Source of the DNA: a virus
DNA length: 64,000 bases
IMG/VR virus record: IMGVR_UViG_3300037010_001749
Span: 1 to 64,000 of that record
Strand: one strand, 5' to 3'
Shown here: positions 1-64,000 of the stretch, one piece after another
Numbering within the stretch: the stretch's first letter is position 1
Layout: the number at the start of each line of letters is the position of its first letter
The notes under the pieces: generated by a model
Databases searched by the model: none
Seen by the model: only the letters and a program-made list of their open reading frames with translations
Told to the model about the DNA's origin: nothing
Translations under genes and position numbers: made by a program

Positions 1-396
1 GCCGGGGAAAGGGCCGGGGGGATCGACGCCTACGGCTACTGGGTTGTGAAGCTAGAAGGTAAGAGCTACAAGGCCCACAGACTTGCTTGGGCCTTCATTC
101 ATCGGGCATGGCCGGCCGGAGATTTGGGCCACAAGTTCGGTTCTCGCCAAGACAACCGTGTAGCCTTTTTGCGCCCGGCCTCGCGAAAAGCCAATGCGGA
201 GAACCGCCGGCAACCCCGAGCAGGCAACACGTCCGGTTTCTTGGGGGTGTCTTGGTCGGCCAGCAAGCAGAAGTTCGCCGCACAGCTTGCCTCTGGTGGT
301 ATCAACAAGCACCTAGGGTACTTCGTCGATCCTGCTGAAGGCCACCAGGTGTACCTTGAGACCAAGCGGGTGTCACATGCTGCGTGTACCCTATGA
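1..396 (+). CDS. HNH homing endonuclease with AP2-like C-terminal domain, 5'-truncated by the window
   Basis: Frame is open from base 1. Shows AHRLAW..GH..G..DNR..LR, then G..GVSW...KF.AQ...HLGYF. The usual DH motif reads GH, so it may be degenerate. Confidence 0.75.
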   Translation, partial: AGERAGGIDAYGYWVVKLEGKSYKAHRLAWAFIHRAWPAGDLGHKFGSRQDNRVAFLRPASRKANAENRRQPRAGNTSGFLGVSWSASKQKFAAQLASGGINKHLGYFVDPAEGHQVYLETKRVSHAACTL

Positions 397-815
397 GCTT
401 CGAAGCAGCCCGCTCTGACATCGTCGCGGCGGCCGAGGCGGCAAGGGCCGCCTGGGTCGGTGCACCATCCCCATTGCTCGTCGAGTACGACAATCTGCGC
501 CTGGTCGATGTCGACCAGCAGATCTCTCCGTACGTCTGCGTCGAGATCCACTTCATCGACGGTGAGCAACTGAGCTTAGGGCTTCCCCGGGTCGTGGCCG
601 ACTATGGCCAGGTCCACATCGTTGTACACACGCCGGCAGGGGCCGGAAGCCTGGTGGCCAAGAGGCTCCTCGACCACTTTCGCACATTCTTCGAACTGAA
701 GACCTTTTCTGCAGTGCGCACCCACGCAACCAAGGGTGCCTCCACCTTCTTGGCCGAAGGCTGGGAGTGCACACCGCTCATCGTGCCCTTCTGGGTACAC
801 CGCCTTGTCAGCTGA
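393..815 (+). CDS. Tail terminator/completion-like protein
   Basis: About 140 aa, immediately before the tail tube gene; G.V.I.V.TPAGAG pattern; ATGA overlap with the HNH stop. Confidence 0.6.
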   Translation: MSFEAARSDIVAAAEAARAAWVGAPSPLLVEYDNLRLVDVDQQISPYVCVEIHFIDGEQLSLGLPRVVADYGQVHIVVHTPAGAGSLVAKRLLDHFRTFFELKTFSAVRTHATKGASTFLAEGWECTPLIVPFWVHRLVS

Positions 816-860
816 CGTTCGGCAAGTGATAATCGCCGAGCCCGAACCTGGAGAAACTCC

Positions 861-2081
861 ATGACCATCGCTACTACCAGCCGTGCGCAGCTGCGCCGAA
901 TTCCCGAAACCACCTTCGGCACTACCCCCGTTATCGGCAATGGCTGGAACCTTCGGGTCACCGGCGAGTCGTTCAACTTCGACATCAAGAAGGAGATGTC
1001 GAAGGAGCTGCGTGCTGACCGGCAGATCGGCTATGCTGTGCCTGTGTCGGCTGGTGCTACAGGCGGTTTCAACTTCCATCTGAACTACGGCGAGTACGAC
1101 CCCGAGATCGAGTCGGTGTTGCAGGGCGCCTGGGCGATCTACGGCACCAACGGCGTGGGCACGACCTTCACGGCTGACTTCACCGCCACCACCATCACTG
1201 CCACCGTGGCGCCGACTGGCGCCAACGCGTTTACGACCCTGCAGAAGGGCCAATGGTTCCGACTGCTGGCCCCCAGCCACGCGAACAACGGCCTGATTTT
1301 GCGCGTTTCGCCCACCACGGCTCCGACCAGCACCGTCATCACCCTCGACGCGGCCACGCCTGCGGCCGTGGGCAGCGCTATCGCCCTGTGCGTTGTGCAA
1401 AGCGCCCGGGTGTCGAACGGCACCACGCAGACATCCTTCAGCTATGAGAAGGAGTTCCCGGACGTCGCGCAGCTGCTCGTGTTCCGCGGCATGACCCCGG
1501 GCAAGTTGACGTTGAACTTCGCATCTGCCGCGCTGACCGACGGCTCGTTTGAGTTCATGGGCAAGAACGCGGTGCGCGGCGTTACCACCTTCATGCCTGG
1601 TACAGCCGTGGCTTCCCGCACGTTCGAGATCATGAACGGCGCCAGCGGCGTTGGCCAGCTGTACGAAGCCGGCGTGGCCTTGACCACGACCTTCATCAAG
1701 AGCCTGGCTCTGACCGTTGACAACGTCCAGCGCAGCCAGGAAGCTATCGGCACCCTGGGCTACGTGGGCATCGGTTCCGGCACCGTTCAGGTCAAGGCCA
1801 CGATGGAGGTCTACTTTTCGGACGGCTCTCTGTACGACAAGTTCGTGGCCAACACCTACACCTCGCTGACCGTGGGCTCGGTGGATACAGCCGGCAACGG
1901 CTACGTGGTGAGCATGCCCCGGGTCAACATCATGTCTGGCAAGATCGTGGCCGGCAGTAAGGACACAGACCTGATGGCCAGCTTCGAAGTGATGGCCCTG
2001 GCCGATGACGCGAACGCCACCGTGGCGCTGCGCAAGACCCTCTTCATCGACCGCTTCGGTGTGGCCCTCGCTCCTCTGTAA
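861..2081 (+). CDS. Major tail tube protein
   Basis: GGAG RBS; N-terminal E.TFGTTP...LRVTGESF; Thr/Ala-rich beta protein; followed by terminator, chaperone and tape measure genes. Confidence 0.8.
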   Translation: MTIATTSRAQLRRIPETTFGTTPVIGNGWNLRVTGESFNFDIKKEMSKELRADRQIGYAVPVSAGATGGFNFHLNYGEYDPEIESVLQGAWAIYGTNGVGTTFTADFTATTITATVAPTGANAFTTLQKGQWFRLLAPSHANNGLILRVSPTTAPTSTVITLDAATPAAVGSAIALCVVQSARVSNGTTQTSFSYEKEFPDVAQLLVFRGMTPGKLTLNFASAALTDGSFEFMGKNAVRGVTTFMPGTAVASRTFEIMNGASGVGQLYEAGVALTTTFIKSLALTVDNVQRSQEAIGTLGYVGIGSGTVQVKATMEVYFSDGSLYDKFVANTYTSLTVGSVDTAGNGYVVSMPRVNIMSGKIVAGSKDTDLMASFEVMALADDANATVALRKTLFIDRFGVALAPL

Positions 2082-2099
2082 GCTGGTAGCGCTGCAGCC

Positions 2100-2122
2100 A
2101 AGGGCCCTTCGGGGCCCTTTTT
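2100..2122 (+). terminator. Rho-independent terminator
   Basis: AAGGGCCC-TTCG-GGGCCCTT followed by a T-run, just after the tail tube stop. Confidence 0.85.
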
Positions 2123-2178
2123 GTTGCGCGCTTATCTCTGCCTCTGCTAGACTCTGCCGCCTACCCTTGGAGGACCTT

Positions 2179-2604
2179 TTGGACATTTTTGCTGCATTTG
2201 CCACCGACGAGTCTGCTGAAGAAGACGGCGTCGTTCATTTCCTTTCGGCCGGAAAGACAGACCCTGCGGTCGACCCGTGGATTCGTGTGGCGCGCCTGGG
2301 CAACTCGGCCTACACGAAGAAGGTCTCCGCGGTCTACGCCCGGCTGAATGCCGAGAAGGCTGCCGAGGGCCTCAGCGAAGCTGAGGTCGAGATCCGCTCG
2401 AAGAACTCGATGACAGAGGTCTTTTCCGAGACCTTGCTCAAGGACTTCGGCAACCTGTCGTTCCAGAAGCAGCCCATCACGCCGACCCCCGAGTGGAAGA
2501 TGTCGCTCATGCGCGTCAAGGACTTCCGCGAGCGCGTCGTGGAACTGGCCGCCCAGGTCGACCACTACAAGTACAAGGACCAGCAGGCCGCTTCGGGAAA
2601 CTGA
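2179..2604 (+). CDS. Tail assembly chaperone (gpG-like)
   Basis: GGAGG at 2169 then TTG start; lies between tube and tape measure; ends in slippery G GGA AAC TGA. Confidence 0.75.
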   Translation: MDIFAAFATDESAEEDGVVHFLSAGKTDPAVDPWIRVARLGNSAYTKKVSAVYARLNAEKAAEGLSEAEVEIRSKNSMTEVFSETLLKDFGNLSFQKQPITPTPEWKMSLMRVKDFRERVVELAAQVDHYKYKDQQAASGN

Positions 2605-2975
2605 AGGCCTGCCTGAAGTGGAAGCTGGAGTGGGGCCCTTCCGCGGCCTACCTTGCCGAATTACACAAGCTGACCGGCAAGGTCCCAAAAGCCCTTCAGG
2701 ACAGGCCAGCCCTTCGAGGTGAATTACAGGTCTACTGGTTGGGCTACCAACGGCTCAGCCGGGCCCGCCAATGGCACGATGGCAACCCGCAGTCCATCAC
2801 AGTATCCGAGTGCTTCGCCTACTGCGCAGCGATGCGCTGGCAGAACCCCGAGTTCTTGTCGGACTTCCTGGACATCGTCCAAGATATGGACGACACGTTC
2901 ATAGAGCACATGGCGGCCAAGTCTGCGGAGCGTGCGGCGGCCAGGTCTACAGGATCTGACGTTGTGACCCAGTAG
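2595..2975 (+). CDS. Tail assembly chaperone gpT-like portion, reached by -1 frameshift
   Basis: The -1 frame (track ORF 2493..2975) is open after GGGAAAC at 2595-2601; canonical G/GT arrangement. Confidence 0.7.
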   Translation, partial: GKLKACLKWKLEWGPSAAYLAELHKLTGKVPKALQDRPALRGELQVYWLGYQRLSRARQWHDGNPQSITVSECFAYCAAMRWQNPEFLSDFLDIVQDMDDTFIEHMAAKSAERAAARSTGSDVVTQ

Positions 2976-3010
2976 GCCGGCGACGATAATCTCCTCGAAG
3001 AGGTGAACCA

Positions 3011-6000
3011 ATGTCCGGACCTACCCTTGGCCTGAATATCACTGGCACTGGCCAGGCGAAGATCGAAGCGACGATCAGCGCCATTGATCGCCTGGCAGCG
3101 GCGCTGCGCACGCTGCCGGCCGCGGCCGCGGAAATCGACAAGATCAACAAGGCGCTGAACAAGGCGCCCGCGGGCCCCAGCGGCTTGAAGGGCGGCGCGG
3201 CTGACCTCAAGGAACTTGTCGGCGAGTTCAAGAACCTCGGCGCCCAGCTGAACACGTCGTTCGCCTCGCTTGAGGAGACGATCAAGAAGGGCTGGGCCAA
3301 GGCCCAGAAGGCTAACGCTGAGGGCGAGGCCAGCGTAAAGAGCAGCGGAAAGGCCAAGAAGGCTCTGACCTTCACTTCCGTGGGCACGAACGGCCAGCCC
3401 GTCGAGGTTGACGCTGGCTGGTTCGCCAAGCTGCAGACCGGGGCAGAGAAGTTCCAGGTCACCCAAGCACTCGCCGCTCAGAAGGAAGCCGCTGCCATCG
3501 AAGCGGCAGCGGCCAAGAAGGCTGCTGCTCAGGAGAAGGCTGATGCCGTTCTACGCGCAGCCTTCGACAAGAAGTACGCCAAGGAAGCCGACTGGCTCCA
3601 AAAGCTGAAGAACGAGTCGGCCAAGATGGCCGAAGCGCAGCGGGAGGCCGCTGAACGGGAGGCCGCGGCCGCGGCACTTGCTGCACAGCGGAGGGAGGCC
3701 ACCATACAGGTGGCAGACGCCAGGCTGCGGGCAGCCTACGACAAGGCGAATGAGGCTGAAGCAGCCCGGATCCAGGCCCTCAAGTTGAACTCGGCCAAGA
3801 TGGCCGAAGCGCAGCGGGAGGCCGCTGAACGGGAGGCCGCGGCCGCGGCACTTGCTGCACAGCGAAAGGCAGCGCTTGAGGAAGCCCGGATCCAGGCCCT
3901 CAAGTTGAACTCGGCCAAGATGGCCGAAGCGCAGCGGGAGGCCGCTGAACGGGAGGCCGCGGCCATCTCGGCTGCAGCGGCCAAGCTTGCGGCTGCCCAG
4001 CGCGCTACAGATGCTCGCTACGCCGAGGCGACGCCGGCCCAGAAGGCCCGGACCGTGCTTGGCGCCCGTGCACTACTCGATCAGCCAGGTGCTACCCCGA
4101 GTGAGGCGGCCGGCAAGTTCGGCGGCGCTGCAGCTGCGGCCGCAGAGCAGACCACCTTCGCCAACGCCATGCAGAAGGTGCATGGTGAGATCGAGCACGG
4201 CGTGCCCAAGCTCGAGGGCTACAACCGTGCGCTCAAGGACCTGCACAATGGCCTACGCGGCGTGGCCAGTGGATTCGGGCAGATGGCTCTCACCTGGAGT
4301 GCCATCGGCCCATTGCTGGCCGGCGCGGCCATTGGCCAAAGCTTCGTCCAGAGCATCAAGATCGGCGCTTCAGTGCGCCAGGACTTGGAAGAGCTGCGCG
4401 TCCTCTCTGAGGAGTCCCAAGGCGCCGTGTCGGGACTTGAGAAGCAGCTGATCTCGCTGGGCCAGACTGGCCCCTTCGGTCCACGTGAGGTGGCTGATGC
4501 GATGAAGACCCTGTCGCTGGCCGGCCTGGATGCCCAGCAAGTCGGCCAGGCTCTGAAGCCTGCCCTGGACTTCGCCATCACCGGCGGCGTCACCATCCAG
4601 AAATCATCCGAAAGCCTTGTGGCCATCGGCACGGCCTACGGCTACCAGGCCAGTGAGTTCGGCCTTGTGGCCGATGCTGTGGCCAAAGCCGCAGCGATCT
4701 CCATGTCCAGCGTCAGCGGGATGATGGAGTCGTTCAAAGCTTCGTCGGTTGTCGCCCAGGCGTATGGCGTATCGCTAAAAGACACAGCCACTACGCTGGC
4801 CATGCTGGCCAACATCGGCATTCGAGGTTCTGCGGCCGGTACGGCCATGAGGCAGATGTACGCCGAGATCTCAGGCGCAACTGGGAGCACCCGGAAGGCG
4901 ATGAAAGACCTGGGAGTCTCGGTGGTGGAGGAGGGCGGCAAGATGCGCCCAGTGATCGACATCTTCCTCGATCTTTCGAAGGCTCTCGACAAGTACAAAG
5001 GCAAGGCCCAGATCGCCGCAATCCAAGCCATCTCCAACAACCGCGGCGAGAAGAGCGTTGTTGCCGACCTGGTCGGCATCCGCACACCGGCGAAAGCACA
5101 GATCGACCCCAACGTCGCTGCTGTGGCGCCACGAGGTATCCGCGCCGAGATGGAGGCCATCGAAGCGCAGGCGAAGCGCATGGGCCAGTCGGCTACCTCC
5201 GAACTTGAGCGGATCCGCCAGCTGATCGAGGAGTCCGCAGGCTTCAACGCCATCGCTGCTTCGGAGCTTGCCTCCACACCTGAGAACTTGATGAAGGGGG
5301 TGGTCGCCAGCCTGCAGACGTCGCTGTTCGAAGCCTTCAAAGCGCTCGAGCCGACGCTCATCGTCGCAGCCACGCAGATGCGCGACGTGTTCAATAGCCA
5401 GGGCTTCCGAGACGGCATCACCACTCTTGTGCAGCTGATGGGCGCGTTCACGGCCGCGGTCATCGACAACATCGGGTGGCTGAAGTACCTGGCCATCGGC
5501 TTCGCAGCCTTTAAGGGCCTCCAGATCTTCCAGTTGGCGCTCAGCGCTACAGCAGTTGTCCTGGGCATCGTGAGCAAGGAGCTTGTCGTGACCTCGGGCG
5601 GGATCATGGCCGCCGGTGCAGCCAGTGCTGCGGCCACGCCTGCGCTCACGGGTATGGCGCTGGCCGCCCGAGGCTTGAGCGTGGCCCTGGCTATTGCTGG
5701 CCCCTTGGCCTTGGTTTTGACCGCCGCAGCGTTTGCCTGGCAGCTCTACGGGCAGTACAAGCGGGACGCCAATGCGGACGCCGCGCAAGACCGCCAGGCC
5801 AACACGCTGGAGTCTCTTCGCAAGGAGAAGGAGCGCCTGACCGCAGTGGCTGGCGAGATGTCGAAGGGTACTGAAGCGCGCCTGGCTGAGGTGCGTGCGA
5901 TGGACGCCCAGGCGGCCGCGCAGCGGCGACTGGACTACGACAAGGGTCGTAGTCCCTACATTGACCGTCTGACAGACCTTCGAGGTCTGAAGGACAAGTA

Positions 6001-7954
6001 CGTAAAGGAAGGTCGCACCGGCCAGATTGGTGAAGTTGACCGCCAGATTGCCGGAGCCGAGCAGAACCTGGGCTACTACGACCAGTCGTTCGGCAGAAGC
6101 GAGAAGGCCATCGCCAGCGAGCGCATCCAGGTCCAGGCCCTGTCCAATGGTCTCGACATCCTTCGGCAGGCCCGGCAGAGGTCCGGCCCCACCGAAGGCA
6201 AGAACGGGAACGACCAGGAGGACGCTGTCGCGATCGGCAACTCAAAGCTTGACCTCCTGAAGAAGCAGTACACCCGTGAAGATCAGGAGTCCCAGACGGC
6301 GTACCGCCGTGAGATGGAACTGCTGGACATCCGGTACAAGGGCAAGCTGGTCTCCGAGGCGGAATACTCTACGCGCTCTGAGGAACTATCGAGCGAACTC
6401 TACAAGCGTGATATCACCAACCTTGAGCGTTATGTCACCGAGTCGGCTCGGCTGATTACCTTGCTGCAATCAGACCCGAAGAAGGCGACCAAGTCCAAGG
6501 GTGTGATTGCCGAGATCGAGGCTGAGCGCGCCGAGAAGCTGGCCCAGCTGAACTTCCTACAGTCTAAGAACGTGGCGCAGCAAGACGCCCGGGCCAACAC
6601 GCAAGGCCTGCAGTTGAAGGCGGGTCTGGACAAGCTGCGTGAGACCGTCGCGTTGCAGGAAGAAAAGTACGCGGCCGACCTGCGCACGCTGGGCATGACG
6701 CCCGGGATGATCGCAGCTGAGCAGGCCATGGCTGACGTGCGCTCGAAGGGCGCTGCGGCCATGCGGAAGACTGTCGAGATCTACGTGCAGGCTCAGCAGG
6801 AGCTGAACAAGCTTGAGTCGGCCCCTGTCCCTGACCTCGATACTGATGCCGATGCTTACCTAGCGCGCCAAGCGCGGATTGCCACGCTGCAGAAGCAACT
6901 TGCGGATCTGCGCAAGTCCCTCAACGCCGGCGCGCAGACCGTGGAGACCCAGGCAGGGAAGTCTGGCGCAGCGGCCAAAGGCTCGACTGACTTTGGCAAC
7001 GCCGCCTGGCGCAAGTGGATGGAGGAAGGGCTCAATGCCGTCACCGTCCTCGAAGGGGCGCGCAACGAGTTCATGAATGGCTGGATCAGCCAAGGCCAGA
7101 CCATGTGGGAGGCTTGGCTCAAGACTGGCAAGGTCAGCTGGAAGGCTCTCGGAGACCTTGCGATCAAGACCATTGCCGACATCAGCTACAAGCAAGGCAT
7201 CGGTCAGGTCTTTGCCAAGGCTGGCGAAGGGCTGTTCAACCGAGTTGCCCCATTGGTACAGGGCAATGTCAGCAACGAGACTCGAAAGGACATCGACGTC
7301 CTGAAGCAGAGTTCTGACGAGCTCGGGCAGTCCATGACCAAGCTGGGGGGGAGCTTCTGGCAGCTTCTGCAGGAAGCCGGCCAAGGGTTCGCCACGATGT
7401 TCCAGGAAGCTGGAGGCAGCAGCGGTGGTTTCCTATCCAGCCTCCTTAAGGGCGGAGGTGGTGGTGGGAAAGACAGCTACCAGGAATCCGACGGCTCGGG
7501 CGGCTTTACGACGGTTGACGTGACCAACGCAAGAGGCAACGCGTTCAGCGCTCAAGGGCTGATCCACGCCTTCGCCAAAGGCGGTCTGCCTACAAATAGC
7601 GTTATCGACCAGCCGCACTACTTCCGATTCGGTGGGAGCAAGCTGGGCGTCGCCGGTGAAGCCGGCCCAGAGGCGATCATGCCTTTGACCAGGGGCTCAG
7701 ACGGTACCCTGGGCGTACGCGCGCAGGGAGTCGGAGGCGGCTCGGGGTCAGTGAGTGTCGTGTCGAAGACGACCGTGGTCATCGAGAATCACGGAGGCGG
7801 TCCGGAGCCTGTGGTGCAGCAGCAAAAACAACCCAATGGTGACGAGCTGATTCGTGTGGTGATCGGAGCTGCCGCGAAAGATATCAATCGCGGCGGGGAC
7901 CTGAGGAAGAGCGTGCAAGGCGTGCAAGGCCGTAGCAACCTGCCGAGGTACTGA
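3011..7954 (+). CDS. Tape measure protein
   Basis: 1647 aa, Ala-rich helical; TP901-type core (LANIGIRGSAAGT); hydrophobic segments; C-terminal FAKGG...GEAGPEAIMPL motif. Confidence 0.93.
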   Translation: MSGPTLGLNITGTGQAKIEATISAIDRLAAALRTLPAAAAEIDKINKALNKAPAGPSGLKGGAADLKELVGEFKNLGAQLNTSFASLEETIKKGWAKAQKANAEGEASVKSSGKAKKALTFTSVGTNGQPVEVDAGWFAKLQTGAEKFQVTQALAAQKEAAAIEAAAAKKAAAQEKADAVLRAAFDKKYAKEADWLQKLKNESAKMAEAQREAAEREAAAAALAAQRREATIQVADARLRAAYDKANEAEAARIQALKLNSAKMAEAQREAAEREAAAAALAAQRKAALEEARIQALKLNSAKMAEAQREAAEREAAAISAAAAKLAAAQRATDARYAEATPAQKARTVLGARALLDQPGATPSEAAGKFGGAAAAAAEQTTFANAMQKVHGEIEHGVPKLEGYNRALKDLHNGLRGVASGFGQMALTWSAIGPLLAGAAIGQSFVQSIKIGASVRQDLEELRVLSEESQGAVSGLEKQLISLGQTGPFGPREVADAMKTLSLAGLDAQQVGQALKPALDFAITGGVTIQKSSESLVAIGTAYGYQASEFGLVADAVAKAAAISMSSVSGMMESFKASSVVAQAYGVSLKDTATTLAMLANIGIRGSAAGTAMRQMYAEISGATGSTRKAMKDLGVSVVEEGGKMRPVIDIFLDLSKALDKYKGKAQIAAIQAISNNRGEKSVVADLVGIRTPAKAQIDPNVAAVAPRGIRAEMEAIEAQAKRMGQSATSELERIRQLIEESAGFNAIAASELASTPENLMKGVVASLQTSLFEAFKALEPTLIVAATQMRDVFNSQGFRDGITTLVQLMGAFTAAVIDNIGWLKYLAIGFAAFKGLQIFQLALSATAVVLGIVSKELVVTSGGIMAAGAASAAATPALTGMALAARGLSVALAIAGPLALVLTAAAFAWQLYGQYKRDANADAAQDRQANTLESLRKEKERLTAVAGEMSKGTEARLAEVRAMDAQAAAQRRLDYDKGRSPYIDRLTDLRGLKDKYVKEGRTGQIGEVDRQIAGAEQNLGYYDQSFGRSEKAIASERIQVQALSNGLDILRQARQRSGPTEGKNGNDQEDAVAIGNSKLDLLKKQYTREDQESQTAYRREMELLDIRYKGKLVSEAEYSTRSEELSSELYKRDITNLERYVTESARLITLLQSDPKKATKSKGVIAEIEAERAEKLAQLNFLQSKNVAQQDARANTQGLQLKAGLDKLRETVALQEEKYAADLRTLGMTPGMIAAEQAMADVRSKGAAAMRKTVEIYVQAQQELNKLESAPVPDLDTDADAYLARQARIATLQKQLADLRKSLNAGAQTVETQAGKSGAAAKGSTDFGNAAWRKWMEEGLNAVTVLEGARNEFMNGWISQGQTMWEAWLKTGKVSWKALGDLAIKTIADISYKQGIGQVFAKAGEGLFNRVAPLVQGNVSNETRKDIDVLKQSSDELGQSMTKLGGSFWQLLQEAGQGFATMFQEAGGSSGGFLSSLLKGGGGGGKDSYQESDGSGGFTTVDVTNARGNAFSAQGLIHAFAKGGLPTNSVIDQPHYFRFGGSKLGVAGEAGPEAIMPLTRGSDGTLGVRAQGVGGGSGSVSVVSKTTVVIENHGGGPEPVVQQQKQPNGDELIRVVIGAAAKDINRGGDLRKSVQGVQGRSNLPRY
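3617..3965 (+). repeat. Three near-identical in-frame repeats in the tape measure gene
   Basis: TCGGCCAAGATGGCCGAAGCGCAGCGGGAGGCCGCTGAACGGGAGGCCGCGGCC at 3617, 3791 and 3911. Confidence 0.95.
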
Positions 7955-9096
7955 TGAGCCTACCTGAAGTCCAGATGCCTGCGGAGTTCCCAGCATTCCA
8001 GGCTGGGAACCACGTGCACACGCCAGAGGCCCTGCATTTGTCGGTGCCCAGGCAGACCGGCCACGACCGAAAGCGGAAGCTTTTCACTACAGCGCCCCGC
8101 ATGGTCCAGACAGCCTTCGAGCTAACCCAGGAGCAGACAGACACGCTCCACGCTTGGTATGAGAACGCTTTGCAGGCTGGCTCCATGCCATTTGCTGCCA
8201 ACGTGGCCAAGATCGGAGCGGGCACCGAGTGGTGGAAAGCTTACATCGTAGGGGGGTACTCGGCTGACTACCAGGCCGGAGGTCTGTACCTTGTCACCTT
8301 GACCTTGCGTCTTTGCGGTCTACCGTCTGACACAGGCCCGGTACTCACGTCCATGGCTACAGAGCTAACCATCAACCTGGTGGCCAGCACTGGGCCTGAT
8401 AGTGACCAAAGCCTGGCGTCAGAATTGGACTTGGCTTTGGAGACTTCCGTAGACCTGGGACCCCGGCTGTTTACAGAGGCCTTCGTACACCTCTACAACA
8501 CTTTGGCAGGTGGGCCTGCTAACCCTTCGCTCGAGTCTGAGGTCTTCTGCCATTTGCAAACCCTGTCCATCGTGGTTCCAGGAGAACTGTTCGCCTCTGA
8601 GGCAGTTGTGCAGCTGCTCGGGGTTGCCCTAGCTGACACCGGCATAGGATCAGAGGCCTCGATCGGGCTGCTCGGCTCGATAGCCACAGGCTCAAATTAC
8701 GTGGCAACGCCTGCTGCACTTTCGGTGTACGCCTACATGGGTTACTCGCCAGGGGGGCAGGCCGCCGCGAGCGTTCGGTATGGCAACGACGGGCAGATAC
8801 TCAAGCGGCAGAACACGTCTGGATCAGTCCTGCATGACAACTGGTGGAGCCCGACCCAGCCGGCAGTGGGCTCTGGCCACTGGGTCAGAATGACGCTCCT
8901 GACGGGCACTTTCAGCTCAGGGTCTGACGCTGCCGGGGTGTGGCTAGATCTCAGCACCAGCAGGCTCTGGCAGAAAACCTTGTCCAGTACAGGTACGGCC
9001 GGGCTGACAGCCACTGCCGAAGTGGCTATGGACCCTGATGGCACGCACGTGGTGAGCACCATGGCGGTAACACTTGACGTGGAGTACGCAACCTAA
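7954..9096 (+). CDS. Distal tail (Dit/gpM-like) protein with C-terminal extension
   Basis: Directly after the tape measure; gpM-like N-terminal ~120 aa; six ~20-aa xxSE..L repeats; C-terminal beta domain. Confidence 0.55.
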   Translation: MSLPEVQMPAEFPAFQAGNHVHTPEALHLSVPRQTGHDRKRKLFTTAPRMVQTAFELTQEQTDTLHAWYENALQAGSMPFAANVAKIGAGTEWWKAYIVGGYSADYQAGGLYLVTLTLRLCGLPSDTGPVLTSMATELTINLVASTGPDSDQSLASELDLALETSVDLGPRLFTEAFVHLYNTLAGGPANPSLESEVFCHLQTLSIVVPGELFASEAVVQLLGVALADTGIGSEASIGLLGSIATGSNYVATPAALSVYAYMGYSPGGQAAASVRYGNDGQILKRQNTSGSVLHDNWWSPTQPAVGSGHWVRMTLLTGTFSSGSDAAGVWLDLSTSRLWQKTLSSTGTAGLTATAEVAMDPDGTHVVSTMAVTLDVEYAT

Positions 9097-9632
9097 TGCC
9101 TATTTTTGGCGAACCCCTCAACGGTGTCTCTCTGAGCGACGCGCTCAAAGAGGCGGCAACGCATGCGCCGGCTGACCGCGTGATGCTTGCGACTTACGAG
9201 TTCATCCATAGCAGCTTTACTGACCGCGCCCTGGTGGTGGTCAATCACGAGGATCTCGTGGCCAAGGATGAAAATGGCGTGGAGGTGACCTACGTGGCGA
9301 TTGCTGGCCTGCGTTCAGAAGGCTTAGAGCAATCAGACAAAGCATCTTCTCCATCCATCAAGCTGGCCCTTGACGGGGTGTCTCAGGCAATTATCGAAAA
9401 GCTAGATGCTGCCCTTGAGGGGCTGCAGCCCGTGACGCTTGTGGAGAGGGTCTATGCAAGCGATGACCTGGAGGGCCCAGCTGTACTTCCGCCCACGCGG
9501 GTGATCATCCGAACAGGTTCCGTCAGCGAGACCACGGTGGCTATCGAAGCTGGGTTTGGTGACCCGGCGAATCTACCGTTTCCGCGGGAGACTTACACAC
9601 GCCTGAAGTACCCAGGACTGGCACCTCAATGA
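9096..9632 (+). CDS. Minor tail protein (DUF1833/gpL-like)
   Basis: Synteny; ER.Y.SDDL.GP and L..PFPR..Y....YPGL motifs. Confidence 0.65.
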   Translation: MPIFGEPLNGVSLSDALKEAATHAPADRVMLATYEFIHSSFTDRALVVVNHEDLVAKDENGVEVTYVAIAGLRSEGLEQSDKASSPSIKLALDGVSQAIIEKLDAALEGLQPVTLVERVYASDDLEGPAVLPPTRVIIRTGSVSETTVAIEAGFGDPANLPFPRETYTRLKYPGLAPQ

Positions 9633-10027
9633 CCCACTGGGCTAACTCACTGGTGGGCAAGCCCTACCGCGCTGGAGCATCAGGACCTGACGCTTTCGAT
9701 TGCATCGGCCTGGTTCGTCACTGCTTCAAGAGTCTGCATGGGGTGGACCTTCCGGACTACGCCGTCCACTACGGAAGCCCGGAAGACTTGCGAAAGTTCA
9801 CCAGGGCCACAGGTTGGCGTCGCGGCGCGTTTCCCGCGGTAGACCAGGACTTGCTGGTGATGGAGGGCCTTGACGGACGACACGTGGGCATCGTTGTGGC
9901 TACCTCTGACGGACTTGGGTTGCTGCACGCAGCAGGCACAAATGACCATGGGCAGGTCGTTTGGCAACCGCTCGACACCCTGTTTGGTTACCGCAATATA
10001 GAGATCTGGAGGCGCTCGTGCACCTGA
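9629..10027 (+). CDS. NlpC/P60 tail tip peptidase (gpK-like)
   Basis: GKPY..G..GPDAFDC.GLV, HVGI and LHA catalytic motifs. Confidence 0.85.
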   Translation: MTHWANSLVGKPYRAGASGPDAFDCIGLVRHCFKSLHGVDLPDYAVHYGSPEDLRKFTRATGWRRGAFPAVDQDLLVMEGLDGRHVGIVVATSDGLGLLHAAGTNDHGQVVWQPLDTLFGYRNIEIWRRSCT

Positions 10028-12780
10028 CCCATATAGCCGAGGCTGTAGCATCAATGCGACCCGCCCGCTGTGTCGTCCTGCGCAACGTGATGGCACCGCA
10101 TGAGGCCGAGGTCTTTGAGGTCGCGGTAGGTACTCCGGTCCGTACCCTGGATCCGCAAGGGAGATTCCCGGCCGTCTGCCGCCTGGACGGCCAGTGGATC
10201 TTGCGCAAAGACTGGGGCCACCTTCTGGCAGCAGGCCAGACCGTGGAGTTCTACGAGTACCCACAGGGAGGTGGAGGCGGCGAGAACGGTGGTGGGTCAA
10301 ACGCCGGCAGGACCATCTTGACGATTGCCGCGCTGTACCTCGCTGTCCAGTTCGGGCAGTGGTATGCCCTTGAAGGTCTGGCCGGTGGCCAGGCAGCTGG
10401 CACGGCTATAGCCAGTCTGATTCTGACCACGATTGTCAACGACCTTGTTCCGATCAACCCAGGAAACATCAACCCGGGCACGACGGATAGCCAAAACTAC
10501 AGTGCCAACTTGTCAGGCAACCAGGCCCGGCTCGAGCAGCCTATCCCAGTCCTGTACGGGCGAAACAAAACCTTCCCCGACTTCGCTGCACAGCCCTACA
10601 GCAAGTACGAGAACGACGACCAGTACTTCTATGCCCTGCTGTGTCTTGGCCAAGGTTCCTACGACATAGAGTCGATGCTCATCGACGACACCAACCTGCT
10701 CAACTTCACTGAAGTCGTCAAGAAAGTTCTCCCACCAGGCACCGCGCCGTCGACCGTTTCACCCGTGGTGGTCTCGGCACCAGAAGTGACGAACAACCCA
10801 CTCACAGAGGGCCGCTACATCGGGCCCTTTGTAGCCTGCCGCCCGCAGGAGACCGTCAAATCTATAGGCATAGACATCGGCTTCAGCCGAGGTCTGGCCA
10901 CTTACGACTCTGGCGGTGTGCCAGGTAACAAGACGGTGGGCTGGGACGTGGAATACCGGAGTGTTGACGACTTCGGCGCCGGCCTCACTCCCTGGCTCCT
11001 GCTGCACAGTGAAAGCCTGACCGCGGCCCAGACGAAACCTTTGAGAAGGTCCTTTGATTACGACTTGCCGACAGCCTGCCGGCCGCAAGTGAGGCTTGTC
11101 CGGACTACTCCCTTTGACACGAACAGTCGTGTAGCCAACACGATTGAGTGGGTGGCCATGCGTGCCACGCTGAATGCTGCAGCTCCTCTGTCAGCAACGG
11201 CCACGCACATCGAAATAAAGATGCGGGCCACAGACCAGCTGAGCGGCTTGACTCAAAGGCGCATAGGCGTCATATCCAGGCGGAAACTACGCCAATGGAC
11301 GGGCACAGCCTGGACAGCCGAAATAGCGACTCGAAACGCGGCCTGGGCTTTGGCTGACAAGTGGACGAACCAGGTGTACGGCGACAAGTATCCAGATGCC
11401 CGCTGCGATCTGAGTGGCCTTCGAACTCTGGCCTTGAGGCTGGACAGCCGGCAGGATCGTTTTGATGGCGTGTTTGACACAACCTATGACAGCTTCCAGG
11501 CTGACCAGATGATCGCTCAATCTGCTCGGTCGGCGGTTTTCCGACGGGGGGCCGTGATGACTGTCACTCGAGACGAGAAGAAGGACTTCCCGGTCACGGC
11601 GTTCACGTCCAGAAATATTGATCCGGGATCTGTGAGCATCGACTATAAGTTTGCGGATGAGAACTCAGTCGACGGCTTGATCATCGAATACTGGCATAAC
11701 CGAGTTTGGGACTGGCGAGAGGTGGTCTGCCCCATGCCTGGTATCACGGCGCCCACACACCCGCAGCGCATTCGGCTGTTCGGCGTAACCGGGCCAATTC
11801 AGGCCAGGAGAGAAGGTACCTACCAGGCGGCCAACACTTACTGGCGCCGGCGCTTTGCTTCTTTCACTACTGAGATGGAAGGGATGCTTCCGGCCTTCGG
11901 CAGCGCTGTGGCCTTTGCTCCAAGCCTGATGGGCTGGGGGGTCACAGGTGACCTGGTTGACTACGACTCAGAAGCCCTGACGCTGACCTTGAGCGAACCT
12001 GTAGCTTGGGTGGCAGGAGCCAGCCATTACCTCAGCGTGGTCGAAAGAACCGGGGGGCTGTCTACGCCAGTACTGGTTACGCCTGGGGCCAGTGACTACA
12101 CCGTCGTGCTCAGCAGCCCACTGGTAGAGACGCCGTCTATTGACCAGGCTGACGAGGACCGTACCAAGTACCTGTTCGGCGTGTCTCAGCCCTACAGCCG
12201 AGTTTTGCGGGTCTTGGGTATCCGGGATACCAAGGAAGGCGACGGCCGGGTCAAGTACTCGGTCAACGGGGTAATTGAAGACGACCGTGTCCACGCAGCG
12301 GACAACTTTCTGCTGCCCACCGATGGAATGGTGCAAGACGACGTTGATGCTCCGACCGACGATGGCTCAGGCAGCGGTGGCGCCTTGATAGTTTTCTTGG
12401 AAGATGTGTCAGTTGCTGCTGACGGGGCGCATGCCGCTGAGGCCGATGTATGGCTTCGCAATACTGGCATTGGTGAGTCCGGCATAGGCTCTGGCAGATT
12501 TACGGGCCAGTGGCTCTTGGCGTCGCCTCACCCGGCAGTGGACTGCGCCCTTTTTGAGGCCCGTGCTGATATGCTAGGAGGCACCGCTGTTGGCGGCTCG
12601 GCATTAGGCGTTTGGCTGGGCCTTGGTGTCGACCGAGGCTGGAATCTCATAGTCACTGGTGACGGAGCCTCAGCCAGCGCCACGATCCGGGTGCAGATTC
12701 GTGAGGTAGCTACTGGAAGACTGCAGGGAGCTGCCAACTGGTCGTTGAGCGCCAACACGACTGAAGTTGGTGGCGGCTGA
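10018..12780 (+). CDS. Tail tip hub / host-specificity protein J-like
   Basis: GGAGG then GTG at 10018; NQARLEQPIPVLYG, LCLGQG.Y and TRNAAWAL motifs; synteny. Confidence 0.8.
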   Translation: MHLTHIAEAVASMRPARCVVLRNVMAPHEAEVFEVAVGTPVRTLDPQGRFPAVCRLDGQWILRKDWGHLLAAGQTVEFYEYPQGGGGGENGGGSNAGRTILTIAALYLAVQFGQWYALEGLAGGQAAGTAIASLILTTIVNDLVPINPGNINPGTTDSQNYSANLSGNQARLEQPIPVLYGRNKTFPDFAAQPYSKYENDDQYFYALLCLGQGSYDIESMLIDDTNLLNFTEVVKKVLPPGTAPSTVSPVVVSAPEVTNNPLTEGRYIGPFVACRPQETVKSIGIDIGFSRGLATYDSGGVPGNKTVGWDVEYRSVDDFGAGLTPWLLLHSESLTAAQTKPLRRSFDYDLPTACRPQVRLVRTTPFDTNSRVANTIEWVAMRATLNAAAPLSATATHIEIKMRATDQLSGLTQRRIGVISRRKLRQWTGTAWTAEIATRNAAWALADKWTNQVYGDKYPDARCDLSGLRTLALRLDSRQDRFDGVFDTTYDSFQADQMIAQSARSAVFRRGAVMTVTRDEKKDFPVTAFTSRNIDPGSVSIDYKFADENSVDGLIIEYWHNRVWDWREVVCPMPGITAPTHPQRIRLFGVTGPIQARREGTYQAANTYWRRRFASFTTEMEGMLPAFGSAVAFAPSLMGWGVTGDLVDYDSEALTLTLSEPVAWVAGASHYLSVVERTGGLSTPVLVTPGASDYTVVLSSPLVETPSIDQADEDRTKYLFGVSQPYSRVLRVLGIRDTKEGDGRVKYSVNGVIEDDRVHAADNFLLPTDGMVQDDVDAPTDDGSGSGGALIVFLEDVSVAADGAHAAEADVWLRNTGIGESGIGSGRFTGQWLLASPHPAVDCALFEARADMLGGTAVGGSALGVWLGLGVDRGWNLIVTGDGASASATIRVQIREVATGRLQGAANWSLSANTTEVGGG

Positions 12781-12803
12781 TCTATCTAAACCCGGGAACA
12801 ACC

Positions 12804-13670
12804 ATGTCAAAGCTTACTAATTACGCAGAGAATGCCCTCGCGGACTTCATCAGAGGCCAGGGTTTAACCCTGCCAGGCAACTGGTACTTCTCGCTGGCAT
12901 CCACAGCGGACGACACCGGGGCCACTGAGGTCACGGGTACCTCCTATGCTCGGGTCGGCGTGACCCGCTCGCTGACGGAATTCTCCGGCACTCAAGGGGC
13001 CACGACGACGGCGGCCAGCACCGGGGTGTCGCACGCGACGCGCAACAACTCCGCGATCCTCTGGCCGACTGCCGGCTCGGGAGGTTGGACGGCTGCATCG
13101 AAGCTGAGTGTCTGGGATGCCAGCACTGGCGGAAACTGCTGGTTCTACATGGACCTGCCTTCCGCGGTGACTGTGGCTAACGGTTCAGCCTACAGTCTGG
13201 CCATCTCGGCGGTTGTCTTCGAACTTGGGCTCACTGGTGGGCTGACTGACTACCTGGCCAACAAACTGATCGACCTCATCTGGCGTAACCAAGCCTACAC
13301 CTGGCCGAGCACGACGTACTTGCGCCTGGTGACCACCACGCCCACAAACGCCATCGGCGGTGTAGAAGTGACGGGAGGTAGCTACGCCCGGCAAGCTGTG
13401 GCTTCTACGCTCGCAGCCTGGAGTGGAACTCAGGCTGCTGGCAGTACGTCAGCTAGCAGTGGCAGCAGTGGGCGGATCAGCAACAACGCGGACGTAGCCT
13501 TCCCCACTCCCACGGCCAACTGGGGAACAGTGACGCACGCGGAAATGCTCGACGCTGTATCAGGAGGGAATCGATTGGTCTGGGCCCCTGTGACGCCGCC
13601 CAGAACCGTGAACTCCGGGAGTCTGCCACCCAGCTACTCGCCGAACACGTTCGGGATCACTCTGGCTTGA
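12804..13670 (+). CDS. Tail fibre-associated structural protein made of two tandem homologous domains
   Basis: LTNYAEN.L.D..R...EVTG.SYARV...N...I.WPT recurs as LTDYLAN.L.D..WR...EVTGGSYARQ...N...V.FPT. Confidence 0.6.
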   Translation: MSKLTNYAENALADFIRGQGLTLPGNWYFSLASTADDTGATEVTGTSYARVGVTRSLTEFSGTQGATTTAASTGVSHATRNNSAILWPTAGSGGWTAASKLSVWDASTGGNCWFYMDLPSAVTVANGSAYSLAISAVVFELGLTGGLTDYLANKLIDLIWRNQAYTWPSTTYLRLVTTTPTNAIGGVEVTGGSYARQAVASTLAAWSGTQAAGSTSASSGSSGRISNNADVAFPTPTANWGTVTHAEMLDAVSGGNRLVWAPVTPPRTVNSGSLPPSYSPNTFGITLA

Positions 13671-13680
13671 GGGTTGACAA

Positions 13681-14472
13681 ATGCTTGAACTTTCCAAGGC
13701 AAAGGCCTCACTTGACAGAATGCTTCGGCAGAAGGAAGGAGAGAAGCTTGCTCCCTACCTCTGCAAAGCCGGCGTGCCGACAATCGGCGTAGGCGCGACG
13801 CACTACCCTGACGGCCGCAAAGTGCAGATGAGCGATCCAGCCATTTCGGCTGAACGCATGGCCGAAATGTTGTCCACCGAGATCGATCGTTATGTCGATG
13901 CTGTGCTGGGCATGGTCAACCACGTCTGCACGACTGGCCAGCTCGTGGCCTTGGTGCTATTGGGCTACAACATTGGCCTACATGGGTTGGCAGAGTCAAC
14001 TGTCGTCAAGAAGCACAACGAAGGTGATTACATCTCCGCGGCAAACGCTTTCAAACTTTGGGACAAAATCAAAGACCCACGGACGGGCAAGCTGGTCCAA
14101 GAGCCTGCCTTGTTTGCCCGGCGTACCTACGAGTCAGCCGTCTACCTGTCTGACTCCGTCAGTCAGGCGAAGGTACCTCAAGCCGTAGCTCCTGAGAGCA
14201 GCCTAGCCAAGAGCCCGATCATTCAAGCTGCCGCCACGGTAGCATCTGGCGGAGCTACGGTCCTCGCGGCAGCCCCAGAAGCTCCGAAGCTGCCGGTCGG
14301 CTTGGACCCAGCCGAAGCCTTGGCCAAGGCCAACACGCTGGCAGAGCACGCCAACGTACTGGCCGCTTCATTACACATCAACCTCTGGTGGGTACTAGGC
14401 TTTGCTCTCTGTACTTCCGGGGCTGTTTCGGCCTACTGGCGGTGGAAGCAGCGGCAAGGAGGCTACGCGTGA
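13681..14472 (+). CDS. Endolysin (GH24 lysozyme) with hydrophobic C-terminal tail
   Basis: EG....Y.C.AGVPTIGVGAT, YNIG and RR..E motifs; C-terminal LWWVLGFALCTSGAVSAYWRW. Confidence 0.88.
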   Translation: MLELSKAKASLDRMLRQKEGEKLAPYLCKAGVPTIGVGATHYPDGRKVQMSDPAISAERMAEMLSTEIDRYVDAVLGMVNHVCTTGQLVALVLLGYNIGLHGLAESTVVKKHNEGDYISAANAFKLWDKIKDPRTGKLVQEPALFARRTYESAVYLSDSVSQAKVPQAVAPESSLAKSPIIQAAATVASGGATVLAAAPEAPKLPVGLDPAEALAKANTLAEHANVLAASLHINLWWVLGFALCTSGAVSAYWRWKQRQGGYA

Positions 14473-14975
14473 TCCTGGCGGGCTTGAGTTTGGCTGGTAG
14501 GTTACTGGGGAGCGTACCGCTTTGGGTGTATCCCCTCGCAGCCATGGCTACAGCCTACGGCTGTTCGCAAATGGAAGCTACTCGAGCGCACCAGCAGATG
14601 ACCCGGGCTGTAATTGCCTCAGCCGAGTCTCGAGTCAAGGAGCAAGATGATGCAAGAGACACTGAGAGAGCTTGGGCAGCCCGGAGCAGCGAATTGGACA
14701 GAAAGCTGGCCCTGGGCCAAGCTGCTTCTCGCGCTCAGTCTCGCGCAAGCAGCGAGCGGCTGCGAGTCCTTGCCGAGGCTTGGTCCGCCAGTGCTGCCGG
14801 CGCAACTCCCTCAGCCACCTGCTCAAGTCTTGATGCTCCCGCCGCAGGAGTCCTTCGTCGAGAGACTCGAGAAGCTCTTGTCGTCTTCGCCGAAGACGCA
14901 GAAGCAACCAGGCTGAGCCTTCTGGCTTGCCAGGACTTCATCCGGTTGGCCAGGGAGAAGCAGAGTGGCCCTTGA
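14469..14975 (+). CDS. Inner-membrane spanin (Rz-like)
   Basis: GTGA overlap with endolysin; N-terminal hydrophobic segment; coiled coil; C-terminal L.ACQ.FI. Confidence 0.7.
   Translation: MILAGLSLAGRLLGSVPLWVYPLAAMATAYGCSQMEATRAHQQMTRAVIASAESRVKEQDDARDTERAWAARSSELDRKLALGQAASRAQSRASSERLRVLAEAWSASAAGATPSATCSSLDAPAAGVLRRETREALVVFAEDAEATRLSLLACQDFIRLAREKQSGP
14650..14916 (+). CDS. Outer-membrane spanin lipoprotein (Rz1-like), embedded in Rz
   Basis: AAGGAG at 14637; LLLALSLAQAASG-C lipobox; Pro-rich mature part; alternative frame inside Rz. Confidence 0.7.
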   Translation: MQETLRELGQPGAANWTESWPWAKLLLALSLAQAASGCESLPRLGPPVLPAQLPQPPAQVLMLPPQESFVERLEKLLSSSPKTQKQPG

Positions 14976-17900
14976 AGTAGCTTACCCGTTCACACTTCCG
15001 AACCCTTCAAAGCTTTCCTGGAAAGTCAAGGACCGCGCGAGATCCGCTGGCTTGCCAGGCAGAGCTTTCTACGCAGCGCTGGAGCGCGACTTCTCTGGCA
15101 GTCTGGAAGTTGAGTTCTATCTCGACTCTGAGCAGGCAGCGATCTGGTACTCCTGGTGGCAAGTGGACCTAAAAGAGGGTGCCTACTGGTTCAGCGCCAC
15201 CTGGCCAAAGGTCATGGCAGGTCTTGGCGTCTACAGTCTGCAGGACCCTCCGGTGTTCACCCACGTTGGCGGTGGAGCCTACAGCGTAGCCTGCAAGCTC
15301 CAGGTTCGAGGCAAGTCTCGGCCTGTCTACGCTCCTCAGGGTGACATCTACTACAACTCGGTGCCTGGTGACCCCGCCATGGCTAACGTCGTACTTCTGT
15401 GCCATGCAGACGGCCAGAACCTGAGCAGCCAGATTCTGGATAGTAGCCCCCAGAACCGGAGCCTGTCAGCGGCCAACAACGCAAGAATCAGCACAGACCG
15501 TCAGGTTTTCGGTACTGGCTCACTACTTCTCGGCGGAACAAATGATTACGTCGTAGCTGCGGCCAGCTCAGACTTTGACTTTGGCACTGGTGATTTCACC
15601 ATCGAAGCCCGAGTGTTCCTCCTCGGTGATTCGCCGGTAGGTACTGGCGGAGCGCGCACAGCCTCGGTCATTTCTACGGACCCTCGTAGTACTGGCTGGG
15701 CCTTGCAGATTAACGGTAGCTCCTCGCTCACCGGTACTAACTTTACCTTTGAGACCAGTCTGGCTGGCGCGTCTGCCAACGTAGCGGCTGACGCATCAGG
15801 CATACCACAGAACACCTGGGTAAGCCTGGCAGTCACTAGGCAAGGTTCGACAGTCCGCTTGTTTTTGGACGGCGAGTTGGTGAAGACTGGGAGCATCAGC
15901 CAAGACGTATCGTCAGGTGGCAATGTCCTGACGATTGGAGCCAACAACGCTGAGTCCTCCTACTTCTACCCGCTGAACGGCCACGTAGAGGAAGTGAGGG
16001 TGACCAAGGGACTTGCTCGCTATACCGAAAGCTACTCGTTAGCCCGTGTAGCGTTCCCTGGCGTGACACCTGAGCGAACGGTCCTGTTGCTACACGGAGA
16101 TGCGTACGCTTTGGCGGGTGACCCGTACCAGGCCTATGTAGCCTCCGCGGTGCTCTTCAACGACGCCGATGGGTCAACGTCAGCTGCGCCCAGGCTGGGC
16201 CCGGCCTTCAATCGTTACGGCAACGCCCTGGTCACTAGCAGCCGCCAGCACTTCGGCAATAACACCTATGAGAACTCGACTACTGACTCGGCCAGTAGCT
16301 TCAGAACCGCCGGCGTTCTAACCATCCCGGCAGCGGCTGACTTCACCTTGGAGGGTTGGGCCTACCTGACAGGTAGCGGGGGACTTCGCCATGCCTTCCA
16401 GTTCGGTAGCGTAGTGACCAACCGCACGGCGGTGTTCGTGAGCGGTGGTGTGCTTTACGGCTACTTGGAGAGCCCTGGCGGTATTTCGTCTGTAACGTCC
16501 AGCGTGGGTTTTCCGGCAGGGACCTGGGTGCATCTAGCCATTTCAAAGGTGGGTGGCAGCCTGTACCTGTTCCAGAACGGACTGCTTGTAGGCACCGGTT
16601 CTGCGGTCAGTAACGCCCTGGCTGCCACAAGCTCTGCGATTCTTGCTGTAGGCACCCAGAACTACTCGCCGGCGGGTGGCGACGAGTGGATAGGTAGTCT
16701 CGACGACGTGCGGCTTACTGTAGGCCTTGGTAGGTACACCCCAGAGTCTTTGCCAGACCTGCTGCCTCTGCGGTTCTCCGCAGTGCTTCTCGACTCCTCG
16801 TCGGTACCTAAGAACGTCGTGTCGATTGATGACGTAGCCCAGAACTACCTGACGAAGAAGTTTGGCACGAGTTCCGTGAGCCTCAACGGCAGTACGCAGT
16901 ACCTGACGTTCAGTCCTTTGCAGGACCTTCAGACAACCTCCCGGGACTACCTGGTGGAGACCTGGGTCTACCCTACGAACTATGGGACGCAACACCGGCC
17001 CGTGTACGCGGTGAGTGGCGCCAACTCCGCAGGCTTTGCCTTCTCTGCCATCACCCTTTCAGCCTCCGGGCATTTGCTGTGCGTCCACCAACCAGACGTT
17101 TTCGGCTCGGCTGTCATCGCTGAGTCCGACACCACCGTGACTCTGAATGCCTGGACGCATATTGCCGTTGCTCGAGTAGGAGTGAACCTACTGCTATTCT
17201 TGAACGGTGAACTCTGCGGCGGGTCTTCCGGCTGGTCAGACTACCCGGTCGGCAACCTCAGCTACGCTGGGGTTGGAGCCTTGCCAAACGGCTATAGCAA
17301 TGCCACGTTCGGCCGTTTTTCCGGCTTTATCGACGACTTGCGGGTTACTCGGGGGGCTACCAGGTACCTTCAAGCGTTTCGCCCACCTGTTTCTCAGTTC
17401 AGCGCCGACGTCGCAGATGACCCAGACTTCGCCAGCGTAGTCTTACTGTGCTCATTCAACGGCCCCAACGGTTCCGAGAGCCTAGTAGACGCCAGTCAGT
17501 ACGCCCGAGTGGCCACAGTCGTCAACAACATCGCCGGCTCGGTATCCCTGGACTCGGCTAATCGTCGGTTCGGAGGCACTTCCTTGGGAGTTCACAATCT
17601 GACCTCTGGCGCCTGGTACGCCTCCTGGCCGGCAGACAGCGCGTTCAACCTGAACGATGGCGACTTCACGGTAGAGGCCTGGGCTTACAACAGCACAATC
17701 ATAGGCTCCGGCCGCTCGTTGCTGAGCCGTCGGCTGGTAGGCGCGGCATCAGGGTGGGTCATGACGACCCACAGTTTTCGAGCGAAAGTCAACGGGGTCT
17801 GGAGCGACACAGCCCTATCCTGGGCCTTGCCAAGCGATGATGTCTGGCATCACCACGCACTCGTCCGTTCTGGGTCTACGCTGACCGCATTCTTGGACGG

Positions 17901-18090
17901 CGTGATCGTGGCTTGCCGTAGTGACGTAGCGACGATAGATGACCTGAACTTGCCGCTTCGGCTGGGCCAGGCAGACAACGTAGATGAGAACCGCTTCTAC
18001 GGCTTCATCGACGACCTGCGCTGGACCAAGGGCGTGGCCAGATACCATGGGAGCTTTCAGCTACCGGTTCGAGCCTACCCTGACTACTGA
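14965..18090 (+). CDS. Virion adhesin: Dit-like N-terminus plus four LamG/concanavalin-A-like domains
   Basis: Four repeats of D(F/Y)xxExxxx...W.H.A.....G.(I/V/L)(D/E)(D/E).R.T.G..RY. Confidence 0.78.
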   Translation: MALEVAYPFTLPNPSKLSWKVKDRARSAGLPGRAFYAALERDFSGSLEVEFYLDSEQAAIWYSWWQVDLKEGAYWFSATWPKVMAGLGVYSLQDPPVFTHVGGGAYSVACKLQVRGKSRPVYAPQGDIYYNSVPGDPAMANVVLLCHADGQNLSSQILDSSPQNRSLSAANNARISTDRQVFGTGSLLLGGTNDYVVAAASSDFDFGTGDFTIEARVFLLGDSPVGTGGARTASVISTDPRSTGWALQINGSSSLTGTNFTFETSLAGASANVAADASGIPQNTWVSLAVTRQGSTVRLFLDGELVKTGSISQDVSSGGNVLTIGANNAESSYFYPLNGHVEEVRVTKGLARYTESYSLARVAFPGVTPERTVLLLHGDAYALAGDPYQAYVASAVLFNDADGSTSAAPRLGPAFNRYGNALVTSSRQHFGNNTYENSTTDSASSFRTAGVLTIPAAADFTLEGWAYLTGSGGLRHAFQFGSVVTNRTAVFVSGGVLYGYLESPGGISSVTSSVGFPAGTWVHLAISKVGGSLYLFQNGLLVGTGSAVSNALAATSSAILAVGTQNYSPAGGDEWIGSLDDVRLTVGLGRYTPESLPDLLPLRFSAVLLDSSSVPKNVVSIDDVAQNYLTKKFGTSSVSLNGSTQYLTFSPLQDLQTTSRDYLVETWVYPTNYGTQHRPVYAVSGANSAGFAFSAITLSASGHLLCVHQPDVFGSAVIAESDTTVTLNAWTHIAVARVGVNLLLFLNGELCGGSSGWSDYPVGNLSYAGVGALPNGYSNATFGRFSGFIDDLRVTRGATRYLQAFRPPVSQFSADVADDPDFASVVLLCSFNGPNGSESLVDASQYARVATVVNNIAGSVSLDSANRRFGGTSLGVHNLTSGAWYASWPADSAFNLNDGDFTVEAWAYNSTIIGSGRSLLSRRLVGAASGWVMTTHSFRAKVNGVWSDTALSWALPSDDVWHHHALVRSGSTLTAFLDGVIVACRSDVATIDDLNLPLRLGQADNVDENRFYGFIDDLRWTKGVARYHGSFQLPVRAYPDY

Positions 18091-18308
18091 TCGTCGGGCC
18101 TGCCGCGCCTGACCCAGGCGCACAGTGCCGGCAGGTCTACCCAGGTACCACCGCCCGCCGGGCGGTGATACTCAACACCCAGATTCCAGTGCTTGCGCTG
18201 GATCCGGTTGTTCACCGCGGCCTCAGTCTCGCCAGTGAGATCGAGGTAGCGCTTGAGTGGGATGCATTCGGTGAGCTTGGCGATCTCATCCGGGATGTCC
18301 GAGATCAC
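18084..18308 (-). CDS. Excisionase-like winged-HTH protein
   Basis: 74 aa; IPL..Y...TGET..AV...I....W..G.......W.DL.A...W pattern. Confidence 0.55.
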   Translation of the reverse strand: MISDIPDEIAKLTECIPLKRYLDLTGETEAAVNNRIQRKHWNLGVEYHRPAGGGTWVDLPALCAWVRRGRPDDQ

Positions 18309-20410
18309 AGCGTCACCACCTGGTCTGCATAGCTATCAGCGACAGCTGAGTGGGTCACCAGCAGGATCTGATCGAAGTTGGCTGTGGCCAGCGTCGCCAG
18401 CATGCTGGCCTCGCGGTTGTCGTCGCAAGCAGCACCAGGCTCGTCCAGCACCATGAAGTCGTTGTTGGGTAGGAAGGTCTTGGTGAGCGCAATGCGGATG
18501 CCTAGGCCTAGGGAGTCCAGGGCCGAGCCCGACAGGCCTGTGATTGGCTTGCCGTCGACCTTGAAGCCGCCGTCATCCTTGCTGACCACCGACTGCACGC
18601 CGCGGATCTGGCTGAAGTAGTGGCTCACCGTGGAGAGGATGATCGACCACAACTTATCCGCGACCTTCGGCCGCGCAGCACGCAGCTTCTGCAGCAGCAC
18701 GTTGTTCTGCGCCATCTCGGCCATGGAAGACAAGGCCTGGTCATGCGCTTCCTTGATACGTACCTGGCCGGCCACCTGCGCCGCGTGCACCCGTTGCTTG
18801 CTGCCGATGGCCTGGCGCCAGTTTTCGGCCTCGGTGGCCAAAGCCCTGGCCTGGTCCGCATGCTGCGCGGCCGCGGCCTTCAGGTCGCTTTCATGCTGGA
18901 TGGCGTGATTGCCTTGGACCTTGGGTTCGGTGCTGCTGATGGCAGCCTGAACTGCGGCCAGTACCTCGTTGAGCCGGGCGACCTCGACCTCGAGCACTGA
19001 CTTCTGGCCCTGGTCCCGGGCGGCCCGTTGCATCTCCGATTCCGCGGTTCGCAGCGCCGGCGCCGGATCGACCGCGCTGCCGCTCAGGTCCGGTCCAGTC
19101 CACTCGAGCACGGCAGGCACGCGGGTGTCGAGCGCCTTCACGTAGGCAGAGTGCCTTGAAGCGGTCATCGCAAACTTGCGGTCGGCTTGCTCAATCACGT
19201 CCAGCGCCCGCTGGTCTTCCTGCAGATTTGCGATCTCAGTACCGGCCTCGGCCAGTGTGATGCGGACTTGAATCAGCTCCTGGTCCAGGGCCTTGTTATG
19301 GCTTGCGACCTCGGGCACGTCCTTCAGGTCCTTGCCGCAGAAGACGCAGTTCTGCTCCTTGATGATCCGGCCCACGACCTGGCTCTCAACCAGCTTGGCC
19401 TGGTTGTAGCGGAGAGTTTCCCGTTTCAGGGTTTCGGCAATCCGGGCCACCTCGGCCTTGAACGTGGCCGAAGTGCCGTCCCAGGACGGGTCAGGTTCCA
19501 CCAGCGCAAGTACCTCGCGCTGGGCGGCCAGGGCCTTGCCTCGGTCCTGGAAGGCAGCCAGGTCCGCACGCAGGGCCTCCACCTGTGCCGGAGTGGCGTT
19601 GCTGTCAGGCTTGAGCCTCGATAGCGCGTCCTGATTCCGGGCCAAGTCTGCCTGGGCCTGGGCAAGATGGGCCTTGCCGTTCTGCAGTTCCCGCAGGTGC
19701 CCGCGCAACTCATCAGCCGCCTTGGTCGCCTCAGGCACCAGGCCGGCTGTCTCCTTGCTGGCTTCGAAGGCGGCGCTGTACGCAGCCTCGGCTACCGCCA
19801 GTGACCGTTCCTCGGCCGACACGTCGAGCACGCCCGGATCGCTGGCGGCCAGTTGCTGGCTGAGGGTAGCGACCTGTTGCTCCAGGCCTTTGAGGCTGCC
19901 CACCGGCAGGTTTTCGTTGACCAGCTGGATGACCTCGTCGATCACGGAGAAGTTCGATAGCTGCTCGATCATCTGGGCCGTTGCCGTCGGGCCCTCTTCC
20001 AGCGCACCGCGCAGCGCAGCCTGGTTGGCCAGCATGAGCTTGCCGGCCATCTTGGGCGGCGCGCCCAGCAGGCTCTCGACAAAGCGGGTTACCTCCTTCT
20101 GGCCGGTAGCCACAAGCTTGCCGTCCACCTCGATCTCAGCGCCGGACTTGCCGCGGCGAATCTGAACACTGTTCTGGTTGACCTTCCAGTTGAGCACAAC
20201 CTTGAGGCTGGATTCCTTCTCGCCCCAGGTCACAACATCGGCCAGCGGCTCCCGCAAGGCTTCAGACCCGAACAGGGCGTAGGCGATGGCCTCGAGCAGC
20301 GTGGACTTGCCACTCTCGTTGGCCGCCCGGATGGCGGTCAAACCCTTATCGAACGCGACGCGGGTGTCCCGCAGCTTGCGAAAGTTGGTGGTGTATACGG
20401 ATTCAAACAC
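18305..20410 (-). CDS. SbcC/Rad50-like ATPase
   Basis: Walker A NESGKST, coiled coil with CVFC hook, LSGS signature, VLDEP Walker B. Confidence 0.92.
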   Translation of the reverse strand: MFESVYTTNFRKLRDTRVAFDKGLTAIRAANESGKSTLLEAIAYALFGSEALREPLADVVTWGEKESSLKVVLNWKVNQNSVQIRRGKSGAEIEVDGKLVATGQKEVTRFVESLLGAPPKMAGKLMLANQAALRGALEEGPTATAQMIEQLSNFSVIDEVIQLVNENLPVGSLKGLEQQVATLSQQLAASDPGVLDVSAEERSLAVAEAAYSAAFEASKETAGLVPEATKAADELRGHLRELQNGKAHLAQAQADLARNQDALSRLKPDSNATPAQVEALRADLAAFQDRGKALAAQREVLALVEPDPSWDGTSATFKAEVARIAETLKRETLRYNQAKLVESQVVGRIIKEQNCVFCGKDLKDVPEVASHNKALDQELIQVRITLAEAGTEIANLQEDQRALDVIEQADRKFAMTASRHSAYVKALDTRVPAVLEWTGPDLSGSAVDPAPALRTAESEMQRAARDQGQKSVLEVEVARLNEVLAAVQAAISSTEPKVQGNHAIQHESDLKAAAAQHADQARALATEAENWRQAIGSKQRVHAAQVAGQVRIKEAHDQALSSMAEMAQNNVLLQKLRAARPKVADKLWSIILSTVSHYFSQIRGVQSVVSKDDGGFKVDGKPITGLSGSALDSLGLGIRIALTKTFLPNNDFMVLDEPGAACDDNREASMLATLATANFDQILLVTHSAVADSYADQVVTL

Positions 20411-21443
20411 TGGCGTTTTCCTTGGCCCTGTAGAGCTTCTTCACGACCTCACGCTCATGCTCGTCCAGGCAATCGAGCAGCGCCTGGAAAACGTCGAACG
20501 TCTTGATCTCTTCGAGAGTGACTTGGATCTGCTCGCCATCGGCGGCACCTGCAACCTTGACCGCGTTGGTGATGACCAGGGCCTTGGCTTTATTCCGGAA
20601 CTTGGCGATGGCCGTGACCACCTCCGAGGCTTCCTCGGCCGAGGCCTCGCCCACGACCCGGATGAACTTCTCACCGCTGTCGGCAAGGGCGCGCCAGTCC
20701 TGCTCGGCATACTCGCCCTTGGCGAGCCAGGTGCACTCGAAGTCCAAGCCGTCCGGCGTGATGACCGCGCAGCGCTTGCTGTCGTTGCCGAGGCAGTCCG
20801 AGACCGAACTCGGGAACTGGTTGCCGACGATGACGACCTTCTCCCCCAACGCCTGCTTCTGCTGGTGCTCGTGGGCAAAGATGATGTGCTCCACCGGAGC
20901 CTTCGTCGCTTGCTCCTGGCTCATGTTGAGCGAGTGGTCGCTTTCGACGGCGAAGTGGTTGTGGTAGTTGCAGTGCACCAGCAAGTAGGCGCACTTCGGT
21001 ACCGACTCGAGAGCCACGTCGAAAAGGTACTGGTTCGCAAGGTGCGGGATCACGTAGGCATCCCACTCATCAAGCTTCATCGGCGCGTCAATCACGGTCA
21101 CGCGCTTGCCGAACTCAGCCACCAGGATCTTGCACAGAAATTGAAAGCTACTCAGCGTCGTGAGCGTCTTCTCCAAGTCATGGTTGCCAGGGACCAAGAG
21201 CAGGCGCTTGCCATCCAGCAAGTGCTTGCGCAGGATCTGCCACACGGCCAGCACGTCGGCCATGGCCACATGCCCGGTGTCGAACAGGTCGCCCAGAACC
21301 AGAAGGGCGCCATCGGCGCCCTGGACCACAGCATCGAGTTGCTCGTTGAGGTAGTTGCGCAACCCCCAGGCCGTGAACGGCGTGGTGCCAGCGGCGCGCT
21401 GGGCGCCGTTGTGGGTGTCATGAATGATGGTCAGGTTTTGCAT
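20403..21443 (-). CDS. SbcD/Mre11-like nuclease
   Basis: DTH, GDLFD, GNHD and HEH metallophosphoesterase motifs; adjacent to the Rad50-like gene. Confidence 0.9.
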   Translation of the reverse strand: MQNLTIIHDTHNGAQRAAGTTPFTAWGLRNYLNEQLDAVVQGADGALLVLGDLFDTGHVAMADVLAVWQILRKHLLDGKRLLLVPGNHDLEKTLTTLSSFQFLCKILVAEFGKRVTVIDAPMKLDEWDAYVIPHLANQYLFDVALESVPKCAYLLVHCNYHNHFAVESDHSLNMSQEQATKAPVEHIIFAHEHQQKQALGEKVVIVGNQFPSSVSDCLGNDSKRCAVITPDGLDFECTWLAKGEYAEQDWRALADSGEKFIRVVGEASAEEASEVVTAIAKFRNKAKALVITNAVKVAGAADGEQIQVTLEEIKTFDVFQALLDCLDEHEREVVKKLYRAKENASV

Positions 21444-21492
21444 AGTTGTCAGAGTTTACCAGGGGCCATGGCCCTGTCGATAGCCCCATCCA

Positions 21493-21939
21493 TCAGGTGA
21501 ACAGCCCCAGGCTGTCTAGCGCGGCCGCGCAACTGGGGTACGTCGGCAGTGCAGAGATGTCCCAACTTTTGCCTGGGCGGTGGATGTACGGCTCGATGCT
21601 GGAGATACGCCACATCTCGTGCTTGGTGTGGTGGACCAGGACGTAGACGCGGCCTCCGGCCCACATGCGCTTGCGTAGCTTCGCCACGCCTTCGGGCTTG
21701 TAGTTCTTGAACGGCAGCGTGGCGACCGCTTCGGTCTCCTTCACTTCGATAATGCCGAAGCAGCACGGCATGTAGAACTCGAAGTCGCCGACCTGCCGCG
21801 GAAAGCGCCCGCCAGCGCTATGCGCGTCGTAGTTGCGGTGCCAGTCGAAGGCCACGGTCTTTCGGTCGTAGGCCTCGAGGTACTTCTTCACCTCGTCTTC
21901 GCTGCTTTTGCCGCGGTTGGCTTCACTCCTCGTCGCCAC
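21493..21939 (-). CDS. Holliday junction resolvase, RecU-like PD-(D/E)xK
   Basis: NRGK..E, GDF and IEVKET motifs. Confidence 0.65.
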   Translation of the reverse strand: MATRSEANRGKSSEDEVKKYLEAYDRKTVAFDWHRNYDAHSAGGRFPRQVGDFEFYMPCCFGIIEVKETEAVATLPFKNYKPEGVAKLRKRMWAGGRVYVLVHHTKHEMWRISSIEPYIHRPGKSWDISALPTYPSCAAALDSLGLFT

Positions 21940-22171
21940 GGGATTGCTCCTTGCGTTCCCGGATCGTGGCCGAGATGTTGAGATGGATATAGGTGCTCTG
22001 CAGTTCGTCCTCGCTGAGGCTCATGACCCGCTGTAGAAGGCGCGCACGCTGCAGCGTGATGACCCCGGCGAGCTCGACGCGAAAGCCCCCTTGCGTCTTG
22101 TAGGACAAGACCGCGTGGGCCTGGCCTCTCGGTGCCGAATCCTTCGGTAGCTTTGCTTTCCAGTCGCTCAT
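21923..22171 (-). CDS. Hypothetical protein
   Basis: GAGG RBS; packs between neighbouring genes. Confidence 0.5.
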   Translation of the reverse strand: MSDWKAKLPKDSAPRGQAHAVLSYKTQGGFRVELAGVITLQRARLLQRVMSLSEDELQSTYIHLNISATIRERKEQSRGDEE

Positions 22172-22178
22172 TTGTTCC

Positions 22179-22496
22179 TCAAAAGGGGGTCGTGTCCCCT
22201 GTATGTGATTTCAGTCGCAAGCCCAGCCAGGCAACTGCGCCTTCGTCTTCCCCGGCTCGAACTGCTCTGTTGGCCTCGCCTTCAGGGTGCTGGTCACAGA
22301 GGGCTGAGCCCTTTCGGTGTGGCCCCCAGAAGTAGGCCCCGGCACACCTGCAAGGTACGCGATGGATACGCTCAAGATCGAGGTAAAAGCGGTCATAACC
22401 GCAGTCCCGGCACTTGCGTTTTCGCCTGTACCACTGCAGGGAGTGCTTGAAGGTGTTGCGTGTTCTGCATCGGCTGCAGCGGTAGATGTGGGCCAT
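22179..22496 (-). CDS. Cys-rich zinc-binding protein
   Basis: CxxC...CxxC...CxC....PHR.GS..C. Confidence 0.55.
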   Translation of the reverse strand: MAHIYRCSRCRTRNTFKHSLQWYRRKRKCRDCGYDRFYLDLERIHRVPCRCAGAYFWGPHRKGSALCDQHPEGEANRAVRAGEDEGAVAWLGLRLKSHTGDTTPF

Positions 22497-22843
22497 AGTG
22501 CGGCTTGCTCCATGAAGATATTTCCTTTGGCTAGGTTAGCCGCCATCGGCAGCACTCGCAAGTTGTAGTGAACGTGCAGGCCGCAGACCAGATCGCCTTT
22601 GAGCGGGATGATGTGATCCACGCTGTGTAGCGTGCCTGTCTCTTTGGTGAGACGCTTAGCGTCTCTGTAGAGCCTACGGATCAGGGCTTTATCGGCCCAA
22701 GGCGGTGTCGCCATCTTCACCTTCAGCCGGTAGACTTTTCCGCGGAAGTTCCCTCGGCTGATGCGCAGTGGGCACCCAGGCCTGAATAACGGTCCTGGGT
22801 GCTGTCCATCAAGCTGCAGCGATAGCTGTTCTGCTCTTGGCAC
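22211..22843 (-). CDS. HNH endonuclease (start uncertain; C-terminus runs over the next gene)
   Basis: ATPPWAD...VDHIIPLKG..VCGLHV..NL..L....N..KGN. Confidence 0.75.
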   Translation of the reverse strand: MPRAEQLSLQLDGQHPGPLFRPGCPLRISRGNFRGKVYRLKVKMATPPWADKALIRRLYRDAKRLTKETGTLHSVDHIIPLKGDLVCGLHVHYNLRVLPMAANLAKGNIFMEQAALWPTSTAAADAEHATPSSTPCSGTGENASAGTAVMTAFTSILSVSIAYLAGVPGPTSGGHTERAQPSVTSTLKARPTEQFEPGKTKAQLPGWACD

Positions 22844-25800
22844 GAGTCTCTTCCAGCTTTGCCATGCCGTAGGCCACAGCCTCGGCCGTGGGCTGCTCAC
22901 CGATCTCGATCTGCTCGCCGAACGACGGGCCAAAGCTGATCGACGACTCGATGGGGATGGCCATGCCGCCATACGGCTGCACCATACAAGCGTGCATCTC
23001 CTGCAGGAATGGCAGCAGATCTTTGGTCGCCACGCTCCACACGACTTCGTCGTGGATGGGACCGATGAACACGCAGTCGTACTTGAAGATCAGCCGGCGC
23101 TTCCAAGCCGCACCGTAGGCGCGCTTGGTTTGCTCTGCGGCAGACCCCTGTACCTTGAAATTCACAGCCTGGCGTTCAGCCTTGCTGGCCACATAGCCGT
23201 CGCCGCTGTTGAGCGCTGCCTGCAGGTGCCGCACCGCGCCACCCATCGTCCGCACGAAGCCCTTGTTGCTGGCTTCGCTGATGACGTCGTCCTTCCAAGC
23301 CGCAGCCACGGGGAAGGCTTCTTCCTTCGCAGCCACGAAGACTTCAGCGTCCTCCAGCGGGATCAGCAGCGTCTCGGCGACCTTCTTGGCCATTGCGCCG
23401 TACTCGGTCGTGAAGTTGACCTTCTTGCCGTAGACCCGAGAGTCCTTCGCTTCAGTATGCAGCGGGCTGGTCTTGTCTTGACGGGCGGCCTCAAAGGCCT
23501 CGTAGCTCCACTCATGCGCCGGGTACTTCCACTTCGCGATCCCGAGGCCAGTCAGCGAGTGCATGTCGCGCTTGTGCTCGCCAACGTAGCAGGCCACCAT
23601 GGCCGGGTCCTTGCTGTAGTCCGCGATGATGCGGAGTTCCTGCGAGGACTCGTCAAGTGAGGCGATGACCGCATCTGCGTGGTGGGGCACGATCACTTCC
23701 CGGAACCGGGGAAGCTGACCCTCGATCTTCGGGTGCTTTGGCAGCTGCTGCTTGTTCGGCCCGCTCTCGCTTGACCTCCGGGTATTGGCTTCGCACTGGT
23801 TCAGCGAAGAATGGAGCTTGCCAGTCTTCCAGTGCAGCAGGCCGGGGTACTTGTTGTAGTACAGGCTGCGCCGAGTCTCGACCATCTGCATCAGCTTCAT
23901 CGCATTGAGGGCCTGCTTGTCATCCTCCTTAGCGTCGAACTTCAAGGCCCAATCGATGGCCAGCACGTCGGTCTTGGCCGACCCTTCACGCTGGCCGGCG
24001 GCCTTCATCACGTCCGTTGGCTTGTTACGAATGCGGATAGGCAGGCCCATCACTTCGTACATCAACCGGGCCTTCTGCTGCGGAGACCCACCATTGAACT
24101 TCGGTTCACCCTTGAAGTGGTTCTTGACGTAGGTGTTGAACGCAACCCAGGCCTGTGTCATCGAGCCGTCGTCGTTGTAGGCCGGCAGCTTGTAGCAGTT
24201 CAGAAGCAGCGCCGCCAAGGTGTCTTCCCCTTCAGCCGCCATCAGCGCCGCGAGCTTCTCGGACTTACGCGCCTGGGTGTCCAGGACCTTGTCTGTCACC
24301 AGGCTATAGGCCAGCTTCAGATCCGACGGCGTGCTCTTGGAGTCGAACACCGGGCAGACCGAGCCCTCCCAGCCGCGCTCCATGAGGTATCCACGTAGGA
24401 TCGCCCAGGCCTCGTCGTAAGTCTTGTCGTCTTCCTTCGAAAGTTCCCGCATCTTCCCAGCCGAGAAATCAGTGCCCTGCAGGAACCCGGCGGCGCTCAT
24501 GTAGGCCGCATCGATCTCTGTCTCGAGGTAGCACTGCCATGTGTGTTCGAGTTCCATCACAAGTCGGTAGAAGACGTGCAGCGCCGCAGTGCAGATAGTG
24601 TCATCAGCGCCGTAGCTGAAGACCTCCGTTGCTGGCAACTCGTTAATCTTGTAGAGCCGAGTCACGGTGGCCGGGGTGTACGAGGCGGTCTCGCCGGCAG
24701 CGTCAAGTTCCAGCGCCTGCTCTTCGGTGATCTCGTTGTTGCCCGCGTCGTAGTAGGCCGCCGGGATGTTGACCCTGACGAGGCGGCCGCCCTTGCGCAT
24801 CTCGTCTTCCGGGCCGGTGCGGCTGCAGGTTTCCTTGTACGTTTGCTGCTTGTATCCCAGGTGGTAGTCAGAGCGGAACTTGAGCCCGTTCTTCAGGTTC
24901 TCGTCCACGTAGGACGCTTCAATCTTGGTATCGAGGCAGTTGGTCAGAAAGCCGTCGGCGCCGTTGTCCTCCTGCTGCGCGGACCACTCCTGGTACAGCA
25001 CCGTGAGTTCGAAGCTCAGGTTCTGGATCACCTTCTCGGGCTTGATCTGGGCAATCAGCTGCCGCACAGCTTCGCTGGGCACGTTGCGGGTCTCAGCGTG
25101 GTCCACACTGATGTAGACCGTGTACTGCAGGTTGTCCCCGAACGTGAGGCTCAAGCCTGTCAGCGTGCTGCCCAGGACGTCGACGCCGTCCGGGTCTGGC
25201 GGCTGCTGGTTCTGCAGCCACTCATCGGACTCGGGCGGAGTCGATGTCTCGATGTCCAGTGCCACGAACGGTGAGCGCTGGCACTGCTGCAAGCAGAAGT
25301 CGCGCTGGGCTTCCCAGTTGTCCGTAGTCACGAGCCAGGACTGGCCGGCGTAGCGCTCCAAGCGCTCGTCGGTCACGCCGCGCACGAAGGTCTTCACCTT
25401 ACCTGGGCGCCACTTCAGCTGGAAGCTCCGGCTATTGACCCACTCCGGGTGCAGCGATGCGAGCTTGAAGCTCTGCATCGTGCGCTCGGCGTTCTTGCAG
25501 ATCAGCGCGATGGCCTTGTCTTCCTCGGCCTGGGCAAACAACGGGCCCAGCGAGCCGGCCTGCATCAAGTCCAGCAGGTGCTGCAGGCCTTCGTTGTCAT
25601 ACACCAGGCGGAAGCCGTCCCAGGTCTTCTCACCGAAGCCCGGGCAGCCTGGGATGTTGTCGCTGTCATCACCCACAAGCGACTTGTAGACGGTAATGAG
25701 GTGGAAGGGAAAATCGCCGTACTTGTTGTGATTGACCTTTCCGTTGATCCACACGTGGACCTTGGCACCCTGCTCGTTCGTGCCCACCAACGCTGCCATG

Positions 25801-26240
25801 TCGTTGTCGTGGGTGGCGATCAGGATGTCACGCTCGGAGTGCTTAGCTAAGTAGGCCAGCACGTCGTCGCCTTCGACCGTGTCCTGACTCACCGCAGTGG
25901 CGCCCACGTCACGCCAGGTCTGCTCGAGCATGCCCAGCATCTTCTGGAACTCGGCGTAGGCTTCGGGCGGCCGCGCATCGCGCTTACCCTTGTACTTCGG
26001 GTCAATGGCCAGCCGGCGACGCTTGCTGTTCTGGCCTTCGAAGACCAGGATGCATTCGTGGGGCGTAGCGCCTGCCGCCTTCATCGCACCCAGCATCGAG
26101 TTCATGGTGTTCTCGTAGCCATACGGTGCGGTGTTGATGTGGACTTCTTTCTCTTCGTGGAGAACCTTGTAGCCCTCCTTGTCTTTCGAGACCAGGAGGC
26201 CATTCCAGCCGAAGCTGGACATATCAAATGCGAGTTGCAT
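22809..26240 (-). CDS. polA: Family A DNA polymerase with 5'-3' and 3'-5' exonuclease domains
   Basis: EGDD and GDDSDNIPG (5'-3' exo); LDIET and YGADD (3'-5' exo); motif A DESSQELR, motif B R...K.VNF...YG, motif C HDE. Confidence 0.93.
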   Translation of the reverse strand: MQLAFDMSSFGWNGLLVSKDKEGYKVLHEEKEVHINTAPYGYENTMNSMLGAMKAAGATPHECILVFEGQNSKRRRLAIDPKYKGKRDARPPEAYAEFQKMLGMLEQTWRDVGATAVSQDTVEGDDVLAYLAKHSERDILIATHDNDMAALVGTNEQGAKVHVWINGKVNHNKYGDFPFHLITVYKSLVGDDSDNIPGCPGFGEKTWDGFRLVYDNEGLQHLLDLMQAGSLGPLFAQAEEDKAIALICKNAERTMQSFKLASLHPEWVNSRSFQLKWRPGKVKTFVRGVTDERLERYAGQSWLVTTDNWEAQRDFCLQQCQRSPFVALDIETSTPPESDEWLQNQQPPDPDGVDVLGSTLTGLSLTFGDNLQYTVYISVDHAETRNVPSEAVRQLIAQIKPEKVIQNLSFELTVLYQEWSAQQEDNGADGFLTNCLDTKIEASYVDENLKNGLKFRSDYHLGYKQQTYKETCSRTGPEDEMRKGGRLVRVNIPAAYYDAGNNEITEEQALELDAAGETASYTPATVTRLYKINELPATEVFSYGADDTICTAALHVFYRLVMELEHTWQCYLETEIDAAYMSAAGFLQGTDFSAGKMRELSKEDDKTYDEAWAILRGYLMERGWEGSVCPVFDSKSTPSDLKLAYSLVTDKVLDTQARKSEKLAALMAAEGEDTLAALLLNCYKLPAYNDDGSMTQAWVAFNTYVKNHFKGEPKFNGGSPQQKARLMYEVMGLPIRIRNKPTDVMKAAGQREGSAKTDVLAIDWALKFDAKEDDKQALNAMKLMQMVETRRSLYYNKYPGLLHWKTGKLHSSLNQCEANTRRSSESGPNKQQLPKHPKIEGQLPRFREVIVPHHADAVIASLDESSQELRIIADYSKDPAMVACYVGEHKRDMHSLTGLGIAKWKYPAHEWSYEAFEAARQDKTSPLHTEAKDSRVYGKKVNFTTEYGAMAKKVAETLLIPLEDAEVFVAAKEEAFPVAAAWKDDVISEASNKGFVRTMGGAVRHLQAALNSGDGYVASKAERQAVNFKVQGSAAEQTKRAYGAAWKRRLIFKYDCVFIGPIHDEVVWSVATKDLLPFLQEMHACMVQPYGGMAIPIESSISFGPSFGEQIEIGEQPTAEAVAYGMAKLEETRAKSRTAIAAA

Positions 26241-26675
26241 TTACTTGTTGTCCTTGATCGTGTAGTGGTGCGGCTGCTTGCCCTTGTGCAGCTCGAGGAT
26301 GGCCGCCGCCTGGCTGTTCAACTCGGCAAGTTCAAAAGAGACGCCGTTCATCGGACGGTCGTCAACCATGTTCCCCTGCAGCATAGAGTCGCGCAGCACC
26401 ATGAGGCTTGCGATGGCCTTGTCCAGGTGGTGCATGCCGCTGTCAGGGTCGATGTCTTGGCCTTCCCACCATGGGACGATGTGCCGGGCGACCGTAGCGT
26501 CGAAGTAGACCGAGGCTCGAACGCCGGCGCCGCGGTAGTTGTGCCGGCCGTACTTCGCAGCGCCTTCGAGCATGGCCAGGCCTATGCGCCACAGCACACG
26601 CATAGGCAGGGTAGAGAAGGGCACCTTGGCAGTGCCAATGGCGTCCTTCGGGTTGGTCTCTTTACGCTCGCCCAT
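26241..26675 (-). CDS. dATP/dGTP diphosphohydrolase-domain protein (DUF5664-like)
   Basis: NPKD.IG..K...GA.KYG..N.R...RH...WW.G.DID.DSG.HHL..A. Confidence 0.8.
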   Translation of the reverse strand: MGERKETNPKDAIGTAKVPFSTLPMRVLWRIGLAMLEGAAKYGRHNYRGAGVRASVYFDATVARHIVPWWEGQDIDPDSGMHHLDKAIASLMVLRDSMLQGNMVDDRPMNGVSFELAELNSQAAAILELHKGKQPHHYTIKDNK

Positions 26676-27687
26676 TCTCAGCCTTGTTGATCTCGAATTT
26701 GAGTGTGTTGACGATCCGGCTTTCCACTCGGCGACTCAGCACCGCAGGCAGTATCCGACGTGGGTCGTAGACCCGTTTGGCAAAGTCTTCCAGGCGCATG
26801 TGAGTCGGCACCAGGATCTCCACGAGCATCGAGACTTTGAGGCGATCCACGTACTGCCAGTCCTCCATAACGCCCAAGGCCTCCTTGAACGCCGCCACCC
26901 GCGCCTTGCGCTTGAAGGCCTCGACTGACATGCGCTCCACCGCTTGCACAAGCTCCTTGCATAGCTGACCGTCAGACAAGATACGCAGCGTCTGCAGCGC
27001 GTAGTCCACACCTTCGAACTCTGGAAACTTCTCCAGGTTCTCGTGCAGCACGGAGCGCAGCCTGGCGATGAGGTCGTAGTGGCAAGTCATGGAGATGATG
27101 CCCCGGGGCATCTCCAGCATGCCTGCCACAGCGTTGGAGCAGTCAGCGTCCCAGGCCTCGGCGTACACCGAAGGGAAGCCGGAGACGACACCGATCTGGC
27201 CCCACTGAGTCTCAGCGTAGTAGTTGCTTGCGTCTTCGACGAAACCTATGATGCCGGCACAGGAGGTGCGGAATACCCGGGCCACTTCCATGGCAAACAT
27301 GGCGCCAGTTGCGTGCGTGCCTACCGGCCAGTCCTCGGGTAGCGGAAACGCCATCTTGCGCTCGCCAACCGGGACCTTCTGAAAGACCAGGGCCATGCCG
27401 CGGTGGCCATCCAATGTGCTGAACTCTTCCGGAGCAAAGCGAAGAAGCTCCAGGCCTCGACGGTAGAAGGCGTGGAGTTCCTCAGCGTTAAGGGGCAACG
27501 GATAGTCCAGGTACTCGTGCAGAGGTACGCCCAGAAGCATCTGCGGGGCCTTCAGCGGTGGGGCCTGCCAGGGCAGGTCCGTGATGCTGATAGGCCCCTG
27601 CAACAAGTCCGCTGGGCTATAGCCAGCGTTGCTGAAGGAGGTGGCTATGGCCTCCGACAGTACGCGGGTTCTATTGAGCCTGGCCAT
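26662..27687 (-). CDS. Hypothetical protein, 341 aa
   Basis: Long ORF overlapping both neighbours in the operon. Confidence 0.65.
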   Translation of the reverse strand: MARLNRTRVLSEAIATSFSNAGYSPADLLQGPISITDLPWQAPPLKAPQMLLGVPLHEYLDYPLPLNAEELHAFYRRGLELLRFAPEEFSTLDGHRGMALVFQKVPVGERKMAFPLPEDWPVGTHATGAMFAMEVARVFRTSCAGIIGFVEDASNYYAETQWGQIGVVSGFPSVYAEAWDADCSNAVAGMLEMPRGIISMTCHYDLIARLRSVLHENLEKFPEFEGVDYALQTLRILSDGQLCKELVQAVERMSVEAFKRKARVAAFKEALGVMEDWQYVDRLKVSMLVEILVPTHMRLEDFAKRVYDPRRILPAVLSRRVESRIVNTLKFEINKAENGRA

Positions 27688-28273
27688 TCCCCGCGCCCGC
27701 CTCCAGAACCGTCCGCTCGTTGGTCAGATCGCGGTCCAGCGTGGCCTGCAGGTCGAAGACCGCGCCACCGTTGCGCGCCGCGAGCTTGGCGTCGTTGACC
27801 ATCAAGCACTGGCGCATAGTGAAGCCATGGCGCTGCAGCAAGACAACCAGGAGCAGCATGCTCGCTTCGAGGCCTTCCAGCAGGTCGTAGTCACTGATAC
27901 CCAGTTCAGCCTGGGCTGACACAGCGGCCAGCCCGGTGTTGAGTAACTTCACCAACCGCGGGCCAGCGTATTCGGCCTCTCTGGCCTCGGCTTTCGCCAG
28001 AGACTTCATGGCCTTCTCGACCCAAGAGTCCAGCTTGCTCATGCTGATTTCTCGCTCGTCGCAGAGCAATGTGAAGTACCACAGCACGTCGCCGATCTCT
28101 TCGAGAAGGTTGACGGCGTCGAACGGCCGGCCGTAGGCCAGGCAGCGCTTGTAGATATTGGCGATCTCTCCGGACTCGGAGATGATGCCCAGTTGGGCGT
28201 GCTCGATCTGGGCGTCATGATCCAACTTTGCCGCGCGATTCCGCACAGTCACAAGGTATTCGGTGAAGTTCAT
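27671..28273 (-). CDS. MazG-like NTP pyrophosphohydrolase
   Basis: LG...E.GE....K...EE.GDVLWY...N..KL..R. Confidence 0.8.
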   Translation of the reverse strand: MNFTEYLVTVRNRAAKLDHDAQIEHAQLGIISESGEIANIYKRCLAYGRPFDAVNLLEEIGDVLWYFTLLCDEREISMSKLDSWVEKAMKSLAKAEAREAEYAGPRLVKLLNTGLAAVSAQAELGISDYDLLEGLEASMLLLVVLLQRHGFTMRQCLMVNDAKLAARNGGAVFDLQATLDRDLTNERTVLEAGAGNGQAQ

Positions 28274-28942
28274 TCAGATCTCCGCAGCGCGAAGCTGCAT
28301 GAGTGAGTAGCGAAGGTCGTCGTCGATGCTGGCTTCCAGCAGTAGCCATGTGCGGTACTGCCTCGGCAGGCTCTCCAGTGGCCGGTCTTTGTGCTCGCCG
28401 AAGGGCATGGTATAGATCGTGTGGCGCGGCACGTTGAGCAGCGACAGCAAGTCGCGGCCGTCAAGCCTGAGCATCTGGCGCAAGCAGGCCTGCACCGTCA
28501 GCACGTCGTCCATGGCCCTGTGGGCGGATCCCGGGTCCACACCGAAATGCGTGGCCATCGTGCCCAGCCGGTGGTTCTCCAGCGCCGGCAGCAACCGGCG
28601 AACGTGCTGCAAGGTGCAGAAGGTTCGCTCGATGTTCAGTATCGGCGCGAAGAACGGCTTGTCGAACTTGACGTTGTGCGCGATGAAGGTGCAAGGATCC
28701 TCGATCCTGCCGCCCATCACGACCGAGACGTACTCTTCGATCGTCGGCTCGGTCAGCACGTGGTGGTCGTGTATCCCATGGATCTCCGTGGCCCCCGGAG
28801 AGATGGGCATCTCCGGGTCGATCAGGGATTGCCAGGACCGCAAGGTGTCCAGGCTGTAGGGGTCGATCTCAATGAAAGCGACCTCCACCGCTTTCGCTTT
28901 GTGGAGGCCGGTCGTTTCGGTATCACCGATGAAGTAGCGCAT
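28274..28942 (-). CDS. DEDDh 3'-5' exonuclease (exonuclease X-like)
   Basis: DTETTG, AHN..FD and AHRA.DD motifs; C-terminal MPFGEHK. Confidence 0.88.
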   Translation of the reverse strand: MRYFIGDTETTGLHKAKAVEVAFIEIDPYSLDTLRSWQSLIDPEMPISPGATEIHGIHDHHVLTEPTIEEYVSVVMGGRIEDPCTFIAHNVKFDKPFFAPILNIERTFCTLQHVRRLLPALENHRLGTMATHFGVDPGSAHRAMDDVLTVQACLRQMLRLDGRDLLSLLNVPRHTIYTMPFGEHKDRPLESLPRQYRTWLLLEASIDDDLRYSLMQLRAAEI

Positions 28943-28980
28943 AACGCTCCAGAAGGAGGAGCCCCGTAGGGCCCCTTGGC

Positions 28981-29799
28981 TTAGGTTGCTGCCGGGGTGC
29001 GGGTGAATACCAAGGCGGTGTAGTCCTTGTTGGCCTTCTTCTGCGTCTCGGCCGAGCAGGTGGCCCGGATGAAGCGCAGCTGGTCGAGCATCATGCGCTC
29101 CTTGGCCACGTCGAACGCCGACTGGTTCGTATAGCGCTCGAAGTTGGAGCGCGTCGTCGGCGGGACGTCGATCTGGAATAGTTCGCCCTCGTCCACGTCT
29201 GCGTCCTTGTCGCAGTCCAGCAGAGAGACCACCAGGACCATGCGCTGGCTCAGGCGCGCATCCGGGTAATCGAGCTTCTTCAGGTTGGCGATGTACTCGG
29301 AGCACAGTTCGCCGGAGCCCTTGACGTGCACACCGTCGTCGGAGTAGCGGGCCAGGTCGCGGGCTTCGTCGGTGTCCTTGCCCGGGGAGATCATCCAGTT
29401 GTCCTGGTAGGACAGCAGTTCGAAGTCGATCCAGTCACCGAAGGTGCGCTTGCCGTCAGCGGTCTTGATCTTGCCGCTGTTGAACTTCAGGCGCACCAGC
29501 GTGTCCCAGTCGACGCGCAAAGCGTCCTTGATGGAACTGATGGCGGCCTTGACCTCGGCGATGCGGGCCACTGCGCTGTTGGTCGGCATGACCAGGCCGG
29601 TGCTGGTGGGCTTCGCCACCAGGCTGGAAGCGGCGGGAGCCGCCGCCGAAGCAGGAGCGGCGGCAGGTGCCGCGGCGGGAGCGGGAGCCGAGGCTTGAGC
29701 CTCGGCCGGGGCTGAGGCCACACCAACAGCAGGGGCAGATGCGTCAGGGCTCGGCTCGAAAGGAGCGGAGGCGGCGGAGGCGCGGCGTGTGAGTGCCAT
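28981..29799 (-). CDS. Replication-module protein, possibly ssDNA-binding
   Basis: Ala/Pro-rich N-terminus and a beta-rich body; the function is inferred from position only. Confidence 0.4.
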   Translation of the reverse strand: MALTRRASAASAPFEPSPDASAPAVGVASAPAEAQASAPAPAAAPAAAPASAAAPAASSLVAKPTSTGLVMPTNSAVARIAEVKAAISSIKDALRVDWDTLVRLKFNSGKIKTADGKRTFGDWIDFELLSYQDNWMISPGKDTDEARDLARYSDDGVHVKGSGELCSEYIANLKKLDYPDARLSQRMVLVVSLLDCDKDADVDEGELFQIDVPPTTRSNFERYTNQSAFDVAKERMMLDQLRFIRATCSAETQKKANKDYTALVFTRTPAAT

Positions 29800-29877
29800 G
29801 TGAGTTTGCTTTCGTTACGATCAATGTTGACGTTGAGATGGCCTACCTGACCCAGGTAGGAGATTGCGATTATGTCA

Positions 29878-32832
29878 CTAAGCTTTGAAAGGTTCAACCC
29901 CCATTCTTGCAAGCTCGTCTAGGTCGAAGATGAACGCTCCGCCTGGGATGTTCAGTTCCTGGCCAGGCCCATGGGAGATGAGCGCAGGGCAGTCCTTCAA
30001 GCCATGGAGAAAGGCATGGTCGCCAGGAAAGAGCGGCCGTTCAGAGGTCGACCGGCAGTAGGCGCGGTAGCGGTGATAGATCGCCCGGGCCGACAGCTCA
30101 ATGACGGTCTTGCCGTTCACCGTTGCGTAGGCGTACTCCTGCTTCAGGCGCACCGCCATCGGCGATGAAGGGTCAAGGCTGACCGACATCGTGGCCACCT
30201 TGTTCAGCACCTTGATCCACTCAGCTTGAGTGGAGGGCAGCAGGTCGGACATGCGGTCGTAGACCGAAGCCTCCAGCTCGTCGAACTTCGCGTCGAACTC
30301 CTTGTCAAAGATGTCAGCAACCAGTTTGCGGAACCTCTGCAAGCCGAAGCGCACCACCGTGTAGTTGAACACCGTGCGCTCCTTGGCGCCCTGCTTGGCT
30401 TGCAGTTCCTGGTCCGACAGGCCGGCAACCAGGTCCTTCTCGTTGAGCATGTACTTGGCCTGGGCCGCATCGAGCAAGGCGTCGAACTCGGTGGTCAGCT
30501 TTTCGAAGCTGTAGTCGAGCACGATGTCGGAGGCCAGGTAGTGCCCAAGAGAAGACAGCACACGCTTGTGGCGCTCCGCGATATGGAAGCGGGTGCTCCA
30601 CTTCATGGCCACACTGGCCGGTGGTCTCACCACTGTGCAGAGTACCACCCGCTCCATGACCGCAGCTTCCTCTTCGGCTGCTTCGGCGATCACCACCATC
30701 GGTGCAGCAAGCTGTGTGGTGTAGAGCGCTCGGTAGTCGTCGTTGTCCCGAGTGCCACCGCCCCGGGTGACGTCCCGGCAGTTGTAGGCATCCCGCATCA
30801 TGAGCTTGAGCTTGCCGTGGATCTCAGTCGGCATCTCGTGTGGCTTGTACTCGTCGATGATGAGAGGAATCGAGGCCGATCCGGCCAAGTGCTGCTGCAG
30901 GGCGAAGAGCGTGGAGCCAGGGGTCAGTGTCTTCGCCTCCTGCTGGTAGAAGAACAAGGACATCAGCATCCTGTTCATCTCGGTCTTGCCAGCGCCTGCT
31001 GCGCCGTTGACGTGCAGAATCGGGAACTTGGTGTAGACCTTGTGGAACAGCATGCGGTAGAAGCTGGCGGTGTACCAGCCCACCAGCTTGGCGATCACGT
31101 TCGGCTGCTGGCAGCCCAGGAAGTTCTCCAGCACAACACGCAGCGTCTGCTTATTGTCTGCAGACTCTATCCAGTCGACCAGCTTGGGCGCGTCGCTGAT
31201 GTCTGTCCGGAAAGACCCACGGGGATCAGGGTAGCCCTGGAAAGAGAACTCGTAGCCCTTGGCCGCGATCCGCGGCTCGAGCACCACACCTTTGCCGTCA
31301 GCCCAGACCATGAAGGGCTCGCGCATCTCAGGGTCTGTGTGGTTGACGATGTTGATGATGTCCAAGCCCTCACGGTTCAGGACGTACAACTCCTTGCCCT
31401 CCTTGCGGCCCTTTTCTGCGACTCGCATCATCATCCCTCTCACGTGTTGATCGCTTCCCTGCAGGGCATGCGAATGGCGGCTGGCGAACTTGTTGAAAGC
31501 CTGCAGGCCGCCGAAGATGTCAAGCTCCAGGGTCTGTCGGCCTTGCGGCTTGCCGTTGATGAGCACGTCGGCCTCGTAGCAGGAGACTTGCCCCGTCTGT
31601 GGTGAGCGCAGAATGTGGACCTTGTCAAACGAGATCGCGCAAACGCGCTTCTTCCCTTCCTCGGTGTTGGCGTACAGGCCGTACTTCGTCAACTGCACAC
31701 TTGCGGCAACATCGGAGTACTCGTCCAGAGCTTCCTCTGTTGCCTGGCTGTCTGGGGCTGTGCCGTCCTCAGCCTTCTTGATATTCTCTTCGACCTCGGC
31801 CTTGCTGACCGGGATGCCATCCAAGTCCGGCGCGTCGTGGTTGAGCAAGGACTTGAGTCCACCGATCGAGAACTCGTAGCACGGGTTCCCTTCGATGTAC
31901 CGGTGCATGCGAATCAACTCAGCCCGGCGCTTCTCCGGCGTGTTGTACCGATGGCCGTCGCTGCTGTGCACGCTGCAAAGGCCCTCAGCCTTCTCTGCAA
32001 GCTGCTGCTCAGTCCAGCCCATAGCCTCGGACACGATGGCAAGCTGCAGCGCGATGGGGTGGAAGCCTGCGTCCGACTTGACTCCCCGGCCTTCCAGCAG
32101 CGCCTGCAAAGATGGCAGGTCGGTCTTCCTCAGCACTGAAGGGTCGGTGTTCTTCTTCTTCCGCTTGGCCAGCCGGTCAGCCACGTCCTGCTGCGCCTTG
32201 TCGAACATGACCATCAACTCCATGCAGAGCTTCGGAGTCTGCGCAGCAGGCAACAGCCGCGGTTCTGCGGTCAGCACGCTGTAGGACTCAACGGTGACGC
32301 CCTGCAGTTCCTCGTAGGTGATAGGCACTTTGTAGTGCCCGTTCTCCCGCTTGACACCCGGTGAACGCCACATACGGCCGCGGCCGCCGGAGTAGACCCG
32401 AAAGTCCAGGTGGTCAACGGCAAGTGCAAAGGCCAGCTGCTTGTAGACCGTGGGCAGGTACTGCACGCCCTCCTTCGGGATCTTGGCCATGAAGCAGGCC
32501 ATGGGGATCTCCAGGTGAAAGCCCCGGCCGCCCGTGGCGTACAGCTGGGCGCTGCCCATGTCGAAGCCCTTCTCCTCGAGCATCAGACAGAGCTTATGCA
32601 CGTCCTCCGAGACGGCGACCATGTCGGTCCCGTCCCAGTCGAAGTACAGCGGGCCGCTGTACTTGAGCTTGTGCCGATCTTCGCTCGGCAGTTCGTCGGC
32701 CAGCTGGCTGACTGCCAACACCGTGAAGAACGCCGGATGCTTCTCTTCGGTGAGTTGAGCCTGGTAGGCGAGCGGGCACGGCTTCCACGTTTCCTCTCCG
32801 CCCGTCTCCTGGTAGTACCTGTATTTGCTCAT
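29878..32832 (-). CDS. Primase-helicase (AEP-type primase plus P-loop domain)
   Basis: LYFDWD and TGGRGFH (AEP); GAAGAGKT Walker A; LIIDE Walker B. Confidence 0.85.
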   Translation of the reverse strand: MSKYRYYQETGGEETWKPCPLAYQAQLTEEKHPAFFTVLAVSQLADELPSEDRHKLKYSGPLYFDWDGTDMVAVSEDVHKLCLMLEEKGFDMGSAQLYATGGRGFHLEIPMACFMAKIPKEGVQYLPTVYKQLAFALAVDHLDFRVYSGGRGRMWRSPGVKRENGHYKVPITYEELQGVTVESYSVLTAEPRLLPAAQTPKLCMELMVMFDKAQQDVADRLAKRKKKNTDPSVLRKTDLPSLQALLEGRGVKSDAGFHPIALQLAIVSEAMGWTEQQLAEKAEGLCSVHSSDGHRYNTPEKRRAELIRMHRYIEGNPCYEFSIGGLKSLLNHDAPDLDGIPVSKAEVEENIKKAEDGTAPDSQATEEALDEYSDVAASVQLTKYGLYANTEEGKKRVCAISFDKVHILRSPQTGQVSCYEADVLINGKPQGRQTLELDIFGGLQAFNKFASRHSHALQGSDQHVRGMMMRVAEKGRKEGKELYVLNREGLDIINIVNHTDPEMREPFMVWADGKGVVLEPRIAAKGYEFSFQGYPDPRGSFRTDISDAPKLVDWIESADNKQTLRVVLENFLGCQQPNVIAKLVGWYTASFYRMLFHKVYTKFPILHVNGAAGAGKTEMNRMLMSLFFYQQEAKTLTPGSTLFALQQHLAGSASIPLIIDEYKPHEMPTEIHGKLKLMMRDAYNCRDVTRGGGTRDNDDYRALYTTQLAAPMVVIAEAAEEEAAVMERVVLCTVVRPPASVAMKWSTRFHIAERHKRVLSSLGHYLASDIVLDYSFEKLTTEFDALLDAAQAKYMLNEKDLVAGLSDQELQAKQGAKERTVFNYTVVRFGLQRFRKLVADIFDKEFDAKFDELEASVYDRMSDLLPSTQAEWIKVLNKVATMSVSLDPSSPMAVRLKQEYAYATVNGKTVIELSARAIYHRYRAYCRSTSERPLFPGDHAFLHGLKDCPALISHGPGQELNIPGGAFIFDLDELARMGVEPFKA

Positions 32833-32846
32833 GGTCCTTCTTGGGG

Positions 32847-34280
32847 CTAGCGGCCGTGGATCGCATCACGCAGATCTTTGAAGCCACCTTGAACTTTGTT
32901 CGCAAGGGCGTCGTTGTGCAGCAGGTTCTGGTGGAGCCTTACCTGGATGGTGTCTTGAGCGATCGCTAGCCGGATGTTGGGCACATAGAGTTGCCCATCA
33001 CGGGCCACTCGGCCCACACCTTGAACGAACGGCCAAGGAACCACGGGTTCCTCAATCCACAGAACTTCCTTGCACACGTGCTGAGGGTTCCAGCCTGCCC
33101 CACCGGACCCCGGCTGGGCGATGATGGCCCGGCATTTCGGGTCGTCGAGAAAGCGGGCGATGTTACGCGCCTGCTGCGCTCCTGACACCTCTGAGTAGCA
33201 GGCTACCGTGTCGTACTTGGCCATGAACTTCGTCACAGCGCGGCTCGTCATGATGTAGTAGGTGAAGATGATGAGCTTGCTAGCTGCGGGGTTGAGCAAG
33301 TCGATCTCGTCAGCAACTGCCTCGATCAGGTCGAAGACCGCTGGCACGCACTTCTCGTCTCCGCTGAAGTGTGACCAGTTGCAGATGATCTGCTGCGACG
33401 CGTTGTACAGACGGCCGGCTGACGTGGCGTCGATCTTGCCACCGTCCGGGAGCAACAGAAGCTGCTCGTCGACCAGCTGGTTGTATAGGCCCAGGTGCTC
33501 CGGAGCCAGGTCGTAGTGGATCGGGATGTAGTTTGGCTGCTTGAGATCCTTCAGCACATCGCCGCTCAGCCGGCGTGACGCCTGCAGCATCAGGTTGCTC
33601 TGCATCATCTCCAGGTTCTGCCACTCCTTGACGTTGCCGAAGAAGTCACGATCTGCCACGTGCAGGTTCTCAAAATGCGCCTGGCTTCGGTACACGCTCG
33701 GGGTCTTCAGCTTCACGTAGCCGTAGGCGTCACCAGGTGACGAGATGGGAGTGCCTGTCAAGACCTGCAGCTTCTCACCCTCAGAGAACTCCTTCACAGC
33801 CTTGTAGTTGGCCGTGCCTACGTTCTTGACCGAGTGGCCCTCGTCCACCGTGAGGTTTTTGCTACGCCCTTGAAGCTGGCGTTGGATGTGAGGCAAGTCG
33901 CTCTTGAACATCTGGATCGACGTGAGGATCCACTTGTACGCCTGCAGGTTGATCGCCTGCCGCTTCACAGGTGCGCCGCGGTAGGCCACGACCGCACCGA
34001 CGTCGTGCAGCGACTCGAGCCAGCGCTTCCACTGAGGCACCAGGATAGGAGGCATCAGGACGATGTTGTGGGCACAGTCCCAGGCCAGGCTCAGGACTGT
34101 GCTCGTGGCGGTCTTGCCTGTGCCCACCTCGTTGAACAGGCCGACGCGGTCGAACGGGTAAAGCTCCTCCACGTCTTCGACCTGGTCAGCGCGGAGTTCG
34201 AAAGGGATCTGGTGGTACTTGAGCAGATCTCCGAGGTTGTCAAAGTCAGGCACGCTTCGGCACCTTGGGTAGTGTGGCAA
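32847..34280 (-). CDS. SF2 (SNF2-like) helicase
   Basis: GTGKT, DEGH, LTGTP and Q..GR..R motifs. Confidence 0.85.
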   Translation of the reverse strand: MPHYPRCRSVPDFDNLGDLLKYHQIPFELRADQVEDVEELYPFDRVGLFNEVGTGKTATSTVLSLAWDCAHNIVLMPPILVPQWKRWLESLHDVGAVVAYRGAPVKRQAINLQAYKWILTSIQMFKSDLPHIQRQLQGRSKNLTVDEGHSVKNVGTANYKAVKEFSEGEKLQVLTGTPISSPGDAYGYVKLKTPSVYRSQAHFENLHVADRDFFGNVKEWQNLEMMQSNLMLQASRRLSGDVLKDLKQPNYIPIHYDLAPEHLGLYNQLVDEQLLLLPDGGKIDATSAGRLYNASQQIICNWSHFSGDEKCVPAVFDLIEAVADEIDLLNPAASKLIIFTYYIMTSRAVTKFMAKYDTVACYSEVSGAQQARNIARFLDDPKCRAIIAQPGSGGAGWNPQHVCKEVLWIEEPVVPWPFVQGVGRVARDGQLYVPNIRLAIAQDTIQVRLHQNLLHNDALANKVQGGFKDLRDAIHGR

Positions 34281-34593
34281 TCACCTTGGGCTTCCAGGCC
34301 CGTCGCTTGAACTCCTCCAGGTTCACACGGAAGGCCAGGTCTGTCAGAGGCTCACCGCCAACCGTGATGTTCGGTGCGACGACGAAGGCCCACTGAGCCG
34401 TGGCGGTGTGCTGGCCGAGCGGTGGCACACCTGACGGCTCCCCGGCGGCCAGCCAGGCAAGATTGAACATGCCTGGGTGGGTGTCAATGAGGTTTGCCCA
34501 CCCACGGCCATCTTCGTCGAGGTAGCCCCAGAATGGAACGGAGGACCACCACCAACGGCGGCGGCAGTGCTGCAAAAAGTCAACGGGGGTCAT

Positions 34594-34635
34594 CTGCTGC
34601 TGCTGCTGCTGCTGCTGCTGCTACTGCTACTACTG
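34594..34635. repeat. Trinucleotide microsatellite (CTG)9 CTA CTG (CTA)2 CTG
   Basis: Read directly; encodes poly-Ala near the end of ORF 34580..34858(-). Confidence 0.95.
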
Positions 34636-37376
34636 CTCTTGCGGCGGCCAGGGCTAGCCTGCCGCTCTTGTTGATGCTCTGGTGTTCGATGATCTTGCCT
34701 GTGCTATTCTGGTACGGACTCGGGCGTCCGACCGTGTCCACAAGGCCGAGACCTTCCATGCTGCGGTTGACACCTGGGTTGAACTGGTTCCGGGGCAGTG
34801 GCCCAGGCATCAGTCTGGCCAGCGCGTCACGTACTGCCGGAGTGATCTTTGGTGGCATTCAAGCGGCTCCACTTGTTGCAGGTCCCGGTACGCTTCACGG
34901 GAAAGCCTCCGAGGCCGCATCGCAGCCCCACATCCACAGCGCTGGCTTTCAGCCGCGCTGGGTCGTCAGGATACAGCTTCAGCGCCCAGTCTGGGGGCTG
35001 GCGTTGATATTGGAAGTGCCTACAGCTGGAGCAGACTTCGCGTTTCACGCGGTAGTTCTGCTCCAGCATGGCGTCATGGTGCGACGCCTTCGGCCGGCCT
35101 CGGTCAGCCAACGTCGAACGGGACTTCCTGGACCCGGACGCAGTCGCCTTCCGGACCCACAGCAGCAAACCACACGTAGCCAGCGGCCTGCTGGTTCCTG
35201 TTCAGGCTGATGCTGATGTCTTCCAGCCGGTCACGTGACATGATGCTGGCAGCCTTCGACGCACTGCTGAGCGCCCGGCTCAGCGTACCGTCGCCGGCAA
35301 AGACCCTGACCTCGACGTCGGCGTGGCGGTCATCGACCACCATAACCAGACATTTGCCCGGACTCACTTGGCGTCCTTGATCGCCGCGATTGCGGCATCC
35401 TGCACCAGTTTGCGGATGCTCTCGTGGCGGTCGTATCTTTGGTTGCCGAGCACCTCGTTGAATGCTTCGTCGACCTTGCCTTTCAGCAAGCTGCGGGCCT
35501 CGCGCTCGGCGGTACCCGTCCAGTCGATGCGCTGCAGAGCCTTGCTGATGACCTCCTTGGCGTCGGCTTGAATGATCTCTCGGCTCAGCGCTGCGATGGC
35601 GGCGTCGCATTGCGACTTGACGGCGTTGCGCAGCGCTTCGTCGTTGATCTCGATGACGAGCTTCATTTGGTATCCCTTTCCAGTGCTTCTTTGGCGTCGA
35701 TGGCTTCGCGAAGCCAGTCAACATCTTGGCGGTGGATGTAACTTGTCTCGATTCTCACGCCTTTGCCGCGCAGCCTGTAAAGCTGGGCTATCAGCCGTTC
35801 CGGCTGGTCGTGAATGCAGAGGCCGTCCAGCATCGCACGGATCTCCTTGTGCTCGACGGTCAACTTCCTCGTGTTGAGCCAGCCAAACAGCTGGCCCAGA
35901 CCAAAACGGATGACCCCATACACGGAGCCCACCACGGCAACTTTGTACACCAGGTAGCCGCACAGCACCCATACCGCCAGCGTTGGTAGATTGGCCACTG
36001 CATCGATCAGAAACTTGATATCTTCCATGTCACACCCTCAGGCCGAGTTCGGCCTCACGTTCCTTGTTACGGACAGGCAATGGCGCCCACCCCCAGAAGT
36101 GCTCCCCGTACGCTCCGTACCAGTAGCCCTTGACGCACACACCGTGCTTGGTCAGGAGCAAGACGGTCTTCCCCTTCGGGGCGACCTCGTATGCATAGGC
36201 ACCGCCGCCGGCGATGTACCCCTTGGCGCTCCCGGTCACGTGTCGTCCGACACGTAGACGCCCACGATGGGGTGGGTCTGCCCCACCACCTGCAGGACCA
36301 CCGGAGCACCGCGCAGGATTGCCGCGATCTCTTCGGCATCGGGCTTCCAGAAACTGGACATCACCGTCAGGCCATCTTCACCCTTGCTGATCGTCACCGG
36401 CAACGCCCCAACGTCAAGCGCCTTCTGGTCCCACCCCTTCGGGGCGCCAAAGACGTGGTTGTTGGTTTTGTGTTGGATGAACCTCATACGGGAAAGGCCA
36501 CGAGCTGAAGGCTGTCAGCGAAGCCCAGAAGCCCTCTGGGCTGATCCTGATGCTCCCAGGTGTTCATGGCTCGGTTCAGCAGGCTACAAACTTCGCTGGC
36601 TGTCAGCGACACAGTGGCAACGACTTTGCCTCCATGCGTGAACTGCAGCAGACCAGGTTGTTCGTCTGTTCGCATCAATTCGCTCCTTCGGTAGAGACCA
36701 TGTCATCCGCCGCGGTGTGGATTTCGTCGTACAGGTCCTGCTCCAGGACCAGCTTGGCCACCTTGCGGAAGGCTTGGTCGAAGCTGAGCGTCGAGGCCAC
36801 TGCCCGGCGCTCAGCCTTGCGCTTGGCTAGCGCAGTCTGGATGGCCCGCAGGGCTCGATTCACGCCCAGTTGCTTCTCGACCAAGGCGTCGTACTCGGCC
36901 ACAGGCAAGTGGCCCTGACCCATGGCCACGCGCCGCCGGGCCTTGGTCATCTCAGCCTTGATCGTCTGCGACTGGCCATCCATACGGCCCTTGACCTCCA
37001 AGAGTTCCTCTCGGGTCATGTCTTCCCAGTTGCGTTTCATGCGGTGTTGGTCCGGTCAGCCAGGTATCGGAAGTAGCCGTCGGTGCACTTCGGGTCATGC
37101 TCGTCTTCGGCGTAGTAGCGCAGCACAAGGTCCCGGAGCGTAGGTTGGGGCTGCCCTTGCGGCCTGGGCGGGACTTCTGGGTCCACCAGGCGGGCCACGG
37201 ACACCGCCACGGCTTGGCTGGCGTGCATCGAGGTTGCCCGGGTAGCCCAGAGCGGATCGACCTTCCTTAGGGCTAGGGCGACGCGACGCCACCCCTGCAG
37301 TTCAGTCTTGGGCTCACTTGGCTCCTTCCAGGCAAGATGCAGGTTACGCACCAGGTGGAAAAAGCTGTCATGTGCA

Positions 37377-37832
37377 TCATGTAGTTTGCGCTGCTGGGCC
37401 TTGCTCAAGCGTTTCAGGCTTCCCACTTCGGAGAGCATCAGTTGGAACTGCTGCGCCGCTTCCAGCGTCAGCGTTGTCTCGTCTGGGTTGAACATACTCG
37501 CCTCTTTCCTTGGCAGCCCGGTCTACGCAGTGCCTGGTGGTTGTGACTGGCATCTTGAACTCTCGCGCCGTCGCCGCAAGTGTGTGGCCTTGCACTACAT
37601 GGTAGATCCAGACTTTGTGATCTCGCTTGTGCCGCTCGCGGCGCTTCTCCGAGACCTTGGCCATGCGCTCGATGCGGTCCGTACCGATGCGCTTGGTCAC
37701 AGCCTCGTATACCTCGTAGGTCCTGAAGCGGTGCTCGTTGTCACAGATGCGGTCTCGCCGAGACCGCTCTAACCTGGGCTCGTCTCTAGTGGCAAGCACG
37801 CGCGACAGGGCCCCACACTTCCGGCACCTCAA
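37377..37832 (-). CDS. NrdR-like zinc-ribbon protein with possible HTH
   Basis: CRKCG..SRV..TR......R.R.C.N.HRF.TYE, then TLAATAREF.M..TT. Confidence 0.55.
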   Translation of the reverse strand: MRCRKCGALSRVLATRDEPRLERSRRDRICDNEHRFRTYEVYEAVTKRIGTDRIERMAKVSEKRRERHKRDHKVWIYHVVQGHTLAATAREFKMPVTTTRHCVDRAAKERGEYVQPRRDNADAGSGAAVPTDALRSGKPETLEQGPAAQTT

Positions 37833-38008
37833 GGCTGCTGAACGGCCGCCAGCGCCAGGCTGCGTTGGACCAGGTCAACCATGTAGGACTTGGAGACTTC
37901 CAGGGTCTGCCACTCGTGCAGGCAGTTGACGCAGCTGTAGGTGCGCTCGCCATCGACATGGGCATCAAGAGTGATGGCGTTGCTCTCACACTTTGGGCAG
38001 TGGTGCAT
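37829..38008 (-). CDS. Small zinc-ribbon protein
   Basis: CPKC...R.Y.C..C...W.T.E. Confidence 0.55.
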   Translation of the reverse strand: MHHCPKCESNAITLDAHVDGERTYSCVNCLHEWQTLEVSKSYMVDLVQRSLALAAVQQP

Positions 38009-38788
38009 TGAAGCTGCTTTCTTTGACAGCGCGTTGCCCACCGACGTGGCGGACTTCGAGGATTTTCTGGGGAGGCGTGTGCGCTCGGATGTTGCCGGCC
38101 TCGTCGACAAAGTCATCCTCGTTGACCAGGTAGAGATCGTATGGCATCTCCTTGCCGGGCTTTTTCGTCAACCTTGGGTAATTCTTGCGTGCAACCGCCA
38201 CGGCCTCGCCGGGCTTCTTGCTCCGCCCCCAGCAGTAGGGGGCGAGGCACAAGAAGATCTTGCCTTCCGGTGCCACCAGGCTCATGCCGGCGATGTCCCG
38301 TTCAGGAGGGCCAGGAACTCCACCTCGGCCTTCAGGTAGTTCTTGCCCTTGGTAGGCTGGCCTTGAAACTTCACGCGGTCACGCCAGGCCTGCTCGACCG
38401 CCGTGCGGACGGTGACTTGCTTGTCTTCTTGGTTCATGCGATGCCTAGGCCGCCAGCCCAGGCCTCCCCGTTTCCGTTGGGGACTTCAATCCTCACGACA
38501 AAGCCGCGAGGGTCGTTCTGCAGGCAGACCTTCGATCCTACCCAGGCCGCGGTGAGTTCCTCACCCATCGCAAGAAGTTCGGCCCTGGTGACTTTTCGCG
38601 CGTCCCCAAACGGAAGTCCGGAGGCCCAGGCATAGTTGCACAGGTCCTCGTCCTGCTTATGCTTGACCATGGCCACAGCGCAGATCTGCGACAGCAGCGC
38701 TATGAACTCCTCAGTCTTGGGCACTGACGGGTCGAGCCGGTGCAAGTTCGCCTGCGCCTGCCGGCCGCGGCCGGTGATCTTTCGGACC

Positions 38789-39277
38789 CTAGCCTTCATT
38801 GACAGCCAAGGTGTACGTCGTGCCTTCTATGCCGACGGTCTCCCCGCAGGCCAGGGCCTGGATCTTGAGGTGCTGCCCGGCGTTCATGGTGTTGTCCGGG
38901 TCCAGCTTCTCGGCCAGAAACTCACGTGCCGCATCCGCGTCGGTGAATAGCACCGCGTCCTCGGCGTCTGAAGAGAAGGCCATCCAGATTTCCTTATCGC
39001 TAAGGAAGTACTTGGCCAGTTCTTCCCAGTCGACGGTAGCCATAGCATCTTTGATGATGCCGTCCCACAGGCCGTTAACGACGGGCCTACCGTCGTTCAC
39101 GATGGTTTCGATGTCCAAAGCCAGGGCTTCGATTGCGGCATTCCGTGCTGAGGGAGCGTGCGACTCCTTATCGCAGGCAACCTCGAGTGAGTCAACGGCC
39201 TGTGCTTCGCACAGGCGGTAAAGCCTGGCGTCATTAGCCAGCCACAGCCCAATGCTGCGAGTGATGCTGTTGCTCAT
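38789..39277 (-). CDS. Acidic hypothetical protein
   Basis: LWL.ND..LY...VDW.ELA; Asp/Glu-rich. Confidence 0.55.
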   Translation of the reverse strand: MSNSITRSIGLWLANDARLYRLCEAQAVDSLEVACDKESHAPSARNAAIEALALDIETIVNDGRPVVNGLWDGIIKDAMATVDWEELAKYFLSDKEIWMAFSSDAEDAVLFTDADAAREFLAEKLDPDNTMNAGQHLKIQALACGETVGIEGTTYTLAVNEG

Positions 39278-39651
39278 GCGCGAACCAGGTAGTGGTCACC
39301 AAGAATGTTGACGGACCGGTAGTCTTGCCGCAGGGCCTGGGCAGCCTTATCCCAGTCGATGCAGTCGTAGGGCCAGCCGACAACCGGCCCCAACTGACGC
39401 GCGAGGTCCTCAGCGAAGCCTCCGTAGAAATAGTCTTCGCGAACGAATAGCGCAAATACGTTCCAGTAGGCCTCGTCCAACACCGACTGGAGACCTTCGG
39501 CCTCTTCCACGGCCTCAGCAACTTCCTCAAGGGTGTCATTGCTACCGATCACCTTCTTCAGGTCGAGGATCGCAGCACGGATTTCATCCGAGCTCACTGT
39601 CTTTCCCAGGTTAGCCAAAGCGCTTCCCTTCCGCGGTAAATGTGTATCCAT
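39274..39651 (-). CDS. ArdA-like antirestriction candidate
   Basis: C-terminal FAEDL......PY..IDW..AA..L..DY resembles the ArdA C-terminal domain; acidic. Confidence 0.4.
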   Translation of the reverse strand: MDTHLPRKGSALANLGKTVSSDEIRAAILDLKKVIGSNDTLEEVAEAVEEAEGLQSVLDEAYWNVFALFVREDYFYGGFAEDLARQLGPVVGWPYDCIDWDKAAQALRQDYRSVNILGDHYLVRA

Positions 39652-40243
39652 TGGCCTCGATCGTCTCGGCCACAGCTTCGTCGGAGGTGAGGTAGTTGTA
39701 CTCAGCCTCCAACTGACGGTAGATCCATTTGGCGAACGCCCGGAAAGCCTCGGTGATTCGGGCTTCAGCCGCCACCGTCGGCAAGTCGTCCTGCTCTTCG
39801 TCCGGCAGCATCCACCAGAACTCGAAGTCCATCGAGAACTCGTGGCAGTAGTTGCCGCGCTTGGTGATGCTGGCCTGCAGGCCGTGCTTCACTGAGGCTT
39901 GAGCCTCGTCCAGGTCCTGGGCGATGCGGAGCAGGTCCTCGTCCTGCGGCGCCCAGTCCTTGACCTGGGCCAGGGCGCCCTTCGTGCCAGCGTAGCGGCC
40001 CGCAAAGCAGGCTCCATCGCCCTGGGACCCGAAGCCGCTGAAGAAGATGCCACGCTTGTGGTCCTTCGCGTCGAAGGGCTCGATGTCCAGGCCCAGGCGC
40101 TTGGCAATCTCGTAATTATCCTCGAAGCCCCACCAGTCGAAGTCGAGGTCGCCGTCGTCGCGCCACCAGCCGCGGGCCTGAGCCTTCGCGGCATCACTCA
40201 GTTCGTCGTAGTGGTAGACCGTGGTGGTGATCTGCTCAGGCAT
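39611..40243 (-). CDS. Conserved acidic mobile-element protein
   Basis: VY..DELSD.AK..AR.W, FSGF.SQGDGA.F and L..EY.YLTSDE.V.E.I.AN.Y.F motifs. Confidence 0.55.
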   Translation of the reverse strand: MPEQITTTVYHYDELSDAAKAQARGWWRDDGDLDFDWWGFEDNYEIAKRLGLDIEPFDAKDHKRGIFFSGFGSQGDGACFAGRYAGTKGALAQVKDWAPQDEDLLRIAQDLDEAQASVKHGLQASITKRGNYCHEFSMDFEFWWMLPDEEQDDLPTVAAEARITEAFRAFAKWIYRQLEAEYNYLTSDEAVAETIEANGYTFTAEGKRFG

Positions 40244-40622
40244 TGGATGCCTCCGTCAAGGTGTCGCAGAGGCTGTCCAGCATGGAGACGAGGCCGTCCA
40301 CTATGGGTTGGCGCATGCCCTTCTCGATCGCCTGCTTGGCCAGGTCGCGGGCAGATCCCAGCACGTCACTGGCCGCCTCGAGGCAGCCCAGGATCTCCTG
40401 CAGCCGGTCGTAGGTGTAGGCGCCCGGCGTGGTGTCCGCCATGGCCTCAGCGTCGTCGGCGATTGAAGAAAGGTCGACCTCGGCATCGCCGATCCGGTCA
40501 TGGAGGTCCACGCAAAAGGACTTGTCCATCTCGTTGGTAAACGTGGCCTGCAGCAAGCTGCTCATGGCCCCACACTCAGTTTCGACAGCTAGGATCTGGC
40601 CGCGGATGTCTTCGATGCTCAT
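40236..40622 (-). CDS. Acidic helical hypothetical protein
   Basis: AAGGA RBS; overlaps the downstream gene. Confidence 0.55.
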   Translation of the reverse strand: MSIEDIRGQILAVETECGAMSSLLQATFTNEMDKSFCVDLHDRIGDAEVDLSSIADDAEAMADTTPGAYTYDRLQEILGCLEAASDVLGSARDLAKQAIEKGMRQPIVDGLVSMLDSLCDTLTEASNA

Positions 40623-40631
40623 GTAGATCCT

Positions 40632-40808
40632 TCAGTGAGCGTCGCCGCGTTCTTCGCGGCGAAGCAATTCCTTAACCTTGAGGAGGGAGTAGAGCCTGCG
40701 CCCTGGGTTGGACAGGACCAGGCTCGGTGCCAGACATCGTCTGGCCACCAGGCTCCGCAGAATCTCTGCGGGCTTGCCGACACGCTCCGCAATGTCGGCC
40801 AGGGTCAT
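40632..40808 (-). CDS. Small HTH protein
   Basis: MTLADIAERVG....L..L.....P........LYS. Confidence 0.4.
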   Translation of the reverse strand: MTLADIAERVGKPAEILRSLVARRCLAPSLVLSNPGRRLYSLLKVKELLRREERGDAH

Positions 40809-41731
40809 CTTCGGACCCGCGTCAACGCTTGCGGGTCTTGCTTTTGGGAGGTGGGTCACGGCGCAGCGTTTGCATGGCTTCGTATGCCCAGTCCGTGAAC
40901 CATTGGAGGTTCCATTCCTGGGCCTGCTGAAAAGTCTGGTCGTCATCGAAGACCACTTCGAAGCCCGAGACGCTCTCGAACCATTGGCACCAGGCAACCT
41001 GATCTTCTGCCAATTCTGGGTAGACCGCTTTGTAGTCGATCATGGTGCCTCCTGGCTATTGGGGTTTTCCCTGGGCCACTGCGGAAACGAGGCCACGAGC
41101 GTGCGCTCCACGCGGTAGACCTCGATCGGGCCATCGGCCTGGTATTGCATCAAGTAGCGGCCCATCTCGGCCATGGCCTCAGGCATCGTCGGGGCTTCAA
41201 CCGCAGCAACAAGCTCCCCGTTGCAGTGCATCTCTGCTTCGTATCCCATCAGTGCACCTTCTCCACAGTCCAGCCGCCAAAGCGTTGGTCTTCTTTCACC
41301 ACGATCGGCATATCCTTGTATCGAGCGTAGGCCAGGATCACCCACAAGGTTCCGCCGGTGGCACTGAGGTAGTAGCCGTCTTTCTCGAACTGCCTGGCCA
41401 GCTTCTTCGCTGTGGCCCGGCGTAGCGGGATGGGCCGGCCCATCGTCGGCCACTCTGGCCGGGGTTCGATCACGTGGCGCCCGTCGCCCTCGACGACGTA
41501 GGCAGCATCACTTGTCTTCGAACAGCTTCTCGACATGGGTCAAATTACTCCACCGATTTTCGTCAGGCTGCCATTGCAAGCAAGAGCAGCTGAACCCGTT
41601 GAGATGCTCACGCATGACCCAGCGAAAGCCGTCGCCTGTATCCTGGTATACCGTGCGCAGGACGCGCCCAATGCTCACGGGAGCCGGAGTGCCTTCAGGC
41701 ATGCCTGGGTTCTCCAAATTCACTTCCATGC

Positions 41732-42481
41732 CTACTCCTTAGCCCTAGAGAAAAGCCTGGGCGCCGCAAACTTGCGCGCCTTCCGCCCGTGGACTGTGAT
41801 GACCACTGAGGCCCTATTGCTTCGGCCGTCGGCCGTGCCGTTGCATGCACCGCACGCGATGCACGTGAGGCGCTTGCCCGCCTCTTCGCTGGCCGGGCAG
41901 ACCATCTCACGCACTCCGGCCCCAGCCTTGGGCGTGCGCACACGGAAGTAACGCAGCCCCAGAGTCTGGGCCAGCGTAGCTTCAGCATCGCTGTCGACGC
42001 TGGCCATGCAGAGTTCGGTGACACCTTGCCACTGCTCCAGGGGCAAGTCTCTGTTCTGCCACTGGTGCGTGTAGCCTGTGTGGCCTGCGGCCTTGGACAC
42101 CAGGGCCTGCCAGACCCTGGCAGGCACAGCCATCGGGTCCCCATAGGAGCCCAGGCGGACCATTCGGCCCTCACCCAGCACCGAGGGGTCTTCGTGCAGA
42201 GGGTAGCCGCCGCGGCGCCACTTCTTGTAGACCACGGCAGGCCCACGGTCTACCAGCACATAGCAGGCACCGCCGCGGCTGGGGCGCCAGGCACACTCTC
42301 CGCACACAGAGACATCTGCGCCCGAGGCTACAGCCTCAGCCGGGTGCATGTCCTGGCGCAGGATGTATGTCTGCACCATGTTGCCTGTCTTCACGTTGGC
42401 GCTCGCCTTCAGGGCAATGGCCATGATGGGCGCCGCGTCAAGCAGCGACGCCCCTTGCCAGATGACGTGGCCCGTCGTCAT
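41732..42481 (-). CDS. Cys-rich putative metal/Fe-S protein (GP88-like)
   Basis: N.KTG, CGEC.......CY, R....GD, YTH, ASV and CPA.......C..C..C motifs. Confidence 0.45.
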   Translation of the reverse strand: MTTGHVIWQGASLLDAAPIMAIALKASANVKTGNMVQTYILRQDMHPAEAVASGADVSVCGECAWRPSRGGACYVLVDRGPAVVYKKWRRGGYPLHEDPSVLGEGRMVRLGSYGDPMAVPARVWQALVSKAAGHTGYTHQWQNRDLPLEQWQGVTELCMASVDSDAEATLAQTLGLRYFRVRTPKAGAGVREMVCPASEEAGKRLTCIACGACNGTADGRSNRASVVITVHGRKARKFAAPRLFSRAKE

Positions 42482-44610
42482 GTGGGTTCGTCGGCGAGCC
42501 AGCTTCGCGGCACGCAGTAGCATGCAACCATACCGCCTATAGTCGGCATCTCTTCGCCTTCCAAGTAGAAACCCCCATCGAGGTCAGCCGCCCCGGGCAC
42601 GTAGGGACTGCAGGCCCTGTTGGCATGACCGGCTGGCCCGGCGAACACCCACAGCAGCGGCGCACCACCCAACCAGTCAATCCGATAGTTGACGCCGTCA
42701 TAGACGCCTTCGATGATCGGCTCGCTGATATCGATGTTGTCTCGCCGGCGCTCGACGTGTTCCTCGACAAAGGCATCCTTGTCCGGCTCCTGATTCTTGA
42801 ACCCGAACCAGTTTTGCTGGAAGATCTCGGAGTCGAAGCCCACCTCTCGGTCAGCGCCGCTCTCAGCGGCGCTAATGCAGCACTCCTCCGTCAAGGCTTC
42901 GTATTCGCCCTCGGCCTCGGCCACCAGTTCAGTGACGGCCGCCTCGTAGCTGACGTCCTTGGCGTGCTGGCCATAGAACAGGTCATCCAGGCACCAGGGC
43001 TGTAACGAGTTGAAAGAGATCACGCCGTAGGCGAGACCAGTGGTGGGGTTGTAGTCGGGCATCGTTGCTCCTTAGGGCTAGGTACGCTCACACCTCAAGC
43101 CACCACGCGGCCCGAGGCTGAGAAGAAATATGTCAAGCAAAACTTGTCATCTTCGAGCCGCGCAACCGCCGGATGTGCAGCCACTCGCCGTCTGTGAGAC
43201 TGCGTAGCTTCACAGCGTCACCCGCTCAGCCAGCGCCTGGCTGATCTCACCATTCCGGGACAAGCTGTCGACGTAGTCCGAGAAGGCGCAGCGTGTGTCG
43301 GTCACGTGCATGGTGCCGTTGCCGCTGTAGTCGGGGGTCTTTTTGCGCTCCGCGTCGGGGTGCGCTTCCCAAAAGGCAGCGCGAACCTCACGCTGCGCGG
43401 TGTAGGTAGGCTTCACAGCGGGTAGCCCACCCGCTTCACGACCTTGCAGTTCACCACCTCGACCGTGTCTCCGACACGGATGACACCCTCCCGCCGGCTC
43501 ATACCAGGTTCAAGGTAGTGACCCACCAACTGTTGCAAGCCAGGTAGGCGTCGTAATCCTGGTAGAGATCCTTGGTGCCTTCGTAGTGGCTCACGCGGAG
43601 CCGGTACAGCTGCCGCTCCGCGTGGAGGTTTGCGTTACCGTGGTCCACCAGCACAGCCGCGACGCACTCGCTGTTGTTCTTGATGACGATGACCTGTGTA
43701 GCTGCGTTGGGGCTCATGCTTCGAACCCCGCCTGGAAGCCGAAGTAGGCGATGTCCACGTGGCCACGGCTGCAGAAGACCATGTCGAAGTCGCAGGGATT
43801 GACGAGGCCTTCGATGTACCCCTGCGCCTTCCGGTCTTCGCGCCAGGCTTTGGCCACTTCAGCCCGCGCCTTCTTCAGTGCAGCCAAGGCCTCGGTGTAG
43901 TTGTCGCCAGCCGGCACAGACACCAGTGCCACATGGAAGGGCCAGGCGTGCACCCAGTCGGGCGGGAACCTGTAGTGGAGCACCACCGTCCAGGGCTTGC
44001 TGGCCCTCACGACAGCGTCTCCGACTTAGCCTCTTCACCCAGGGCGCGCAACGTGGTGGCCAGCAAGGTACTGGCACGGATCGGGCTCATGCCCGAGGCG
44101 ATGAGCAGGCGCTTCGCGTCCTGCATGGCCTGCAGCCCCTGTAGATTGGTCTGGCGCACGGCACTGCTGAAGGTGCGGATGATTTCGTGTTCGATATCGT
44201 TCAAACGTCTTCCTTAGGGTTGGGGAAAGGCTTGCGCTCCAAGGGGAACGAGGCTAGTCGGATCTGGCCCATGCCCTTGCGAATGTAAATATGCTGGCGG
44301 TGATCAAAACGAAAGGCCAGCATGTCACTGGCCAGGTTGGCCTTCAGGATCGCCAAGTCTTCGGTGTGATAGAACGCCCATCGGGCGGCCTTGATGGCGC
44401 GGCCAAGGTCGCGCCAGGTCTAGCGCAGCGGGGTCACCCCACCACCGCCATGTCGCGCTCGCAAGTATTGAACTCCAGCCCGTGCTCCACGGCTAGGTCT
44501 TCGGCCTTCTGCAGAGCATCCTGCTCCGACTCGGCTTCGATTTCCACCATCGTGGCGTACGTCTCCGTGACGGCCACTTTGTACATTTTGGTCATGCTAT
44601 TGTCTCTAGA

Positions 44611-44628
44611 TTAGCTCGAACGTTATGC
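44611..44628 (+). repeat. attC right half-site (left border of array)
   Basis: TTAGCTCGAACGTTATGC is identical to the end of attC 46862-46931; no left arm upstream. Confidence 0.8.
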
Positions 44629-44744
44629 GCCTGTCTCGGAATGGGTGAGCTTCACCGCATGCCAAGTGCCTAAAACCTCGTCTGCCGCCGTCAGCCAGTC
44701 TTGCGGCAGCGGGTGCGCTTCAGCAGGGCCAGCGCAGCGGCACC

Positions 44745-45458
44745 CTACTCCACCGGGTTCACTGCGCTTCGCGCAATCTCAATGAGCAAGTCTCGGAACT
44801 CAGGCGGTGTACCGTTGCGGATCGCAGTCTTATCCTTGCCGCCCACCATCGCCATCATTCCAATGCGCCGCGCTTTCGCGTATCCGGGCAACTCCACGGC
44901 GCGCGGGTGTAGCCGCTGCGGTGTCTTGCCCCAGCGCAGTTCGGGCAGCAGGCGCTTTTGCACGCCAGCCACAAGCAGCCATGTTCCTTTGCCGGCAAGG
45001 TGCCCGTAGTGGCCTTGGTACACGCAGCACGTCCACAAGCCTGGCGCGGCCTCAACCCACCCACCTTTGCGCGGCGGCTTCTTCAGCCTGAAGTACGCCC
45101 ACGCATGCGAGTCCATCGGGTGTTCAAGCACGCCACCGTTCAGACGCAGCGCCGCCAGTGCGGTAGCAAAACACCCATCGTCGGCGCCCAGCTTGTACTG
45201 GTGCGGCTTGCGCGTGCTGCCGTGCCAGAACCTGCCCCAGCGCTGGCAGGGCAGGTGCGCCACTACCGGGTGCGGGCCTGCATAGGTACGGGCATCGCGG
45301 GCTTGGTCCCACGGGTCAACGCCCGGCACGCCTACATAGCAGCCCTTCGGCTCAACGTAGAGGGCCGCCACCGTACGGAAGCTCTCCACCTGGCGCATAA
45401 CCCCTCGCACAAGCTGAGAGCCAACGGCGGGTGTAATGGGTGCTTCAGGTTTGGTCAT
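44745..45458 (-). CDS. Cassette 1: divergent DNA cytosine methyltransferase-like protein
   Basis: VAAL.V, DAR.Y, VAH(L)PC, VLEHP and C-terminal TP..F...L; ATG lies inside the attC loop. Confidence 0.5.
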   Translation of the reverse strand: MTKPEAPITPAVGSQLVRGVMRQVESFRTVAALYVEPKGCYVGVPGVDPWDQARDARTYAGPHPVVAHLPCQRWGRFWHGSTRKPHQYKLGADDGCFATALAALRLNGGVLEHPMDSHAWAYFRLKKPPRKGGWVEAAPGLWTCCVYQGHYGHLAGKGTWLLVAGVQKRLLPELRWGKTPQRLHPRAVELPGYAKARRIGMMAMVGGKDKTAIRNGTPPEFRDLLIEIARSAVNPVE

Positions 45459-45491
45459 GCCGTTGGTTCCAGCTTTGCTTGGTCATTAGGC
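45395..45491 (+). repeat. attC site, 97 bp, R' degenerate (ATTAGGC)
   Basis: GCATAAC...; near-identical to 47467-47563. Confidence 0.82.
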
Positions 45492-45679
45492 GGCTTGCGC
45501 AACTCGAACATCACAACCCGCCGCAGACCCAGGCGCCGCAGGTAGTCGGCGCTCGGGTTCACCTTCTCGCCATCACGCAGCCGCGACAGGTAGCCGCAGT
45601 CAATCTCGGTCACGCGGGCCACGGCGCGCAGGCTGCCGTGCTGCGAGACGAGTTGGTCAATGCGCTCTGCCAGCGTCAT
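45455..45679 (-). CDS. Cassette 2: XRE/Cro-like HTH protein
   Basis: SLRAVARVTEIDCGYLSRLRDG...NPS...LRRLGL; ATGA-coupled at both ends. Confidence 0.75.
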   Translation of the reverse strand: MTLAERIDQLVSQHGSLRAVARVTEIDCGYLSRLRDGEKVNPSADYLRRLGLRRVVMFELRKPPNDQAKLEPTA

Positions 45680-46020
45680 GACTGATACCCGGCCAGCGCG
45701 TTGGCTAGCGCGGCATCCGCTTCGCCGAGAAAATCGTCCGGCACAATGAACGACACCCACGCGGGAGCGTTCGGCGTTGCTGGATGCCTCGCGTATTGCA
45801 AGAGCGTCGCAAGCAGCACGGCACAGCGCTTCGGCGCAGCCCGCACCAGCACTGCAAACCGCTCCAGGTGCTCCTGCGTCACGCCGTGGCAGCCTTCGCT
45901 GTACACGCACGAACCGCTGCCGTGGTTCAGCACGTTCACCATTCCAGCAGCCTCCACCAGCGGGCCTAACCCCTCTGTCGAGCCGAGTGCCAACGGCTGG
46001 CTGGTTTTGGTAGTGTTCAT
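45676..46020 (-). CDS. Cassette 2: hypothetical protein
   Basis: AAGGAG RBS and ATG inside attC 45964-46068. Confidence 0.65.
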   Translation of the reverse strand: MNTTKTSQPLALGSTEGLGPLVEAAGMVNVLNHGSGSCVYSEGCHGVTQEHLERFAVLVRAAPKRCAVLLATLLQYARHPATPNAPAWVSFIVPDDFLGEADAALANALAGYQS

Positions 46021-46068
46021 CGTTGCTTCTCCTTGGCCGTTGTCACCGGCTCAACTCCAACGTTAGGC
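45964..46068 (+). repeat. attC site, 105 bp
   Basis: GCCTAAC...GTTAGGC; near-identical to 48750-48854. Confidence 0.9.
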
Positions 46069-46069
46069 C

Positions 46070-46444
46070 TCACACCAGCCACGATGCAGCGGCAGCTTGG
46101 CGAGAGGCTGTGTCGCGTGCCTTGATGCCCGCCAACAAGTCGGCGGCCAGCAGCGGGTATTCGGCGGCGCACGATTCTACGTATGCGCGCAGGGCCGCCG
46201 CAGCGTGCTTATCATGCGTCAGGTCCAGCACAAAGTAAACGCAGCCGCAGTGCTTGCCGCCCGGCGCGCTACTGCCGTCCGTTCGCGTCACGTTGAATCT
46301 GCTGTACAGCCCACGATTCCTGTCACAGGGCATTGGCTCGCCGCACAGTTCACACTTGCTCATGCTTTTCCTCGCTCCGGCACCAGGCCGAACCATTCGC
46401 ACAAGCTGCGCCCCAACGGCGGGGCACAGCAACTCGGTAGGCAC
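46070..46444 (-). CDS. Cassette 3: conserved phage hypothetical protein (start may be 46363)
   Basis: GLY..F.V.RTDG......FVLDL..D..A..AL.AY motif. Confidence 0.65.
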   Translation of the reverse strand: MPTELLCPAVGAQLVRMVRPGAGARKSMSKCELCGEPMPCDRNRGLYSRFNVTRTDGSSAPGGKHCGCVYFVLDLTHDKHAAAALRAYVESCAAEYPLLAADLLAGIKARDTASRQAAAASWLV

Positions 46445-46487
46445 CGCCTGCGCGGCCGTTGGTGCCAGCTTTCCTCAATCGTTAGCC
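46387..46487 (+). repeat. attC site, 101 bp
   Basis: GCCGAAC...GTTAGCC with inner CCAACGGC/GCCGTTGG stem. Confidence 0.85.
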
Positions 46488-46500
46488 AGCGCCAAAACCA

Positions 46501-46821
46501 TCACGCCGGCTCGTAGGTGGCTGCGAAGATGTCCGGTTTGCATGGATAGTGCTCGCCGGCCACGCCGCGAATGATCCAGTCGCCTGGGCTAGCGACATGC
46601 TGGCCTTCAAGCGTCGGAACCATGATGTTGTTGTTGTGCCATTGCGCCAGCTCGCGCCCGATGGCGTGCTGTCCCTCGTTGATCCAGAGAATCAGCGCAT
46701 AGCTACTTCCGTCGTTGCGGAACTGGCGTGCTTCAATCACGATAGGTTTCTTCCTGAAGCGCGTTGTCTGTTCGGTTGTTGCCGCGTCCAGCTCATGGCC
46801 GGCGCTGAGAAATGTTTGCAT
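46501..46821 (-). CDS. Cassette 4: conserved phage protein (PGDYG-like)
   Basis: RKKP.VIEA.QF...TLEG...PGDWII.GV.GE.YPCKPDIF..TYE. Confidence 0.7.
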   Translation of the reverse strand: MQTFLSAGHELDAATTEQTTRFRKKPIVIEARQFRNDGSSYALILWINEGQHAIGRELAQWHNNNIMVPTLEGQHVASPGDWIIRGVAGEHYPCKPDIFAATYEPA

Positions 46822-46861
46822 GACGGTTCCTTCTGTGTTGTGCCAGCATGGGTCGGGCGCT

Positions 46862-46931
46862 GGCTAACCCCTCGCTCAAGCGGATTTGCCACGGAGTACC
46901 ATGTCAAACGCGCTTAGCTCGAACGTTATGC
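46862..46931 (+). repeat. attC site, 70 bp
   Basis: GGCTAAC-CCCTC-GCTCAAGC...GCTTAGC-TCGAAC-GTTATGC; extra C in L''. Confidence 0.92.
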
Positions 46932-47530
46932 GCCTTGAGGCACGCCACCATTTGCCGCGCCGACTGTCTCGCGTCCATCAACGGGTGGTGCGCCGGTAGT
47001 TCGTCCGGCAAGCGCTCGGTCAGTTCCAGCGCGTTGCCGCCCAGCGCCAGGATCACGCTTGCCAAGTCGTGCAGCGGGTACGGGCCTTGCCACTCGCGCT
47101 CGGCGTGGTTCAGCTTCACGCACGCGCTCAGAAAGTTGGCTTCCACCGGCCAAGCGCAGTCAGCCACCAGCACCGCGCCCTGGTCGGCCCAGCTTCGCCA
47201 CTCATGCCAAAAGTGGTTCCGCAGGTGCTGCTTCGTTGGGCTTGTCACCGGCAGCGCCGGCACATGCTCGCCCACCCACAGCCGGCTTTCGGCGGTGCCG
47301 GTGCAGTCGGCGGGGTCGCAAGCAATGCAGCCTTCGTCCAGCCGCTCGCCTTCTCGGTTCACCACTACCCAGGCCACTGCAAAGCCCTCGCCATGCAGGC
47401 CAATGCTTTCCACGTCAAACACCATAAATTTGTCCATCACCATCCTCTCGTTTCTCGCTGCAGGCGCCGTAACACCTCGCACAAGCTGAGAGCCAACGGC
47501 GGGTGTAGTGGGTGCTTCAGGTTTGGTCAT
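46904..47530 (-). CDS. Cassette 5: DEDDh 3'-5' exonuclease/exoribonuclease
   Basis: VFDVES.G and H.PL.DA motifs; ORF begins and ends inside attC sites. Confidence 0.75.
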   Translation of the reverse strand: MTKPEAPTTPAVGSQLVRGVTAPAARNERMVMDKFMVFDVESIGLHGEGFAVAWVVVNREGERLDEGCIACDPADCTGTAESRLWVGEHVPALPVTSPTKQHLRNHFWHEWRSWADQGAVLVADCAWPVEANFLSACVKLNHAEREWQGPYPLHDLASVILALGGNALELTERLPDELPAHHPLMDARQSARQMVACLKAHNVRAKRV

Positions 47531-47563
47531 GCCGTTGGCTCCAGCTTTGCTCGATCGTTAGGC
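47467..47563 (+). repeat. attC site, 97 bp
   Basis: CCGTAAC...GTTAGGC; near-identical to 45395-45491. Confidence 0.85.
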
Positions 47564-47863
47564 GCTTACCGCAGGGCCAGCAGGCAGCGGCATCCAGTGC
47601 GTCACACGTCTCACCAGCGCTGGCGGCAGCGGCCAGTTGTGCTGGTCCACCTCCCACCGAGGGCCCTCACCAGTAAGCCGGAACTTCGTGATGTGCGCGT
47701 GTCCAGGAGTCAGCCGGTCAAAGACCCCGCGGCGCCACACCAGCACGGTGGCGTTGTGACTGGGCAAGCGCTCGCCAGTCGGCACCCACGCGCATAACCC
47801 CTCACTGCAACCGAGCCCCAACGGCTGGCCCGTGCTGCTGTCATCGGTAGTTTCAGTGGTCAT
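47558..47863 (-). CDS. Cassette 6: DUF551-like protein
   Basis: W....ERLP.....VLVW...VTHWMPLP; GAGG RBS and ATG in the attC loop; stop inside the R' box. Confidence 0.75.
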   Translation of the reverse strand: MTTETTDDSSTGQPLGLGCSEGLCAWVPTGERLPSHNATVLVWRRGVFDRLTPGHAHITKFRLTGEGPRWEVDQHNWPLPPALVRRVTHWMPLPAGPAVSA

Positions 47864-47911
47864 CGTGTTTCCTCTCGTGCCGTTGTGTCCGGCTCACCTC
47901 GAACGTTAGGG
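47792..47911 (+). repeat. attC site, 120 bp
   Basis: GCATAAC...GTTAGGG. Confidence 0.85.
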
Positions 47912-48079
47912 CGCAGGGCCACGCTTGCGGTTCTCGCGGCGCTGCAACTTCGCTTCCAGCGCCCTGACCTCTGGCACGTACTCCGGGCGCACATGCACTG
48001 TCACCGCAGTGCGCCCGGATTCCTTGTGGCGCTGCCGCTCGTCGGCCTTGCGCTCTGCTGCTGTTTTCGCTGGGCTCAT
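47906..48079 (-). CDS. Cassette 7: 57-aa basic putative DNA-binding protein (not in the ORF track)
   Basis: MSPAKTAAERKADERQRHKESGRTAVTVHVRPEYVPEVRALEAKL...; ATGA-coupled to the upstream ORF; TAA inside the R' box. Confidence 0.6.
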   Translation of the reverse strand: MSPAKTAAERKADERQRHKESGRTAVTVHVRPEYVPEVRALEAKLQRRENRKRGPAP

Positions 48080-48318
48080 GCCAGCGTGGCGCCGGCCGCT
48101 AGGTAGTGCGCCAGCTCGCTGTCCGGGATCGAAACGAACCTGTAGCCCATGCGGTGCGCAGTGGAGCCATCAGGAATGGTCACAACGCTGAACGGCTCAC
48201 CCTTCATTTCGGCAATCTGCTTTGCGTAGGCACGCACTGGCTCGGCCTGCGAGTGGATCGGTTCCACTTGCAGGGCTGCGCGCTGGCGCTTCAGTGTCTT
48301 GGTCATCTCAGCTTGCAT
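48076..48318 (-). CDS. Cassette 7: 80-aa hypothetical protein
   Basis: AAGGAG RBS then ATG (MQAEMTKTL...), downstream of a cassette-internal promoter. Confidence 0.65.
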   Translation of the reverse strand: MQAEMTKTLKRQRAALQVEPIHSQAEPVRAYAKQIAEMKGEPFSVVTIPDGSTAHRMGYRFVSIPDSELAHYLAAGATLA

Positions 48319-48357
48319 CTCTTGCTCCTTCTGCTGCACTGTAGCCGCAGTGGCTAC

Positions 48358-48386
48358 AGTATCGCTCATCGTGACACGTCACGCAA
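48358..48386 (-). promoter_or_regulatory. Sigma70-like promoter with overlapping inverted-repeat operator
   Basis: Minus strand TTGCGT-N17-GATACT; CGTGAC-AC-GTCACG at 48370-48383. Confidence 0.65.
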
Positions 48387-48401
48387 GCATTCTCGCGTGC
48401 G

Positions 48402-48507
48402 CCCTAACCCCTCGTTGCAACCGAGCCCCAACAGGCTGCGGTCAGTTGTGGCCTTTCGGCCTGCTTATGCACGGCCTGTTGGGGCCGGCTGAACTCGAAC
48501 GTTAGGC
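48402..48507 (+). repeat. attC site, 106 bp
   Basis: CCCTAAC...GTTAGGC; core identical to 49114-49219. Confidence 0.92.
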
Positions 48508-48806
48508 CCTTCAATGCCGCGAGCAATCTTGCTGGCGGCATTCCGCGCGTTCACCGTCACGCCGTCAGCGTGCGTCTCGCCCCAGCGGCGGGCAATGGCG
48601 GCGCAGCGTGCGCGCTCGGCGGCCACGGCCTTGTCAATGCGCCACTGCACATGCGCCGGGCTTGACCAATGGCCGCACTCGGCGGGGTCATCGTTTGTGC
48701 CGCAGATTGTCATGGTCAGGTATTGGCCCTCGCGCTGCGGTGGCAGCGGGCCTAACCCCTCTGTCGAGCCGAGTGCCAACGGCTGGCTGGTTTTGGTAGT
48801 GTTCAT
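48465..48806 (-). CDS. Cassette 8: hypothetical protein
   Basis: RBS and ATG in attC 48750-48854, stop in attC 48402-48507; AVAAERARCAAIA motif. Confidence 0.65.
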   Translation of the reverse strand: MNTTKTSQPLALGSTEGLGPLPPQREGQYLTMTICGTNDDPAECGHWSSPAHVQWRIDKAVAAERARCAAIARRWGETHADGVTVNARNAASKIARGIEGPNVRVQPAPTGRA

Positions 48807-48854
48807 CGTTGCTTCTCCTTGGCCGTTGTCACCGGCTCACATCGATCGTTCGGT
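48750..48854 (+). repeat. attC site, 105 bp
   Basis: GCCTAAC...GTTCGGT. Confidence 0.88.
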
Positions 48855-48861
48855 GTGTTGC

Positions 48862-49143
48862 TCACCGCGAGCAACCCAAATGCTTGCCGTCGCTCGTCAT
48901 GCGTGGCGTGAGTCCGCCGGCCGAAGTGCGCAGATACTGGCACCCGGTCAGCGCGTCGGTGCTGGGCACCAAGCCGCTGCGGGCGCCCCACGCGCCGGGG
49001 TCCGTGTCATCGCGCCCAATGGGCAGCAGGCCCACAACCAGCATCATGGCCACGCCAATCAGCAGGTACTTCCCGCACCAGCGGGCGAACATTTTTGCTT
49101 CTATCAACGACACGCCTAACCCCTCGTTGCAACCGAGCCCCAA
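48862..49143 (-). CDS. Cassette 9: small membrane-anchored protein (DUF6440-like); start uncertain
   Basis: Hydrophobic segment, then D..TGCQYL....GGLTPR...DGK. Confidence 0.55.
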   Translation of the reverse strand: MGLGCNEGLGVSLIEAKMFARWCGKYLLIGVAMMLVVGLLPIGRDDTDPGAWGARSGLVPSTDALTGCQYLRTSAGGLTPRMTSDGKHLGCSR

Positions 49144-49219
49144 CAGGCTGCGGTCAGTTGTGGCCTTTCGGCCTGCTTATGCACGGCCTGTTGGGGCCGG
49201 CTGAACTCGAACGTTCGGC
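49114..49219 (+). repeat. attC site, 106 bp
   Basis: GCCTAAC...GTTCGGC. Confidence 0.92.
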
Positions 49220-49220
49220 A

Positions 49221-49523
49221 TCAATACCGGCTTTCGAGTTTCGCCAGCGCCGCTTTGATGATCGACTGCATCACCTCATCGGTCATGTGCTTGGCCATTG
49301 CGTCCTTGATGCCGGTTTCCAGCAGCGGCGCGTAGGTGGCCAGCACTTCCTTTTCGATCAGTTCGCGCACGTACCGCTTGACGACATCATCGAATGGGTT
49401 GTTGTAGCTCTTGGACAGTTCAGCGATGCTGCGCTGAACGGCACCCTTCACTACTTCACCGATCTGGCTGTCCATCACAGTCTTGGCGATGAACTCGTTA
49501 ATTTGCTGCGGGGTCAGTTCCAT
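49221..49523 (-). CDS. Cassette 10: helical hypothetical protein
   Basis: AAGGA RBS; fills the cassette. Confidence 0.7.
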   Translation of the reverse strand: MELTPQQINEFIAKTVMDSQIGEVVKGAVQRSIAELSKSYNNPFDDVVKRYVRELIEKEVLATYAPLLETGIKDAMAKHMTDEVMQSIIKAALAKLESRY

Positions 49524-49546
49524 GTCGTTTCCTTCTGTGCGTTGAT

Positions 49547-49651
49547 GCCGAACTGGCAGTTCAAGCAGAGCCCCAACGGCGGCCTGCTTTTGTGGTTAAA
49601 AACTCCGGCGTCCGTGGCGCCGTTGGTACCTGCTTAACCTAAACGTCAGCC
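49547..49651 (+). repeat. attC site, 105 bp, R' degenerate (GTCAGCC)
   Basis: GCCGAAC-TGGCA-GTTCAAGC...GCTTAAC-CTAAAC-GTCAGCC. Confidence 0.85.
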
Positions 49652-49687
49652 GGCACCAATACCCTCGGTGCCGGCATACTCGTGTTG

Positions 49688-49966
49688 TCAGAACGTGGTG
49701 GGCTGCGCAATGCCGCGAATCAACTTCATGAAGCCCACTTGCAGGTCAGTGGCTCCCATGCTGACCCACCGCTGGTCAAGGTCCAGTGACAGCGGCCTGC
49801 CATCGGCCACAGGCGTATCGGTGCGCGTGATGTCAGGGTGTTGACGCAGTTTCGCCACAAAAGCGCCGCACTGCTCGGCCAGCGCCTTGCCCTCGTTCAT
49901 CAGCGCTACTTCAGCACCGCTCAGTTGACGGTAGCCCGTCACTTTCGGTTGAATCATCGTTTCCAT
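49688..49966 (-). CDS. acb2: Cassette 11: Acb2-family anti-CBASS cyclic-nucleotide sponge
   Basis: 92 aa; K.TGYR.LS..E..LMN..K...RW...G.TD.Q.G.M..IR.IAQP..F matches the Acb2 pattern as I recall it. Confidence 0.85.
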   Translation of the reverse strand: METMIQPKVTGYRQLSGAEVALMNEGKALAEQCGAFVAKLRQHPDITRTDTPVADGRPLSLDLDQRWVSMGATDLQVGFMKLIRGIAQPTTF

Positions 49967-50006
49967 GTGGTTCCTTAAGTTGCATGCCAGCGTTGGTGCG
50001 GGTGCT

Positions 50007-50076
50007 GGCTAACCCATCGCTCAAGCGGATTTGCCACGGAGTACCAAGTCAAACGCGCTTAGCTTGAACGTTCGGT
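50007..50076 (+). repeat. attC site, 70 bp
   Basis: GGCTAAC-CCATC-GCTCAAGC...GCTTAGC-TTGAAC-GTTCGGT; near-identical to 46862-46931. Confidence 0.92.
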
Positions 50077-50310
50077 CCGTTCATTCGCCACCGCCACTGC
50101 ATCAAGCACACCCGGCTTCATCGCCAGTTCCAGCAGGCTGCCCATCATGCGCTTGCCGTGCGCCCGGTTGGCATCCAGTAGATCGATGTACTTCTTGCGA
50201 TACTGGTGAAGTTCTTCGTTTTCCTCGCGCAGCCGCTCTAGTTCGTGATGCATGTCCAGCACGTCGGCGGCCATCTGCACAGCCAGGGGCACTTTGTAGT
50301 CTCGCCTCAT
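50059..50310 (-). CDS. Cassette 12: coiled-coil hypothetical protein
   Basis: GGAG RBS; stop lies in the L' box of the next attC. Confidence 0.65.
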   Translation of the reverse strand: MRRDYKVPLAVQMAADVLDMHHELERLREENEELHQYRKKYIDLLDANRAHGKRMMGSLLELAMKPGVLDAVAVANERTERSS

Positions 50311-50329
50311 CTCGTTTCTCCACCAACGG

Positions 50330-50365
50330 GCCTAACCCGTCGCTCAAGTTGAGAGCCAACGGCGC
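50330..50365 (+). repeat. attC left half-site (right border of array)
   Basis: GCCTAAC-CCGTC-GCTCAAGT..GAGAGCCAACGGC; no right arm, runs into the next phage gene. Confidence 0.8.
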
Positions 50366-50377
50366 CAGCAGGCACCG

Positions 50378-51289
50378 TCATGCCGCCTCCTTAGCCTTGA
50401 GGAGGCCCAGTTGGTGGGCGATACCTTCGATCTCATCGAAGGCGATGTCATGGCAGCCGACCACGATATTGCCGTTGGTGCAGATCTTCGTCAACTCGTA
50501 GTGACCCAAGGTCATGCCTACCTCGTAGTCCTTCTTGCCCTTCATGACGCGCTGGATGACCGGCCAGAGCTTCTTCGCGTCTTCGACGGGGATGCTGGCG
50601 TGGCGGCTGGTCTGGATCATGAACGACGGCAAGTCCAGCCGCAGCATCGTCGGAAGATCCCGGCTGAGCGCTGGGCTCCCACTCCGCCGCCAGGCTGTAA
50701 TGGCGACGGCCTGCAGCCTCCGAAAGGCCTTGGCCTGCGACACTGCGCGGCGTTTCTCCGAGACGGCTTTCTTGGCCAGGTGCTCGCGGTGCTGCTCCGG
50801 GCTCCACGTCGCCGCATCGATCGGCTTGATACGGGCCTTGTGCTTCAGCAGCTTCGCAAACTGGTTGAAGTCGGCGGTGATCTGCGCCGCTTGGCTGAGG
50901 TAGACAGGCCGATTGCCGTCGGCCTTGGCGCGTAGGGCCTTGGCCAGCAGGTTGTCGACGAGGGCCTGAGTGCCTTCCGTGTCCGGCGCGTCGTGCTCCG
51001 GGTTCAGCACGGACACCTGCTTCAGGTGCCTGGTGGCGTGTCGTGCCTCCCAGACGTGCCTGTTTGTCGTGGAAGAATTCTTCTCCAGGTTGATGGCCAC
51101 CCAGCCGCCGGGTAAGTGGCGACCGATGCAGTAGTGCTTGCCGTAGCTGTAGAAGTAGTCGCCTTCGACGAAGGCCTGGATGACGCGGCCGCCGTTCATG
51201 CCGGGACGCTCGGGCATCCGAGCTTCAGCCTGCCGTTTGTGGGCCCAGATGTGGGCCAGTTCTTCCGAGTGGTTGTACACCGTCTTCAT
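50378..51289 (-). CDS. Hypothetical early protein, ~303 aa
   Basis: GAGG RBS; ATGA overlap with the upstream ORF; YSYG.HY and GCH motifs. Confidence 0.7.
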   Translation of the reverse strand: MKTVYNHSEELAHIWAHKRQAEARMPERPGMNGGRVIQAFVEGDYFYSYGKHYCIGRHLPGGWVAINLEKNSSTTNRHVWEARHATRHLKQVSVLNPEHDAPDTEGTQALVDNLLAKALRAKADGNRPVYLSQAAQITADFNQFAKLLKHKARIKPIDAATWSPEQHREHLAKKAVSEKRRAVSQAKAFRRLQAVAITAWRRSGSPALSRDLPTMLRLDLPSFMIQTSRHASIPVEDAKKLWPVIQRVMKGKKDYEVGMTLGHYELTKICTNGNIVVGCHDIAFDEIEGIAHQLGLLKAKEAA

Positions 51290-54200
51290 GCGATGAGTCC
51301 TCGTTGTCTTGCGTACTCGACCAGATGGGGTTGCCACTCAGCTTCGCTGTTGGCTGACCGACTATTGAAGCCGGCGAGGCGTGGAGCGGTCAGGTAACCC
51401 GACTCGATCTCCTCGTTGATGGCCTCGACATCAAGGCTGAAAATCTCGCGCCCCCTCGGGGTGCTGAGGCTGGCGTATCCGTCGCCTCGTTCAAACCACA
51501 CGCTGGCCACGTACTCGTGGTCAGCGATCTTCTTTGCCATGGCGGCTCCTTAGGGCTAGAGAACCCGGCCGATGCGGTCCTGGCCTTTGATCTTGATGGC
51601 CATGTCAGTACAGGTTCTCGCTGTACAGCGTCCCATCGTTGGCATCGTCGCCACCGCAGCGGCGGACGATCTGGCCTGCCGCTTCGGCAACCTTCCAGGC
51701 CACCGTCCGAGACATGAACACACCGTGCTGGTCGATGAAGCCCTGCTCCTCTTTCGGGTCATGCGGAGTGAAGGCCTGCACGAGTCGCCACTGGTCGCGC
51801 ATCACCAGGTCCCAGTGCCGGGCGCCGACCAGCATGTGGTAGTCGCCGATCTTGGTGGCCGCGCAAACGACGCGTCTCATCGCACACCTGACAGGTTCTC
51901 GTACTCTTCGACGCCCATGATGACGCACTCGATGACAGCCAGGCCGTCTCGAAGCCACATCGGGCACTCGCGCTTGGCCTGCTGCCCGTCTTCCTCCGTC
52001 AGGTGGAACTGGTTCGCACCCTTCTCGAAGCCCAGCGGCTTGCCGGCGCGATCCTTCTGCATGGCCACCCACACTTGAGTCGGCGCCGTCACTTCAGCAC
52101 ACCTGCAATCTTGGCGTACTTCTCGAGCAGTTCCGGGAACGCATCTTCGATGCGCCGGATGCTGTCGTCGTCAGCCACGAGGTAGGCCTCGGCCAACTTG
52201 GCGGCGAACCCTCCGCCGTAGGCTCGCATCACCCGGATGATGTCCAGGCGGTCGTTCAGTTCGTAGTGCATGACGCCTCCTTAGCGCTGAGGAGCCAAGG
52301 TATAGAAGCGGACCGCCGCATCGCGGCGCCAGGCATCCAGCAGTTCACCGTCAGCGCCGGGATACTTCTGGACCTTGTCGCCCACCCAGGCCCGCTGCAG
52401 GTTCTCCTTCAGACGTTCCGCCTGAACTGGGTCAGCAAAGCGCGACACCGTGAGCAACTCGTTGGGCGGGTCGCACACGACGGTGTACAGCGTCGGGTGG
52501 TAGAGCGGCGGGATACCCGCCTTCTGCTGATGCCACGTGCTCAAGCTCGATCCTCCTTAGCGTTGAGGGCGTTGGCGATAACCTGGGCCTGCCCCATGCC
52601 GGAGCACTCGCAGACGACCTGGTTTCCGTACCAGTCGTCGCCTGCCTCTCGTGCGTACGGCGGCGGGTCGATGTTCGTGTCCACCACTGAGGCATCAAAG
52701 CAGCAGGCATGGCCGAGGATGCTGCGCTCCACAGCCTTGTACCGCGGCGTCATGTCACCTCCCGCAAGGTGGCCTTGTCGCGCAAGTCAGCACGCCACTG
52801 CTCGGCCCAGCTGGTCAAGTCTGGGATGTGCTCACGGACAAGCTCGCACACCATGTCCGCGAAGTAGCCTGCGGCGCAGCGCTGCCAGAACTCATCGGCG
52901 TTGCCGTAGCAACACGCGCCCAGGCTTTCCTCGCCCAGCATCTCGCCACGGTGCCATAGGCTCACGTCGGCGTTGAACCAGGCGAAGTCCTCGATCTCGC
53001 GGTACTGCTGCGGCGTCCACCCGCACTCCTTCACGAAATGCCGGTGCATGCTGACCGACTCTTCCGGAGGAGCATCGAAGCAAATCATGTAGTCGGTGCC
53101 AGGGATCACAAGCACTGGTTTCATTTCTGCCTTTCAGCGAGGCCAGAGGCTGCGGCGGCTTCCGCATGCTCCAGCGAACCCAGGTAGCTGCGGCCTTCAA
53201 TGGCGCGCAGTTCGGTCAGGCGGTCGCCCAACTCCTTAGCCCTGAGGAATTCGTCCCCGGCCAGCCGGCTGCCCAGCGCCTTCAGGATCAGCAGTGTGTC
53301 GAACTTGTTGAGTTCGAAGATCCAGTTGGGCTTGAGGTGCAGTTGCGGCTTGTCGATTCGTTCACCGTTCATCGGCTATCCCTCATCTTGTCCACGTTGA
53401 AGCGCTTGATCCAGCGCTCGATGATCGTGTCGCACACGCCCAGGCCATCCAGCAGCCCATCGAGGTCTTCCGCACGCAGGCATAGGCTGACGTGCCCGTA
53501 ACTCTCGTGGCTTTCGATACCCCGCTCCGGATCACCCTTGAACGCCTCGTCGAGCATGTCAATCAGCTGAGTGACGTAGTAGCCACCTGGCTGCTGATTG
53601 CGCTCTTCGGCGTCACGCAGCACAAACTCCAGCCGGTGCCCATGCCAGGTCTTGACGTTGAGCCAGCCGTCGACGTGGGTCAGCTCAGCATAGATGTCGT
53701 CGTCGTCGCTCACAGCTTCTCCGCCACCAAGCCAGCGAGCATCGTGCGCATGGCCTGGGTGTAGCCCATCAGGTAGAGATCGCCGTTCTCCTTAGCGTTG
53801 AGTATGATGTTGTCCAGGCCCTGGAACATCGATTCGATGCGGTAGTCATCGACTAGCCGGTTGCGCCGTCGGCGGTCAGGCCGCTCGATCCCTTGATTGT
53901 CGGTGTAGTAGTCCATGTCAGGTCTCCACGATTCGTGCGTCCCAGCCGTAGGCGATACTCTCGCCTCCCTTGGACAGCATGTTGAACATCTGCTTGATGT
54001 CATCGAGCACGTCATTTGGGTCACGCAGCATCTCGCCTTCCTCGGACGGGAGAAGCGTGACCATGATGTGCACGGGCTTCGCCCGCGGCTCGCCATCATC
54101 GGGGCCATCGGCCCCGGCACGCTCGAAAGGCTCGTGGCTGTCGCAGCCGTCGTCGTACTCTTCAGGGAGCATCAGCTTTCCTCGGGTGCAGCGTAGAGCT

Positions 54201-57200
54201 GCTCAACGACAAGGTCCTGGGGCCGGGCCAGCGGCGGTTGGGTGTAACGCCAATGTTGCGACTCATCGGAGTTCTTCCAGAACCAGCGCGTGCCTGCGTA
54301 ATACGTCAAGGGGCTCGCCTGAAAGGCGGCCTGCAGCATTGCTCCATAACCATCTTCTTCAACCGCCTCCATGGCGTCGAGCATCGCTCGTGTCGCCACG
54401 GTGGGCACCAGCTTCCAGTGGGTCACAGGTCCACCTCGCGCCCATCGGGCATGATCAGCGTGGTCTCGGTGCTGATACCGAGCACCGCGTCGAGGATCTT
54501 GAGGCTGTAGCTGGGCAGGGCCGGCGCCACGAGATTTTCGAGCGTCTCGTGCAGGGTTTCCACGTGGTCGTCCTGGTTGGGGTCGAAGTCGTCGGGCACT
54601 TCGACCTCGAACGTCTCGCGCTCCCAGACGGCCTGGTCGCGTTGGATTCGGATCTTCATTCAATGCCTCCAAACAAAGCCGTCTTCGGTGAGGAAGCCGC
54701 CGCCGATGCCACGTTCGGTGTAGGCGCCTTGCAGGGCGTACTCGAGGACGTCAAGCTGGGTGAGTCTCACCGCCCGGCTCCTTCGCGTCCTGGTACATCG
54801 GGCACGACGGCGTCAGGCCGTCACAGTTTTCGCGAATCAGACGCCGACGGACTTCCGCGTAGCCGTCGCTCATGGCGCAATAGCTGTCGCCGTCCTGATC
54901 TGCGTCTCGGTAGGGGCATCGCCCGCACTCGGTCACAAAGAAGCTGAAGCCCTTCACAGCAGCCTCGCTACTTCAAGGCGAAACTGGTCAATCATCCTGG
55001 TAACGTGCCAGGTGATCGGTAGCACGTCATCGACGCGCCACCATGAGCCGGCCCTGATCTTCTTCGGCGTGAAGCCCCAGGCCTCGATGTCCTGCGCCTT
55101 CATCACGAAGGGCAGGGCCGCGTTGAGTTCGGCGGTGCTCACGTAGAGCACACCGTCGATCATTTCAGTCTTCAAAGGACCTCCTTAGGGCTGAGGATCA
55201 GGCAAAGCGCTGGGCGCTCTCTCGGTACCAGACATACTCTTCTTGGGCCCAGATCCAGTCTGGGTAGCCAAGGCACTTGACGGCTTGCCAGATTTCCTCG
55301 CAAGCCCCGGCCTGGCCTTCAGCGTAGGCCTTGACGTATTCGGCGTACACCTCCTCGGGTACGTCCATCACTGCAGTTTCGCCAACTGTTGCTTGCCCAG
55401 CGTAGTCAACCACAGCTTGCCCGCTGAGTCCACCGTGATGTACCTCAGGTCATCGAAGTAGGTGGCCCACAGCCGCGGGCCCACCGGATCGAAATCGTCG
55501 AAGAAGATGACCTTGGTGGCACCGCCACCAGTGTTGTGCACGTACTGCAGCACCTGCTTTTGGAATGTGCTCATCCCGCCTCCTTAGCGTTAGGGAGCCG
55601 CCGGTGCTCCTGCCGGTCGTCTTTCAGCCGCTTCTCGACCCGGTCACCAGTCCCGCCGTTGACGGCGATGTGCACAAGGCCGTCGACCCAGGGCTCGCAG
55701 TAGAAGCTGACCGTGTTGGCCACCAGGATGGCGGCCAGGCGTTGGGCCGTGGCCTCATGCATCTCGAAGATGGCGACCCCATCGGGACCACCCTTGATGA
55801 GCAGGGCCACGTCAGTCCCCCGGCGTGTCGCTGCTGGGCGCGTCGTAGCTGGCGTCGGCACCACCGCCGCCGAAGTCACCACCGCCGCCGGACTCAATTC
55901 CGTCGGTGCCGCCGAAGCCCACGGTCGGACGGCCTGTGCCCTCGGGAATCTCGGGGCTGTCCTGGATCGCATCGACGATCAAGCTGCCCACAGCCATGGC
56001 CTCGGTAGGCAGTGCGCCGACTGCCGGCGGCGCCCAGTGAAGCTCCAGCGCCTCGGGGTAGAAGGTTCTGCCATAGCATTCGGCATAGTGCGTCACGTAA
56101 ACACGGCCCGAACTGCTGGCGTTGTTCGGCGCGCTGGCGTCGTCCAGGCGCCAGACGTCACCCCACTTGTCAGTGATCCGCTGGCCGGCCACAACAGGCT
56201 TGAACCACTTGTCCAGCAGCGTATAAGTGCCGTTGTACCCTTGCTTTTCCATGTCTGACTCTCCTTAGTCCTGGGGAACGTAATTCTTGAAAAAGACCCG
56301 GCCATAGCTCTGACTCGGGACCTCATCGGGAAACGCGCTGCGGCTTCCGCAGCGATCTTGGTTGGGTAGAGCACGTCGCGCAAGTCTTGCACGCGCCAAA
56401 GATCCACGACATCAGGCATCGCCTACGTGGCGCAAGTAATCAGTCACTTGGTTTCCTTTGCCAGTGAGCGGGCCACACGTGCCCGCAGCTTCTCAAACTG
56501 CACCATCTCATCGGTAATCTCGTCGAGCACCTCGTCGTAATAGTTGACATCGGGGCAGGTGGCGATCTGGTTGTGCAATTCCGCGATGGCCAGGCCCAGG
56601 CCCTCGTGGACCATCTTCAGGTTCTTGCCTGTGAAGATCACGGAGCGCACCCCATGATCTGCTTGCGCACCCAGACATCCTGCTCGCGCCGGTCGATCAG
56701 TTCCTTCAGCGCGTCAGCCAGATCCTGGCTGTCCACGTGCTCGAAGTCTCCAGTGGGTAAACGCGCTCCGCGGTTGGCTGACAGGCCCCCCTCGTGGCGC
56801 ATGCGGCGCAGCTTGCTGTGCATCGTGTGCAACTCCTCAAGGCTAAGGTTCAGTACGGTCCCCAGTCGTATGAGTAGGGCACGTCGAACCAGGCCTGCTG
56901 CGGCGACATGCCTGCTTCGAAGCGGCTCTTCCATGCCTGGCGTTCTTCCAGCGGGCCGGACTCCGCGTCATAGTGCGCCAGCTTCTTCTCGGCGGCGATG
57001 CGCTTGAGTTCGGCAAACCACACAGCCTTGTCCCAAGGCAGGCCCACCAGGTGCTTGTGGCGGTTCACCACGTTGAAGTAGATGCCGTCCTCGTCACTGG
57101 CGAAGTAGCCGACGATGCGCTTGCCTTTGTGCTCGGTCACGGCCGGCACGCTGAAGTAGGTGTCAGCGTAGCCGCTGGCGTAGCAGGTGAGTCTCAGCTG

Positions 57201-60200
57201 CGTGCCGGCGATGGGGCAGTTGCGGACCTTGGCGTAGGGGCCGAGGCAGTCGAACGAGCCGCCGGGTCGGTGACCCACCGCACCGTTGGGCCAGGTGAAC
57301 GTGTCGGTCGGATGTGCGTAGAACTTCTGTCCTGCCATGACCTCTCCCTAGCGGCTAAGGAACCGCGGCTTCTTCTTGCCGATGAAGTTGGCCAGGCGTT
57401 CCACCTGGTCAGTGACAGGGACAGGAACCGGCTTGGGCATCGGCGCCGGCGGCTTGGCCAGCAATGCTGCCTGCACTGCGTCCGCGCCCTCGCCCTGCTT
57501 GGGCAAGGCCGGGCGGATAGCGCTGCCAATACGGGTCGGGCTCCAGTCCTTCTGCAGCGTCACAAGGCTGCCAGTGCGCTCCAGCATCAGTCGTACTGCG
57601 CGCCGCTGGGGCGCAGCCGGCCGTGCTCAATCAGAACCTGGATGATGAGGTTCATCTCGGCCCGGCTCGGGATGCCGAACTGTTCGTTGCGCCAGCCCTG
57701 CGCACCGTAGACGAAACGACGGACCGCGCTGCGGTGCAGCAGCTTGTCCAGCCAGTTCAGTTCATACTCGACCACGACTTCTTCGTAGCCGGAAGGACCC
57801 TTCGACCAGAAGGTAACGGAGCGGACTTGCATCAGGAGTTGTCCATTTCTTTGAAAGCCGCAGCAAGAAAGTCGACGGCGTCGGCCACGGCCTGGTCGTA
57901 GGTGTCGAGAACCGGACCGACCACGCACTCTTTGGCAAGTTGCCACCAGTGGCCGCCGTTGAGATCATCCTGGCGGAACTCGAAGCCTGCAGCCTGCAGG
58001 TGATGCACCGGAATCATGGCCACGGTGCGGACGATGGGTAGGTCTTGCATGCCTTCTCCTTAGTCCTGAGGAATCACGCAGTTGGCCACGTACAGGTCCA
58101 GCTGCGGGTTGAGGTAGTGCGCCCCTTGTGCCTCGGTCATGGCGATCTGCATGAGCAGGCCGCCGATGGAGTCTTCGATATAGGTCGACAGGAACCACGG
58201 TGTGCGCAGGCGCTCGCATTGCGCCTCGGCCTTGGCCACCCCGTCCTTGATAGCCGGGTCTCCGAAAGTGACGTGGCCTTCGGCGACCTCACGCAGCAGG
58301 CCCTGATAGTGCCACTGCCTGGCGTAATCCCGCTGTTTGGGCGACAGCTGGTCGTAGGTCAGCAGAGCCTGGTCCAGGCCGGCGTTGAAGGCCTTGCGAG
58401 AGAACGTCGCAGGCGTCACCAACAATTCCCGGTCCCGTGTTGAAGGCTCGAGGCTTTCGTACCACGCGTCAAAGTCCATCACTTTTCCTTCCAGTTGGCG
58501 CAGCAGCGCTGCGAGATCCAGTAGTCCGCTGAGGTGTCGCAGATCAGGTACTCCTGCAGCGCCTTTCGGGCTTCAGCCCGAGTCTCGAACTCGTCGACCG
58601 TTTCGGTGTGGCCCTGGCCACGTCGGTTGATGTAGGTCATTCCCTAGCCCTGGGGAATTTCGGCAACCGAGGCAAACCAGCACTCGGTCAATGACTCGTC
58701 GTCGTTGAAGGTCTCGAACAGGTACTCGCAAGCGGCTTCGCCGATGCCCTGCGCCGTGAACGCGTTCTCCGCCTGGACGGCGATCTTGACTGTCACGACA
58801 AACTCTCCCGGTTTCGTAGCCATGCTTTGGTTCTCCAATCGTTGGGCAAGCGCTGCACGCGCTGCAGCCGCACCCGCGGCTCAACGCTGGCGCAGAACGC
58901 TTCGTACTGCTTGAACAAGGTCTCAGCCTGCTTGGCGTAGGCGTGCGGGGGCTTGGTGCCCCAGTAGAACTCCAGCGAAGCCTCGCTGTGCCCTTCGCTC
59001 GGGTGCCAGCAAGCGATGTAGCCGCGGTTCACCTCGTCGTAGGGCAGGAACAGTTCCAGCTCGCGCCCCTCGGGCAGACTGCGCTCCTTCAGCGTCTTGG
59101 GCGGGATGCACCGGATCAGGACCGGCACCGTGATGAGCCAGTCGGTGATGGCGTAGCGCGGTCTCACTTCAGCCGCTCCGCACGGCGCGCCATCTTCGCC
59201 GCCAGCTTCTCGCGCTTGGCCGCTTCGACCTCGCGGTTGTGCTTGGCGATTTCCATCTGGAGGAGAGCCTGCTGCGCCCTGTTGGCGGTGCTGTTGCTGC
59301 GGTTCGGCCGACCAGTCTTTGACGCCTTCATGCCGCTGCTCGCGGCAGCTGCCATGAGCATAGCGCTGAGGCTAAGGCTGAATTTCTTGAGTCCGTTGAA
59401 CATGGAGTTCTCCTTAGGGTTGGGGAGCCGCGTAGTGCCGCGCAGCTTCCAGTTCGACAAGTGCTGTGATGGTGCGGTGCTTCTCGGTTTCTGCCACATC
59501 AATCTCGAAGAGCGTGTCTCCCGCTTTGCCGCACTGCACGACGTAGGCGTCACGCCAGGCCTCGGAGTAGAACCACTGCGTCTTTGGGTTTGTCGGGCTG
59601 TTGAGCGCGACGACGTAGATCTTCATGGTCACTCCTTAGGGTTAGGCAAAAGGTAGGTTCAGCATGGCGCCAGCGCCGTGCAGGATGCTGATGATCTTCT
59701 CGCCGGCGCTTCGCGTCGGCAAGGGGCCGGATATATGCTGCTGGCCGTCCACGTCGAAGACGTAGAAGGGCGGATATCGCCCTTCGGTCTCGTTCGTAGA
59801 CTGCACGCCGCTGCCATCTGGTGTGTCTTCGCCATCAATGGCAAGCCACCTGCGTGTCAGGTCGGGAGTGGTCATCACGCCCCCACCAGGTGGGCACGCT
59901 TTTCCAGCTCGAACAGGTGGCGATCACGGCCAGGCTCCAGCACCACGCCGCGGGCACGCTCCCGGGCCCGGTCGGCTTCCAGCGTCGTGTCGCCAGTCTT
60001 CGGGCCGCTGGCCAGCGCCGCGGCCGCAGCCACACGCTCAGCCGCCTTGGCCTTGCGCTCCATGCGCCTGGTGTAGTCCAAGCCACGAATGATCTCGTCG
60101 CCCCAGGCTTCAGCATCAGCTGCGCCCAGGAACTCGACATCGAAGCCGCCCATACGGGCTGTGGCAAGTGTGTAGCGGCTGGCCCGGTCGATGATTTCCT

Positions 60201-63200
60201 GGCCGTGCCGGAACTGGTCCAGGTACTGGGCTGGGCAGACGAAGATCTGCTGCACAGGGCTGGCGCCGAGGGCAATGGCCGTGATGTCGTTCAGGGTGGC
60301 GCCTTCGATGATGGCGTCGACCGTGTCAGGGTGCCGCAGCACGACCGTGAACAGGTTCGGGGGCAGGTAACCGGTTTGCTGGTTCATCATGAACTCCTTA
60401 GTCCCTAGGGACCGCTTGGTTGACGGCTGGGGCACTCCCCAGCCGGGTTGTTTCACCGGCCGTCGGCCGGTGTCTTCTCGCCGCGGATGTCCACAAGGCC
60501 GAGAGCCTCGCCGTACGTCCAATGGGCTCTGACTTCGTGTACCAGGAAGCCCTGGTCTCGCGCCTGGTAGATCAGGTCCACCATCTTGCGCTGGATGTCT
60601 TTCAGCGCGAGCGGCAGAGGGGTGTAACTGGTCATGGGTGTTTCCGCGGCTGGGGCAGGTCGCCTTCTTTGGGCAAAGCATTCCAGGCCTTGCGCTCGGC
60701 GTAGCCGCCGAGAAGGTAGCCAACAGCGAAGAGGGCGAGACCGAGAGCCACGAAGATGCCGGCCGACAGAGCGATGAACATGTCCATGTGGGCTCCTTAG
60801 GGTTGGGGAAGGTCGAGCTTGAAGACGGCGTGCTGCGTGGCAAGACACGCAAGGTGCCCGGCGTCCACGCTGGCCCGGCAAGCGTGGTACGGCTGCGCCC
60901 GTTCGTCGAAGAACAGGCACTGGCAACAGTGCGGATTGCCTGGGTGTTCCTCGGGGTGTGCAGGAACAACGACAAGTCGAACAGGAAAGCCCAGGACGTT
61001 CATAGCACGCGCTCCAAGAGGTGTTTGCGCTCCCGGTCGGCGTAAGCGATCAGCTGCGCCATCTTCGAGAGCTTGTCGGCCATCAAAAACCTCCAGTGAT
61101 TGAAAGAGCCACTTGTCGGCCCCATCGGTAGGCAGTCGGGCTGCCCTGCGGGTCCCGCAAGTTGTCGACGATGTAGTCGACGAAGCCCAAGCAGAAGTAT
61201 TTCACAGCTTGCCAGGTTTGCAAAATGTGATCAGTCACCGTAGGCCTCCTTAGCATTGAGGAGCCAGAGGATCATCGGCTCGGGGTCCGGCGGATTGCCG
61301 TTGGTTCCCTTGGAGTAGGGGCTGTGGTGCTCGCCGCTCATGAGGCGGTCACAAGCCGTGTTGCCGCGCACCTCGTGCAGCGGGCACTCCTCGCACTCCG
61401 GAGTGCCGGACCAATCCGGGTCGTCCACTTCACGCTCCTCCGCGTCGGTGTCGTAATGCTTCGCGCACAGCGCGCAGCTTTTGGCATCGATTCTGAGGGC
61501 AGATTCGCGTCCCTCCCCGGTAACAACGCCATCTGTGAAGCTGACGCCGTGCTTGGCCAGATTCTCGGGCCGCAGGCCGATCCACTTCTGCAGGCTGTGC
61601 GCCGTGGGCTTGGCCCTGGCCTCAGGCGAGTCGGCACAGCAGGGGTAGAACTCCTTTGACCAGGTTTTATAGCTCATTTCAAGCTCTCCTTAGCGTTGAG
61701 GACGGGCGTTCTTGCCCTTGGTGGTGATAGCGCCCTGGGCGTTGAGATAGCCCAGGGCGATAAGGGAGCGCTTCGCAAGCGCGAAGCGCTCGGTCGAGAT
61801 GCCGCGGCGCCGCAGTTCGTCGGCCCGTGCGAAGCTCTTCAGCCCACACGTCACGTCAAGCACCTGCAGTTCGTCGGCCGACAGAGTCGGGCCCGGCGCC
61901 GGCAGCAAAGGCGCCGCGTTGTCCGGATGAACGTAGACCGTCGGGTCCATGTACTTGCCGCAGAAGCAGCACGACTCAACGATGGCGAAGCCTGGCTTCA
62001 GGTGGATGTTCTTGTCCTTGCGACAGCTGAACCAGGGCGGGCTCCACGCATCGGTGACGCTGGCCATGCGGCCCGTGGCCAGTTCCAATGCGTCGTACTG
62101 GTAGCGAGTGCCACCGTCCCACACGCCAGCGTATGCCGGGATGTGCACTTCCGTGGTGGCGTGCAACTTGACAGACTTTCGTCCTGTGATGCCGCGCAAG
62201 TGCAGCGGCAGTTCCTTGGTGTCAACGTGAATGGCTTGGCTCATGGCTAACTTCTCCTTTGACTGACCACTATGGCCAGTGGCAAGCGTTGGCGCTTGCC
62301 ACTACCCACGAGGGATAGCGGTGCGTGCTTTACTCCGCAAGGTTCGTGGCGGGCATCTCCTTAGTACTAGGGACCGGAGCAGGCAGCACTCGCCGCGCCA
62401 GGTCATCGATGAGTTGGGCCACGACCGTCGGCACGCTGTCAAGGGTCTGGTCGTCGTCCAGGCGCCTGAGCCTGCGGTCGCGCTTGATGGCGATGGTGTG
62501 CTTGGCTACCGTTGTCGTGCCGTTCGCGTACACCTTAACGGTCATGGGGCGGCCGCTCAGGCTCTGTACGATCCAGGAAGGGTGCTTCAGGGCTCGGCTG
62601 TTGGCCCGGCCAGCCAGAAGCCTTGGGTCTGCTCCGGCCTTGGGGCGGTCAAGCACCAGGACGACAGCTCCGGCGTCATTCCCGGAAATAACAAGGGCTT
62701 TGCAGCCCGGTTCGATCGGTTTCATGCTGGCTCCTTAGGGTTAGGGAGTCAGGCTGCGCCGCTTGGCGCAGCCACGTGCGTACTCGGTGCCGGCCGCGTC
62801 CGTGGCCAGCGTGATGAGACCGTGGGCCATCTGGTTGTGGTCGAACCAGAGGAATAGCCAGGCACGCTGGCCGTACACCACGCAGGCCTCACCATCGGCC
62901 GGCGTCTCGCTCCGGCACAGCTCCGTGTAGAGGACAGGGCGGCAGCCGTGCGGCATCTCGCCCAGGTCGTGAGCCGTCAGCGGGTCGCGGCAAGCCACAA
63001 GGTCGGGGGCCTGGGCCATGCCTGCGCAGGCCGCTACTGCGCGCTCGGCCTCAGCGTGGAAGTAGACGCCAGACCAGAAGCAGTCGGCCATGGTGGCATG
63101 GGCATGGCCAAAGAAGTTGTGCATGGCGGCTCCTTAGGCGTTAAGGAGAAAGGAGAGGACAGCGACCATCTCCCGGGCCTGGTCGGGCATCACGTAGTCG

Positions 63201-63860
63201 ATGCCCGACTCACCGGGCCTGACGTCGGCCATGAGGTCGATCGACACCCGCTCGAAGGCAAGCAGGCGCAGATGGCTGCGTATGGCCGACTCGTTCCGGG
63301 CGGTCACCCACATAGGTGGCGCGCTCGGGCTGTCGTCGATGGTCAGCTGATAGACCTTGGGGCTCCGCTGGGCCCGGTCCTCGGGCCAGCCGAAAACCTT
63401 GGCCGCCTCGTGGGCCAGCCAGCATTCGAAATCGCTGCAGCTGCCGTCCAGGGTCTTGCGGCCCTCCAGGTAGGCCCAGACAACCTCGAGGGTGCGGGCA
63501 GCGAAGTCGCGGGGGTCGGGGCAGAAGTTGGGCTCGCGGTCCATGCGCTCTGCGCAGGCACCGCGGACGAACATGCGGAGATGGTTGAGTTCCATGTAGA
63601 TGCTCCTTAGGGTTGGGGAAGGGTCAGCGCAGGTTGATGTAGCCGGGCATGCCCACAGCTCGGGCGAACAGGTTTGCGTCGTGCCTGTTCGCAAGGTGTT
63701 GGATCAGGTACTTGGACAGGCTCACGGCTTCGTCGCTGAGCCGGCGTGCCTCGATGAACTGCTCCATGGTGACCTGGTCAAAGTGACCGGTCATCGGCAC
63801 GTGCTTGCCTATACGTGCTCTGAGCGGACGCGCCATGCGGCAGATCGTTTTTGGGTGCAA
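51286..63860 (-). other. Cluster of ~40 small co-oriented early ORFs, hypothetical
   Basis: Tightly packed, many with TAAGGAG RBS, e.g. 51286..51540, 51605..51880, 52750..53124, 53369..53713, 55812..56252, 56850..57338, 58060..58482, 58793..59167, 59875..60390, 61231..61677, 61690..62244, 62330..62725, 62741..63124. Confidence 0.75.
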
Positions 63861-64000
63861 GGTTCTCTCCTTAGGGGCTAGGGAAGGGGCTGGTTCGGTG
63901 GGTCTACGTGTTGCTGGTCGTAGGAGTCTCCTTAGGGTTGGGGAAGTAACTTAGTTACGGGGTTGGGCGAAACTGCGGAACAGAGGCGGTTACAACTGCG

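Follow-up and report, generated by a model that had tools for sequence, protein, structure and literature searches.

Clusters of attC sites lacking an integron-integrase gene (CALINs) have already been described in the genomes of tailed phages, virulent ones included, and five of the six phage attC sites tested there recombined with attI1 via IntI1, according to the parts of that study drawn on here (Qi et al., 2023; PMC9892861). The array described below likewise consists of attC sites and cassettes in a tailed-phage genome without intI. It differs from those phage CALINs in being longer (11 full sites against the paper's stated minimum of two per cluster), in having all its genes on the strand opposite to the attC top strand, and in having start codons within about half of its sites. 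A second parallel is provided by the PeSLs of T4-type phages, which are also repeated stem-loops amid small accessory genes in hyperplastic regions, and for which modular gene shuffling has been proposed too; in the portions of the two papers used here, PeSLs are promoter/terminator motifs thought to use homologous recombination (PMC2839356, PMC4122927).

The array is located in the window, which is the whole 64,000-nucleotide stretch analysed (positions 1 to 64,000 of IMG/VR record IMGVR_UViG_3300037010_001749); its features are listed in Table 1. The carrier is a large tailed phage, a siphophage, with annotated tape measure, minor tail, DNA polymerase, primase, and helicase genes, and the array lies in its early, leftward-transcribed region. 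Judged only from attC family and G+C content, the hosts of the phage are likely Burkholderiales. A profile of the 11 full sites yielded 13 matches in the complete 85,895-bp record, all on the + strand and all within 44586-50364, with no further match at E ≤ 1 elsewhere in the record. Neither a tyrosine recombinase or integron integrase nor an intI gene or attI site was found in this 85.9-kb record, which is 71% complete.

Table 1. Features of the phage array, in order of coordinates. Scores are from the covariance model, on the + strand unless stated; fold z compares bottom-strand folding with shuffled sequences.
Feature	Coordinates	Strand	Size or score	Fold z	Remarks
Half-site gene	44434-44595	−	53 aa		ATG within low-coordinate half-site
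Integron-type array	44587-50365	+ (attCs), − (genes)			11 full attCs and 2 half-sites around 12 cassettes
Low-coordinate half-site	44587..44628	+			L'-R' side only, R' 44622-44628; low end of array; profile match 44586-44632, model positions 66-112, E 3.1e-4; 70-82% identity to right halves of sites at 45450 and 47522 (repeat family D4)
Cassette 1 gene	44745..45458	−	217-237 aa		Candidate starts 45398 and 45458 (within a2); phrog_12600, E 1e-60
attC a2	45395..45491	+	95 bits (24.5 on −)	−2.13	L''/L' pairing 7/7, one extra base; R' degenerate
Cassette 2, two genes	45455..46020	−	114 and 74 aa		45676-46020 (start within a3) and 45455-45679, ATGA overlap; no Pfam or PHROG match
attC a3	45964..46068	+	96.8 bits	−4.09	AAGGAG-N7-ATG on −, start 46020; 95% identity to a9 over 110 nt (D5)
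Cassette 3 gene	46070..46363	−	97 aa		phrog_9572, E 2.2e-20
attC a4	46387..46487	+	80 bits	−1.96	
Cassette 4 gene	46501..46821	−	106 aa		phrog_419, E 1.2e-29; no relative found among solved structures
attC a5	46862..46931	+	48.3 bits	−1.49 (not significant)	Short 70-nt type; L''/L' 7/7
Cassette 5 gene	46904..47530	−	179 aa from 47443		In-frame ATG at 47530 within a6 gives 208 aa; no Pfam or PHROG match
attC a6	47467..47563	+	97.5 bits		
Cassette 6 gene, DUF551	47558..47863	−	101 aa		PF04448, E 9.7e-8; start within a7
attC a7	47792..47911	+	76.5 bits	+0.25	Most degenerate; SD and ATG on −, start 47863
Cassette 7, two genes	47906..48369	−	97 and 57 aa		48076-48369 (80 aa from 48318) and 47906-48079 (basic; weak phrog_536 match, transcriptional regulator, E 6e-4)
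attC a8	48402..48507	+	100.2 bits	−4.47	99% identity to a10 over 105 nt (D7)
Cassette 8 gene	48465..48806	−	113 aa		From ATG within a9, or 82 aa from 48713; no Pfam or PHROG match
attC a9	48750..48854	+	98 bits	−2.62	AAGGAG-N7-ATG on −, start 48806
Cassette 9 gene	48862..49092	−	76 aa		Hydrophobic N-terminus; phrog_14094, E 4.2e-12
attC a10	49114..49219	+	101.8 bits		
Cassette 10 gene	49221..49523	−	100 aa		SD AGAAGGAAAC; GC3 0.75; no significant Pfam or PHROG match
attC a11	49547..49651	+	79.6 bits	−2.56	R' degenerate
Cassette 11 gene, Acb2/Tad1-family homologue	49688..49966	−	92 aa		PF24729, E 2.7e-12
attC a12	50007..50076	+	44 bits	−1.04 (not significant)	Short type; 92% identity to a5 (D10)
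Cassette 12 gene	50059..50310	−	83 aa		SD present; GC3 0.71; no Pfam or PHROG match
High-coordinate half-site	50330..50365	+	17.3 bits		R''-L'' side only; high end of array; profile match 50327-50364, model positions 3-40, E 1.5e-6; adjoins stop of backbone gene 50378-51337

The initial annotation had described 11 full attCs and two half-sites delimiting 12 units, with canonical geometry on the + strand, and both descriptions hold. A script recovered the pattern AAC-N5-8mer...7mer-N6-GTT at nine of the 11 full sites, the extra base being the fourth of the first 8-mer; it missed the sites at 45964 and 47792, and no L''/L' was found by the script at the latter (a7). All 12 R'' boxes contain AAC, and 10 of the 12 R' boxes contain GTT, the exceptions being ATT at 45485 and GTC at 49645. 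Compensatory changes occur at 10 of the 19 consensus pairs across the 11 sites, and the fold of a3 has paired R boxes with one bulged base. A covariance model trained on the 11 phage sites alone gives these same sites 44-102 bits on the + strand and at most 26 on the − strand. Eight of the 11 bottom strands fold better than shuffled sequences (z ≤ −1.96) and three do not (z −1.49, +0.25, and −1.04). With two R' boxes degenerate and three sites folding like shuffles, the array may therefore be partly inert. Three pairs of attCs are near-identical (90-99%) and contigs break there, so that the cassette order obtained from short reads is less certain. Such pairs could serve homologous recombination too.

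In a 14-kb search of plasmid R100, the top match of the covariance model was the aadA1 attC (43.5 bits, E 2.9e-12) on the aadA1 sense strand, the opposite strand scoring 12.8 bits. The R100 sequence has the same AAC-N5-8mer...7mer-N6-GTT arrangement on the sense strand, with intI1 divergent. Of 120 bacterial stretches retrieved with a single motif, mostly from Rubrivivax, Aquabacterium, Hydrogenophaga, and other Burkholderiales, 118 gave profile matches (356 in all), and IntI was found in all five bacterial genomes tested (443-468 bits vs a curated cut-off of 265). Because of the aadA1 cross-match, the geometry in R100, and the presence of the same family beside bacterial IntI, the sites are supported as integron-class attCs, canonically oriented on the + strand, as the initial annotation had proposed. 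The Burkholderiales chromosomal integrons and the class 1 integron of R100 thus have in common with the phage array the attC sequence-structure family, the G/TT cassette architecture, and, where intI is present, the polarity of attC relative to it. The phage array differs in lacking intI and attI, in carrying its genes on the bottom rather than the top strand, in having attCs 5′ of the genes, where they often initiate translation, and in its phage-type cargo as opposed to GNAT, glyoxalase or cupin-type cassettes. In three viral records with the same attC family, one of them Mu-like, IntI (395-435 bits) adjoins the arrays and the cassette genes point toward intI; such records are a possible source of IntI. 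The nearest neighbours of viral attCs were viral in 42 cases and bacterial in 19, though 279 of the 352 compared sites are bacterial.

Read on the + strand, each unit starts with TT from an R' box, continues through a body that holds one or two − strand genes, and closes with R''-L''-loop-L'-G. The complementary unit ends reported initially are exact, contiguous runs of 10 (44622/45392), 13 (46481/46856), 11 (47905/48398), and 12 (49213/49542) matches. Over positions 4-14, the ends of the same cassette match at 88 of 132 positions, compared with a mean of 58.9 (sd 5.7) for permuted pairings, and one in 100,000 permutations reached 88. Over positions 8-14, beyond the 7-bp core, own-cassette ends match at 48 of 84 positions (reached in none of 100,000 permutations), whereas R'' and R' inside one attC match at only 21 of 77, in agreement with the mismatch noted earlier. 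These results support the units as cassettes joined at G/TT.

Cassettes also recur elsewhere. Cassette 5 with attC a6 on its + side shares 86% nucleotide identity over 657 nt with the phage contig L052, and cassette 9 with attC a10 shares 81% over 404 nt with another, L127; in both, R' boxes bound the homology on either side, and different cassettes lie next to it. Pieces throughout the array are matched, with 0-1 differences, by sediment-run contigs from two other studies; one 620-nt piece over cassette 5 has nine differences. One contig from run X1, possibly the source sample, spans backbone into array at each end. A chimera confined to one sample is contradicted by the matching contigs from other studies. 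Array pieces are identical in three studies and so give no hint that rearrangement is continuing.

Every cassette gene is encoded on the − strand and thus runs antisense to the top strand of the attCs, in the same direction as the phage replication genes. The − strand ORFs of the array have GC3 values of 0.72-0.83 and PHROG matches for seven of 14, against none for the 10 longest + strand ORFs. By one crude GC3 ORF heuristic, and with some of the loci being near-duplicates, so that a Fisher p-value on the counts overstates their independence, bacterial arrays of the same attC family comprise 169 canonical (+), 21 inverted (−), and 43 ambiguous cases, IMG/VR arrays one +, 36 −, and nine ambiguous, and the present array 0 +, seven −, and five ambiguous. 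The viral status of the other contigs follows IMG/VR classification, save for three annotated here. A ribosome-binding site with ATG occurs on the attC bottom strand at five of 11 sites here, 29 of 58 viral sites, and three of 236 bacterial sites; start codons on the top strand number 0, 0, and three, respectively. Among the top-strand ORFs of the bacterial arrays, the first 100 of 184 match at least 58 Pfam families of the kind usual in integron cargo (GNAT, glyoxalase, and cupin, for example). The 55 bottom-strand ORFs of the viral arrays match 11 families, with DNA methylases, DUF551, and HTH domains among them. As to novelty, phage attC clusters were already in print, whereas reversed polarity, start codons within attC, and a separate cargo pool were not found in the published literature; the systematic inversion with its accompanying features is apparently the new part. 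Reversed polarity is not mentioned in the main text of Qi et al. (2023; PMC9892861).

The cargo is supported as phage-type accessory genes, counter-defence included, consistent with the phage origin first suggested for it. The cassette 11 protein gave a full-length match (E 3.6e-9) to PDB 8h2j/8ixz 'p26', which we take to be Acb2. Acb2 is an anti-CBASS cyclic-nucleotide sponge. Cassette 1 belongs to a viral family without assigned function, with homologues of 66% amino acid identity beside attCs in five other contigs (L050, L143, L046, L055, and L144); the atlas neighbours of its protein are viral clusters, and a DNA-methylase lead is weak. The product of cassette 5 is probably a DEDD-type exonuclease, a lead drawn from atlas neighbours that include Rv2179c-like exonuclease clusters. 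Homologues of cassettes 5 and 9 (89 and 88% amino acid identity) are each flanked by two attCs in L052 and L127, respectively. The first 20 residues of the cassette 8 and cassette 2 genes are identical because the same attC type supplies both. None of 18 proteins (15 from the cassettes and the half-site gene, three flanking) matches 126 bacterial loci.

The locus is thus very probably a genuine integron-type array without integrase, a CALIN, in a phage, whose cassettes would be exchanged via IntI in trans. No tyrosine recombinase was found anywhere in the record, and a recombinase supplied in trans would therefore be the remaining option. An integron integrase, encoded either in a chromosomal integron of the host or by a co-resident prophage with intI, would bind the folded bottom strands, here the gene-sense strands, and cassettes would be exchanged, and would move among phage arrays, through recombination between attC sites at G/TT. 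Cassette genes would be expressed by the phage's own read-through transcription, hence an attC hairpin 5′ of each gene, and about half of the attCs would give their gene its Shine-Dalgarno sequence, ATG, and some 20 N-terminal codons. Reversed polarity would make the recombinogenic bottom strand the non-template strand and, if replication runs with transcription, also the lagging-strand template; both should favour bottom-strand folding, as has been reported for the lagging-strand template in the part of the source considered (Loot et al., 2017; PMC5371416).

An array that IntI built in an ancestor, which may have been a temperate phage with intI, and that is now fixed, with hairpins serving only as intergenic or translation-initiation elements, would agree with the missing integrase, the two degenerate R' boxes, the three weakly folding sites, and the identical pieces in runs from three studies. 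This is nevertheless unlikely, given own-end footprints that remain sharp, with 10 to 13 matches in a run, cassettes common to unrelated viral contigs at 81-86% nucleotide identity in other neighbourhoods, and IntI in all five tested hosts of the same attC family. Far less probable are regulatory stem-loops like the T4-type PeSLs, shuffled by homologous recombination and resembling attCs by ancestry or incidentally. Near-identical repeat pairs of 79-110 nt and embedded SD and ATG elements would suit them, and PeSL-mediated shuffling is in print in the portions used here (PMC2839356, PMC4122927), but between 44000 and 51500 there is no sigma-70-like promoter (0 found vs 1.3 expected) and no excess of terminators (9 vs 6.9 expected, sd 2.6). 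Exchange inside repeats would not make the ends of the same cassette pair across a hybrid site, and the same attC family adjoins IntI in bacteria; the array is set apart from PeSLs by its attC-class sites and site-specific crossover footprint, with no promoter consensus found. Least probable of all is a stretch of bacterial chromosomal integron captured by illegitimate recombination, or a phage/host assembly chimera, since, despite the bacterial attC family and Vibrio phages reported with chromosomal-integron fragments (Qi et al., 2023; PMC9892861, in the parts drawn on), the genes face the other way from those in bacterial arrays, the cargo is phage-type, array G+C (0.61-0.63) equals the phage mean (0.62), and the run-X1 contig joins backbone to array at each end, with identical pieces in other studies.

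Taken as an integrase-less integron array served in trans, the reversed cassettes point to a phage-side counterpart of gene swapping in bacteria. A phage cassette that entered a bacterial integron would lie antisense to Pc, and phage transcription would run antisense to any bacterial cassette that entered a phage array, so that the phage and bacterial cassette pools would stay functionally apart despite a common recombinase.

The record is that of a bona fide tailed phage. It is linear, 85,895 bp in length and 71% complete according to CheckV, with the window as its first 64 kb, and its genes include those for a tape-measure protein and a minor tail protein as well as for a PolA-type DNA polymerase, a primase, a helicase and an SbcCD-like nuclease. 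From approximately 18 to 64.7 kb, every gene with a high GC3 lies on the − strand. A profile built from the 11 full attC sites matched exactly 13 places in the whole record, namely the 11 full sites and two half-sites, all on the + strand, with no match elsewhere at E ≤ 1. The G + C content of the array equals the phage mean. The SbcC-like protein and its adjoining phosphoesterase (see table) resemble a palindrome- or hairpin-specific nuclease pair, a notable presence beside 11 long hairpin-forming sites. A further repeat family, distinct from the attC sites, is the dyad CCTTAG-NN-YTRRGG, which overlaps stop codons and Shine-Dalgarno sequences at the junctions of − strand genes.

The AAC triplet is found in all 12 R'' boxes and GTT in 10 of the 12 R' boxes. 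The two R' boxes with ATT or GTC have lost the conserved triplet, and cassettes 1/2 and 10/11 may therefore be locked together. The inverted L''/L' pair with one extra base in L'' (the fourth position of the first 8-mer) and spacers of 5 and 6 nt is the feature that fixes attC polarity; it was recovered by script in 9 of the 11 full sites, counting only rows within the array since the script is permissive enough to return many chance sites genome-wide. In plasmid R100, where intI1 and aadA1 are divergent, the aadA1 attC reads R''(..AAC)-N5-8mer...7mer-N6-GTT on the aadA1 sense strand, as the sites do on the + strand of the window. A covariance model built solely from the 11 window sites scored these at 44–102 bits on the + strand and at no more than 26 bits on the − strand. 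When the model was run without filters over 14 kb of R100, the full-length aadA1 attC came out on top, on the aadA1 sense strand (43.5 bits, E = 2.9e-12), while the opposite strand of that site scored 12.8 bits. The attC assignment made in the initial annotation is thus upheld on the correct strand: since the R100 geometry and the covariance-model scores agree, the sites are attC-class by both sequence and structure, and the + strand is their canonical top strand. Rfam returned no match in the window at gathering thresholds, which leaves the repeats without an explanation from any curated RNA or DNA family, and the motif YTAAC-N10-RRS was not enriched window-wide (16 found vs. 12.4 expected). 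Compensatory changes affect 10 of the 19 consensus pairs. An attC single strand folds into an imperfect hairpin with unpaired bases, and folding of the bottom strands supports this for the array: under DNA folding parameters, 8 of 11 beat their shuffles (z ≤ −1.96), and the other three do no better than shuffled sequence.

All called cassette genes lie on the attC bottom strand, with the attC at their 5′-end. Among the 14 − strand ORFs within the array, seven have PHROG matches, to which Pfam adds DUF551 and Acb2/Tad1, while the 10 longest + strand ORFs are all without a PHROG match; both the inversion and the phage-derived look of the cargo, as originally described, are confirmed by these counts. 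A canonical integron cassette, with a promoterless top-strand ORF followed by a 3′ attC and driven from Pc, is rejected by the position of the genes on the bottom strand. Polarity was scored with a single GC3-weighted ORF heuristic over every inter-attC interval. Bacterial arrays (loci L160–L279; 233 scored intervals) gave 169 top-strand, 21 bottom-strand and 43 ambiguous intervals, IMG/VR arrays gave 1, 36 and 9, and the phage under study gave 0, 7 and 5, respectively. The Fisher test of this contrast returns p = 7.5e-26, a value whose significance is inflated by near-duplicates among the loci. Pfam matches of both the bacterial top-strand and the viral bottom-strand ORFs lend meaning to the ORF calls. 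The first 100 of 184 bacterial top-strand ORFs yielded 58 families typical of integron cargo (including GNAT, glyoxalase, cupin and DUF1801) and one Shedu, and the 55 viral bottom-strand ORFs yielded 11 families, including two DNA methylases, DUF551, HTH and ASCH. The inversion is real and systematic.

The attC sites may also contribute to translation initiation. An embedded start was counted where a bottom-strand Shine-Dalgarno sequence and ATG inside the attC open an ORF of 60 codons or more that leaves the attC through R'' and continues into the cassette. Such starts occur in 5 of the 11 sites of the phage under study and in 29 of 58 distinct viral sites, but in only 3 of 236 bacterial sites; the corresponding numbers for the top strand are 0, 0 and 3. 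Cassettes 2 and 8 have their first 20 residues in common because their predicted starts lie inside the attC. A scan of positions 44000–51500 for the sigma-70-type consensus found no promoter-like site (1.3 expected), and its nine terminator-like sites are no excess over the 6.9 expected (SD 2.6). Both results argue against a regulatory cassette of the PeSL kind, the T4-type element that combines an early promoter with a terminator stem-loop, and they make it likely that the cassettes are transcribed by read-through from phage promoters.

Over its full length, the product of cassette 11 is homologous to the PDB “p26” proteins 8h2j and 8ixz (E = 3.6e-9), which we take to be the anti-CBASS sponge Acb2, and it also matches Pfam Acb2/Tad1. 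For cassette 1, a member of a viral family, there is a weak lead to a methylase, and a DEDD exonuclease is a lead for the predicted product of cassette 5. Two genes are present in each of cassettes 2 and 7, the last of them in either case coding for a small basic protein; the one in cassette 7 has a weak PHROG match to a transcriptional regulator. Searches of solved structures found no relative for cassettes 1 and 4, and of the 14 array ORFs, 8 have no Pfam match and 2 more have only sub-threshold ones. None of 18 queried cassette, half-site and flanking proteins matched the 126 bacterial loci, which, given the small sample, is weak evidence for separate pools.

If a cassette is a circle joined at G/TT, a hybrid attC forms at each junction, and the opening bases of the cassette (TTRRRY..) should pair with its own R''. 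The array carries this footprint. Over positions 4–14, the two ends of the same cassette match at 88 of 132 positions, against a permuted mean of 58.9, and 1 of 100,000 permutations reached 88. Outside the 7-bp core (positions 8–14), own ends match at 48 of 84 positions vs. 21 of 77 for R'' and R' within one attC, which is background level. The four examples of end complementarity in the initial annotation were found to be exact, and its remark that R'' and R' often mismatch within one attC is borne out by the same counts. This end-pairing test is independent of the assembly order across duplicated attC centres.

Individual cassettes recur in other viruses. An inter-attC stretch of viral contig L052 shares 86% identity over 657 nt with cassette 5 and the attC on the + side of this cassette, and viral locus L127 shares 81% identity over 404 nt with cassette 9 and its attC. 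Both matches run from one R' box to the next, with unrelated cassettes as neighbours; judged from these alignments, the cassette appears to be the unit that moves. Homologues of cassette 1 (66% amino acid identity) adjoin attC sites in five further loci, some of them near-duplicates of each other. This cassette-level comparison replaces a test of gene order in relatives because no close relatives were found. A megablast of positions 40000–55000 against GenBank phages gave no match, a 319-aa flanking protein has no relative in IMG/VR, and a 263-aa protein has 44 relatives of at most 48% identity, with no attC match at any of their loci. Just outside the array, a DpnD/PcfM-like gene starts at the ATG of the terminal half-site, and it looks like a former cassette that has lost its R''-L'' half.

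Pieces of the array were matched with 0–1 differences in contigs from a microbial-mat run, possibly the source, and from two sediment runs of other studies, except for a 620-nt piece over cassette 5 with 9 differences. Cassette order is less certain across three duplicated attC pairs, because contigs break at duplicated attC sites. All runs in this comparison are contigs. Coverage gaps in runs X3, X4 and X5 carry no meaning, and joints between attC boxes, whose sides are 18–31 nt, were excluded as evidence of excision. Contigs in runs X1, X3 and X4 contain a joint across the array, with two other letters between its sides, whose lengths are not shown. No repeat was seen at its two ends, and it may represent a co-occurring variant from which the array and its nearest neighbours, 8.6 kb altogether, are missing. 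High-depth contigs in X5, a 2025 wastewater run, are 90–95% similar to single cassettes 1, 5, 9 and 11 and not to the phage backbone, with loose ends that start directly after the AAC of R''; this run shares only 5% of words with the phage, and no habitat conclusion is drawn from it.

Coordinates of features in the phage record and of the viral records that carry IntI
Feature	Position	Strand	Remark
SbcC-like protein (701 aa) and phosphoesterase (346 aa)	18305–21443	−	
Dyad CCTTAG-NN-YTRRGG	37265–63930 and up to record position 67128	+	20 copies
Joint in contigs of X1, X3 and X4	43281 to 51906		
DpnD/PcfM-like gene (53 aa)	44434–44595	−	
attC array	44587–50365	+	
R' box with ATT	45485	+	
R' box with GTC	49645	+	
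Stretches similar to X5 contigs	44619–45096, 46994–47416, 48847–49126, 49863–49972		
Loose ends of X5 contigs	45970, 48408		
IntI-carrying viral record L158	G018:16000–31436		array of same attC family adjoins
IntI-carrying viral record L159	G021:20000–39245		array of same attC family adjoins
IntI-carrying viral record L157	G004:26000–40506		array of same attC family adjoins

The same attC family also occurs in bacteria. A single attC motif retrieved at least 120 stretches from a bacterial genome collection, overwhelmingly from Burkholderiales, with Rubrivivax, Aquabacterium, Hydrogenophaga, Acidovorax, Rhodoferax and Leptothrix among the genera listed. Of the 120 listed stretches, 118 have profile matches (at least 356 in all, up to 15 per 8 kb), and all five bacterial genomes tested encode IntI (443–468 bits vs. 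a cut-off of 265). A looser motif retrieved 102 IMG/VR stretches, 39 of which have profile matches, with up to six sites in one orientation. The nearest neighbours of viral attC sites are viral in 42 cases and bacterial in 19, although 279 of the 352 sites compared are bacterial; for the phage under study, the numbers are 8 and 3.

IntI was found beside the array in three of five viral records tested (395–435 bits, above the family cut-off), and these proteins are 50–57% identical to the bacterial IntIs and to IntI1. In all three, as in R100, intI and the attC top strand of the array diverge, each reading away from the other, while the cassette genes point toward intI. One record is Mu-like, with MuA, MuB and Gam upstream, and another has tail fibre and primase/helicase genes. 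In the Mu-like record, intI follows MuA, MuB, Gam and the cassettes on one strand, like a member of the early operon, and the IntI of record G004 lacks approximately 13 residues present in the other two. The 85,895-bp record of the phage under study has no match to TIGR02249 (intI) or PF00589, and thus no tyrosine recombinase, which rules out a complete integron with adjoining intI and attI in this record; as the record is 71% complete, absence of intI from the full genome is not proven.

Taken as a whole, this is very probably a genuine integron-type array that IntI recombines or has recombined. IntI would come in trans from the host or from a co-resident prophage and would act on folded − strands. 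The bottom strand, being the sense strand of the cassette genes, would be the non-template strand in transcription and, if replication runs with transcription, also the lagging-strand template, a position that favours bottom-strand folding and excision (Loot et al., 2017; PMC5371416). GC skew across the array is negative on the + strand, which fits the bottom strand as lagging-strand template, though it was given no weight because phage skew also follows transcription. Opposite gene polarity would bar phage and bacterial cassette pools from expression in each other's arrays.

A broader reading, for and against which we see the balance as even, is that Burkholderiales phages, both virulent and temperate, keep their own mirror-image cassette pool, in which the genes are antisense and the hairpin doubles as a translation-initiation module. 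Unrelated phages would exchange cassettes during infection, using IntI from the chromosomal integron of the host or from prophages with intI at the end of an early operon. The reversed polarity would expose the recombinogenic strand in a phage genome undergoing transcription and replication, and counter-defence and bacterial defence cassettes would be mutually unexpressed while one recombinase serves both.

Integrons and 17 attC clusters have already been reported in phage genomes, and IntI1 recombines five of six phage attC sites tested (Qi et al., 2023; PMC9892861). The main text of that study does not mention genes antisense to attC, and its supplementary tables, like those of Loot et al. 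(2017), may list ORF orientations that bear on the novelty of the inversion. The literature searched describes neither reversed polarity nor start codons within attC sites, nor a cargo pool particular to phages. Integrons have lately been recast as bacterial stores of anti-phage defence cassettes, and the present array is an indication that phages share this cassette format and probably the enzyme. The phage version has a flipped polarity, and its cargo consists of accessory and counter-defence genes, Acb2 and orphan methylases among them. If true, this would provide a site-specific mechanism by which the small early genes of hyperplastic regions in phages turn over fast, and a sequence rule, a gene preceded by a bottom-strand attC, by which candidate anti-defence genes could be harvested from viromes. 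It would also offer a test bed for the control of attC recombination by strand exposure, and it would show a DNA recombination hairpin recruited as a module for ribosome binding and for coding of the N-terminus.

Follow-up and report, generated by a model that had tools for sequence, protein, structure and literature searches.

A phage-borne, integrase-less attC array of reversed polarity with probable translation starts in the attC loops

The window analysed here, a stretch of 64,000 nucleotides (positions 1 to 64,000 of IMG/VR record IMGVR_UViG_3300037010_001749), belongs to an 85.9 kb uncultured siphophage and contains, at 45.4–50.4 kb, 11 full attC sites together with two half sites. On the evidence of the sequence, the array is probably an integrase-less attC array (CALIN) of a Burkholderiales phage in which the cassette polarity is reversed and translation starts are borne by attC loops. 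A sequence-only reading of this region had proposed that attC sites double as translation-initiation modules; its observation is confirmed and its interpretation, every testable step of which held, is supported, but the proposal applies to five sites and is not general, with a loop start in only 5 of the 12 window sites and in roughly a third (about 30%) of phage attC sites. Where a site holds both the ribosome-binding site and the start codon, the start signals of the gene move along with the site. We found no published description of inverted attC cassettes with loop starts in the literature.

The window repeats are genuine integron attC sites with their top strand on the plus strand. They carry R''/R' boxes and, 6 bp apart, an extrahelical G and an extrahelical T as in integron attC sites, and the bottom strand gives the better fold in nine of the 11 full sites. 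A model, R1, was built from the window sites and then searched in viral and bacterial loci. In the attC structure 87.4% of cells are paired, compared with 19–45% when the partners are slid, and compensatory changes occur at nine pairs, although alignments A2 and A3 were made against the model and are biased toward its structure. The AAC-bearing plus-strand arm has an unpaired C in 106 of 119 viral and 126 of 133 bacterial sites and an unpaired A, 6 bp from the C, in 116 of 119 and 129 of 133, respectively; the AAC/GTT boxes and both extrahelical bases are kept at canonical spacing in more than 89% of sites. According to the part of Nivina (2016; PMC5027507) used here, both unpaired bases belong to the arm carrying 5'-AAC-3', which identifies the plus strand as the top strand. 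In Burkholderiales loci R1 matches 133 sites at E ≤ 1e-9, in large arrays, and all five R1-matched Burkholderiales genomes that were tested encode IntI (TIGR02249, 443–468 bits). No IntI, attI or Pc was found in the phage record, and no tyrosine recombinase or integrase is encoded within its 85.9 kb.

Since the plus strand is the attC top strand and the genes lie on the minus strand, the window genes are inverted with respect to canonical cassettes. The genes in the intervals between attC sites of 20 viral loci are on the bottom strand in 91 of 97 cases, on the top strand in none and unclear in six (bottom strand in 80 of 86 with the window left out), whereas the intervals of Burkholderiales host arrays mostly follow the canonical orientation (60 top, 17 bottom, 38 unclear). 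Among 80 loci oriented by one gene family, 46 of 48 R1 matches are on the strand opposite to that of the gene. The proposal that inversion places each attC 5' of its own gene is thus borne out. The attC moves with the gene on its 3' side in the mRNA sense: the cassette in common with phage L006 (window 46913–47562) comprises a gene and e5 with only the last arm of e4, that in common with phage L045 (48821–49223; blastn 81%) comprises a gene and e9, and phage–phage homology ends at the R' boxes. Each shared cassette brings its 5' attC along, as expected from the suggestion that initiation signals travel with the cassette. The R' box often provides the TAA of the previous gene.

Start codons had been placed in attC loops at 45458, 46020, 47530, 47863 and 48806, and each of these ATGs does open a minus-strand ORF between paired hairpin arms (all full sites are on the plus strand). 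Two forms of loop start may be distinguished. In the first, Shine–Dalgarno (SD) sequence and ATG are both located in the open loop (e2, e8 and e6). Site e2 (45964..46068; R1 103 bits) has an SD, AAGGAG, at 46029–46034 and an ATG at 46018–46020 that opens a 114-aa gene (45676–46020), and both SD and AUG are unpaired in its RNA fold (−44.1 kcal/mol, z −4.95). Site e8 (48750..48854; 104.5 bits; repeat D4, 95% identical to e2) likewise has an SD at 48815–48820 and an ATG at 48804–48806, opening a 113-aa gene (48465–48806); the minus strand of both reads AAGGAG-N8-ATG, in line with the claim that the ribosome-binding site is in the loop too. The same holds for 47863, where e6 (47792..47911; 74.2 bits) carries GAGAGGAAA (47868–47876), N4 and ATG (47861–47863) in its loop ahead of a 101-aa DUF551 gene (47558–47863; Pfam DUF551 from residue 26) that has no other in-frame ATG; the minimum-energy RNA fold of e6 differs from the hairpin (z 0.09). 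In the second form (e1 and e5), the ATG is found at the edge of the loop and the L' arm contains the SD, which is thereby buried. Site e5 (47467..47563; 92.2 bits; RNA fold −40.1, z −3.96) has its ATG at the loop edge (47528–47530), in frame with a 208-aa gene (46904–47530), and GGAG at 47539–47542 is paired within the L' arm. Site e1 (45395..45491; 87.7 bits) has its ATG at 45456–45458, where a 237-aa phrog_12600 gene (44745–45458; PHROG profile from residue 28) starts; here the ATG is in the loop as described, but the SD is weak (GGAA). For sites of this second form, the stop upstream is at −30 (six cases), −23 (twice) or +1 (four) relative to the ATG; the previous gene always ends 0–30 nt upstream, which fits translational coupling.

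Unrelated proteins were said to share leaders encoded by the attC arm, and this is the case. The 114-aa and 113-aa proteins have the same residues 1–21 (21/21), and residues 1–20 of the 237-aa and 208-aa proteins match at 19 of 20 positions, with no likeness beyond in either pair, while the third leader, GQPLGLGCSEGL, is present in the 101-aa DUF551 protein. Stops of upstream ORFs were likewise found where they had been noted: 47558–47560 is the TAA of the e5 R' box and ends the DUF551 gene, 47906–47908 is the TAA of the e6 R' box and ends a 57-aa gene, and at 45455–45458 the minus-strand sequence is ATGA, in which the stop of a 75-aa HTH gene overlaps the start in e1.

The other full sites have no such start. 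Site e3 (46387..46487; 78.4 bits) has no loop ATG, and the gene after it (46070–46444, minus strand; phrog_9572 match from residue 41) probably starts at ATG 46363 behind GAGGAAA. Beyond the short site e4 (46862..46931; 48.6 bits) the next gene starts 41 nt away at 46821; gene 46904–47530 runs through the e4 R' box, where AAC is an in-frame codon, and ends at a TGA in the e4 loop. Site e7 (48402..48507; 92.2 bits; RNA fold −60.3 kcal/mol) belongs to repeat D5, is 99% identical to e9 and is followed by a gene starting at 48369. Site e9 (49114..49219; 93.4 bits) has no loop ATG, and the frame of the gene after it (48862–49143, minus strand) stays open starting at a TTG within the L'' arm. The next gene starts 24 nt beyond e10 (49547..49651; 78.4 bits), at 49523, and an Acb2/Tad1-like gene (49688–49966; PF24729, 47.1 bits) starts 41 nt beyond the short site e11 (50007..50076; 45.6 bits; repeat D8, 92% identical to e4). 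A sixth loop-type start, missing from the earlier list, occurs at the half site e12 (50307..50406, minus strand; 15.8 bits; R''–L'' arm 50330–50363). A 24-aa ORF crosses it on the minus strand from ATG 50379–50381 to TGA 50307–50309, with the SD TAAGGAGG at 50386–50393; it shares one ATGA with the stop of gene 50378–51337 and another with the start of gene 50059–50310.

Owing to the reversed polarity, the mRNA carries the attC bottom-strand sequence. A cassette in the mRNA sense would consist of the attC without the six leading bases of its R' box, the gene and the RYYYAA of the next R' box, a layout in which the hairpin would form part of the 5' leader of the gene it belongs to and would accompany that gene on exchange. 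Exchange is presumably mediated by the IntI of the host, as the phage itself has no tyrosine recombinase. Ribosomes initiating in the loop would translate the L''–R'' arm, yielding either a leader of 20–36 aa on the protein or, as in e12, a relay peptide of 23–31 aa that ends in ATGA or TGATG on the gene start; in this way ribosomes may open the hairpin in any cassette order.

Initiation at the loop ATGs is suggested by a census in which SDs were called by a simple motif rule made for this analysis. A loop SD with ATG is present on the bottom (coding) strand of 40 of 117 phage sites, but is 5–10 times rarer on control strands and in host sites (4/115 for the opposite strand of the phage sites, 8/126 for the host bottom strand and 3/130 for the host top strand; Fisher p = 6e-10 and 4e-8, these and the following p values overstating independence because attC sites are related to one another). 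Of these 40, 36 read at least 40 codons beyond the attC. After removal of near-duplicates, 32 of 36 loop SD-ATGs share an uninterrupted frame with the best-scoring gene downstream, compared with an expected one third (binomial p = 7e-12). A downstream SD-supported start is absent in 22 of 32 cases with a loop SD-ATG and present in 58 of 78 without one (odds ratio 6.4, p = 4e-5).

It might be argued that the loop ATGs are unused, that translation starts downstream of the attC and that the leaders are chance open frames in high-G+C DNA copied with the repeat. Competing starts do exist for 47530 (GAGAGG-N6-ATG, 47435–47437) and, 26 codons downstream, for 46020 (GGAGG-N8-ATG, 45940–45942), in 47 of 110 sites the first SD-supported start comes 16–60 nt after the attC, and high G+C holds frames open, so that 13 of 25 loop ATGs lacking an SD likewise stay open beyond the site. 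In e1 and five other sites an in-frame ATG within the R'' box (GTTATGC) could be the real start, the upstream frame being open by chance. Most relatives of the 237-aa protein lack a leader: the best 120 phrog_12600 homologs mostly begin M(x0–7)[VI]AALYVE, and attC-type leaders, counted by eye, occur in about 18 of them. This explanation is nevertheless unlikely, given the frame bias, the rarity in the controls and the depletion of loop ATGs where a downstream SD-start is present. The phrog_12600 family, moreover, keeps an in-frame start within at least 13 different attC sites (all 11 distinct attC-preceded copies, plus L004 and L045), even though loop sequences and lengths vary and the leaders range over 28–36 aa. 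The L004 copy has lost its R'' box and has no start other than that behind the SD AGGAGTAGGAAG; the genes at 47863 and 48806 also lack a second start. The out-of-frame loop ORFs, finally, end exactly on the ATG of the gene. One of these is in L006, whose near-identical cassette of the 47530 gene is out of frame with the loop ATG, in itself a point for unused ATGs, and has a 31-aa upstream ORF ending in TGATG on the gene's own ATG, so that the loop start there would relay ribosomes and add no leader.

The L006 copy also bears on the idea that the loop starts are real but purely mechanical: a ribosome would melt the L''–R'' arm and hand over to the gene start, in-frame fusions would be accidents of a 1-nt indel and leader peptides would have no function. 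A single-base indel between the window and L006 copies does toggle between fusion and relay, relay ORFs ending in ATGA or TGATG occur in e12, L006 and about six other sites, and the leader is independent of the protein family, the same one standing on unrelated proteins. The consulted part of PMC11511950 (Carvalho et al., 2024) ties ribosome traffic to attC folding and, citing Jacquier et al. (2009), mentions an earlier proposal that attC structure affects translation of the downstream cassette. A purely mechanical role is still rather improbable, as fusions (32) far exceed clear relays (about seven) and several fused genes (47863, 48806 and L004) have no second start; it refines, and does not contradict, the preferred reading of loop-borne starts.

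That the repeats are RNA hairpins between phage cistrons, serving as processing sites, terminators or stabilisers and resembling attC by convergence, is very improbable: the sites do lie between genes of one transcript, e2 and e7 fold strongly as RNA, the phage record has no integrase, and an Rfam search matched no family, so that no known RNA family can be assigned either, but R1 matches the arrays of IntI-bearing genomes, boxes and extrahelical bases keep canonical spacing, inter-phage homology breaks at R' boxes, and an RNA role cannot account for conservation in host arrays, whose genes are on the other strand.

The phage cassettes resemble canonical integron cassettes in forming arrays of one- or two-gene units with homology breaks at the R' box, and the same sequence family fills IntI-linked Burkholderiales arrays. 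They differ in that the genes are on the bottom strand with the attC 5' rather than 3', the loop bears SD and ATG with the arm apparently translated, the crossover box provides either a stop codon for the gene before it or an AAC codon read in frame, and IntI, attI and Pc are missing from the record. A further parallel may be the PeSL mobile regulatory cassettes of T4-type phages, reportedly described by Arbiol et al. in 2010 as promoter-bearing and shuffled by homologous recombination. In that system, small accessory phage genes each stand behind a conserved stem-loop with expression signals and reportedly shuffle between phages as units, as here, whereas the present sites, being attC sites, show integron recombination features and bear translation rather than transcription signals.

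Within the scope of the excerpted text of PMC5027507, the sites also share with canonical ones the R''/R' boxes with AAC/GTT, an imperfect L''/L' stem, a variable loop, bottom-strand extrahelical G and T 6 bp apart and an unpaired central spacer. In the sections of the published account of phage CALINs on which we draw, integrase-less attC clusters, as here, occur in virulent and temperate phages (17, each of at least two sites), IntI1 recombines five of six tested phage attC sites, and the clusters are oriented like typical bacterial arrays with some divergent sites; uniformly inverted genes, loop start codons and attC-encoded leaders are not mentioned in those sections, and the present arrays, of as many as a dozen sites, were found on at least 20 viral contigs. 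In PMC11511950, as far as the portion cited extends, the mRNA attC hairpin likewise interacts with inter-cassette ribosome traffic, but as an obstacle or neutral element of top-strand RNA 3' of the gene, whereas here the bottom-strand RNA hairpin itself carries the start signals.

A further half attC, with the L'–R' arm only, lies at 44587..44630 on the plus strand (repeat family D3, 82% to e5), and the ATG (44593–44595) of a 53-aa DpnD/PcfM-like gene (44434–44595, minus strand; PF14207, 26.9 bits) is inside it. The 53-aa protein opens with MTK, as do those at e1 and e5.

The five start codons that the sequence-only reading had placed inside attC loops, at 45458, 46020, 47530, 47863 and 48806, do lie there, each between the two arms of an imperfect hairpin of ~100 nt, and they open minus-strand ORFs at 44745–45458, 45676–46020, 46904–47530, 47558–47863 and 48465–48806, respectively. 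Loop starts are found in five of the 12 window sites (the full sites e1–e11 and the half site e12). The ribosome-binding sites described for these loops are also present, as AAGGAG-N8-ATG in e2 (46020) and e8 (48806) and as GAGAGGAAA-N4-ATG in e6 (47863), and a Shine–Dalgarno (SD) sequence 3–11 nt before the gene-opening ATG was found in e2, e8, e6 and e5, with GGAA only in e1. The leaders said to be shared by unrelated proteins are identical at 21 of 21 and 19 of 20 residues, with unlike sequence beyond them; the stops at 47558 and 47906, which had been assigned to the R' box, are both the TAA of a GCCTAAC box, and the proposed stop/start overlap at 45455–45458 reads ATGA on the minus strand. 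For two of the five loop starts, 47530 and 46020, good alternative starts exist downstream. Folded as RNA, e2 is predicted to reach -44.1 kcal/mol (z -4.95) with the SD and AUG unpaired in the loop and e5 to reach -40.1 kcal/mol (z -3.96) and to have its SD paired, while for e6 the hairpin is not predicted (z 0.09).

Repeat finding in the window gave families of eight copies and four near-identical pairs (e1/e5, 90%; e2/e8, 95%; e7/e9, 99%; e4/e11, 92%). In an alignment of the 11 window elements (A1), on which a structure of 27 pairs was tested, 87.4% of the paired cells pair, compared with 19–45% when the 3' partners are slid by 1–3 columns, and nine pairs are changed on both sides; the L''/L' stem (helix 2) pairs at 91.8%, with changes on both sides in 9 of its 20 pairs. 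The boxes RYYYAAC and GTTRRRY pair with each other, with AAC present in 116–118 of 119 viral sites, and the R helix pairs at 76% in the 11 window sites, the mispairs lying at outer positions, as expected after exchange. Read along the plus strand, an element first has a box that ends in AAC and five unpaired bases, then runs of three and six pairs that are each followed by an unpaired base (C after the three, A after the six), then a stem of ~11 bp and a loop of 30–53 nt, and finally the complementary arm, which lacks the two extra bases, and a box that starts with GTT. In the sections of Nivina et al. (2016; PMC5027507) that bear on strand identity, the top strand carries its extrahelical bases on the arm that bears AAC, and in the bottom strand they face AAC; usually one is a G in L'' and the other a conserved T, with a required 6-bp stem between them, and bottom strands fold better by ~2 kcal/mol. 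These three rules hold in the window repeats, and the plus strand is therefore the top strand. In the model-fitted alignments the first unpaired column is C in 106 of 119 viral and 126 of 133 bacterial sites, the second is A in 116 and 129, respectively, and six paired columns separate the two; the DNA folding energy is lower for the bottom (minus) strand in 9 of the 11 full sites, e1 showing the reverse and e5 being equal.

A covariance model built from the window attCs (R1) and run with filters off recovered only the 11 sites and a weak twelfth in the window, and no site in the other 21.9 kb of the record; it was used instead of a strict regular-expression and alignment scan for attC-like palindromes, which had returned three sites only. 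A degenerate repeat pattern matched 57 IMG/VR stretches and at least 120 stretches of bacterial genomes, and the bacterial stretches with multiple matches were nearly all from Burkholderiales (for example Rubrivivax, Aquabacterium, Hydrogenophaga and Leptothrix). R1 gave 161 matches at E<=0.01 in viral loci, some of them reverse-strand echoes or from loci on the same contig, 211 matches at E<=0.001 in 53 bacterial loci, typically in long same-strand arrays of 126–129-nt sites, and 133 sites in Burkholderiales loci. The TIGR02249 integron integrase was found in all five bacterial genomes tested (443–468 bits, against an NCBIfam cut-off of 265). We conclude that the window repeats are attC sites of a family used by the chromosomal integrons of the likely host clade. 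By blastn, e2 and e5 had no match in 50,697 deposited phage genomes, and this method found no cultured phage carrying these site types.

Integron attC sites are regarded as recombination hairpins that lie behind their gene and do not code for protein, and their loop is called 'variable' because it has no assigned function. To assign gene polarity, the strand of the best-scoring ORF was taken in each inter-attC interval by a codon log-odds score trained on ten large genes of the window phage, a score which recovers the minus-strand genes of the region. In 20 viral loci with 97 intervals, the gene was on the bottom strand in 91, on the top strand in none and undecided in six (80, none and six of 86 intervals when the window is left out). 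The 14 bacterial loci, with 115 intervals, gave 17 bottom, 60 top and 38 undecided, the many undecided intervals probably arising because the codon model is phage-trained. The canonical polarity, with the ORF on the top strand and attC 3' of the gene, was thus seen in 0 of 97 viral intervals versus 60 of 77 decided bacterial intervals. As an independent check, 46 of 48 R1 hits lay opposite the gene in 80 viral loci oriented by one protein family; of the two remaining hits, one is merely a site's echo on the reverse strand. Descent of these arrays within a single phage lineage would not explain them, since the window phage and the other viral loci have almost no genes in common outside the array; the genes flanking the other viral arrays are those of phages and encode terminase large subunits, RecE-like and Erf-like recombinases, a helicase and methyltransferases. 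On these sequence comparisons, reversed polarity is a property of the phage arrays of this attC family and not of one genome. The bottom-strand arrangement of the phage cassettes also occurs in host arrays (for example the bacterial loci L136, L105 and L078), in 17 of 77 decided intervals.

For a census of loop starts, the loops were located from the model alignments of viral (A2) and bacterial (A3) sites and an SD was defined as a 4–6-nt core 3–11 nt before ATG; this rule, like the loop boundaries and the codon score, is a simple device of our own. On the bottom strand, SD plus ATG was present in 40 of 117 viral loops, 36 of them reading at least 40 codons past the attC (36 of 106 and 32 without the window), compared with 4 of 115 viral loops on the top strand, none reading that far. 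The bacterial loops, with twice as much loop sequence, gave 8 of 126 on the bottom strand, with two reading at least 40 codons past the site, and 3 of 130 on the top strand, with none. After removal of sites whose downstream 250 nt resembled those of an earlier one, 110 of 115 sites were kept, and among these 32 loop codons were in frame with the best-scoring downstream gene versus four that were not (p 7e-12 against one third; the p values given here are optimistic because sites and contigs are related). An SD-backed in-frame loop start is accordingly present in 32 of 110 sites, about 30%. An SD-supported start in the first 150 nt past the attC is lacking in 22 of the 32 sites with a loop SD-ATG and present in 58 of the 78 sites without one (odds ratio 6.4, p 4e-5): loop starts and conventional starts are mutually exclusive. 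The most upstream SD-supported start was in the loop in 33 sites, 16–60 nt downstream in 47, further downstream in seven, within 15 nt in three and in the L''-R'' arm in three, with none in 15 sites. Loop ATGs without an SD also read past the site in 13 of 25 cases, because high G+C keeps frames open. The proposal of the sequence-only reading that start signals travel with the attC cassette is supported as far as sequence comparison reaches.

Two layouts can be distinguished: in 17 sites the SD lies in the loop, and in 15 it lies in the L' arm and the loop opens with the ATG. Twelve of the latter have a clear upstream gene, the stop of which lies 30 nt upstream in six, 23 nt upstream in two and overlaps the ATG in four; these are the positions that translational coupling needs, and coupling may operate here. 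In the bottom-strand loops of Burkholderiales chromosomal attC sites (loci L060–L139), ATG occurs in 97 of 126 and SD in just 8 of 126, which suggests that ATG in host attC loops is a conserved loop motif unrelated to translation.

Exchange between G and TT of the R' box (the plus strand being the top strand) would predict cassettes running from R' to R', in which, in the mRNA sense, attC comes first and the gene second. Two cassettes shared with other viral loci have this form. Window positions 46913–47562, with the 208-aa gene, are shared with L006 at 86% identity and comprise all of e5 and the gene with only the last 19 nt of e4, the neighbouring site in L006 being of another type; positions 48821–49223 are shared with L045 at 81% identity and comprise all of e9 and its gene with the last arm of e8. 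The ends of both lie within 5–27 nt of R' boxes. Judged by the anatomy of the sites and by these two cassettes, exchange would be mediated by IntI. A contig from a sediment metagenome (depth 3.7) joins the e6 R' box (47907) to a position just past the e8 R' box (48871), skipping two cassettes, and is possibly a natural excision variant, which we take as a hint only. Logan contigs on the window break at repeated parts of the attC sites, and joints with sides of 18–31 letters were excluded as evidence, as were stretches without contig coverage.

The upstream gene could be called clearly in 83 cases among the 110 de-duplicated viral sites. It ends at the R'-box TAA in 36 and just before the box in 22 (median 4 nt); in 22 others AAC is an in-frame codon and the stop lies in the arm or loop, and three are in the TAA frame with a box lacking TAA. 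Most genes end at the very edge of their own cassette. A forbidden frame at the crossover box is not claimed, as the third frame does occur and stops before the box (22 sites). Before the bottom-strand R' box, base -4 is T in 61 and base -3 is G in 86 of the 110 de-duplicated viral sites; these bases form TGA in 24 sites, which stops the one frame that the box itself cannot.

The 237-aa protein of the e1 gene (44745–45458) belongs to phrog_12600, the profile of which begins at residue 28. This family has more than 7,000 homologs; among the best 120 of these, most begin with M(x0-7)[VI]AALYVE, and about 18, counted by eye, have 25–36 extra residues bearing attC-arm motifs. All 11 distinct attC-preceded copies in the 80 viral loci have an in-frame ATG inside the attC, with loop-encoded sequences and leader lengths that differ, and a relative of 33% identity in L045 has an in-frame ATG inside yet another attC. 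An ATG in the GTTATGC R'' box is also in frame in many copies, and remains an alternative start for the e1 gene; it is absent from the loci L004, L045, L199 and L192, and the L004 copy has lost its R'' box and has no other possible start than the loop ATG, with a strong SD. The homolog region of Pseudomonas phage Persinger is partly annotated and uninformative on the start. A different possibility, in which starts immediately following the R'' box would use the bottom-strand spacer GAGGGG as their SD, was dropped, as only 3 of 110 first starts lie 1–15 nt past the site and an in-frame R''-box ATG occurs in six sites only.

The L006 copy differs by 1 nt, so that its loop ATG is out of frame with the 208-aa gene and the loop ORF becomes a 31-aa peptide. 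The end of this ORF overlaps, as TGATG, an ATG equivalent to Met32 in the window protein, and this ATG has its own SD. The half site e12 is crossed by a 24-aa ORF behind TAAGGAGG, with ATGA overlaps on both sides: its start overlaps the stop of the gene at 50378–51337, and its stop overlaps the start of the gene at 50059–50310. Around six more out-of-frame loop ORFs of 23–30 aa in other loci overlap a gene-frame start as ATGA or TGATG, most of them without SD by the rule used. The L''-R'' arm is thus probably translated, and would give the protein an N-terminal leader or else form a relay peptide from a short loop ORF ending on the gene's own start.

The phage record is a linear IMG/VR sequence of 85,895 bp with a CheckV completeness of 71%, and the window is its first 64 kb. 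The window encodes a tape-measure protein, tail proteins, DNA polymerase, primase, helicase and an SbcC-like nuclease, and from ~18 to 58 kb every convincing gene is on the minus strand. A profile search of the 85.9-kb record, itself 71% complete, gave no match to TIGR02249 or PF00589 and no tyrosine recombinase at all. The intI, attI and Pc of a complete integron were not found beside the array in the record, and since the record has no integrase the array is filed as a CALIN (an attC cluster without integrase) and not as an integron. A partial Phage_integrase match, at the contig end, is present in one of five further viral records with arrays. The cassette between e10 and e11 encodes, at 49688–49966 on the minus strand, a protein of 92 aa in which the Acb2/Tad1 hairpin domain PF24729 scores 47.1 bits (cut-off 27). 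Members of this domain family are known sponges for CBASS/Thoeris signalling nucleotides, and at least this cassette thus looks like it carries an anti-defence gene. The e1–e2 cassette (45455–46020, minus strand) contains two genes joined by the ATGA overlap. The product of one (114 aa) falls in no known family and that of the other is a 75-aa HTH protein with a weak match to phrog_8; the two are possibly a regulator pair or a toxin–antitoxin-like pair.

CALINs in phages and their recombination by IntI1 have been published (Qi et al., 2023; PMC9892861), and the section of that paper on phage CALINs describes the typical array orientation without mention of inverted genes or loop starts. According to PMC11511950, an effect of the attC structure on how the next cassette downstream is translated has been proposed; in that system, however, the attC follows its own gene, whereas in the phage arrays it precedes it. 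A search of the main text of openly accessible papers found none on attC-loop start codons or on uniformly inverted phage arrays. The combined evidence supports a reading of the window array as integron-type cassettes of reversed polarity, in which the recombination hairpin would be part of the translation unit. A broader reading, to which we give rather less than an even chance, is that phages hold a mirror-image cassette pool shuffled by host integron integrases and that the reversal makes attC a coding, frame-aware 5' module. The loop would then supply SD and ATG, the arm a leader or relay peptide, and the crossover box the stop of the previous gene or an in-frame Asn codon, so that any cassette order would be translatable and in-frame fusions could arise.

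If this mirror-image reading is true, phage cassettes would be silent when captured by a host integron and host defence or toxin cassettes silent when captured by a phage array. Independently of this broader reading, a whole set of phages uses attCs the other way round, with the loop and one arm probably belonging to the expression unit, and this offers a concrete answer to how promoterless, swappable phage accessory genes, one of them Acb2/Tad1-like and anti-defence, stay translatable wherever they are inserted. It also predicts a class of proteins with N-termini encoded by recombination sites, and it bears on the origin of cassettes and on possible mixing between the pools of phages and hosts. 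Gene callers and integron finders tuned to the canonical polarity will mis-annotate such arrays.

Rfam and tRNA scans of the window gave no match. The array ends in half attCs, the one at 44587–44630 retaining the L'-R' arm only and the one at 50330–50406 the R''-L'' arm only, and both still serve a putative start codon (MTK... at 44595 and the relay ORF at 50381, respectively). A dyad of the form TCCTTAG-NN-YTRAGGAG recurs at 40669–55606 (for example at 50378–50413, 52268–52303 and 55571–55606; repeat families D9–D11) and overlaps the Shine–Dalgarno sites of many early genes that lie on the minus strand beyond the attC array.

Follow-up and report, generated by a model that had tools for sequence, protein, structure and literature searches.

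The 64,000-nucleotide stretch of viral DNA analysed here (the window) carries an integrase-less cluster of genuine integron attC sites, a CALIN, in a siphophage whose host probably belongs to the Burkholderiales. Every gene of the array runs against the canonical top strand of its attC, and four pairs of nearly identical attC sites stand before unrelated genes. On balance, we favour the reading that whole cassettes of this reversed array move through IntI at R′ and that attC cores are copied between cassettes independently of the integrase.

A profile model search delineated 11 full attC sites, all within 4.7 kb, and a remnant at each end of the array. A CALIN consists of at least two clustered attC sites with no integron integrase nearby, and this is what was found: the whole 85,895-nt record (completeness estimated by CheckV at 71%) contains no PF00589 match that would indicate an integron integrase, and nhmmer detected no attC site in it beyond the array. 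An integrase could lie on the missing part of the genome. The array also departs from a sedentary chromosomal integron, having no intI and an array-wide attC identity of 45–75%, with four pairs above 90%. No attI is recognisable at the left end, which is formed by an L′–R′ remnant (repeat family D4) that matches nhmmer model positions 63–104 at E = 0.004 and scores 8.4 bits with the other model. At the right end, degenerate attC 12 has lost its L′–R′ arm beneath the 3′ end of the gene at 50378–51337. The features, with cargo numbered c1 to c12, are as follows.

44434–44595, − strand: gene whose start ATG (44593–44595) is the counterpart of the type-A attC loop start codon
44587–44630, + strand: left-end remnant, the L′–spacer–R′ half of an attC alone, with R′ GTTATGC at 44622–44628
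44745–45398, − strand: c1, phrog_12600
45395–45491, + strand: attC 1, 97 nt, type A, paired with attC 5; 5′ of c1; 90.6 bits
45455–45685 (HTH) and 45676–45942, − strand: c2, two genes
45964–46068, + strand: attC 2, 105 nt, type B, paired with attC 8; 5′ of c2; 103.8 bits
46070–46363, − strand: c3, phrog_9572
46387–46487, + strand: attC 3, unpaired type; 5′ of c3; 77 bits
46501–46821, − strand: c4, phrog_419, weak PGDYG match
46862–46931, + strand: attC 4, 70 nt, short type D, paired with attC 11; 5′ of c4; 45.4 bits
46904–47440, − strand: c5, no family match
47467–47563, + strand: attC 5, 97 nt, type A; 5′ of c5; 94 bits
47558–47863 including leader, − strand: c6, DUF551 (PF04448, 33.2 bits)
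47792–47911, + strand: attC 6; 5′ of c6; 79.1 bits
47906–48079 and 48076–48369, − strand: c7, two genes
48402–48507, + strand: attC 7, 106 nt, type C, paired with attC 9; 5′ of c7; 96.3 bits
48465–48713, or to 48806 with leader, − strand: c8, with its stop about 40 nt inside attC 7
48750–48854, + strand: attC 8, 105 nt, type B; 5′ of c8; 106.9 bits
48862–49092, − strand: c9, phrog_14094, small membrane-like protein
49114–49219, + strand: attC 9, 106 nt, type C; 5′ of c9; 97 bits
49221–49523, − strand: c10
49547–49651, + strand: attC 10, unpaired type; 5′ of c10; 80.9 bits
49688–49966, − strand: c11, Acb2 (PF24729, 47.1 bits; gathering cut-off 27)
50007–50076, + strand: attC 11, 70 nt, short type D; 5′ of c11; 43.6 bits
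50059–50310, − strand: c12, on whose start the short leader ORF of attC 12 stops through ATGA
50330–50403, + strand: right-end degenerate attC 12, with the R″–L″ arm and a loop bearing AAGGAGG and ATG; 24.6 bits, E = 0.00028

Both boxes and fold identify the sites as attC. Inverted core sites, R″ (RYYYAAC) and R′ (GTTRRRY), define the two ends of an attC. The R″ AAC is present at the left end of all 12 sites, and GTT marks R′ at the right end of 9 of the 11 full ones; the two exceptions, attC 1 (ATTAGGC) and attC 10 (GTCAGCC), may be recombination-incompetent. Folding of both strands returned an imperfect hairpin in which the R boxes form a stem, the central spacer stays unpaired, L boxes are present and the spacers are asymmetric (5 nt and 6 nt); in the + strand the bulged bases lie on the 5′ arm. 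When the 11 sites were modelled in + orientation, the model matched the aadA1 attC of plasmid R100 along its whole length, at 43.4 bits (E = 3e-10) in sense and 13.8 bits in antisense. Because the aadA1 attC matches on the sense strand of its gene, the + strand of the window is the canonical attC top strand. The array is thus reversed relative to a canonical cassette, in which a promoterless ORF on the attC top strand is followed by its attC: all genes, including every family-matched cargo, lie on the − strand, and each attC stands 5′ of its gene. With the top strand fixed in this way, the earlier note was right to assign each attC to the gene that begins next to R″.

The bottom-strand loops of several sites carry translation signals linked in frame to the cargo. 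The hairpin loop of attC 2 holds an unpaired AAGGAG and an ATG in frame with c2, and the loop ATG of attC 5 (47528–47530) shares the frame of c5. That of attC 6 is the likely start of c6, since the DUF551 domain begins directly after R″; the stop of c6 is the TTA of attC 5 R′. In attC 1 the loop ATG (45456–45458) shares bases with the stop codon of the upstream HTH gene, as ATGA. The loop of attC 7 contains no start codon. That of attC 10 forms a terminator-like hairpin with a U-run on the − strand (49622–49606).

The same arrangement recurs in related viral arrays. The comparison set was chosen by one 16-base R″–L″ arm pattern and so samples one part of the attC family; its genes were called by our own GC3 heuristic, and viral status follows the IMG/VR label. 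A single pattern scan of bacterial genomes returned mostly Burkholderiales arrays. Among 159 unique bacterial attCs, the R″-side gene is a top-strand gene in 101 and a bottom-strand gene in 17, with 41 uncalled; the corresponding counts for 86 viral attCs are 9, 67 and 10. A ribosome-binding site and ATG occupy the bottom-strand loop in half of the viral sites (43/86) and in 9/159 bacterial ones, and in 38 of 41 loop-start viral sites the reading frame continues uninterrupted into the cargo. We infer from these frames that translation starts at the loop ATG.

The cassette unit is the gene together with its 5′ attC. Window positions 46913–47562 match viral contig L006 at 86%, and 48821–49223 match L044 at 81%. 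Four contigs share a 98–100% identical attC after which identity drops directly past GTT. In one contig from another sample, position 47907 is joined to 48871 at GTT and cassettes 7 and 8 are gone (depth 3.7, 30-nt side). Of 25 related viral records, 3 carry an integron integrase (TIGR02249, 396–427 bits) beside an array of this attC family, and the enzyme moving these cassettes may be that of the host or of related phages.

The four near-identical pairs described in the earlier note were all recovered, each of equal length. Global alignment of the 11 full sites gave 92% identity for attC 1/5, 94% for 2/8, 98% for 7/9 and 91% for 4/11 (ungapped repeat search: 90% (D8), 95% (D5), 99% (D7) and 92% (D10), respectively). 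The remaining 51 of the 55 pairings reach 45–75%, so the pairs stand out clearly from the rest of the family. In 1/5 and 7/9 the shared stretch stops at R″; in 2/8 it takes in 6 nt more, identity starting at CAGCGG just outside R″, as had been noted. In 4/11 it continues for about 40 nt past R″, taking in a 5′-UTR hairpin and the ribosome-binding site and reaching the cargo ATG, and in a group of other contigs (L017/L051/L014) it stops at the ribosome-binding site right before the cargo ATG. The cargo within pairs is unrelated, bearing out the earlier note: blastp returned E = 0.72 for 1/5, E = 6.1 for 4/11 and no match for 2/8 or 7/9, and an all-against-all comparison of the 14 cargo proteins found no similarity (best E = 0.11). 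The names first given to these genes fared unevenly. Acb2 passes the Pfam cut-off of the Acb2/Tad1 family and the PGDYG match is weak (E = 0.021, below cut-off), whereas Pfam at E ≤ 1 returned nothing for the ‘MTase-like’ c1 or the ‘exonuclease’ c5, of which c1 matches an unnamed PHROG (phrog_12600) and c5 matches none. The Rad50/Mre11-like genes reported elsewhere in the phage are present (AAA_23/SMC_N at 18305–20410, Metallophos at 20403–21443), and the scan of 96 ORFs turned up no resolvase gene of its own standing.

Cargo and core part company across viral contigs. Comparing the two yielded both the same core on unrelated cargo and the same cargo with another core. The first pattern is general: ten of the 13 pairs of viral attCs that are at least 90% identical bear unrelated cargo (87 attCs compared). 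Conversely, among eight cargo pairs at least 87% identical, five have attCs at only 69–79% identity. The window's own cassettes supply two such cases: c5 against L006 and c9 against L044 have 88% identical cargo proteins, the same R″ junction and the same R′ end, around unrelated attC cores. In the window, the cores of c5 and c9 each match their in-window partner, unlike those of L006 and L044. These cassettes therefore predate their present cores, as the same cassettes occur with other cores in other viral contigs. The clearest case lies outside the window, where L017 and L034 encode cargo proteins 100% identical over 139 aa beside attCs that are 79% identical. Their DNA is identical for 116 nt up to L″ and the same from R″ to the outer L″; the loop then differs, and identity resumes from L′ to GTTA. 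The changed tract thus falls inside the attC, and the difference between the two contigs is a core replacement among existing cassettes. Of the processes raised in the earlier note, integrase-independent exchange at attCs is the one that these data show best.

We propose that, in gene sense, each unit would read as an attC hairpin, the cargo and often a TAA drawn from the cassette's own TTRRRY hexamer. Phage transcription would read the attC bottom strand, and many hairpin loops would supply a ribosome-binding site and start codon from which translation crosses the L″–R″ arm into the cargo. Whole cassettes would move by integron-integrase crossover between the G and TT of R′, with the enzyme coming from the host or related phages. 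The pairs would arise separately, through copying of a tract of about 55–60 nt (inner L″, loop or leader, inner L′) from one attC to another without integrase, anchored on the conserved R″–spacer–L″ and L′–spacer–R′ arms, and the outcome would be the same attC and leader before unrelated genes. Gene conversion, short-homology recombination or template switching at the hairpin are candidate routes; both route and direction of copying are conjectural. All support for this scheme, including integrase action and translation from the loop, comes from comparison of metagenome contigs. No copy in the 55 viral loci comes as close to a window site as its in-window partner does (91–98%), and the copying seen here may have taken place within this genome. 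The identity that continues past R″, by about 40 nt in 4/11 and 6 nt in 2/8, is unexplained by a core-confined tract alone.

The closest competitor, which we consider doubtful, is cassette creation: a resident attC and leader would be duplicated and grafted before a non-cassette phage gene, making each pair a newly made cassette. The shared stretches stop where this predicts, at R″, 6 nt beyond it or at the ribosome-binding site before the cargo ATG. A non-cassette homologue of c1 in Pseudomonas phage Persinger starts M-IAALYVE, 8–9 codons inside the junction (MRQVESFRTVAALYVE), and a second cassette version of c1 (L004) joins a different attC 6 codons nearer that core, so attCs directly adjoin native N-termini and the gene brings no UTR with it. 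Sites paired in the window also resemble each other more than they do any outside copy. Against creation, c5 and c9 are known elsewhere with other cores, so that in two pairs one member or more existed as a cassette before it acquired its present core, and core replacement beside protein-identical cargo is seen directly in relatives; together these observations make creation unneeded for any pair. The proposal that attC and leader modules are grafted onto new genes therefore stands in part: near-identical modules do sit on unrelated phage genes, but as a trace of cassette creation they are undercut by the c5 and c9 cassettes, found with other cores beside 88% identical cargo. For pairs 2/8 and 4/11, no orthologous cassettes were found among the comparison contigs, and grafting onto a naive gene is possible.

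Less probable still is independent capture, by which an integrase would insert cassettes with their attC attached and the pairs would reflect attC types common in the phage pool of the host group, nothing having happened inside this genome. The type-C attC does occur at 94–95% identity in L003 with a third, unrelated cargo, the 98–100% identical attC of four contigs accompanies at least three cargos, and gain or loss of cassettes at R′ is seen. Yet four pairs among 11 sites are many for a diverse pool, in which only 13 of 3,741 viral pairings reach 90%, and three of the pairs find no closer copy among the 55 loci than one at 78–84%, against 91–94% in the window. Capture also merely shifts into the pool the puzzle of one attC on unrelated cargo. 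That the assembler threaded similar attCs through a common path, producing false core identity or mixed-strain joins, is very improbable: in all four runs the Logan contigs are interrupted at the repeated cores, no listed piece covers the whole array and the interleaved repeats (B..C..B..C) permit alternative paths, but the repeats, at 70–106 nt, would be about as long as a typical single short read or shorter, partners differ by 2–9% where a collapsed path would give no differences, paired-core bins have about twice the depth of single-copy bins in two likely source runs, two repeat-crossing junctions recur in the independent contigs L006 and L044, and the same phenomenon appears in many other contigs.

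Core copying bears on two old open questions, how integron cassettes form and why attCs within one genome look alike whatever the gene. The classical inference of local cassette genesis is drawn from array-specific attCs. If phages hold a conversion-swapped cassette pool, such sameness may be a product of conversion and not of local cassette birth. The array and its relatives offer natural cases of the same cassette with different cores and the same core before unrelated genes, with the tract mapped to about 20 nt, which makes the conversion hypothesis testable. More broadly, we give roughly even chances to the view that Burkholderiales phages keep a mirror-image cassette pool with the host's attC family and integrases, in which the attC is a translated 5′ module (loop start codon, own TTA hexamer stop) and cores and leaders are swapped by short-tract conversion faster than cargo diverges. 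Phages would then re-use host recombination sites, reversed and translation-ready, to shuffle small accessory genes, including an Acb2-family counter-defence gene. Gene callers and integron finders that expect same-strand cargo upstream of attC would mis-assign cassettes and start codons in such phages.

The short ORF of attI1 boosts translation of the first cassette, and attC hairpins hinder ribosomes. As in those systems, a recombination site here appears to aid translation initiation of the cassette gene; the start codon, however, lies in the attC loop of the gene's own reversed cassette, fused in frame, rather than in a separate short attI ORF. Burkholderiales chromosomal integrons (Rubrivivax, Aquabacterium, Hydrogenophaga, Leptothrix and others) share the attC family, the R″–spacer–L″ pattern and the model matches, and presumably the integrases. 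Of their 118 called cases, 101 have the cargo on the top strand of the attC, and loop start signals are few; the viral arrays reverse both features.

Phage CALINs have been described, and their attCs are IntI1 substrates (Qi, Rajabal, Ghaly, Tetu and Gillings 2023, Front Microbiol, PMC9892861). Like the present array, they are integrase-less attC clusters with small accessory genes, some for counter-defence. In its passages on these arrays, that work states that they ‘resemble’ bacterial ones and makes no mention of bottom-strand cargo, loop start codons or repeated attCs on unrelated cargo, although its supplementary tables may list strands; the present array differs in its 11 full sites and in the reversal of every gene. 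Inverted cassettes occur in the Vibrio cholerae chromosomal integron, where they mostly encode toxin–antitoxin systems (Richard et al. 2024, PLoS Genet, PMC11023631). There too the cargo opposes the attC top strand, but the inverted cassettes are a minority with their own promoters, whereas the present array is reversed throughout, as are 67 of 76 called cases in related viral contigs. Gene conversion has been suggested as the homogenizer of attC (59-be) in sedentary chromosomal integrons, in which, as here, the same recombination site accompanies unrelated cargo in one genome (Boucher et al. 2006, BMC Evol Biol, PMC1382264). That suggestion came without cases, and those attCs are homogeneous; the window's array is heterogeneous (45–75%) with only four tight pairs, and the tract is marked out by orthologous cassettes whose cores have been swapped.

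Every site of the array (attC 1 to 11 from left to right) opens with a heptamer ending AAC, and nine of the 11, all except attC 1 and attC 10, close with a heptamer starting GTT. Folded, each of the two strands gives a long, imperfect hairpin in which the spacer beside the end stem stays unpaired and one arm carries bulged bases. A covariance model made from the 11 + strand sequences, whose E-values are rough, gave only one further convincing site in the 64-kb window, the degenerate attC 12 at the right end; nhmmer over the whole record added one half site and found no attC in the remaining 22 kb. In Rfam, which holds no attC family, a search with 40000–56000 (E ≤ 1) returned a chance snoRNA match only. 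As a control, the aadA1 cassette of plasmid R100 scored 43.4 bits (E = 3e-10) on the aadA1 sense strand and 13.8 bits on the other strand. Together, the R100 control, the fold and the end heptamers identify the window sites as genuine attCs that are close in sequence to the classical one, with the + strand as canonical top strand. The reverse reading, with the − strand as top strand, has in its favour that stops and starts sit where normal cassettes have them, but is rejected by the same control, by the joint travel of attCs and genes and by bacterial arrays. The spacer adjoining R'' (+ strand positions 8–12 of the window attCs) is CCCTC in eight of 12 sites; read in gene sense, immediately before R'', this is GAGGG and resembles a ribosome-binding site.

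All cargo genes (c1 to c12, numbered as their attCs) lie on the − strand, the attC bottom strand, and the array is built backwards relative to canonical cassettes; the cargo includes Acb2 (PF24729), a DUF551 protein and members of four PHROG families. A canonical cassette starts with the TT of an R' and closes with the G of the R' that follows, which assigns each attC here to the gene that adjoins its R'' with the 5′ end. This unit is confirmed by two other contigs that keep it amid different neighbours: the exonuclease-like gene with attC 5 is found again in contig L006 (86% over 657 nt), and c9 with attC 9 in contig L044 (81% over 404 nt). Cassettes c2 (45455–45942) and c7 (47906–48369) each hold two overlapping small genes, one of which in each case has a weak match to a transcription-regulator PHROG (phrog_8, E = 0.00092; phrog_536, E = 0.0006). 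The array ends in complementary remnants, and these may lock the end cassettes into position:

44587–44630, left remnant: L'-spacer-R' only; fused at the loop ATG to gene 44434–44595 (DpnD/PcfM-like; MTK start, as in the leader of type-A attCs)
50330–50403, right remnant: R''-L''-loop only; 3′ arm lost beneath gene 50378–51337

The earlier note had singled out four near-identical attC pairs on unrelated genes and read them as a possible trace of cassette creation. Its coordinates and lengths for the repeats are both correct:

45395 and 47467 (97 bp): attC 1 and 5, type A
45964 and 48750 (105 bp): attC 2 and 8, type B
48402 and 49114 (106 bp): attC 7 and 9, type C
46862 and 50007 (70 bp): attC 4 and 11, short type D

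The near-identity holds as well, at 90, 95, 99 and 92% ungapped; in a global comparison of the 11 full sites the pairs reach 92, 94, 98 and 91%, against 45–75% for the other 51 of 55 pairings. The array's 14 cargo proteins are without mutual similarity (best E = 0.11), so the paired cargo genes show no homology and their unrelatedness stands. In another array, that of a provirus (L019, 186–289 and 1261–1364), a whole cassette is duplicated, with attCs 97% identical and cargo 100% identical over 149 aa; that is a simple duplication, whereas the window pairs are not. Partners within the window resemble one another more than they resemble any copy found outside it (best outside copy 95% for type C and at most 84% for the other three types), which points to copying of cores, as judged from sequence, within the lineage of the window phage. 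The final 13–16 nt before R' group unlike the cores, with TCGAACGTT in attC 4, 6, 7 and 9 and TCGATCGTT in attC 5 and 8, a pattern that would fit repeated short exchanges.

An integrase crossover at R' cannot part an attC from its cargo, and another process is therefore needed for the shared attCs. A comparison of 87 long viral attCs that have cargo gave 13 pairings with at least 90% identity, ten of them with unrelated cargo. Conversely, eight cargo pairs have at least 87% protein identity, of which three share their attC (97–99%); in the other five the attCs are no more alike than background (69–79%). The clearest case joins contigs L017 and L034, whose cargo proteins are 100% identical over 139 aa: their DNA is the same through the 5′ UTR, R'', spacer and outer L'', differs in inner L'', loop and inner L', and becomes identical again from L' to GTTA, stopping at the next cassette. 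Similarly, c5 matches its L006 orthologue up to R'', after which the loops are unrelated and attC 5 equals attC 1. The c9 gene and its L044 orthologue match through R'' and its spacer, part in unrelated cores, and match anew from the spacer between L' and R' onward; attC 9 equals attC 7 as well as a copy on contig L003. These three comparisons show replacement of the attC core, leader included, between conserved arms next to stable cargo. Evidence for core replacement and for our reading of the array is comparative throughout. Gene conversion has been suggested as a source of 59-be sameness (Boucher et al. 2006, PMC1382264), and we found no paper with actual cases.

Cassette creation, as proposed in the earlier note, probably did not cause any of the window pairs. 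The junctions are tight: the non-cassette c1 homologue of phage Persinger starts M-IAALYVE and the window cassette reads MRQVESFRTVAALYVE, its ATG inside R''; in contig L004 a different attC is joined six codons closer than in the window c1 cassette; and in attC 4/11, as in the group of contigs L017, L051 and L014, the shared module includes a short UTR with a ribosome-binding site and ends at the cargo ATG. Such junctions would fit a joining of attC modules to gene starts at some point, but they do not place that event in the window genome, and the c5 and c9 cassettes predate their cores. Core replacement remains our preferred account of the pairs. Deletion between paired attCs by homologous recombination is plausible because the repeats measure 70–106 nt and the phage encodes an SbcCD-like pair; the Rad50/Mre11-like genes of the earlier note are borne out, but no separate resolvase gene was found. 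Logan contigs from four runs break at the repeats, so partner-hybrid attCs cannot show in them, and none is among the joints listed. Joints at 46074/46075–46864, 46075–49114, 46932–49112 and 48507–49318 have sides of about 20 nt of conserved R'/R'' letters, and those at 46386–48481 and 46427–48478 link the interiors of different attCs; all of these may come from other elements and were set aside.

Whole cassettes also appear to move by the canonical route. An attC at 98–100% identity is common to four contigs, with identity breaking right after the GTT of R'. On a contig from another sample (run X3), 47907 is joined to 48871 via 19 diverged letters, so that cassettes 7 and 8 are absent and the junction lies at the GTT of attC 6 and attC 8; this joint is carried by one contig at depth 3.7 with a shorter side of 30 letters. 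Top-strand crossover at R'' as the mover of reversed cassettes was rejected, shared units ending at R' on both sides. Integron integrases (TIGR02249, 396–427 bits; cut-off 265) adjoin arrays of the same family in three of 25 related viral records, where reversed cassette genes lie upstream of intI in the same direction; one of the three is a provirus with the integron at its edge beside a host Lon gene. Six related records reach 90% completeness; among them that provirus alone has an integron integrase, while one other gave only a weaker tyrosine-recombinase match and four gave none. With the enzyme in only one of six near-complete records, a host integrase acting in trans is likely the rule for cassette movement. 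In contig L222 (1489–3081) the first reversed cassette gene lies only 28 nt upstream of the integron integrase gene on the same strand; intI there resembles a final gene of the cassette operon, with little room left for a classical attI/Pc region.

The reversed layout would place the attC hairpin in the path of translation. A bottom-strand loop with a ribosome-binding site and ATG occurs in 43 of 86 viral sites and in nine of the 159 bacterial sites among the matches listed, and a top-strand one in four viral and four bacterial sites. A loop start is present in 41 of the 104 unique viral sites whose downstream gene could be called, and in 38 of the 41 it is open and in frame into the cargo (chance expectation at most one-third); the remaining three leaders stop 15–29 nt beyond the attC. 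Within the window, attC 1, 2, 5, 6 and 8 have such an in-frame start, while the attC 12 leader terminates in an ATGA overlapping the cargo start. Predicted folds place the ribosome-binding site and AUG of attC 2 and 8 in an unpaired loop of 30-plus nt, and the loop of attC 1 and 5 opens with AUG; in c6 the DUF551 domain starts immediately after R''. We infer that translation starts at loop ATGs of viral attCs. A sigma-70 promoter scan of 44000–52500 found 0 sites against 1.5 expected, and thus no sign of promoters within attCs. Upstream genes end inside the attC in 56 of 72 called cases, and 42 of these 56 use as stop the TAA complementary to the TTA of G|TTAGGC; the crossover rule assigns that TTA to the cassette of the gene itself. 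At 45455–45458 the stop of the HTH gene in cassette 2 overlaps the attC 1 loop start as ATGA, an overlap seen in six of 72 viral cases; here ribosomes that have finished a cassette gene could start anew within the hairpin that follows. Between the Acb2 cassette and c10, the loop of attC 10 contains a hairpin followed by a U-run that resembles a terminator (49606–49622, − strand).

The window covers the initial 64 kb of an IMG/VR virus record (85,895 nt, estimated 71% complete). Its genes include those for tail tube, tape measure, tail tip and lysozyme, as well as a family A DNA polymerase and a primase-like gene. Close relatives are absent from 50,697 GenBank phage records, which gave only short cargo matches (Persinger, 67.5% over 517 nt) and nothing to which the polymerase is even 30% identical. 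A tRNA scan found none. Genes near the polymerase hint at altered nucleotide metabolism:

22809–26240: family A DNA polymerase
26241–26675: PF18909 dATP/dGTP diphosphohydrolase N-domain protein (80.7 bits)
26662–27687: 341-aa ORF with no Pfam or PHROG match
27671–28273: weak MazG-like protein

No tyrosine recombinase was found in the 85,895-nt record, which makes the array a phage-borne CALIN, a type of element known from Qi et al. 2023 (PMC9892861). The literature found describes neither cassettes in reverse orientation in phages, nor start codons in the attC loop, nor a mapped replacement of attC cores; the supplements of Qi et al. may list strands. The R''-L'' arm pattern found 55 viral loci, with attCs confirmed by nhmmer in 43, and at least 160 stretches in bacterial genomes, mostly of Burkholderiales (Rubrivivax, Aquabacterium, Hydrogenophaga, Leptothrix). 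This single pattern defined the comparison set, in which each unique full-length site counts once, near-identical contigs were removed by exact sequence only and genes were called by a GC3 heuristic.

Strand of the gene at R'' relative to the attC.
Viral sites, the window's included (n = 86): bottom strand 67, top strand 9, uncalled 10
Bacterial sites among the matches listed (n = 159): bottom strand 17, top strand 101, uncalled 41

One beta-proteobacterial MAG contig (L063/L064) in a bacterial bin carries an attC cluster with mostly reversed genes, and may be phage or prophage sequence that was binned together with the host, or reflect exchange between the viral and bacterial pools. One method yields the textbook layout in bacteria and its mirror image in viruses: cargo lies mostly on the attC top strand in bacterial arrays, and mostly on the bottom strand in viral ones.

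Follow-up and report, generated by a model that had tools for sequence, protein, structure and literature searches.

Acb2 gene and predicted function

The window analysed here, 64,000 nucleotides long, covers positions 1 to 64,000 of the IMG/VR record IMGVR_UViG_3300037010_001749 (85,895 bp) and carries on its minus strand, at 49688-49966, a gene of the Acb2 family. Its open reading frame of 92 amino acids was present exactly as described in the original prediction. All letters of the Acb2 signature given there were recovered too, although the spacing had been understated, as six residues and not three separate LS and MN. HMM comparison supported the proposed identity: the protein matched the Pfam family PF24729 (Acb2_Tad1_hairpin) with an E-value of 2.7e-12 (47.1 bits, cut-off 27), and residues 7-92 matched PaMx33 Acb2, listed as 'p26' in the PDB (8h2j_A and 8ixz_A), with an E-value of 3.6e-9. 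Judged from its sequence, the open reading frame thus encodes an Acb2-family protein.

Acb2 of Pseudomonas phage PaMx33 (p26; 8H2J, 8IXZ) is likewise a single domain of about 90 amino acids that shows the Pfam Acb2/Tad1 hairpin and the same four pocket residues, but it is only a distant relative of the 92-amino-acid protein, and a gene bounded by attC sites is a feature of the phage described here. JBD67 and T4 Vs.4 are counted among the relatives of PaMx33 Acb2. In the PaMx33 protein, Y11 and K26 of the cyclic-dinucleotide pocket are reported to be essential for binding of cGAMP, and R67 and T74 for binding of cA3 (PMC10312549). These residues align with Y12, K27, R66 and T73 of the present protein, so that all four ligand-contact residues are kept. 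Among 41 relatives, Y12 and K27 do not vary, and conservation of R66 and T73 is at least 90%; the Arg/Thr pair of the cyclic-trinucleotide pocket varies among Acb2 homologues. The product is predicted to be a cyclic-oligonucleotide sponge that would counter CBASS-type immunity.

A Shine-Dalgarno-like AAGGAA (49971-49976, minus strand) lies within the 5' leader, and Acb2 would be translated from this ribosome-binding site of its own, 4 nt ahead of the ATG. The leader is conserved in the Acb2 cassettes of four other viral loci (L138, L146, L149, L159). Directly past the stop codon, a G+C-rich inverted repeat of 9 bp (49649-49675) overlaps the cassette tail; among the Acb2 cassettes compared, it is present in this copy only.

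Boundaries of the Acb2 cassette and layout of the array

The gene was proposed earlier to sit between two attC sites, and both were found again on the plus strand with a covariance model (R2) built from 45 bacterial chromosomal attC sites only. The left one, a10 (49547-49651, R'' GCCGAAC, R' GTCAGCC), belongs to cassette 10 and scored 37.7 bits in the independent R2 (E = 1.3e-7) and 78.2 bits in model R1, of which it is a training member. The right one, a11 (50007-50076, R'' GGCTAAC, R' GTTCGGT), is a short-type site of 70 nt with 34.3 bits in R2 (E = 1e-6) and is the Acb2 cassette's own site, located upstream of the gene in the coding sense. The same R'' GGCTAAC is common to six of seven Acb2-upstream attC sites in other contigs. 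As a recombination unit, the Acb2 cassette extends over 49646-50070 in plus-strand sense and consists of a 6-nt tail (TCAGCC), the antisense gene and a11 up to its crossover G; the interval of 49645-50076 reported before runs from the crossover G of a10 through the end of a11. The complementarity of its two ends amounts to six of seven positions. The Acb2 gene is therefore packaged as a genuine integron-type cassette.

This cassette is number 11 of 12 in an array that spans 44587-50406 and contains 11 complete attC sites and two half-sites, with the attC top strand on plus and all genes on minus. The left border is formed by a0 (44587-44630), of which only the L'-R' arm is present and whose tail, GTTATGCGCC, matches the R'' side of a1 at 7/7 positions. 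It is followed, all on the plus strand, by a1 (45395-45491, 61.1 bits, R' reading ATT), a2 (45964-46068, 73.7 bits), a3 (46387-46487, 54 bits), a4 (46862-46931, 49.3 bits; short type, 92% like a11), a5 (47467-47563, 72.2 bits), a6 (47792-47911, 46.4 bits), a7 (48402-48507, 66 bits), a8 (48750-48854, 68.6 bits) and a9 (49114-49219, 66.7 bits), and then by a10 and a11. At the right border, only the R''-L'' arm of a12 (50330-50406, plus) is clear, which scored 15.5 bits (E = 0.023) in R1 and 22.3 bits (E = 0.0013) in R2.

Evidence that the repeats are attC sites

When R2 was run on the entire 85,895-bp record, it detected 12 sites, all on the plus strand and all within 45395-50406, and no further site at E ≤ 0.01. 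The box cores of the 11 complete sites read AAC in every case and GTT in nine, the exceptions being a10 (GTC) and a1 (ATT). These two junctions, of which a10 is the left junction of the Acb2 cassette, may no longer recombine. The sites fold into bulged hairpins in which the arm with AAC on the plus strand is interrupted by two single-base bulges at a distance of 6 bp. This follows the rule for attC folding (Nivina et al. 2016, PMC5027507) in that the central spacer is unpaired and the extrahelical bases lie, in the bottom strand, on the arm opposite AAC. In 10 of 11 sites, the fold of the minus strand is more stable than that of the plus strand. Paired cells make up 87.2% of the alignment, as compared with at most 43.8% when the partners are slid, and nine pairs show compensatory changes. 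Since the arms carry bulges, a strict pattern search for arms without gaps gave zero matches. Rfam contains no attC family, and searching 42000-54000 against it produced nothing beyond a chance match to a snoRNA; with blastn, a4 had only two short partial matches among plasmids.

Further support comes from the cassette ends. Between the R'' side and the tail of the attC before it, 67 of 84 positions matched, against 34 of 77 for its own tail, and 0 of 20,000 permutations reached the observed value; in four cassettes, complementarity is perfect (7/7). Complementary ends are what each cassette should show if it derives from a circle that contained a single attC and was opened at G|TT. It could be argued that the repeats are phage regulatory hairpins, serving as terminators or RNA-processing sites without site-specific recombination, as they separate the genes of a single operon, would form hairpins in its mRNA, and occur in a record that lacks an integrase. 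Such hairpins are a highly improbable explanation, however, because a model trained on bacterial attC sites alone detects exactly these repeats, the cassette ends are complementary in the way that crossover at G|TT requires, R' marks the end of homology blocks between phages, and a related array in another phage (G009) adjoins a true integrase gene.

The attC sites are of the family of Rubrivivax-like Burkholderiales chromosomal integrons. At least 120 bacterial loci match the attC pattern scan, mostly Burkholderiales among the matches listed. Chromosomal arrays in Rubrivivax, Aquabacterium, Leptothrix, Hydrogenophaga and other Burkholderiales share the attC consensus and score up to 84 bits in the phage-built model, and IntI is present in these genomes. 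They differ in that their sites are mostly 126-129 nt long and that their genes run sense to attC, opposite to those of the phage. A true IntI (TIGR02249, 443-474 bits) was found in three of five attC-bearing bacterial genomes examined, and attC sites adjoin intI in two loci (L191, L192); a CD-NTase (SMODS) gene occurred in only one of the five. The hosts of the phage are likely to be Rubrivivax-like Burkholderiales.

Setting of the array in the phage record

The array is located in the early small-gene region of a tailed phage, within a minus-strand early/accessory operon, and replication genes are encoded by the phage itself. The record is about 71% complete (CheckV), and no PF00589 match for a tyrosine recombinase was obtained anywhere in its 85.9 kb, so the array is classified as a CALIN. 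Neither attI nor Pc was identified in the record, and the combination of intI, attI and Pc next to the cassettes, which marks a complete integron, was not found there. Megablast of the array against GenBank phages gave no match, and the right-flank protein (50378-51337) had no relatives in viral_contigs.

Five sequencing runs contain the stretch or part of it, among them two from microbial mats that may be its source, and two sediment studies contain about 70% of its words. Contigs from four runs, placed on the window, break at the repeated attC sites, and a Logan contig spanning the complete array was not found. Breaks of this kind in short-read assemblies would also be compatible with an assembly chimera, in which the assembly wrongly fused an integron from a bacterial chromosome to a viral contig. 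We regard such a mis-join as very unlikely. On both sides of the array, contigs of 10.6 and 15-16 kb connect the phage flank to the outer cassettes with zero differences, the cassette genes belong to phage families on the phage coding strand, their orientation is opposite to that in bacterial arrays, and a complete phage genome that has terminal repeats shows the same layout. The contig joints listed have sides of at most 31 letters and all lie at attC repeats, which makes them incapable of showing excision or array variants.

Cargo of the array

The other cassettes, all with minus-strand genes, carry small genes with few recognisable functions. Cassette 1 (44745-45398) encodes 217 amino acids of phrog_12600 and has relatives with 64-68% amino acid identity in the arrays of three other viral sources (L121, L135, G007). 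Cassette 3 (46070-46363) encodes 97 amino acids of phrog_9572, cassette 4 (46501-46821) 106 amino acids of phrog_419, and cassette 5 (46904-47443) 179 amino acids with a Rv2179c-like 3'-5' exonuclease as a lead. A DUF551 gene is found in cassette 6 (47558-47785) and an 83-amino-acid gene of phrog_14094 in cassette 9 (48862-49113). Cassette 8 (48465-48713, 82 amino acids) and cassette 12 (50059-50310, 83 amino acids) encode products of no family, and cassette 10 (49221-49523, 100 amino acids) one of no clear family. Two open reading frames each are present in cassette 2 (45455-45957; 93 amino acids without a family, and 76 amino acids weakly matching an HTH regulator, phrog_8, E = 9e-4) and in cassette 7 (47906-48369; 97 amino acids without a family, and a basic product of 57 amino acids weakly matching a regulator, phrog_536, E = 6e-4). 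PDB sequence searches with cassettes 1, 4 and 5 gave chance-level matches only, and Atlas look-ups for cassettes 1 and 5 returned only viral hypothetical clusters and the exonuclease lead.

Acb2 is the only recognised counter-defence family among the 12 window cassettes, the rest being phage-type genes of no assigned role or genes without a family. The search was extended with Pfam to 82 open reading frames from cassettes of viral arrays, among which Acb2 was found six times, a count inflated by the choice of eight arrays via Acb2, and an N6_N4 DNA methylase three times. Recognised counter-defence families thus account for only 9 of 82; the other names were DUF551, DUF1643, ASCH, HTH and DUFs.

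It was suggested before that cassettes 2, 3, 7, 8, 10 and 12 might be defence inhibitors. This is a reasonable lead, and a lead only, because Acb2 and the methylases are the sole recognised counter-defence types among the 82 reading frames. In its stronger form, the idea would make the array a dedicated counter-defence bank in which most cassettes without an assigned role encode inhibitors of host immunity. Acb2 and the methylases speak for it, as do the position of the array among early small genes, the pairing of a small reading frame with a weakly regulator-like one in cassettes 2 and 7, which resembles acr-aca operons, and the existence of two-gene Acb2 cassettes with partner reading frames of no assigned role. 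On the other hand, most cassette reading frames have no family, those with DUF551, ASCH, DUF1643, HTH or the exonuclease lead are not known inhibitors, and the regulator matches are weak (E = 6e-4 to 9e-4). Such a bank is therefore considered rather unlikely.

Sharing of cassettes among phages

Two phages have cassettes in common with the record but almost no other detectable gene. Cassette 5 is 86% identical at the nucleotide level in one viral contig (L122) over 46913-47562, cassette 9 is 81% identical in another (L133) over 48821-49223, and both blocks end at the attC R'. The shared cassettes are bordered by crossover points, while the phages otherwise have no detectable gene or at most one small open reading frame in common. 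The phage G007, a complete 41-kb genome with terminal repeats, shares with the record only cassette 1 (68% amino acid identity), Acb2 (70%) and one small open reading frame. G009, with no gene in common with the record, has an array next to its own true IntI (427 bits). Which attC travels with which gene was settled by the nucleotide homology blocks together with the end-complementarity test; attC identity upstream versus downstream of shared genes (71 versus 53%, 72 versus 65% and 59 versus 56%) leans only weakly to the upstream site.

Among 53 Acb2-bearing viral loci, attC is present at nine, with 40 of 40 sites on the strand opposite Acb2, and in at least six (L138, L139, L149, L154, L159, L172) the gene is bracketed by attC on both sides. 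The remaining 44 are without attC of the family used here, so that Acb2 is an ordinary phage gene in most cases. Among 401 sampled genomes of Burkholderiales, one contained Acb2, a frequency that gives no support for a storage of Acb2 cassettes in bacterial integrons. A tblastn search with the phage cassette proteins against 120 bacterial loci among the matches listed gave no match.

One might also consider the array a fossil, captured in the past and now immobile in this phage, with Acb2 as an ordinary fixed early gene. The record without an integrase, the degenerate cores at a10 and a1 and the half-sites at both ends would fit such a history. It is nevertheless improbable, as cassettes are 81-86% identical in unrelated phages, four cassettes have perfectly complementary ends, GTT is kept at most complete sites, and IntI is encoded by host genomes with the same attC family.

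Taken together, the Acb2 sponge gene is quite probably one mobile unit (49646-50070) in an integron-type array of 12 cassettes within the minus-strand early operon of a tailed phage, with attC sites of the Rubrivivax-like Burkholderiales family, and this array mirrors the bacterial integron and is best regarded as an exchange platform for early accessory genes. Cassettes would be moved by an integron integrase, supplied by the host or, in some relatives, by the phage itself, and would be expressed presumably by read-through of phage early transcription and not from a Pc promoter. Acb2 and the DNA methylases of relatives would then be the recognisable counter-defence part of the exchanged early genes.

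Mirror orientation of genes and sites

The original prediction held that the phage uses the same format as bacterial integrons. This applies to the cassettes, which are genuine attC cassettes, but not to the direction of their genes, since 89 of 91 viral genes are antisense to attC, compared with 31 of 36 in sense orientation in bacteria. In the window, 12 of 12 cassette genes are antisense to the attC top strand, and none of the cassettes has its gene on the top strand with expression from Pc. Coding strands were called by a codon-usage log-odds score, as GC3-based scores picked shadow frames. This gave 0 sense, 11 antisense and 1 uncalled in the window, 1 sense, 47 antisense and 4 uncalled in 15 viral loci, and 31 sense, 5 antisense and 8 uncalled of 44 in five bacterial arrays. 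Scoring by start codons in 22 viral sources placed 89 genes antisense and 2 sense. Since L121, L124 and L135 partly repeat one another, some of the viral counts are not independent.

With this gene orientation, the bottom strand, which is the recombinogenic one, has mRNA sense, and each attC precedes its own gene. A Shine-Dalgarno motif with ATG in bottom-strand sense was present in 0 of 49 bacterial sites. A wider reading, which we put forward tentatively and hold to be possible but somewhat short of an even chance, is that Burkholderiales phages keep a mirror-image integron system. The genes would be antisense, attC would lie ahead of the gene with its bottom strand as the non-template strand, about half of the long sites would hold the Shine-Dalgarno motif and start codon in the attC loop, and host or phage IntI would shuffle the units between unrelated phages. 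The outcome would be a phage-only pool of early and counter-defence genes, insulated by orientation from the defence pool of the hosts because, as proposed, the cassettes of either side would be silent in the other's array.

Relation to known integrons and significance

CALINs in phage genomes have already been published (Qi, Rajabal, Ghaly, Tetu, Gillings 2023, PMC9892861). That study described 17 phage CALINs, each of at least two sites, demonstrated recombination of phage attC sites with IntI1, and suggested that methylase cassettes help phages to evade restriction. Those CALINs likewise consist of attC clusters that lack an integrase and are carried by virulent phages, whereas the present array has 12 cassettes, an anti-CBASS gene and a systematic inversion. 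The main text of PMC9892861 contains no Acb2 and no statement of genes antisense to attC, and its supplementary tables may list more. Neither Acb2 cargo nor inverted cassettes were found in print by literature searches and in the main texts of PMC9892861 and PMC13434031.

Sedentary chromosomal and mobile integrons have recently been described as banks of cassettes for anti-phage defence (Darracq et al.; Kieffer et al.; PMC13434031). The array described here has the attC family, the recombination logic and the small arms-race genes in common with them. It differs in that the owner is a phage, that the cargo consists of counter-defence and early genes, that these are antisense to attC, and that the record is without a Pc/attI platform.

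The locus represents the other side of the integron defence banks: here it is a phage that has, in cassette form, an immune-evasion gene of a proven type. This cassette uses the recombination sites of the hosts' integrons, and the same cassettes recur in unrelated phages. New questions on how cassettes are made and expressed arise from the mirror orientation and from start codons located within attC loops. If integrases move these units, phages would gain a site-specific route for trading counter-defence genes, and the cassettes without an assigned role would be compact and well-delimited candidates for screening.

Identity of the sites flanking the Acb2 gene

The Acb2 cassette is cassette 11 (49646-50070) of an array of 12 integron-type cassettes (44587-50406) and lies between the attC sites a10 (49547-49651) and a11 (50007-50076). 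Along the + strand, ..YAAC marks the left end of the repeats and GTT.... the right end. The window sites are 69-120 nt long. In the fold, two paired boxes with an unpaired spacer of 5-6 nt between them are followed by a long stem, interrupted by two bulges of a single base at a distance of 6 bp, and by a loop whose length varies. When the 11 complete sites were aligned, standard pairs made up 87.2% of the cells compared with at most 43.8% when the partners were slid, and nine paired columns were changed on both sides.

A 31-letter pattern of the left arm matched at least 120 bacterial loci. Those listed belonged mainly to Burkholderiales (e.g. Rubrivivax, Aquabacterium, Leptothrix, Hydrogenophaga), many with several copies spaced 400-1,200 bp. 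A covariance model built from the phage sites (R1) reached scores of up to 84 bits on bacterial sites. Of five attC-bearing bacterial genomes, three had an integron integrase that scored above the TIGR02249 cut-off, and clear attC matches adjoined intI at two of three bacterial intI loci, the third having one weak match. To keep the phage sites out of the test, a second covariance model (R2) was trained on 45 bacterial sites alone. Over the whole phage record, it recovered the same 11 sites and the right border site, all on the + strand (a10, 37.7 bits; a11, 34.3 bits), and no further site at E <= 0.01. The position between two attC sites, as originally observed, was thus borne out by the bacteria-only model, the folds and the pairing, and the sites flanking the Acb2 gene are real attC sites.

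The Acb2 gene and its product

The open reading frame at 49688..49966 (- strand, 92 residues) has an AAGGAA motif 4 nt upstream of its ATG. The comparison with a profile of the family that had been proposed for this product gave a match to PF24729 (Acb2/Tad1 hairpin domain) with an E-value of 2.7e-12 and 47.1 bits, above the curated cut-off of 27. In the PDB, residues 7-92 matched p26 of phage PaMx33 (8h2j, 8ixz; E 3.6e-9), with Y12, K27, R66 and T73 aligned to Y11, K26, R67 and T74. In PaMx33 Acb2, Y11 and K26 are reported to be required for cyclic-dinucleotide binding, and R67 and T74, which differ between homologues, for cA3 binding (PMC10312549). Among 41 aligned relatives, Y12 and K27 were invariant and R66 and T73 at least 90% conserved; 1,824 relatives were found in the protein collection at E <= 0.001. 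Judged from these matches and the four aligned ligand residues, the assignment as an Acb2-family protein holds.

Cassettes as units and their sharing between phages

The source record, of which the window is the first 64 kb, is a linear IMG/VR virus sequence 85,895 bp long and rated about 71% complete by CheckV. The window, with a G+C content of about 62%, encodes a tape-measure protein, tail protein J, an SbcC-like nuclease, a DNA polymerase, a primase and a helicase. No near relative was found among GenBank phages, and no tyrosine recombinase was found in the entire 85,895-bp record. In the early region right of the array, CCTCCTTAG palindrome repeats occur at gene ends and ribosome-binding sites (50378-50413, 52268-52303, 55571-55606).

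A cassette that arose when a circle bearing a single attC was cut at G|TT must have a left tail complementary to the R'' side of the attC it owns, and this tail should not complement the attC that by chance precedes the cassette. Counted over the seven variable positions, matches of the R'' side numbered 67 of 84 with the tail of the site before it and 34 of 77 with its own tail, and none of 20,000 permutations with reshuffled tails attained 67. End complementarity was 7/7 in four cassettes and 6/7 in the Acb2 cassette. Nucleotide homology to other viral contigs came in cassette-sized blocks ending at R', such as 46913-47562 (86% identity to viral locus L122) and 48821-49223 (81% to L133). The attC sites of the window bound true cassettes.

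A complete phage of 41,375 bp with direct terminal repeats (G007) carries 13 attC sites of the window's family (L202:3409-8986). It has only cassette 1 (68% amino acid identity), Acb2 (70%) and one small open reading frame in common with the window record; the cassette 1 and Acb2 cassettes are adjacent in G007 and 4.3 kb apart in the window. No tyrosine recombinase was found in G007, so a host enzyme would be needed if its cassettes move.

Near-identical attC pairs (90-99%) accompany unrelated genes in the window array (45395/47467, 45964/48750, 48402/49114, 46862/50007). Contigs from three or four metagenome runs fit the window up to 46890, 50143 and 50363, beyond which their sequence differs. 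Parts of cassettes 5 and 12, and likewise the a12 arm, may have other neighbours elsewhere; as the records are contigs, this is no more than a hint.

Orientation of the cassette genes

The extrahelical bases of attC are located near L'' and, in a wild-type bottom strand, on the other arm from the one with the AAC triplet (Nivina et al. 2016, PMC5027507). When the window sites are read on the + strand, the arm with AAC carries the bulges, which makes this strand the attC top strand. This agrees with the strand of both models' matches in bacterial arrays and with the geometry to intI in the bacterial locus L191.

When the best open reading frame per cassette was called by codon-usage score, 31 of 44 bacterial cassettes had it on the attC top strand, five on the opposite strand and eight were uncalled, whereas in the window none of 12 was on the top strand (11 opposite, one uncalled). 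Fifteen other viral loci with 52 cassettes gave one, 47 and four, respectively, and a version requiring a start codon gave 2 sense versus 89 antisense from 22 viral sources; these viral counts are not all independent because L121, L124 and L135 partly repeat each other. The Acb2, DUF551 and PHROG family matches in the array were all on the - strand. Read in coding direction, each gene therefore comes after its attC, which travels with it. The proposal that the phage uses the same format as bacterial integrons therefore stands for cassettes bounded by attC and fails for gene direction.

G009, an IMG/VR contig of 39,245 bp, is a true phage: it encodes terminase, portal, major head and tape-measure proteins, and nothing in common was found between it and the window record. 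Its integron integrase (TIGR02249, 427 bits; L201:6716-7693, - strand) is adjoined in the usual geometry by nine attC sites (L201:8179-11389, + strand), and its cassette genes point towards intI, not away. G009 also encodes a second tyrosine recombinase.

Probable translation starts inside attC loops

A Shine-Dalgarno motif with an ATG was present within attC, in bottom-strand sense, in 36 of 110 viral sites and in 34 of 64 sites of at least 90 nt. The frame stayed open for at least 40 codons beyond attC in 31 of these 36, versus 31% for arbitrary frames. Controls gave 3/110 in viral top-strand sense, none running on, and 0/49 (bottom-strand sense) and 1/49 for bacterial sites. Such loops occur in a1, a2, a5, a6 and a8 of the window (e.g. 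45964-46068, 47792-47911) and in further viral loci (L123, L125, L127, L129, L131-L133, L135, L138, L149, L154, L159, L172). The attC loop thus seems to hold the translation start of the cassette gene, and the attC arm would code for its first ~20 residues. The array borders are half-sites, with only a right arm at the left (44587-44630) and only a left arm at the right (50330-50406). The left one provides the ATG of a 53-residue open reading frame (44434..44595), which shares its initial MTK with the leaders that the loops of cassettes 1 and 5 encode.

Acb2 cassettes in other viruses

Screening of 53 viral loci encoding an Acb2 relative identified attC sites of the window's family in nine, with 40 of 40 sites on the strand opposite Acb2. 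The remaining 44 had no attC of this family, and Acb2 is thus mostly an ordinary phage gene. Brackets of attC on both sides were found in L138, L139, L149, L154, L159 and L172. In six of seven other loci, as in the window, GGCTAAC is the start of the attC upstream of the Acb2 reading frame; L138, L146, L149 and L159 share a conserved leader of ~40 nt from this box to the ATG, and the far end of the cassette has the complementary GGCTAAC|G in most copies. Immediately downstream of Acb2, some of these cassettes have a second open reading frame ahead of the cassette tail. It is of two types, ~62 residues (L138:3290-3480, L146, L149) or ~93 residues and cysteine-rich (L139:3275-3555, L154, L159), both without assigned role and travelling with Acb2.

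Counter-defence content and relation to known phage integrons

Acb2 was the only recognised counter-defence gene in the window array, and the remaining cassettes encode phage families without assigned role or no family; the suggested counter-defence array is thus partly supported. Pfam searches of 82 cassette open reading frames from viral arrays found N6_N4 DNA methylase and DUF551 three times each, DUF1643, HTH families, ASCH and two DUFs once each, and Acb2 six times, a count inflated because eight arrays were found via Acb2. A CD-NTase gene was present in one of the five attC-bearing bacterial genomes. No relative of the phage cassette proteins was found among the 120 bacterial matches listed, and Acb2 was found in just one of the 401 Burkholderiales genomes sampled, so that by sequence comparison the phage and host cassette pools look separate.

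Integrons and 17 CALINs (attC clusters without integrase) have been reported in phages, five phage attC sites recombined with IntI1, and methylase cassettes were proposed to let phages escape restriction (Qi et al. 2023, PMC9892861); a word search of the main text found no mention of Acb2 or of genes antisense to attC. We found no paper in which anti-CBASS genes of phages are connected with attC cassettes, and the one paper combining all three terms, a review, treats integrons solely as bacterial defence banks (PMC13434031). The original observation was confirmed and its interpretation partly supported. Like the published phage clusters, the window array is a phage CALIN, to which it adds a predicted anti-CBASS sponge among the cargo and genes systematically inverted relative to attC.
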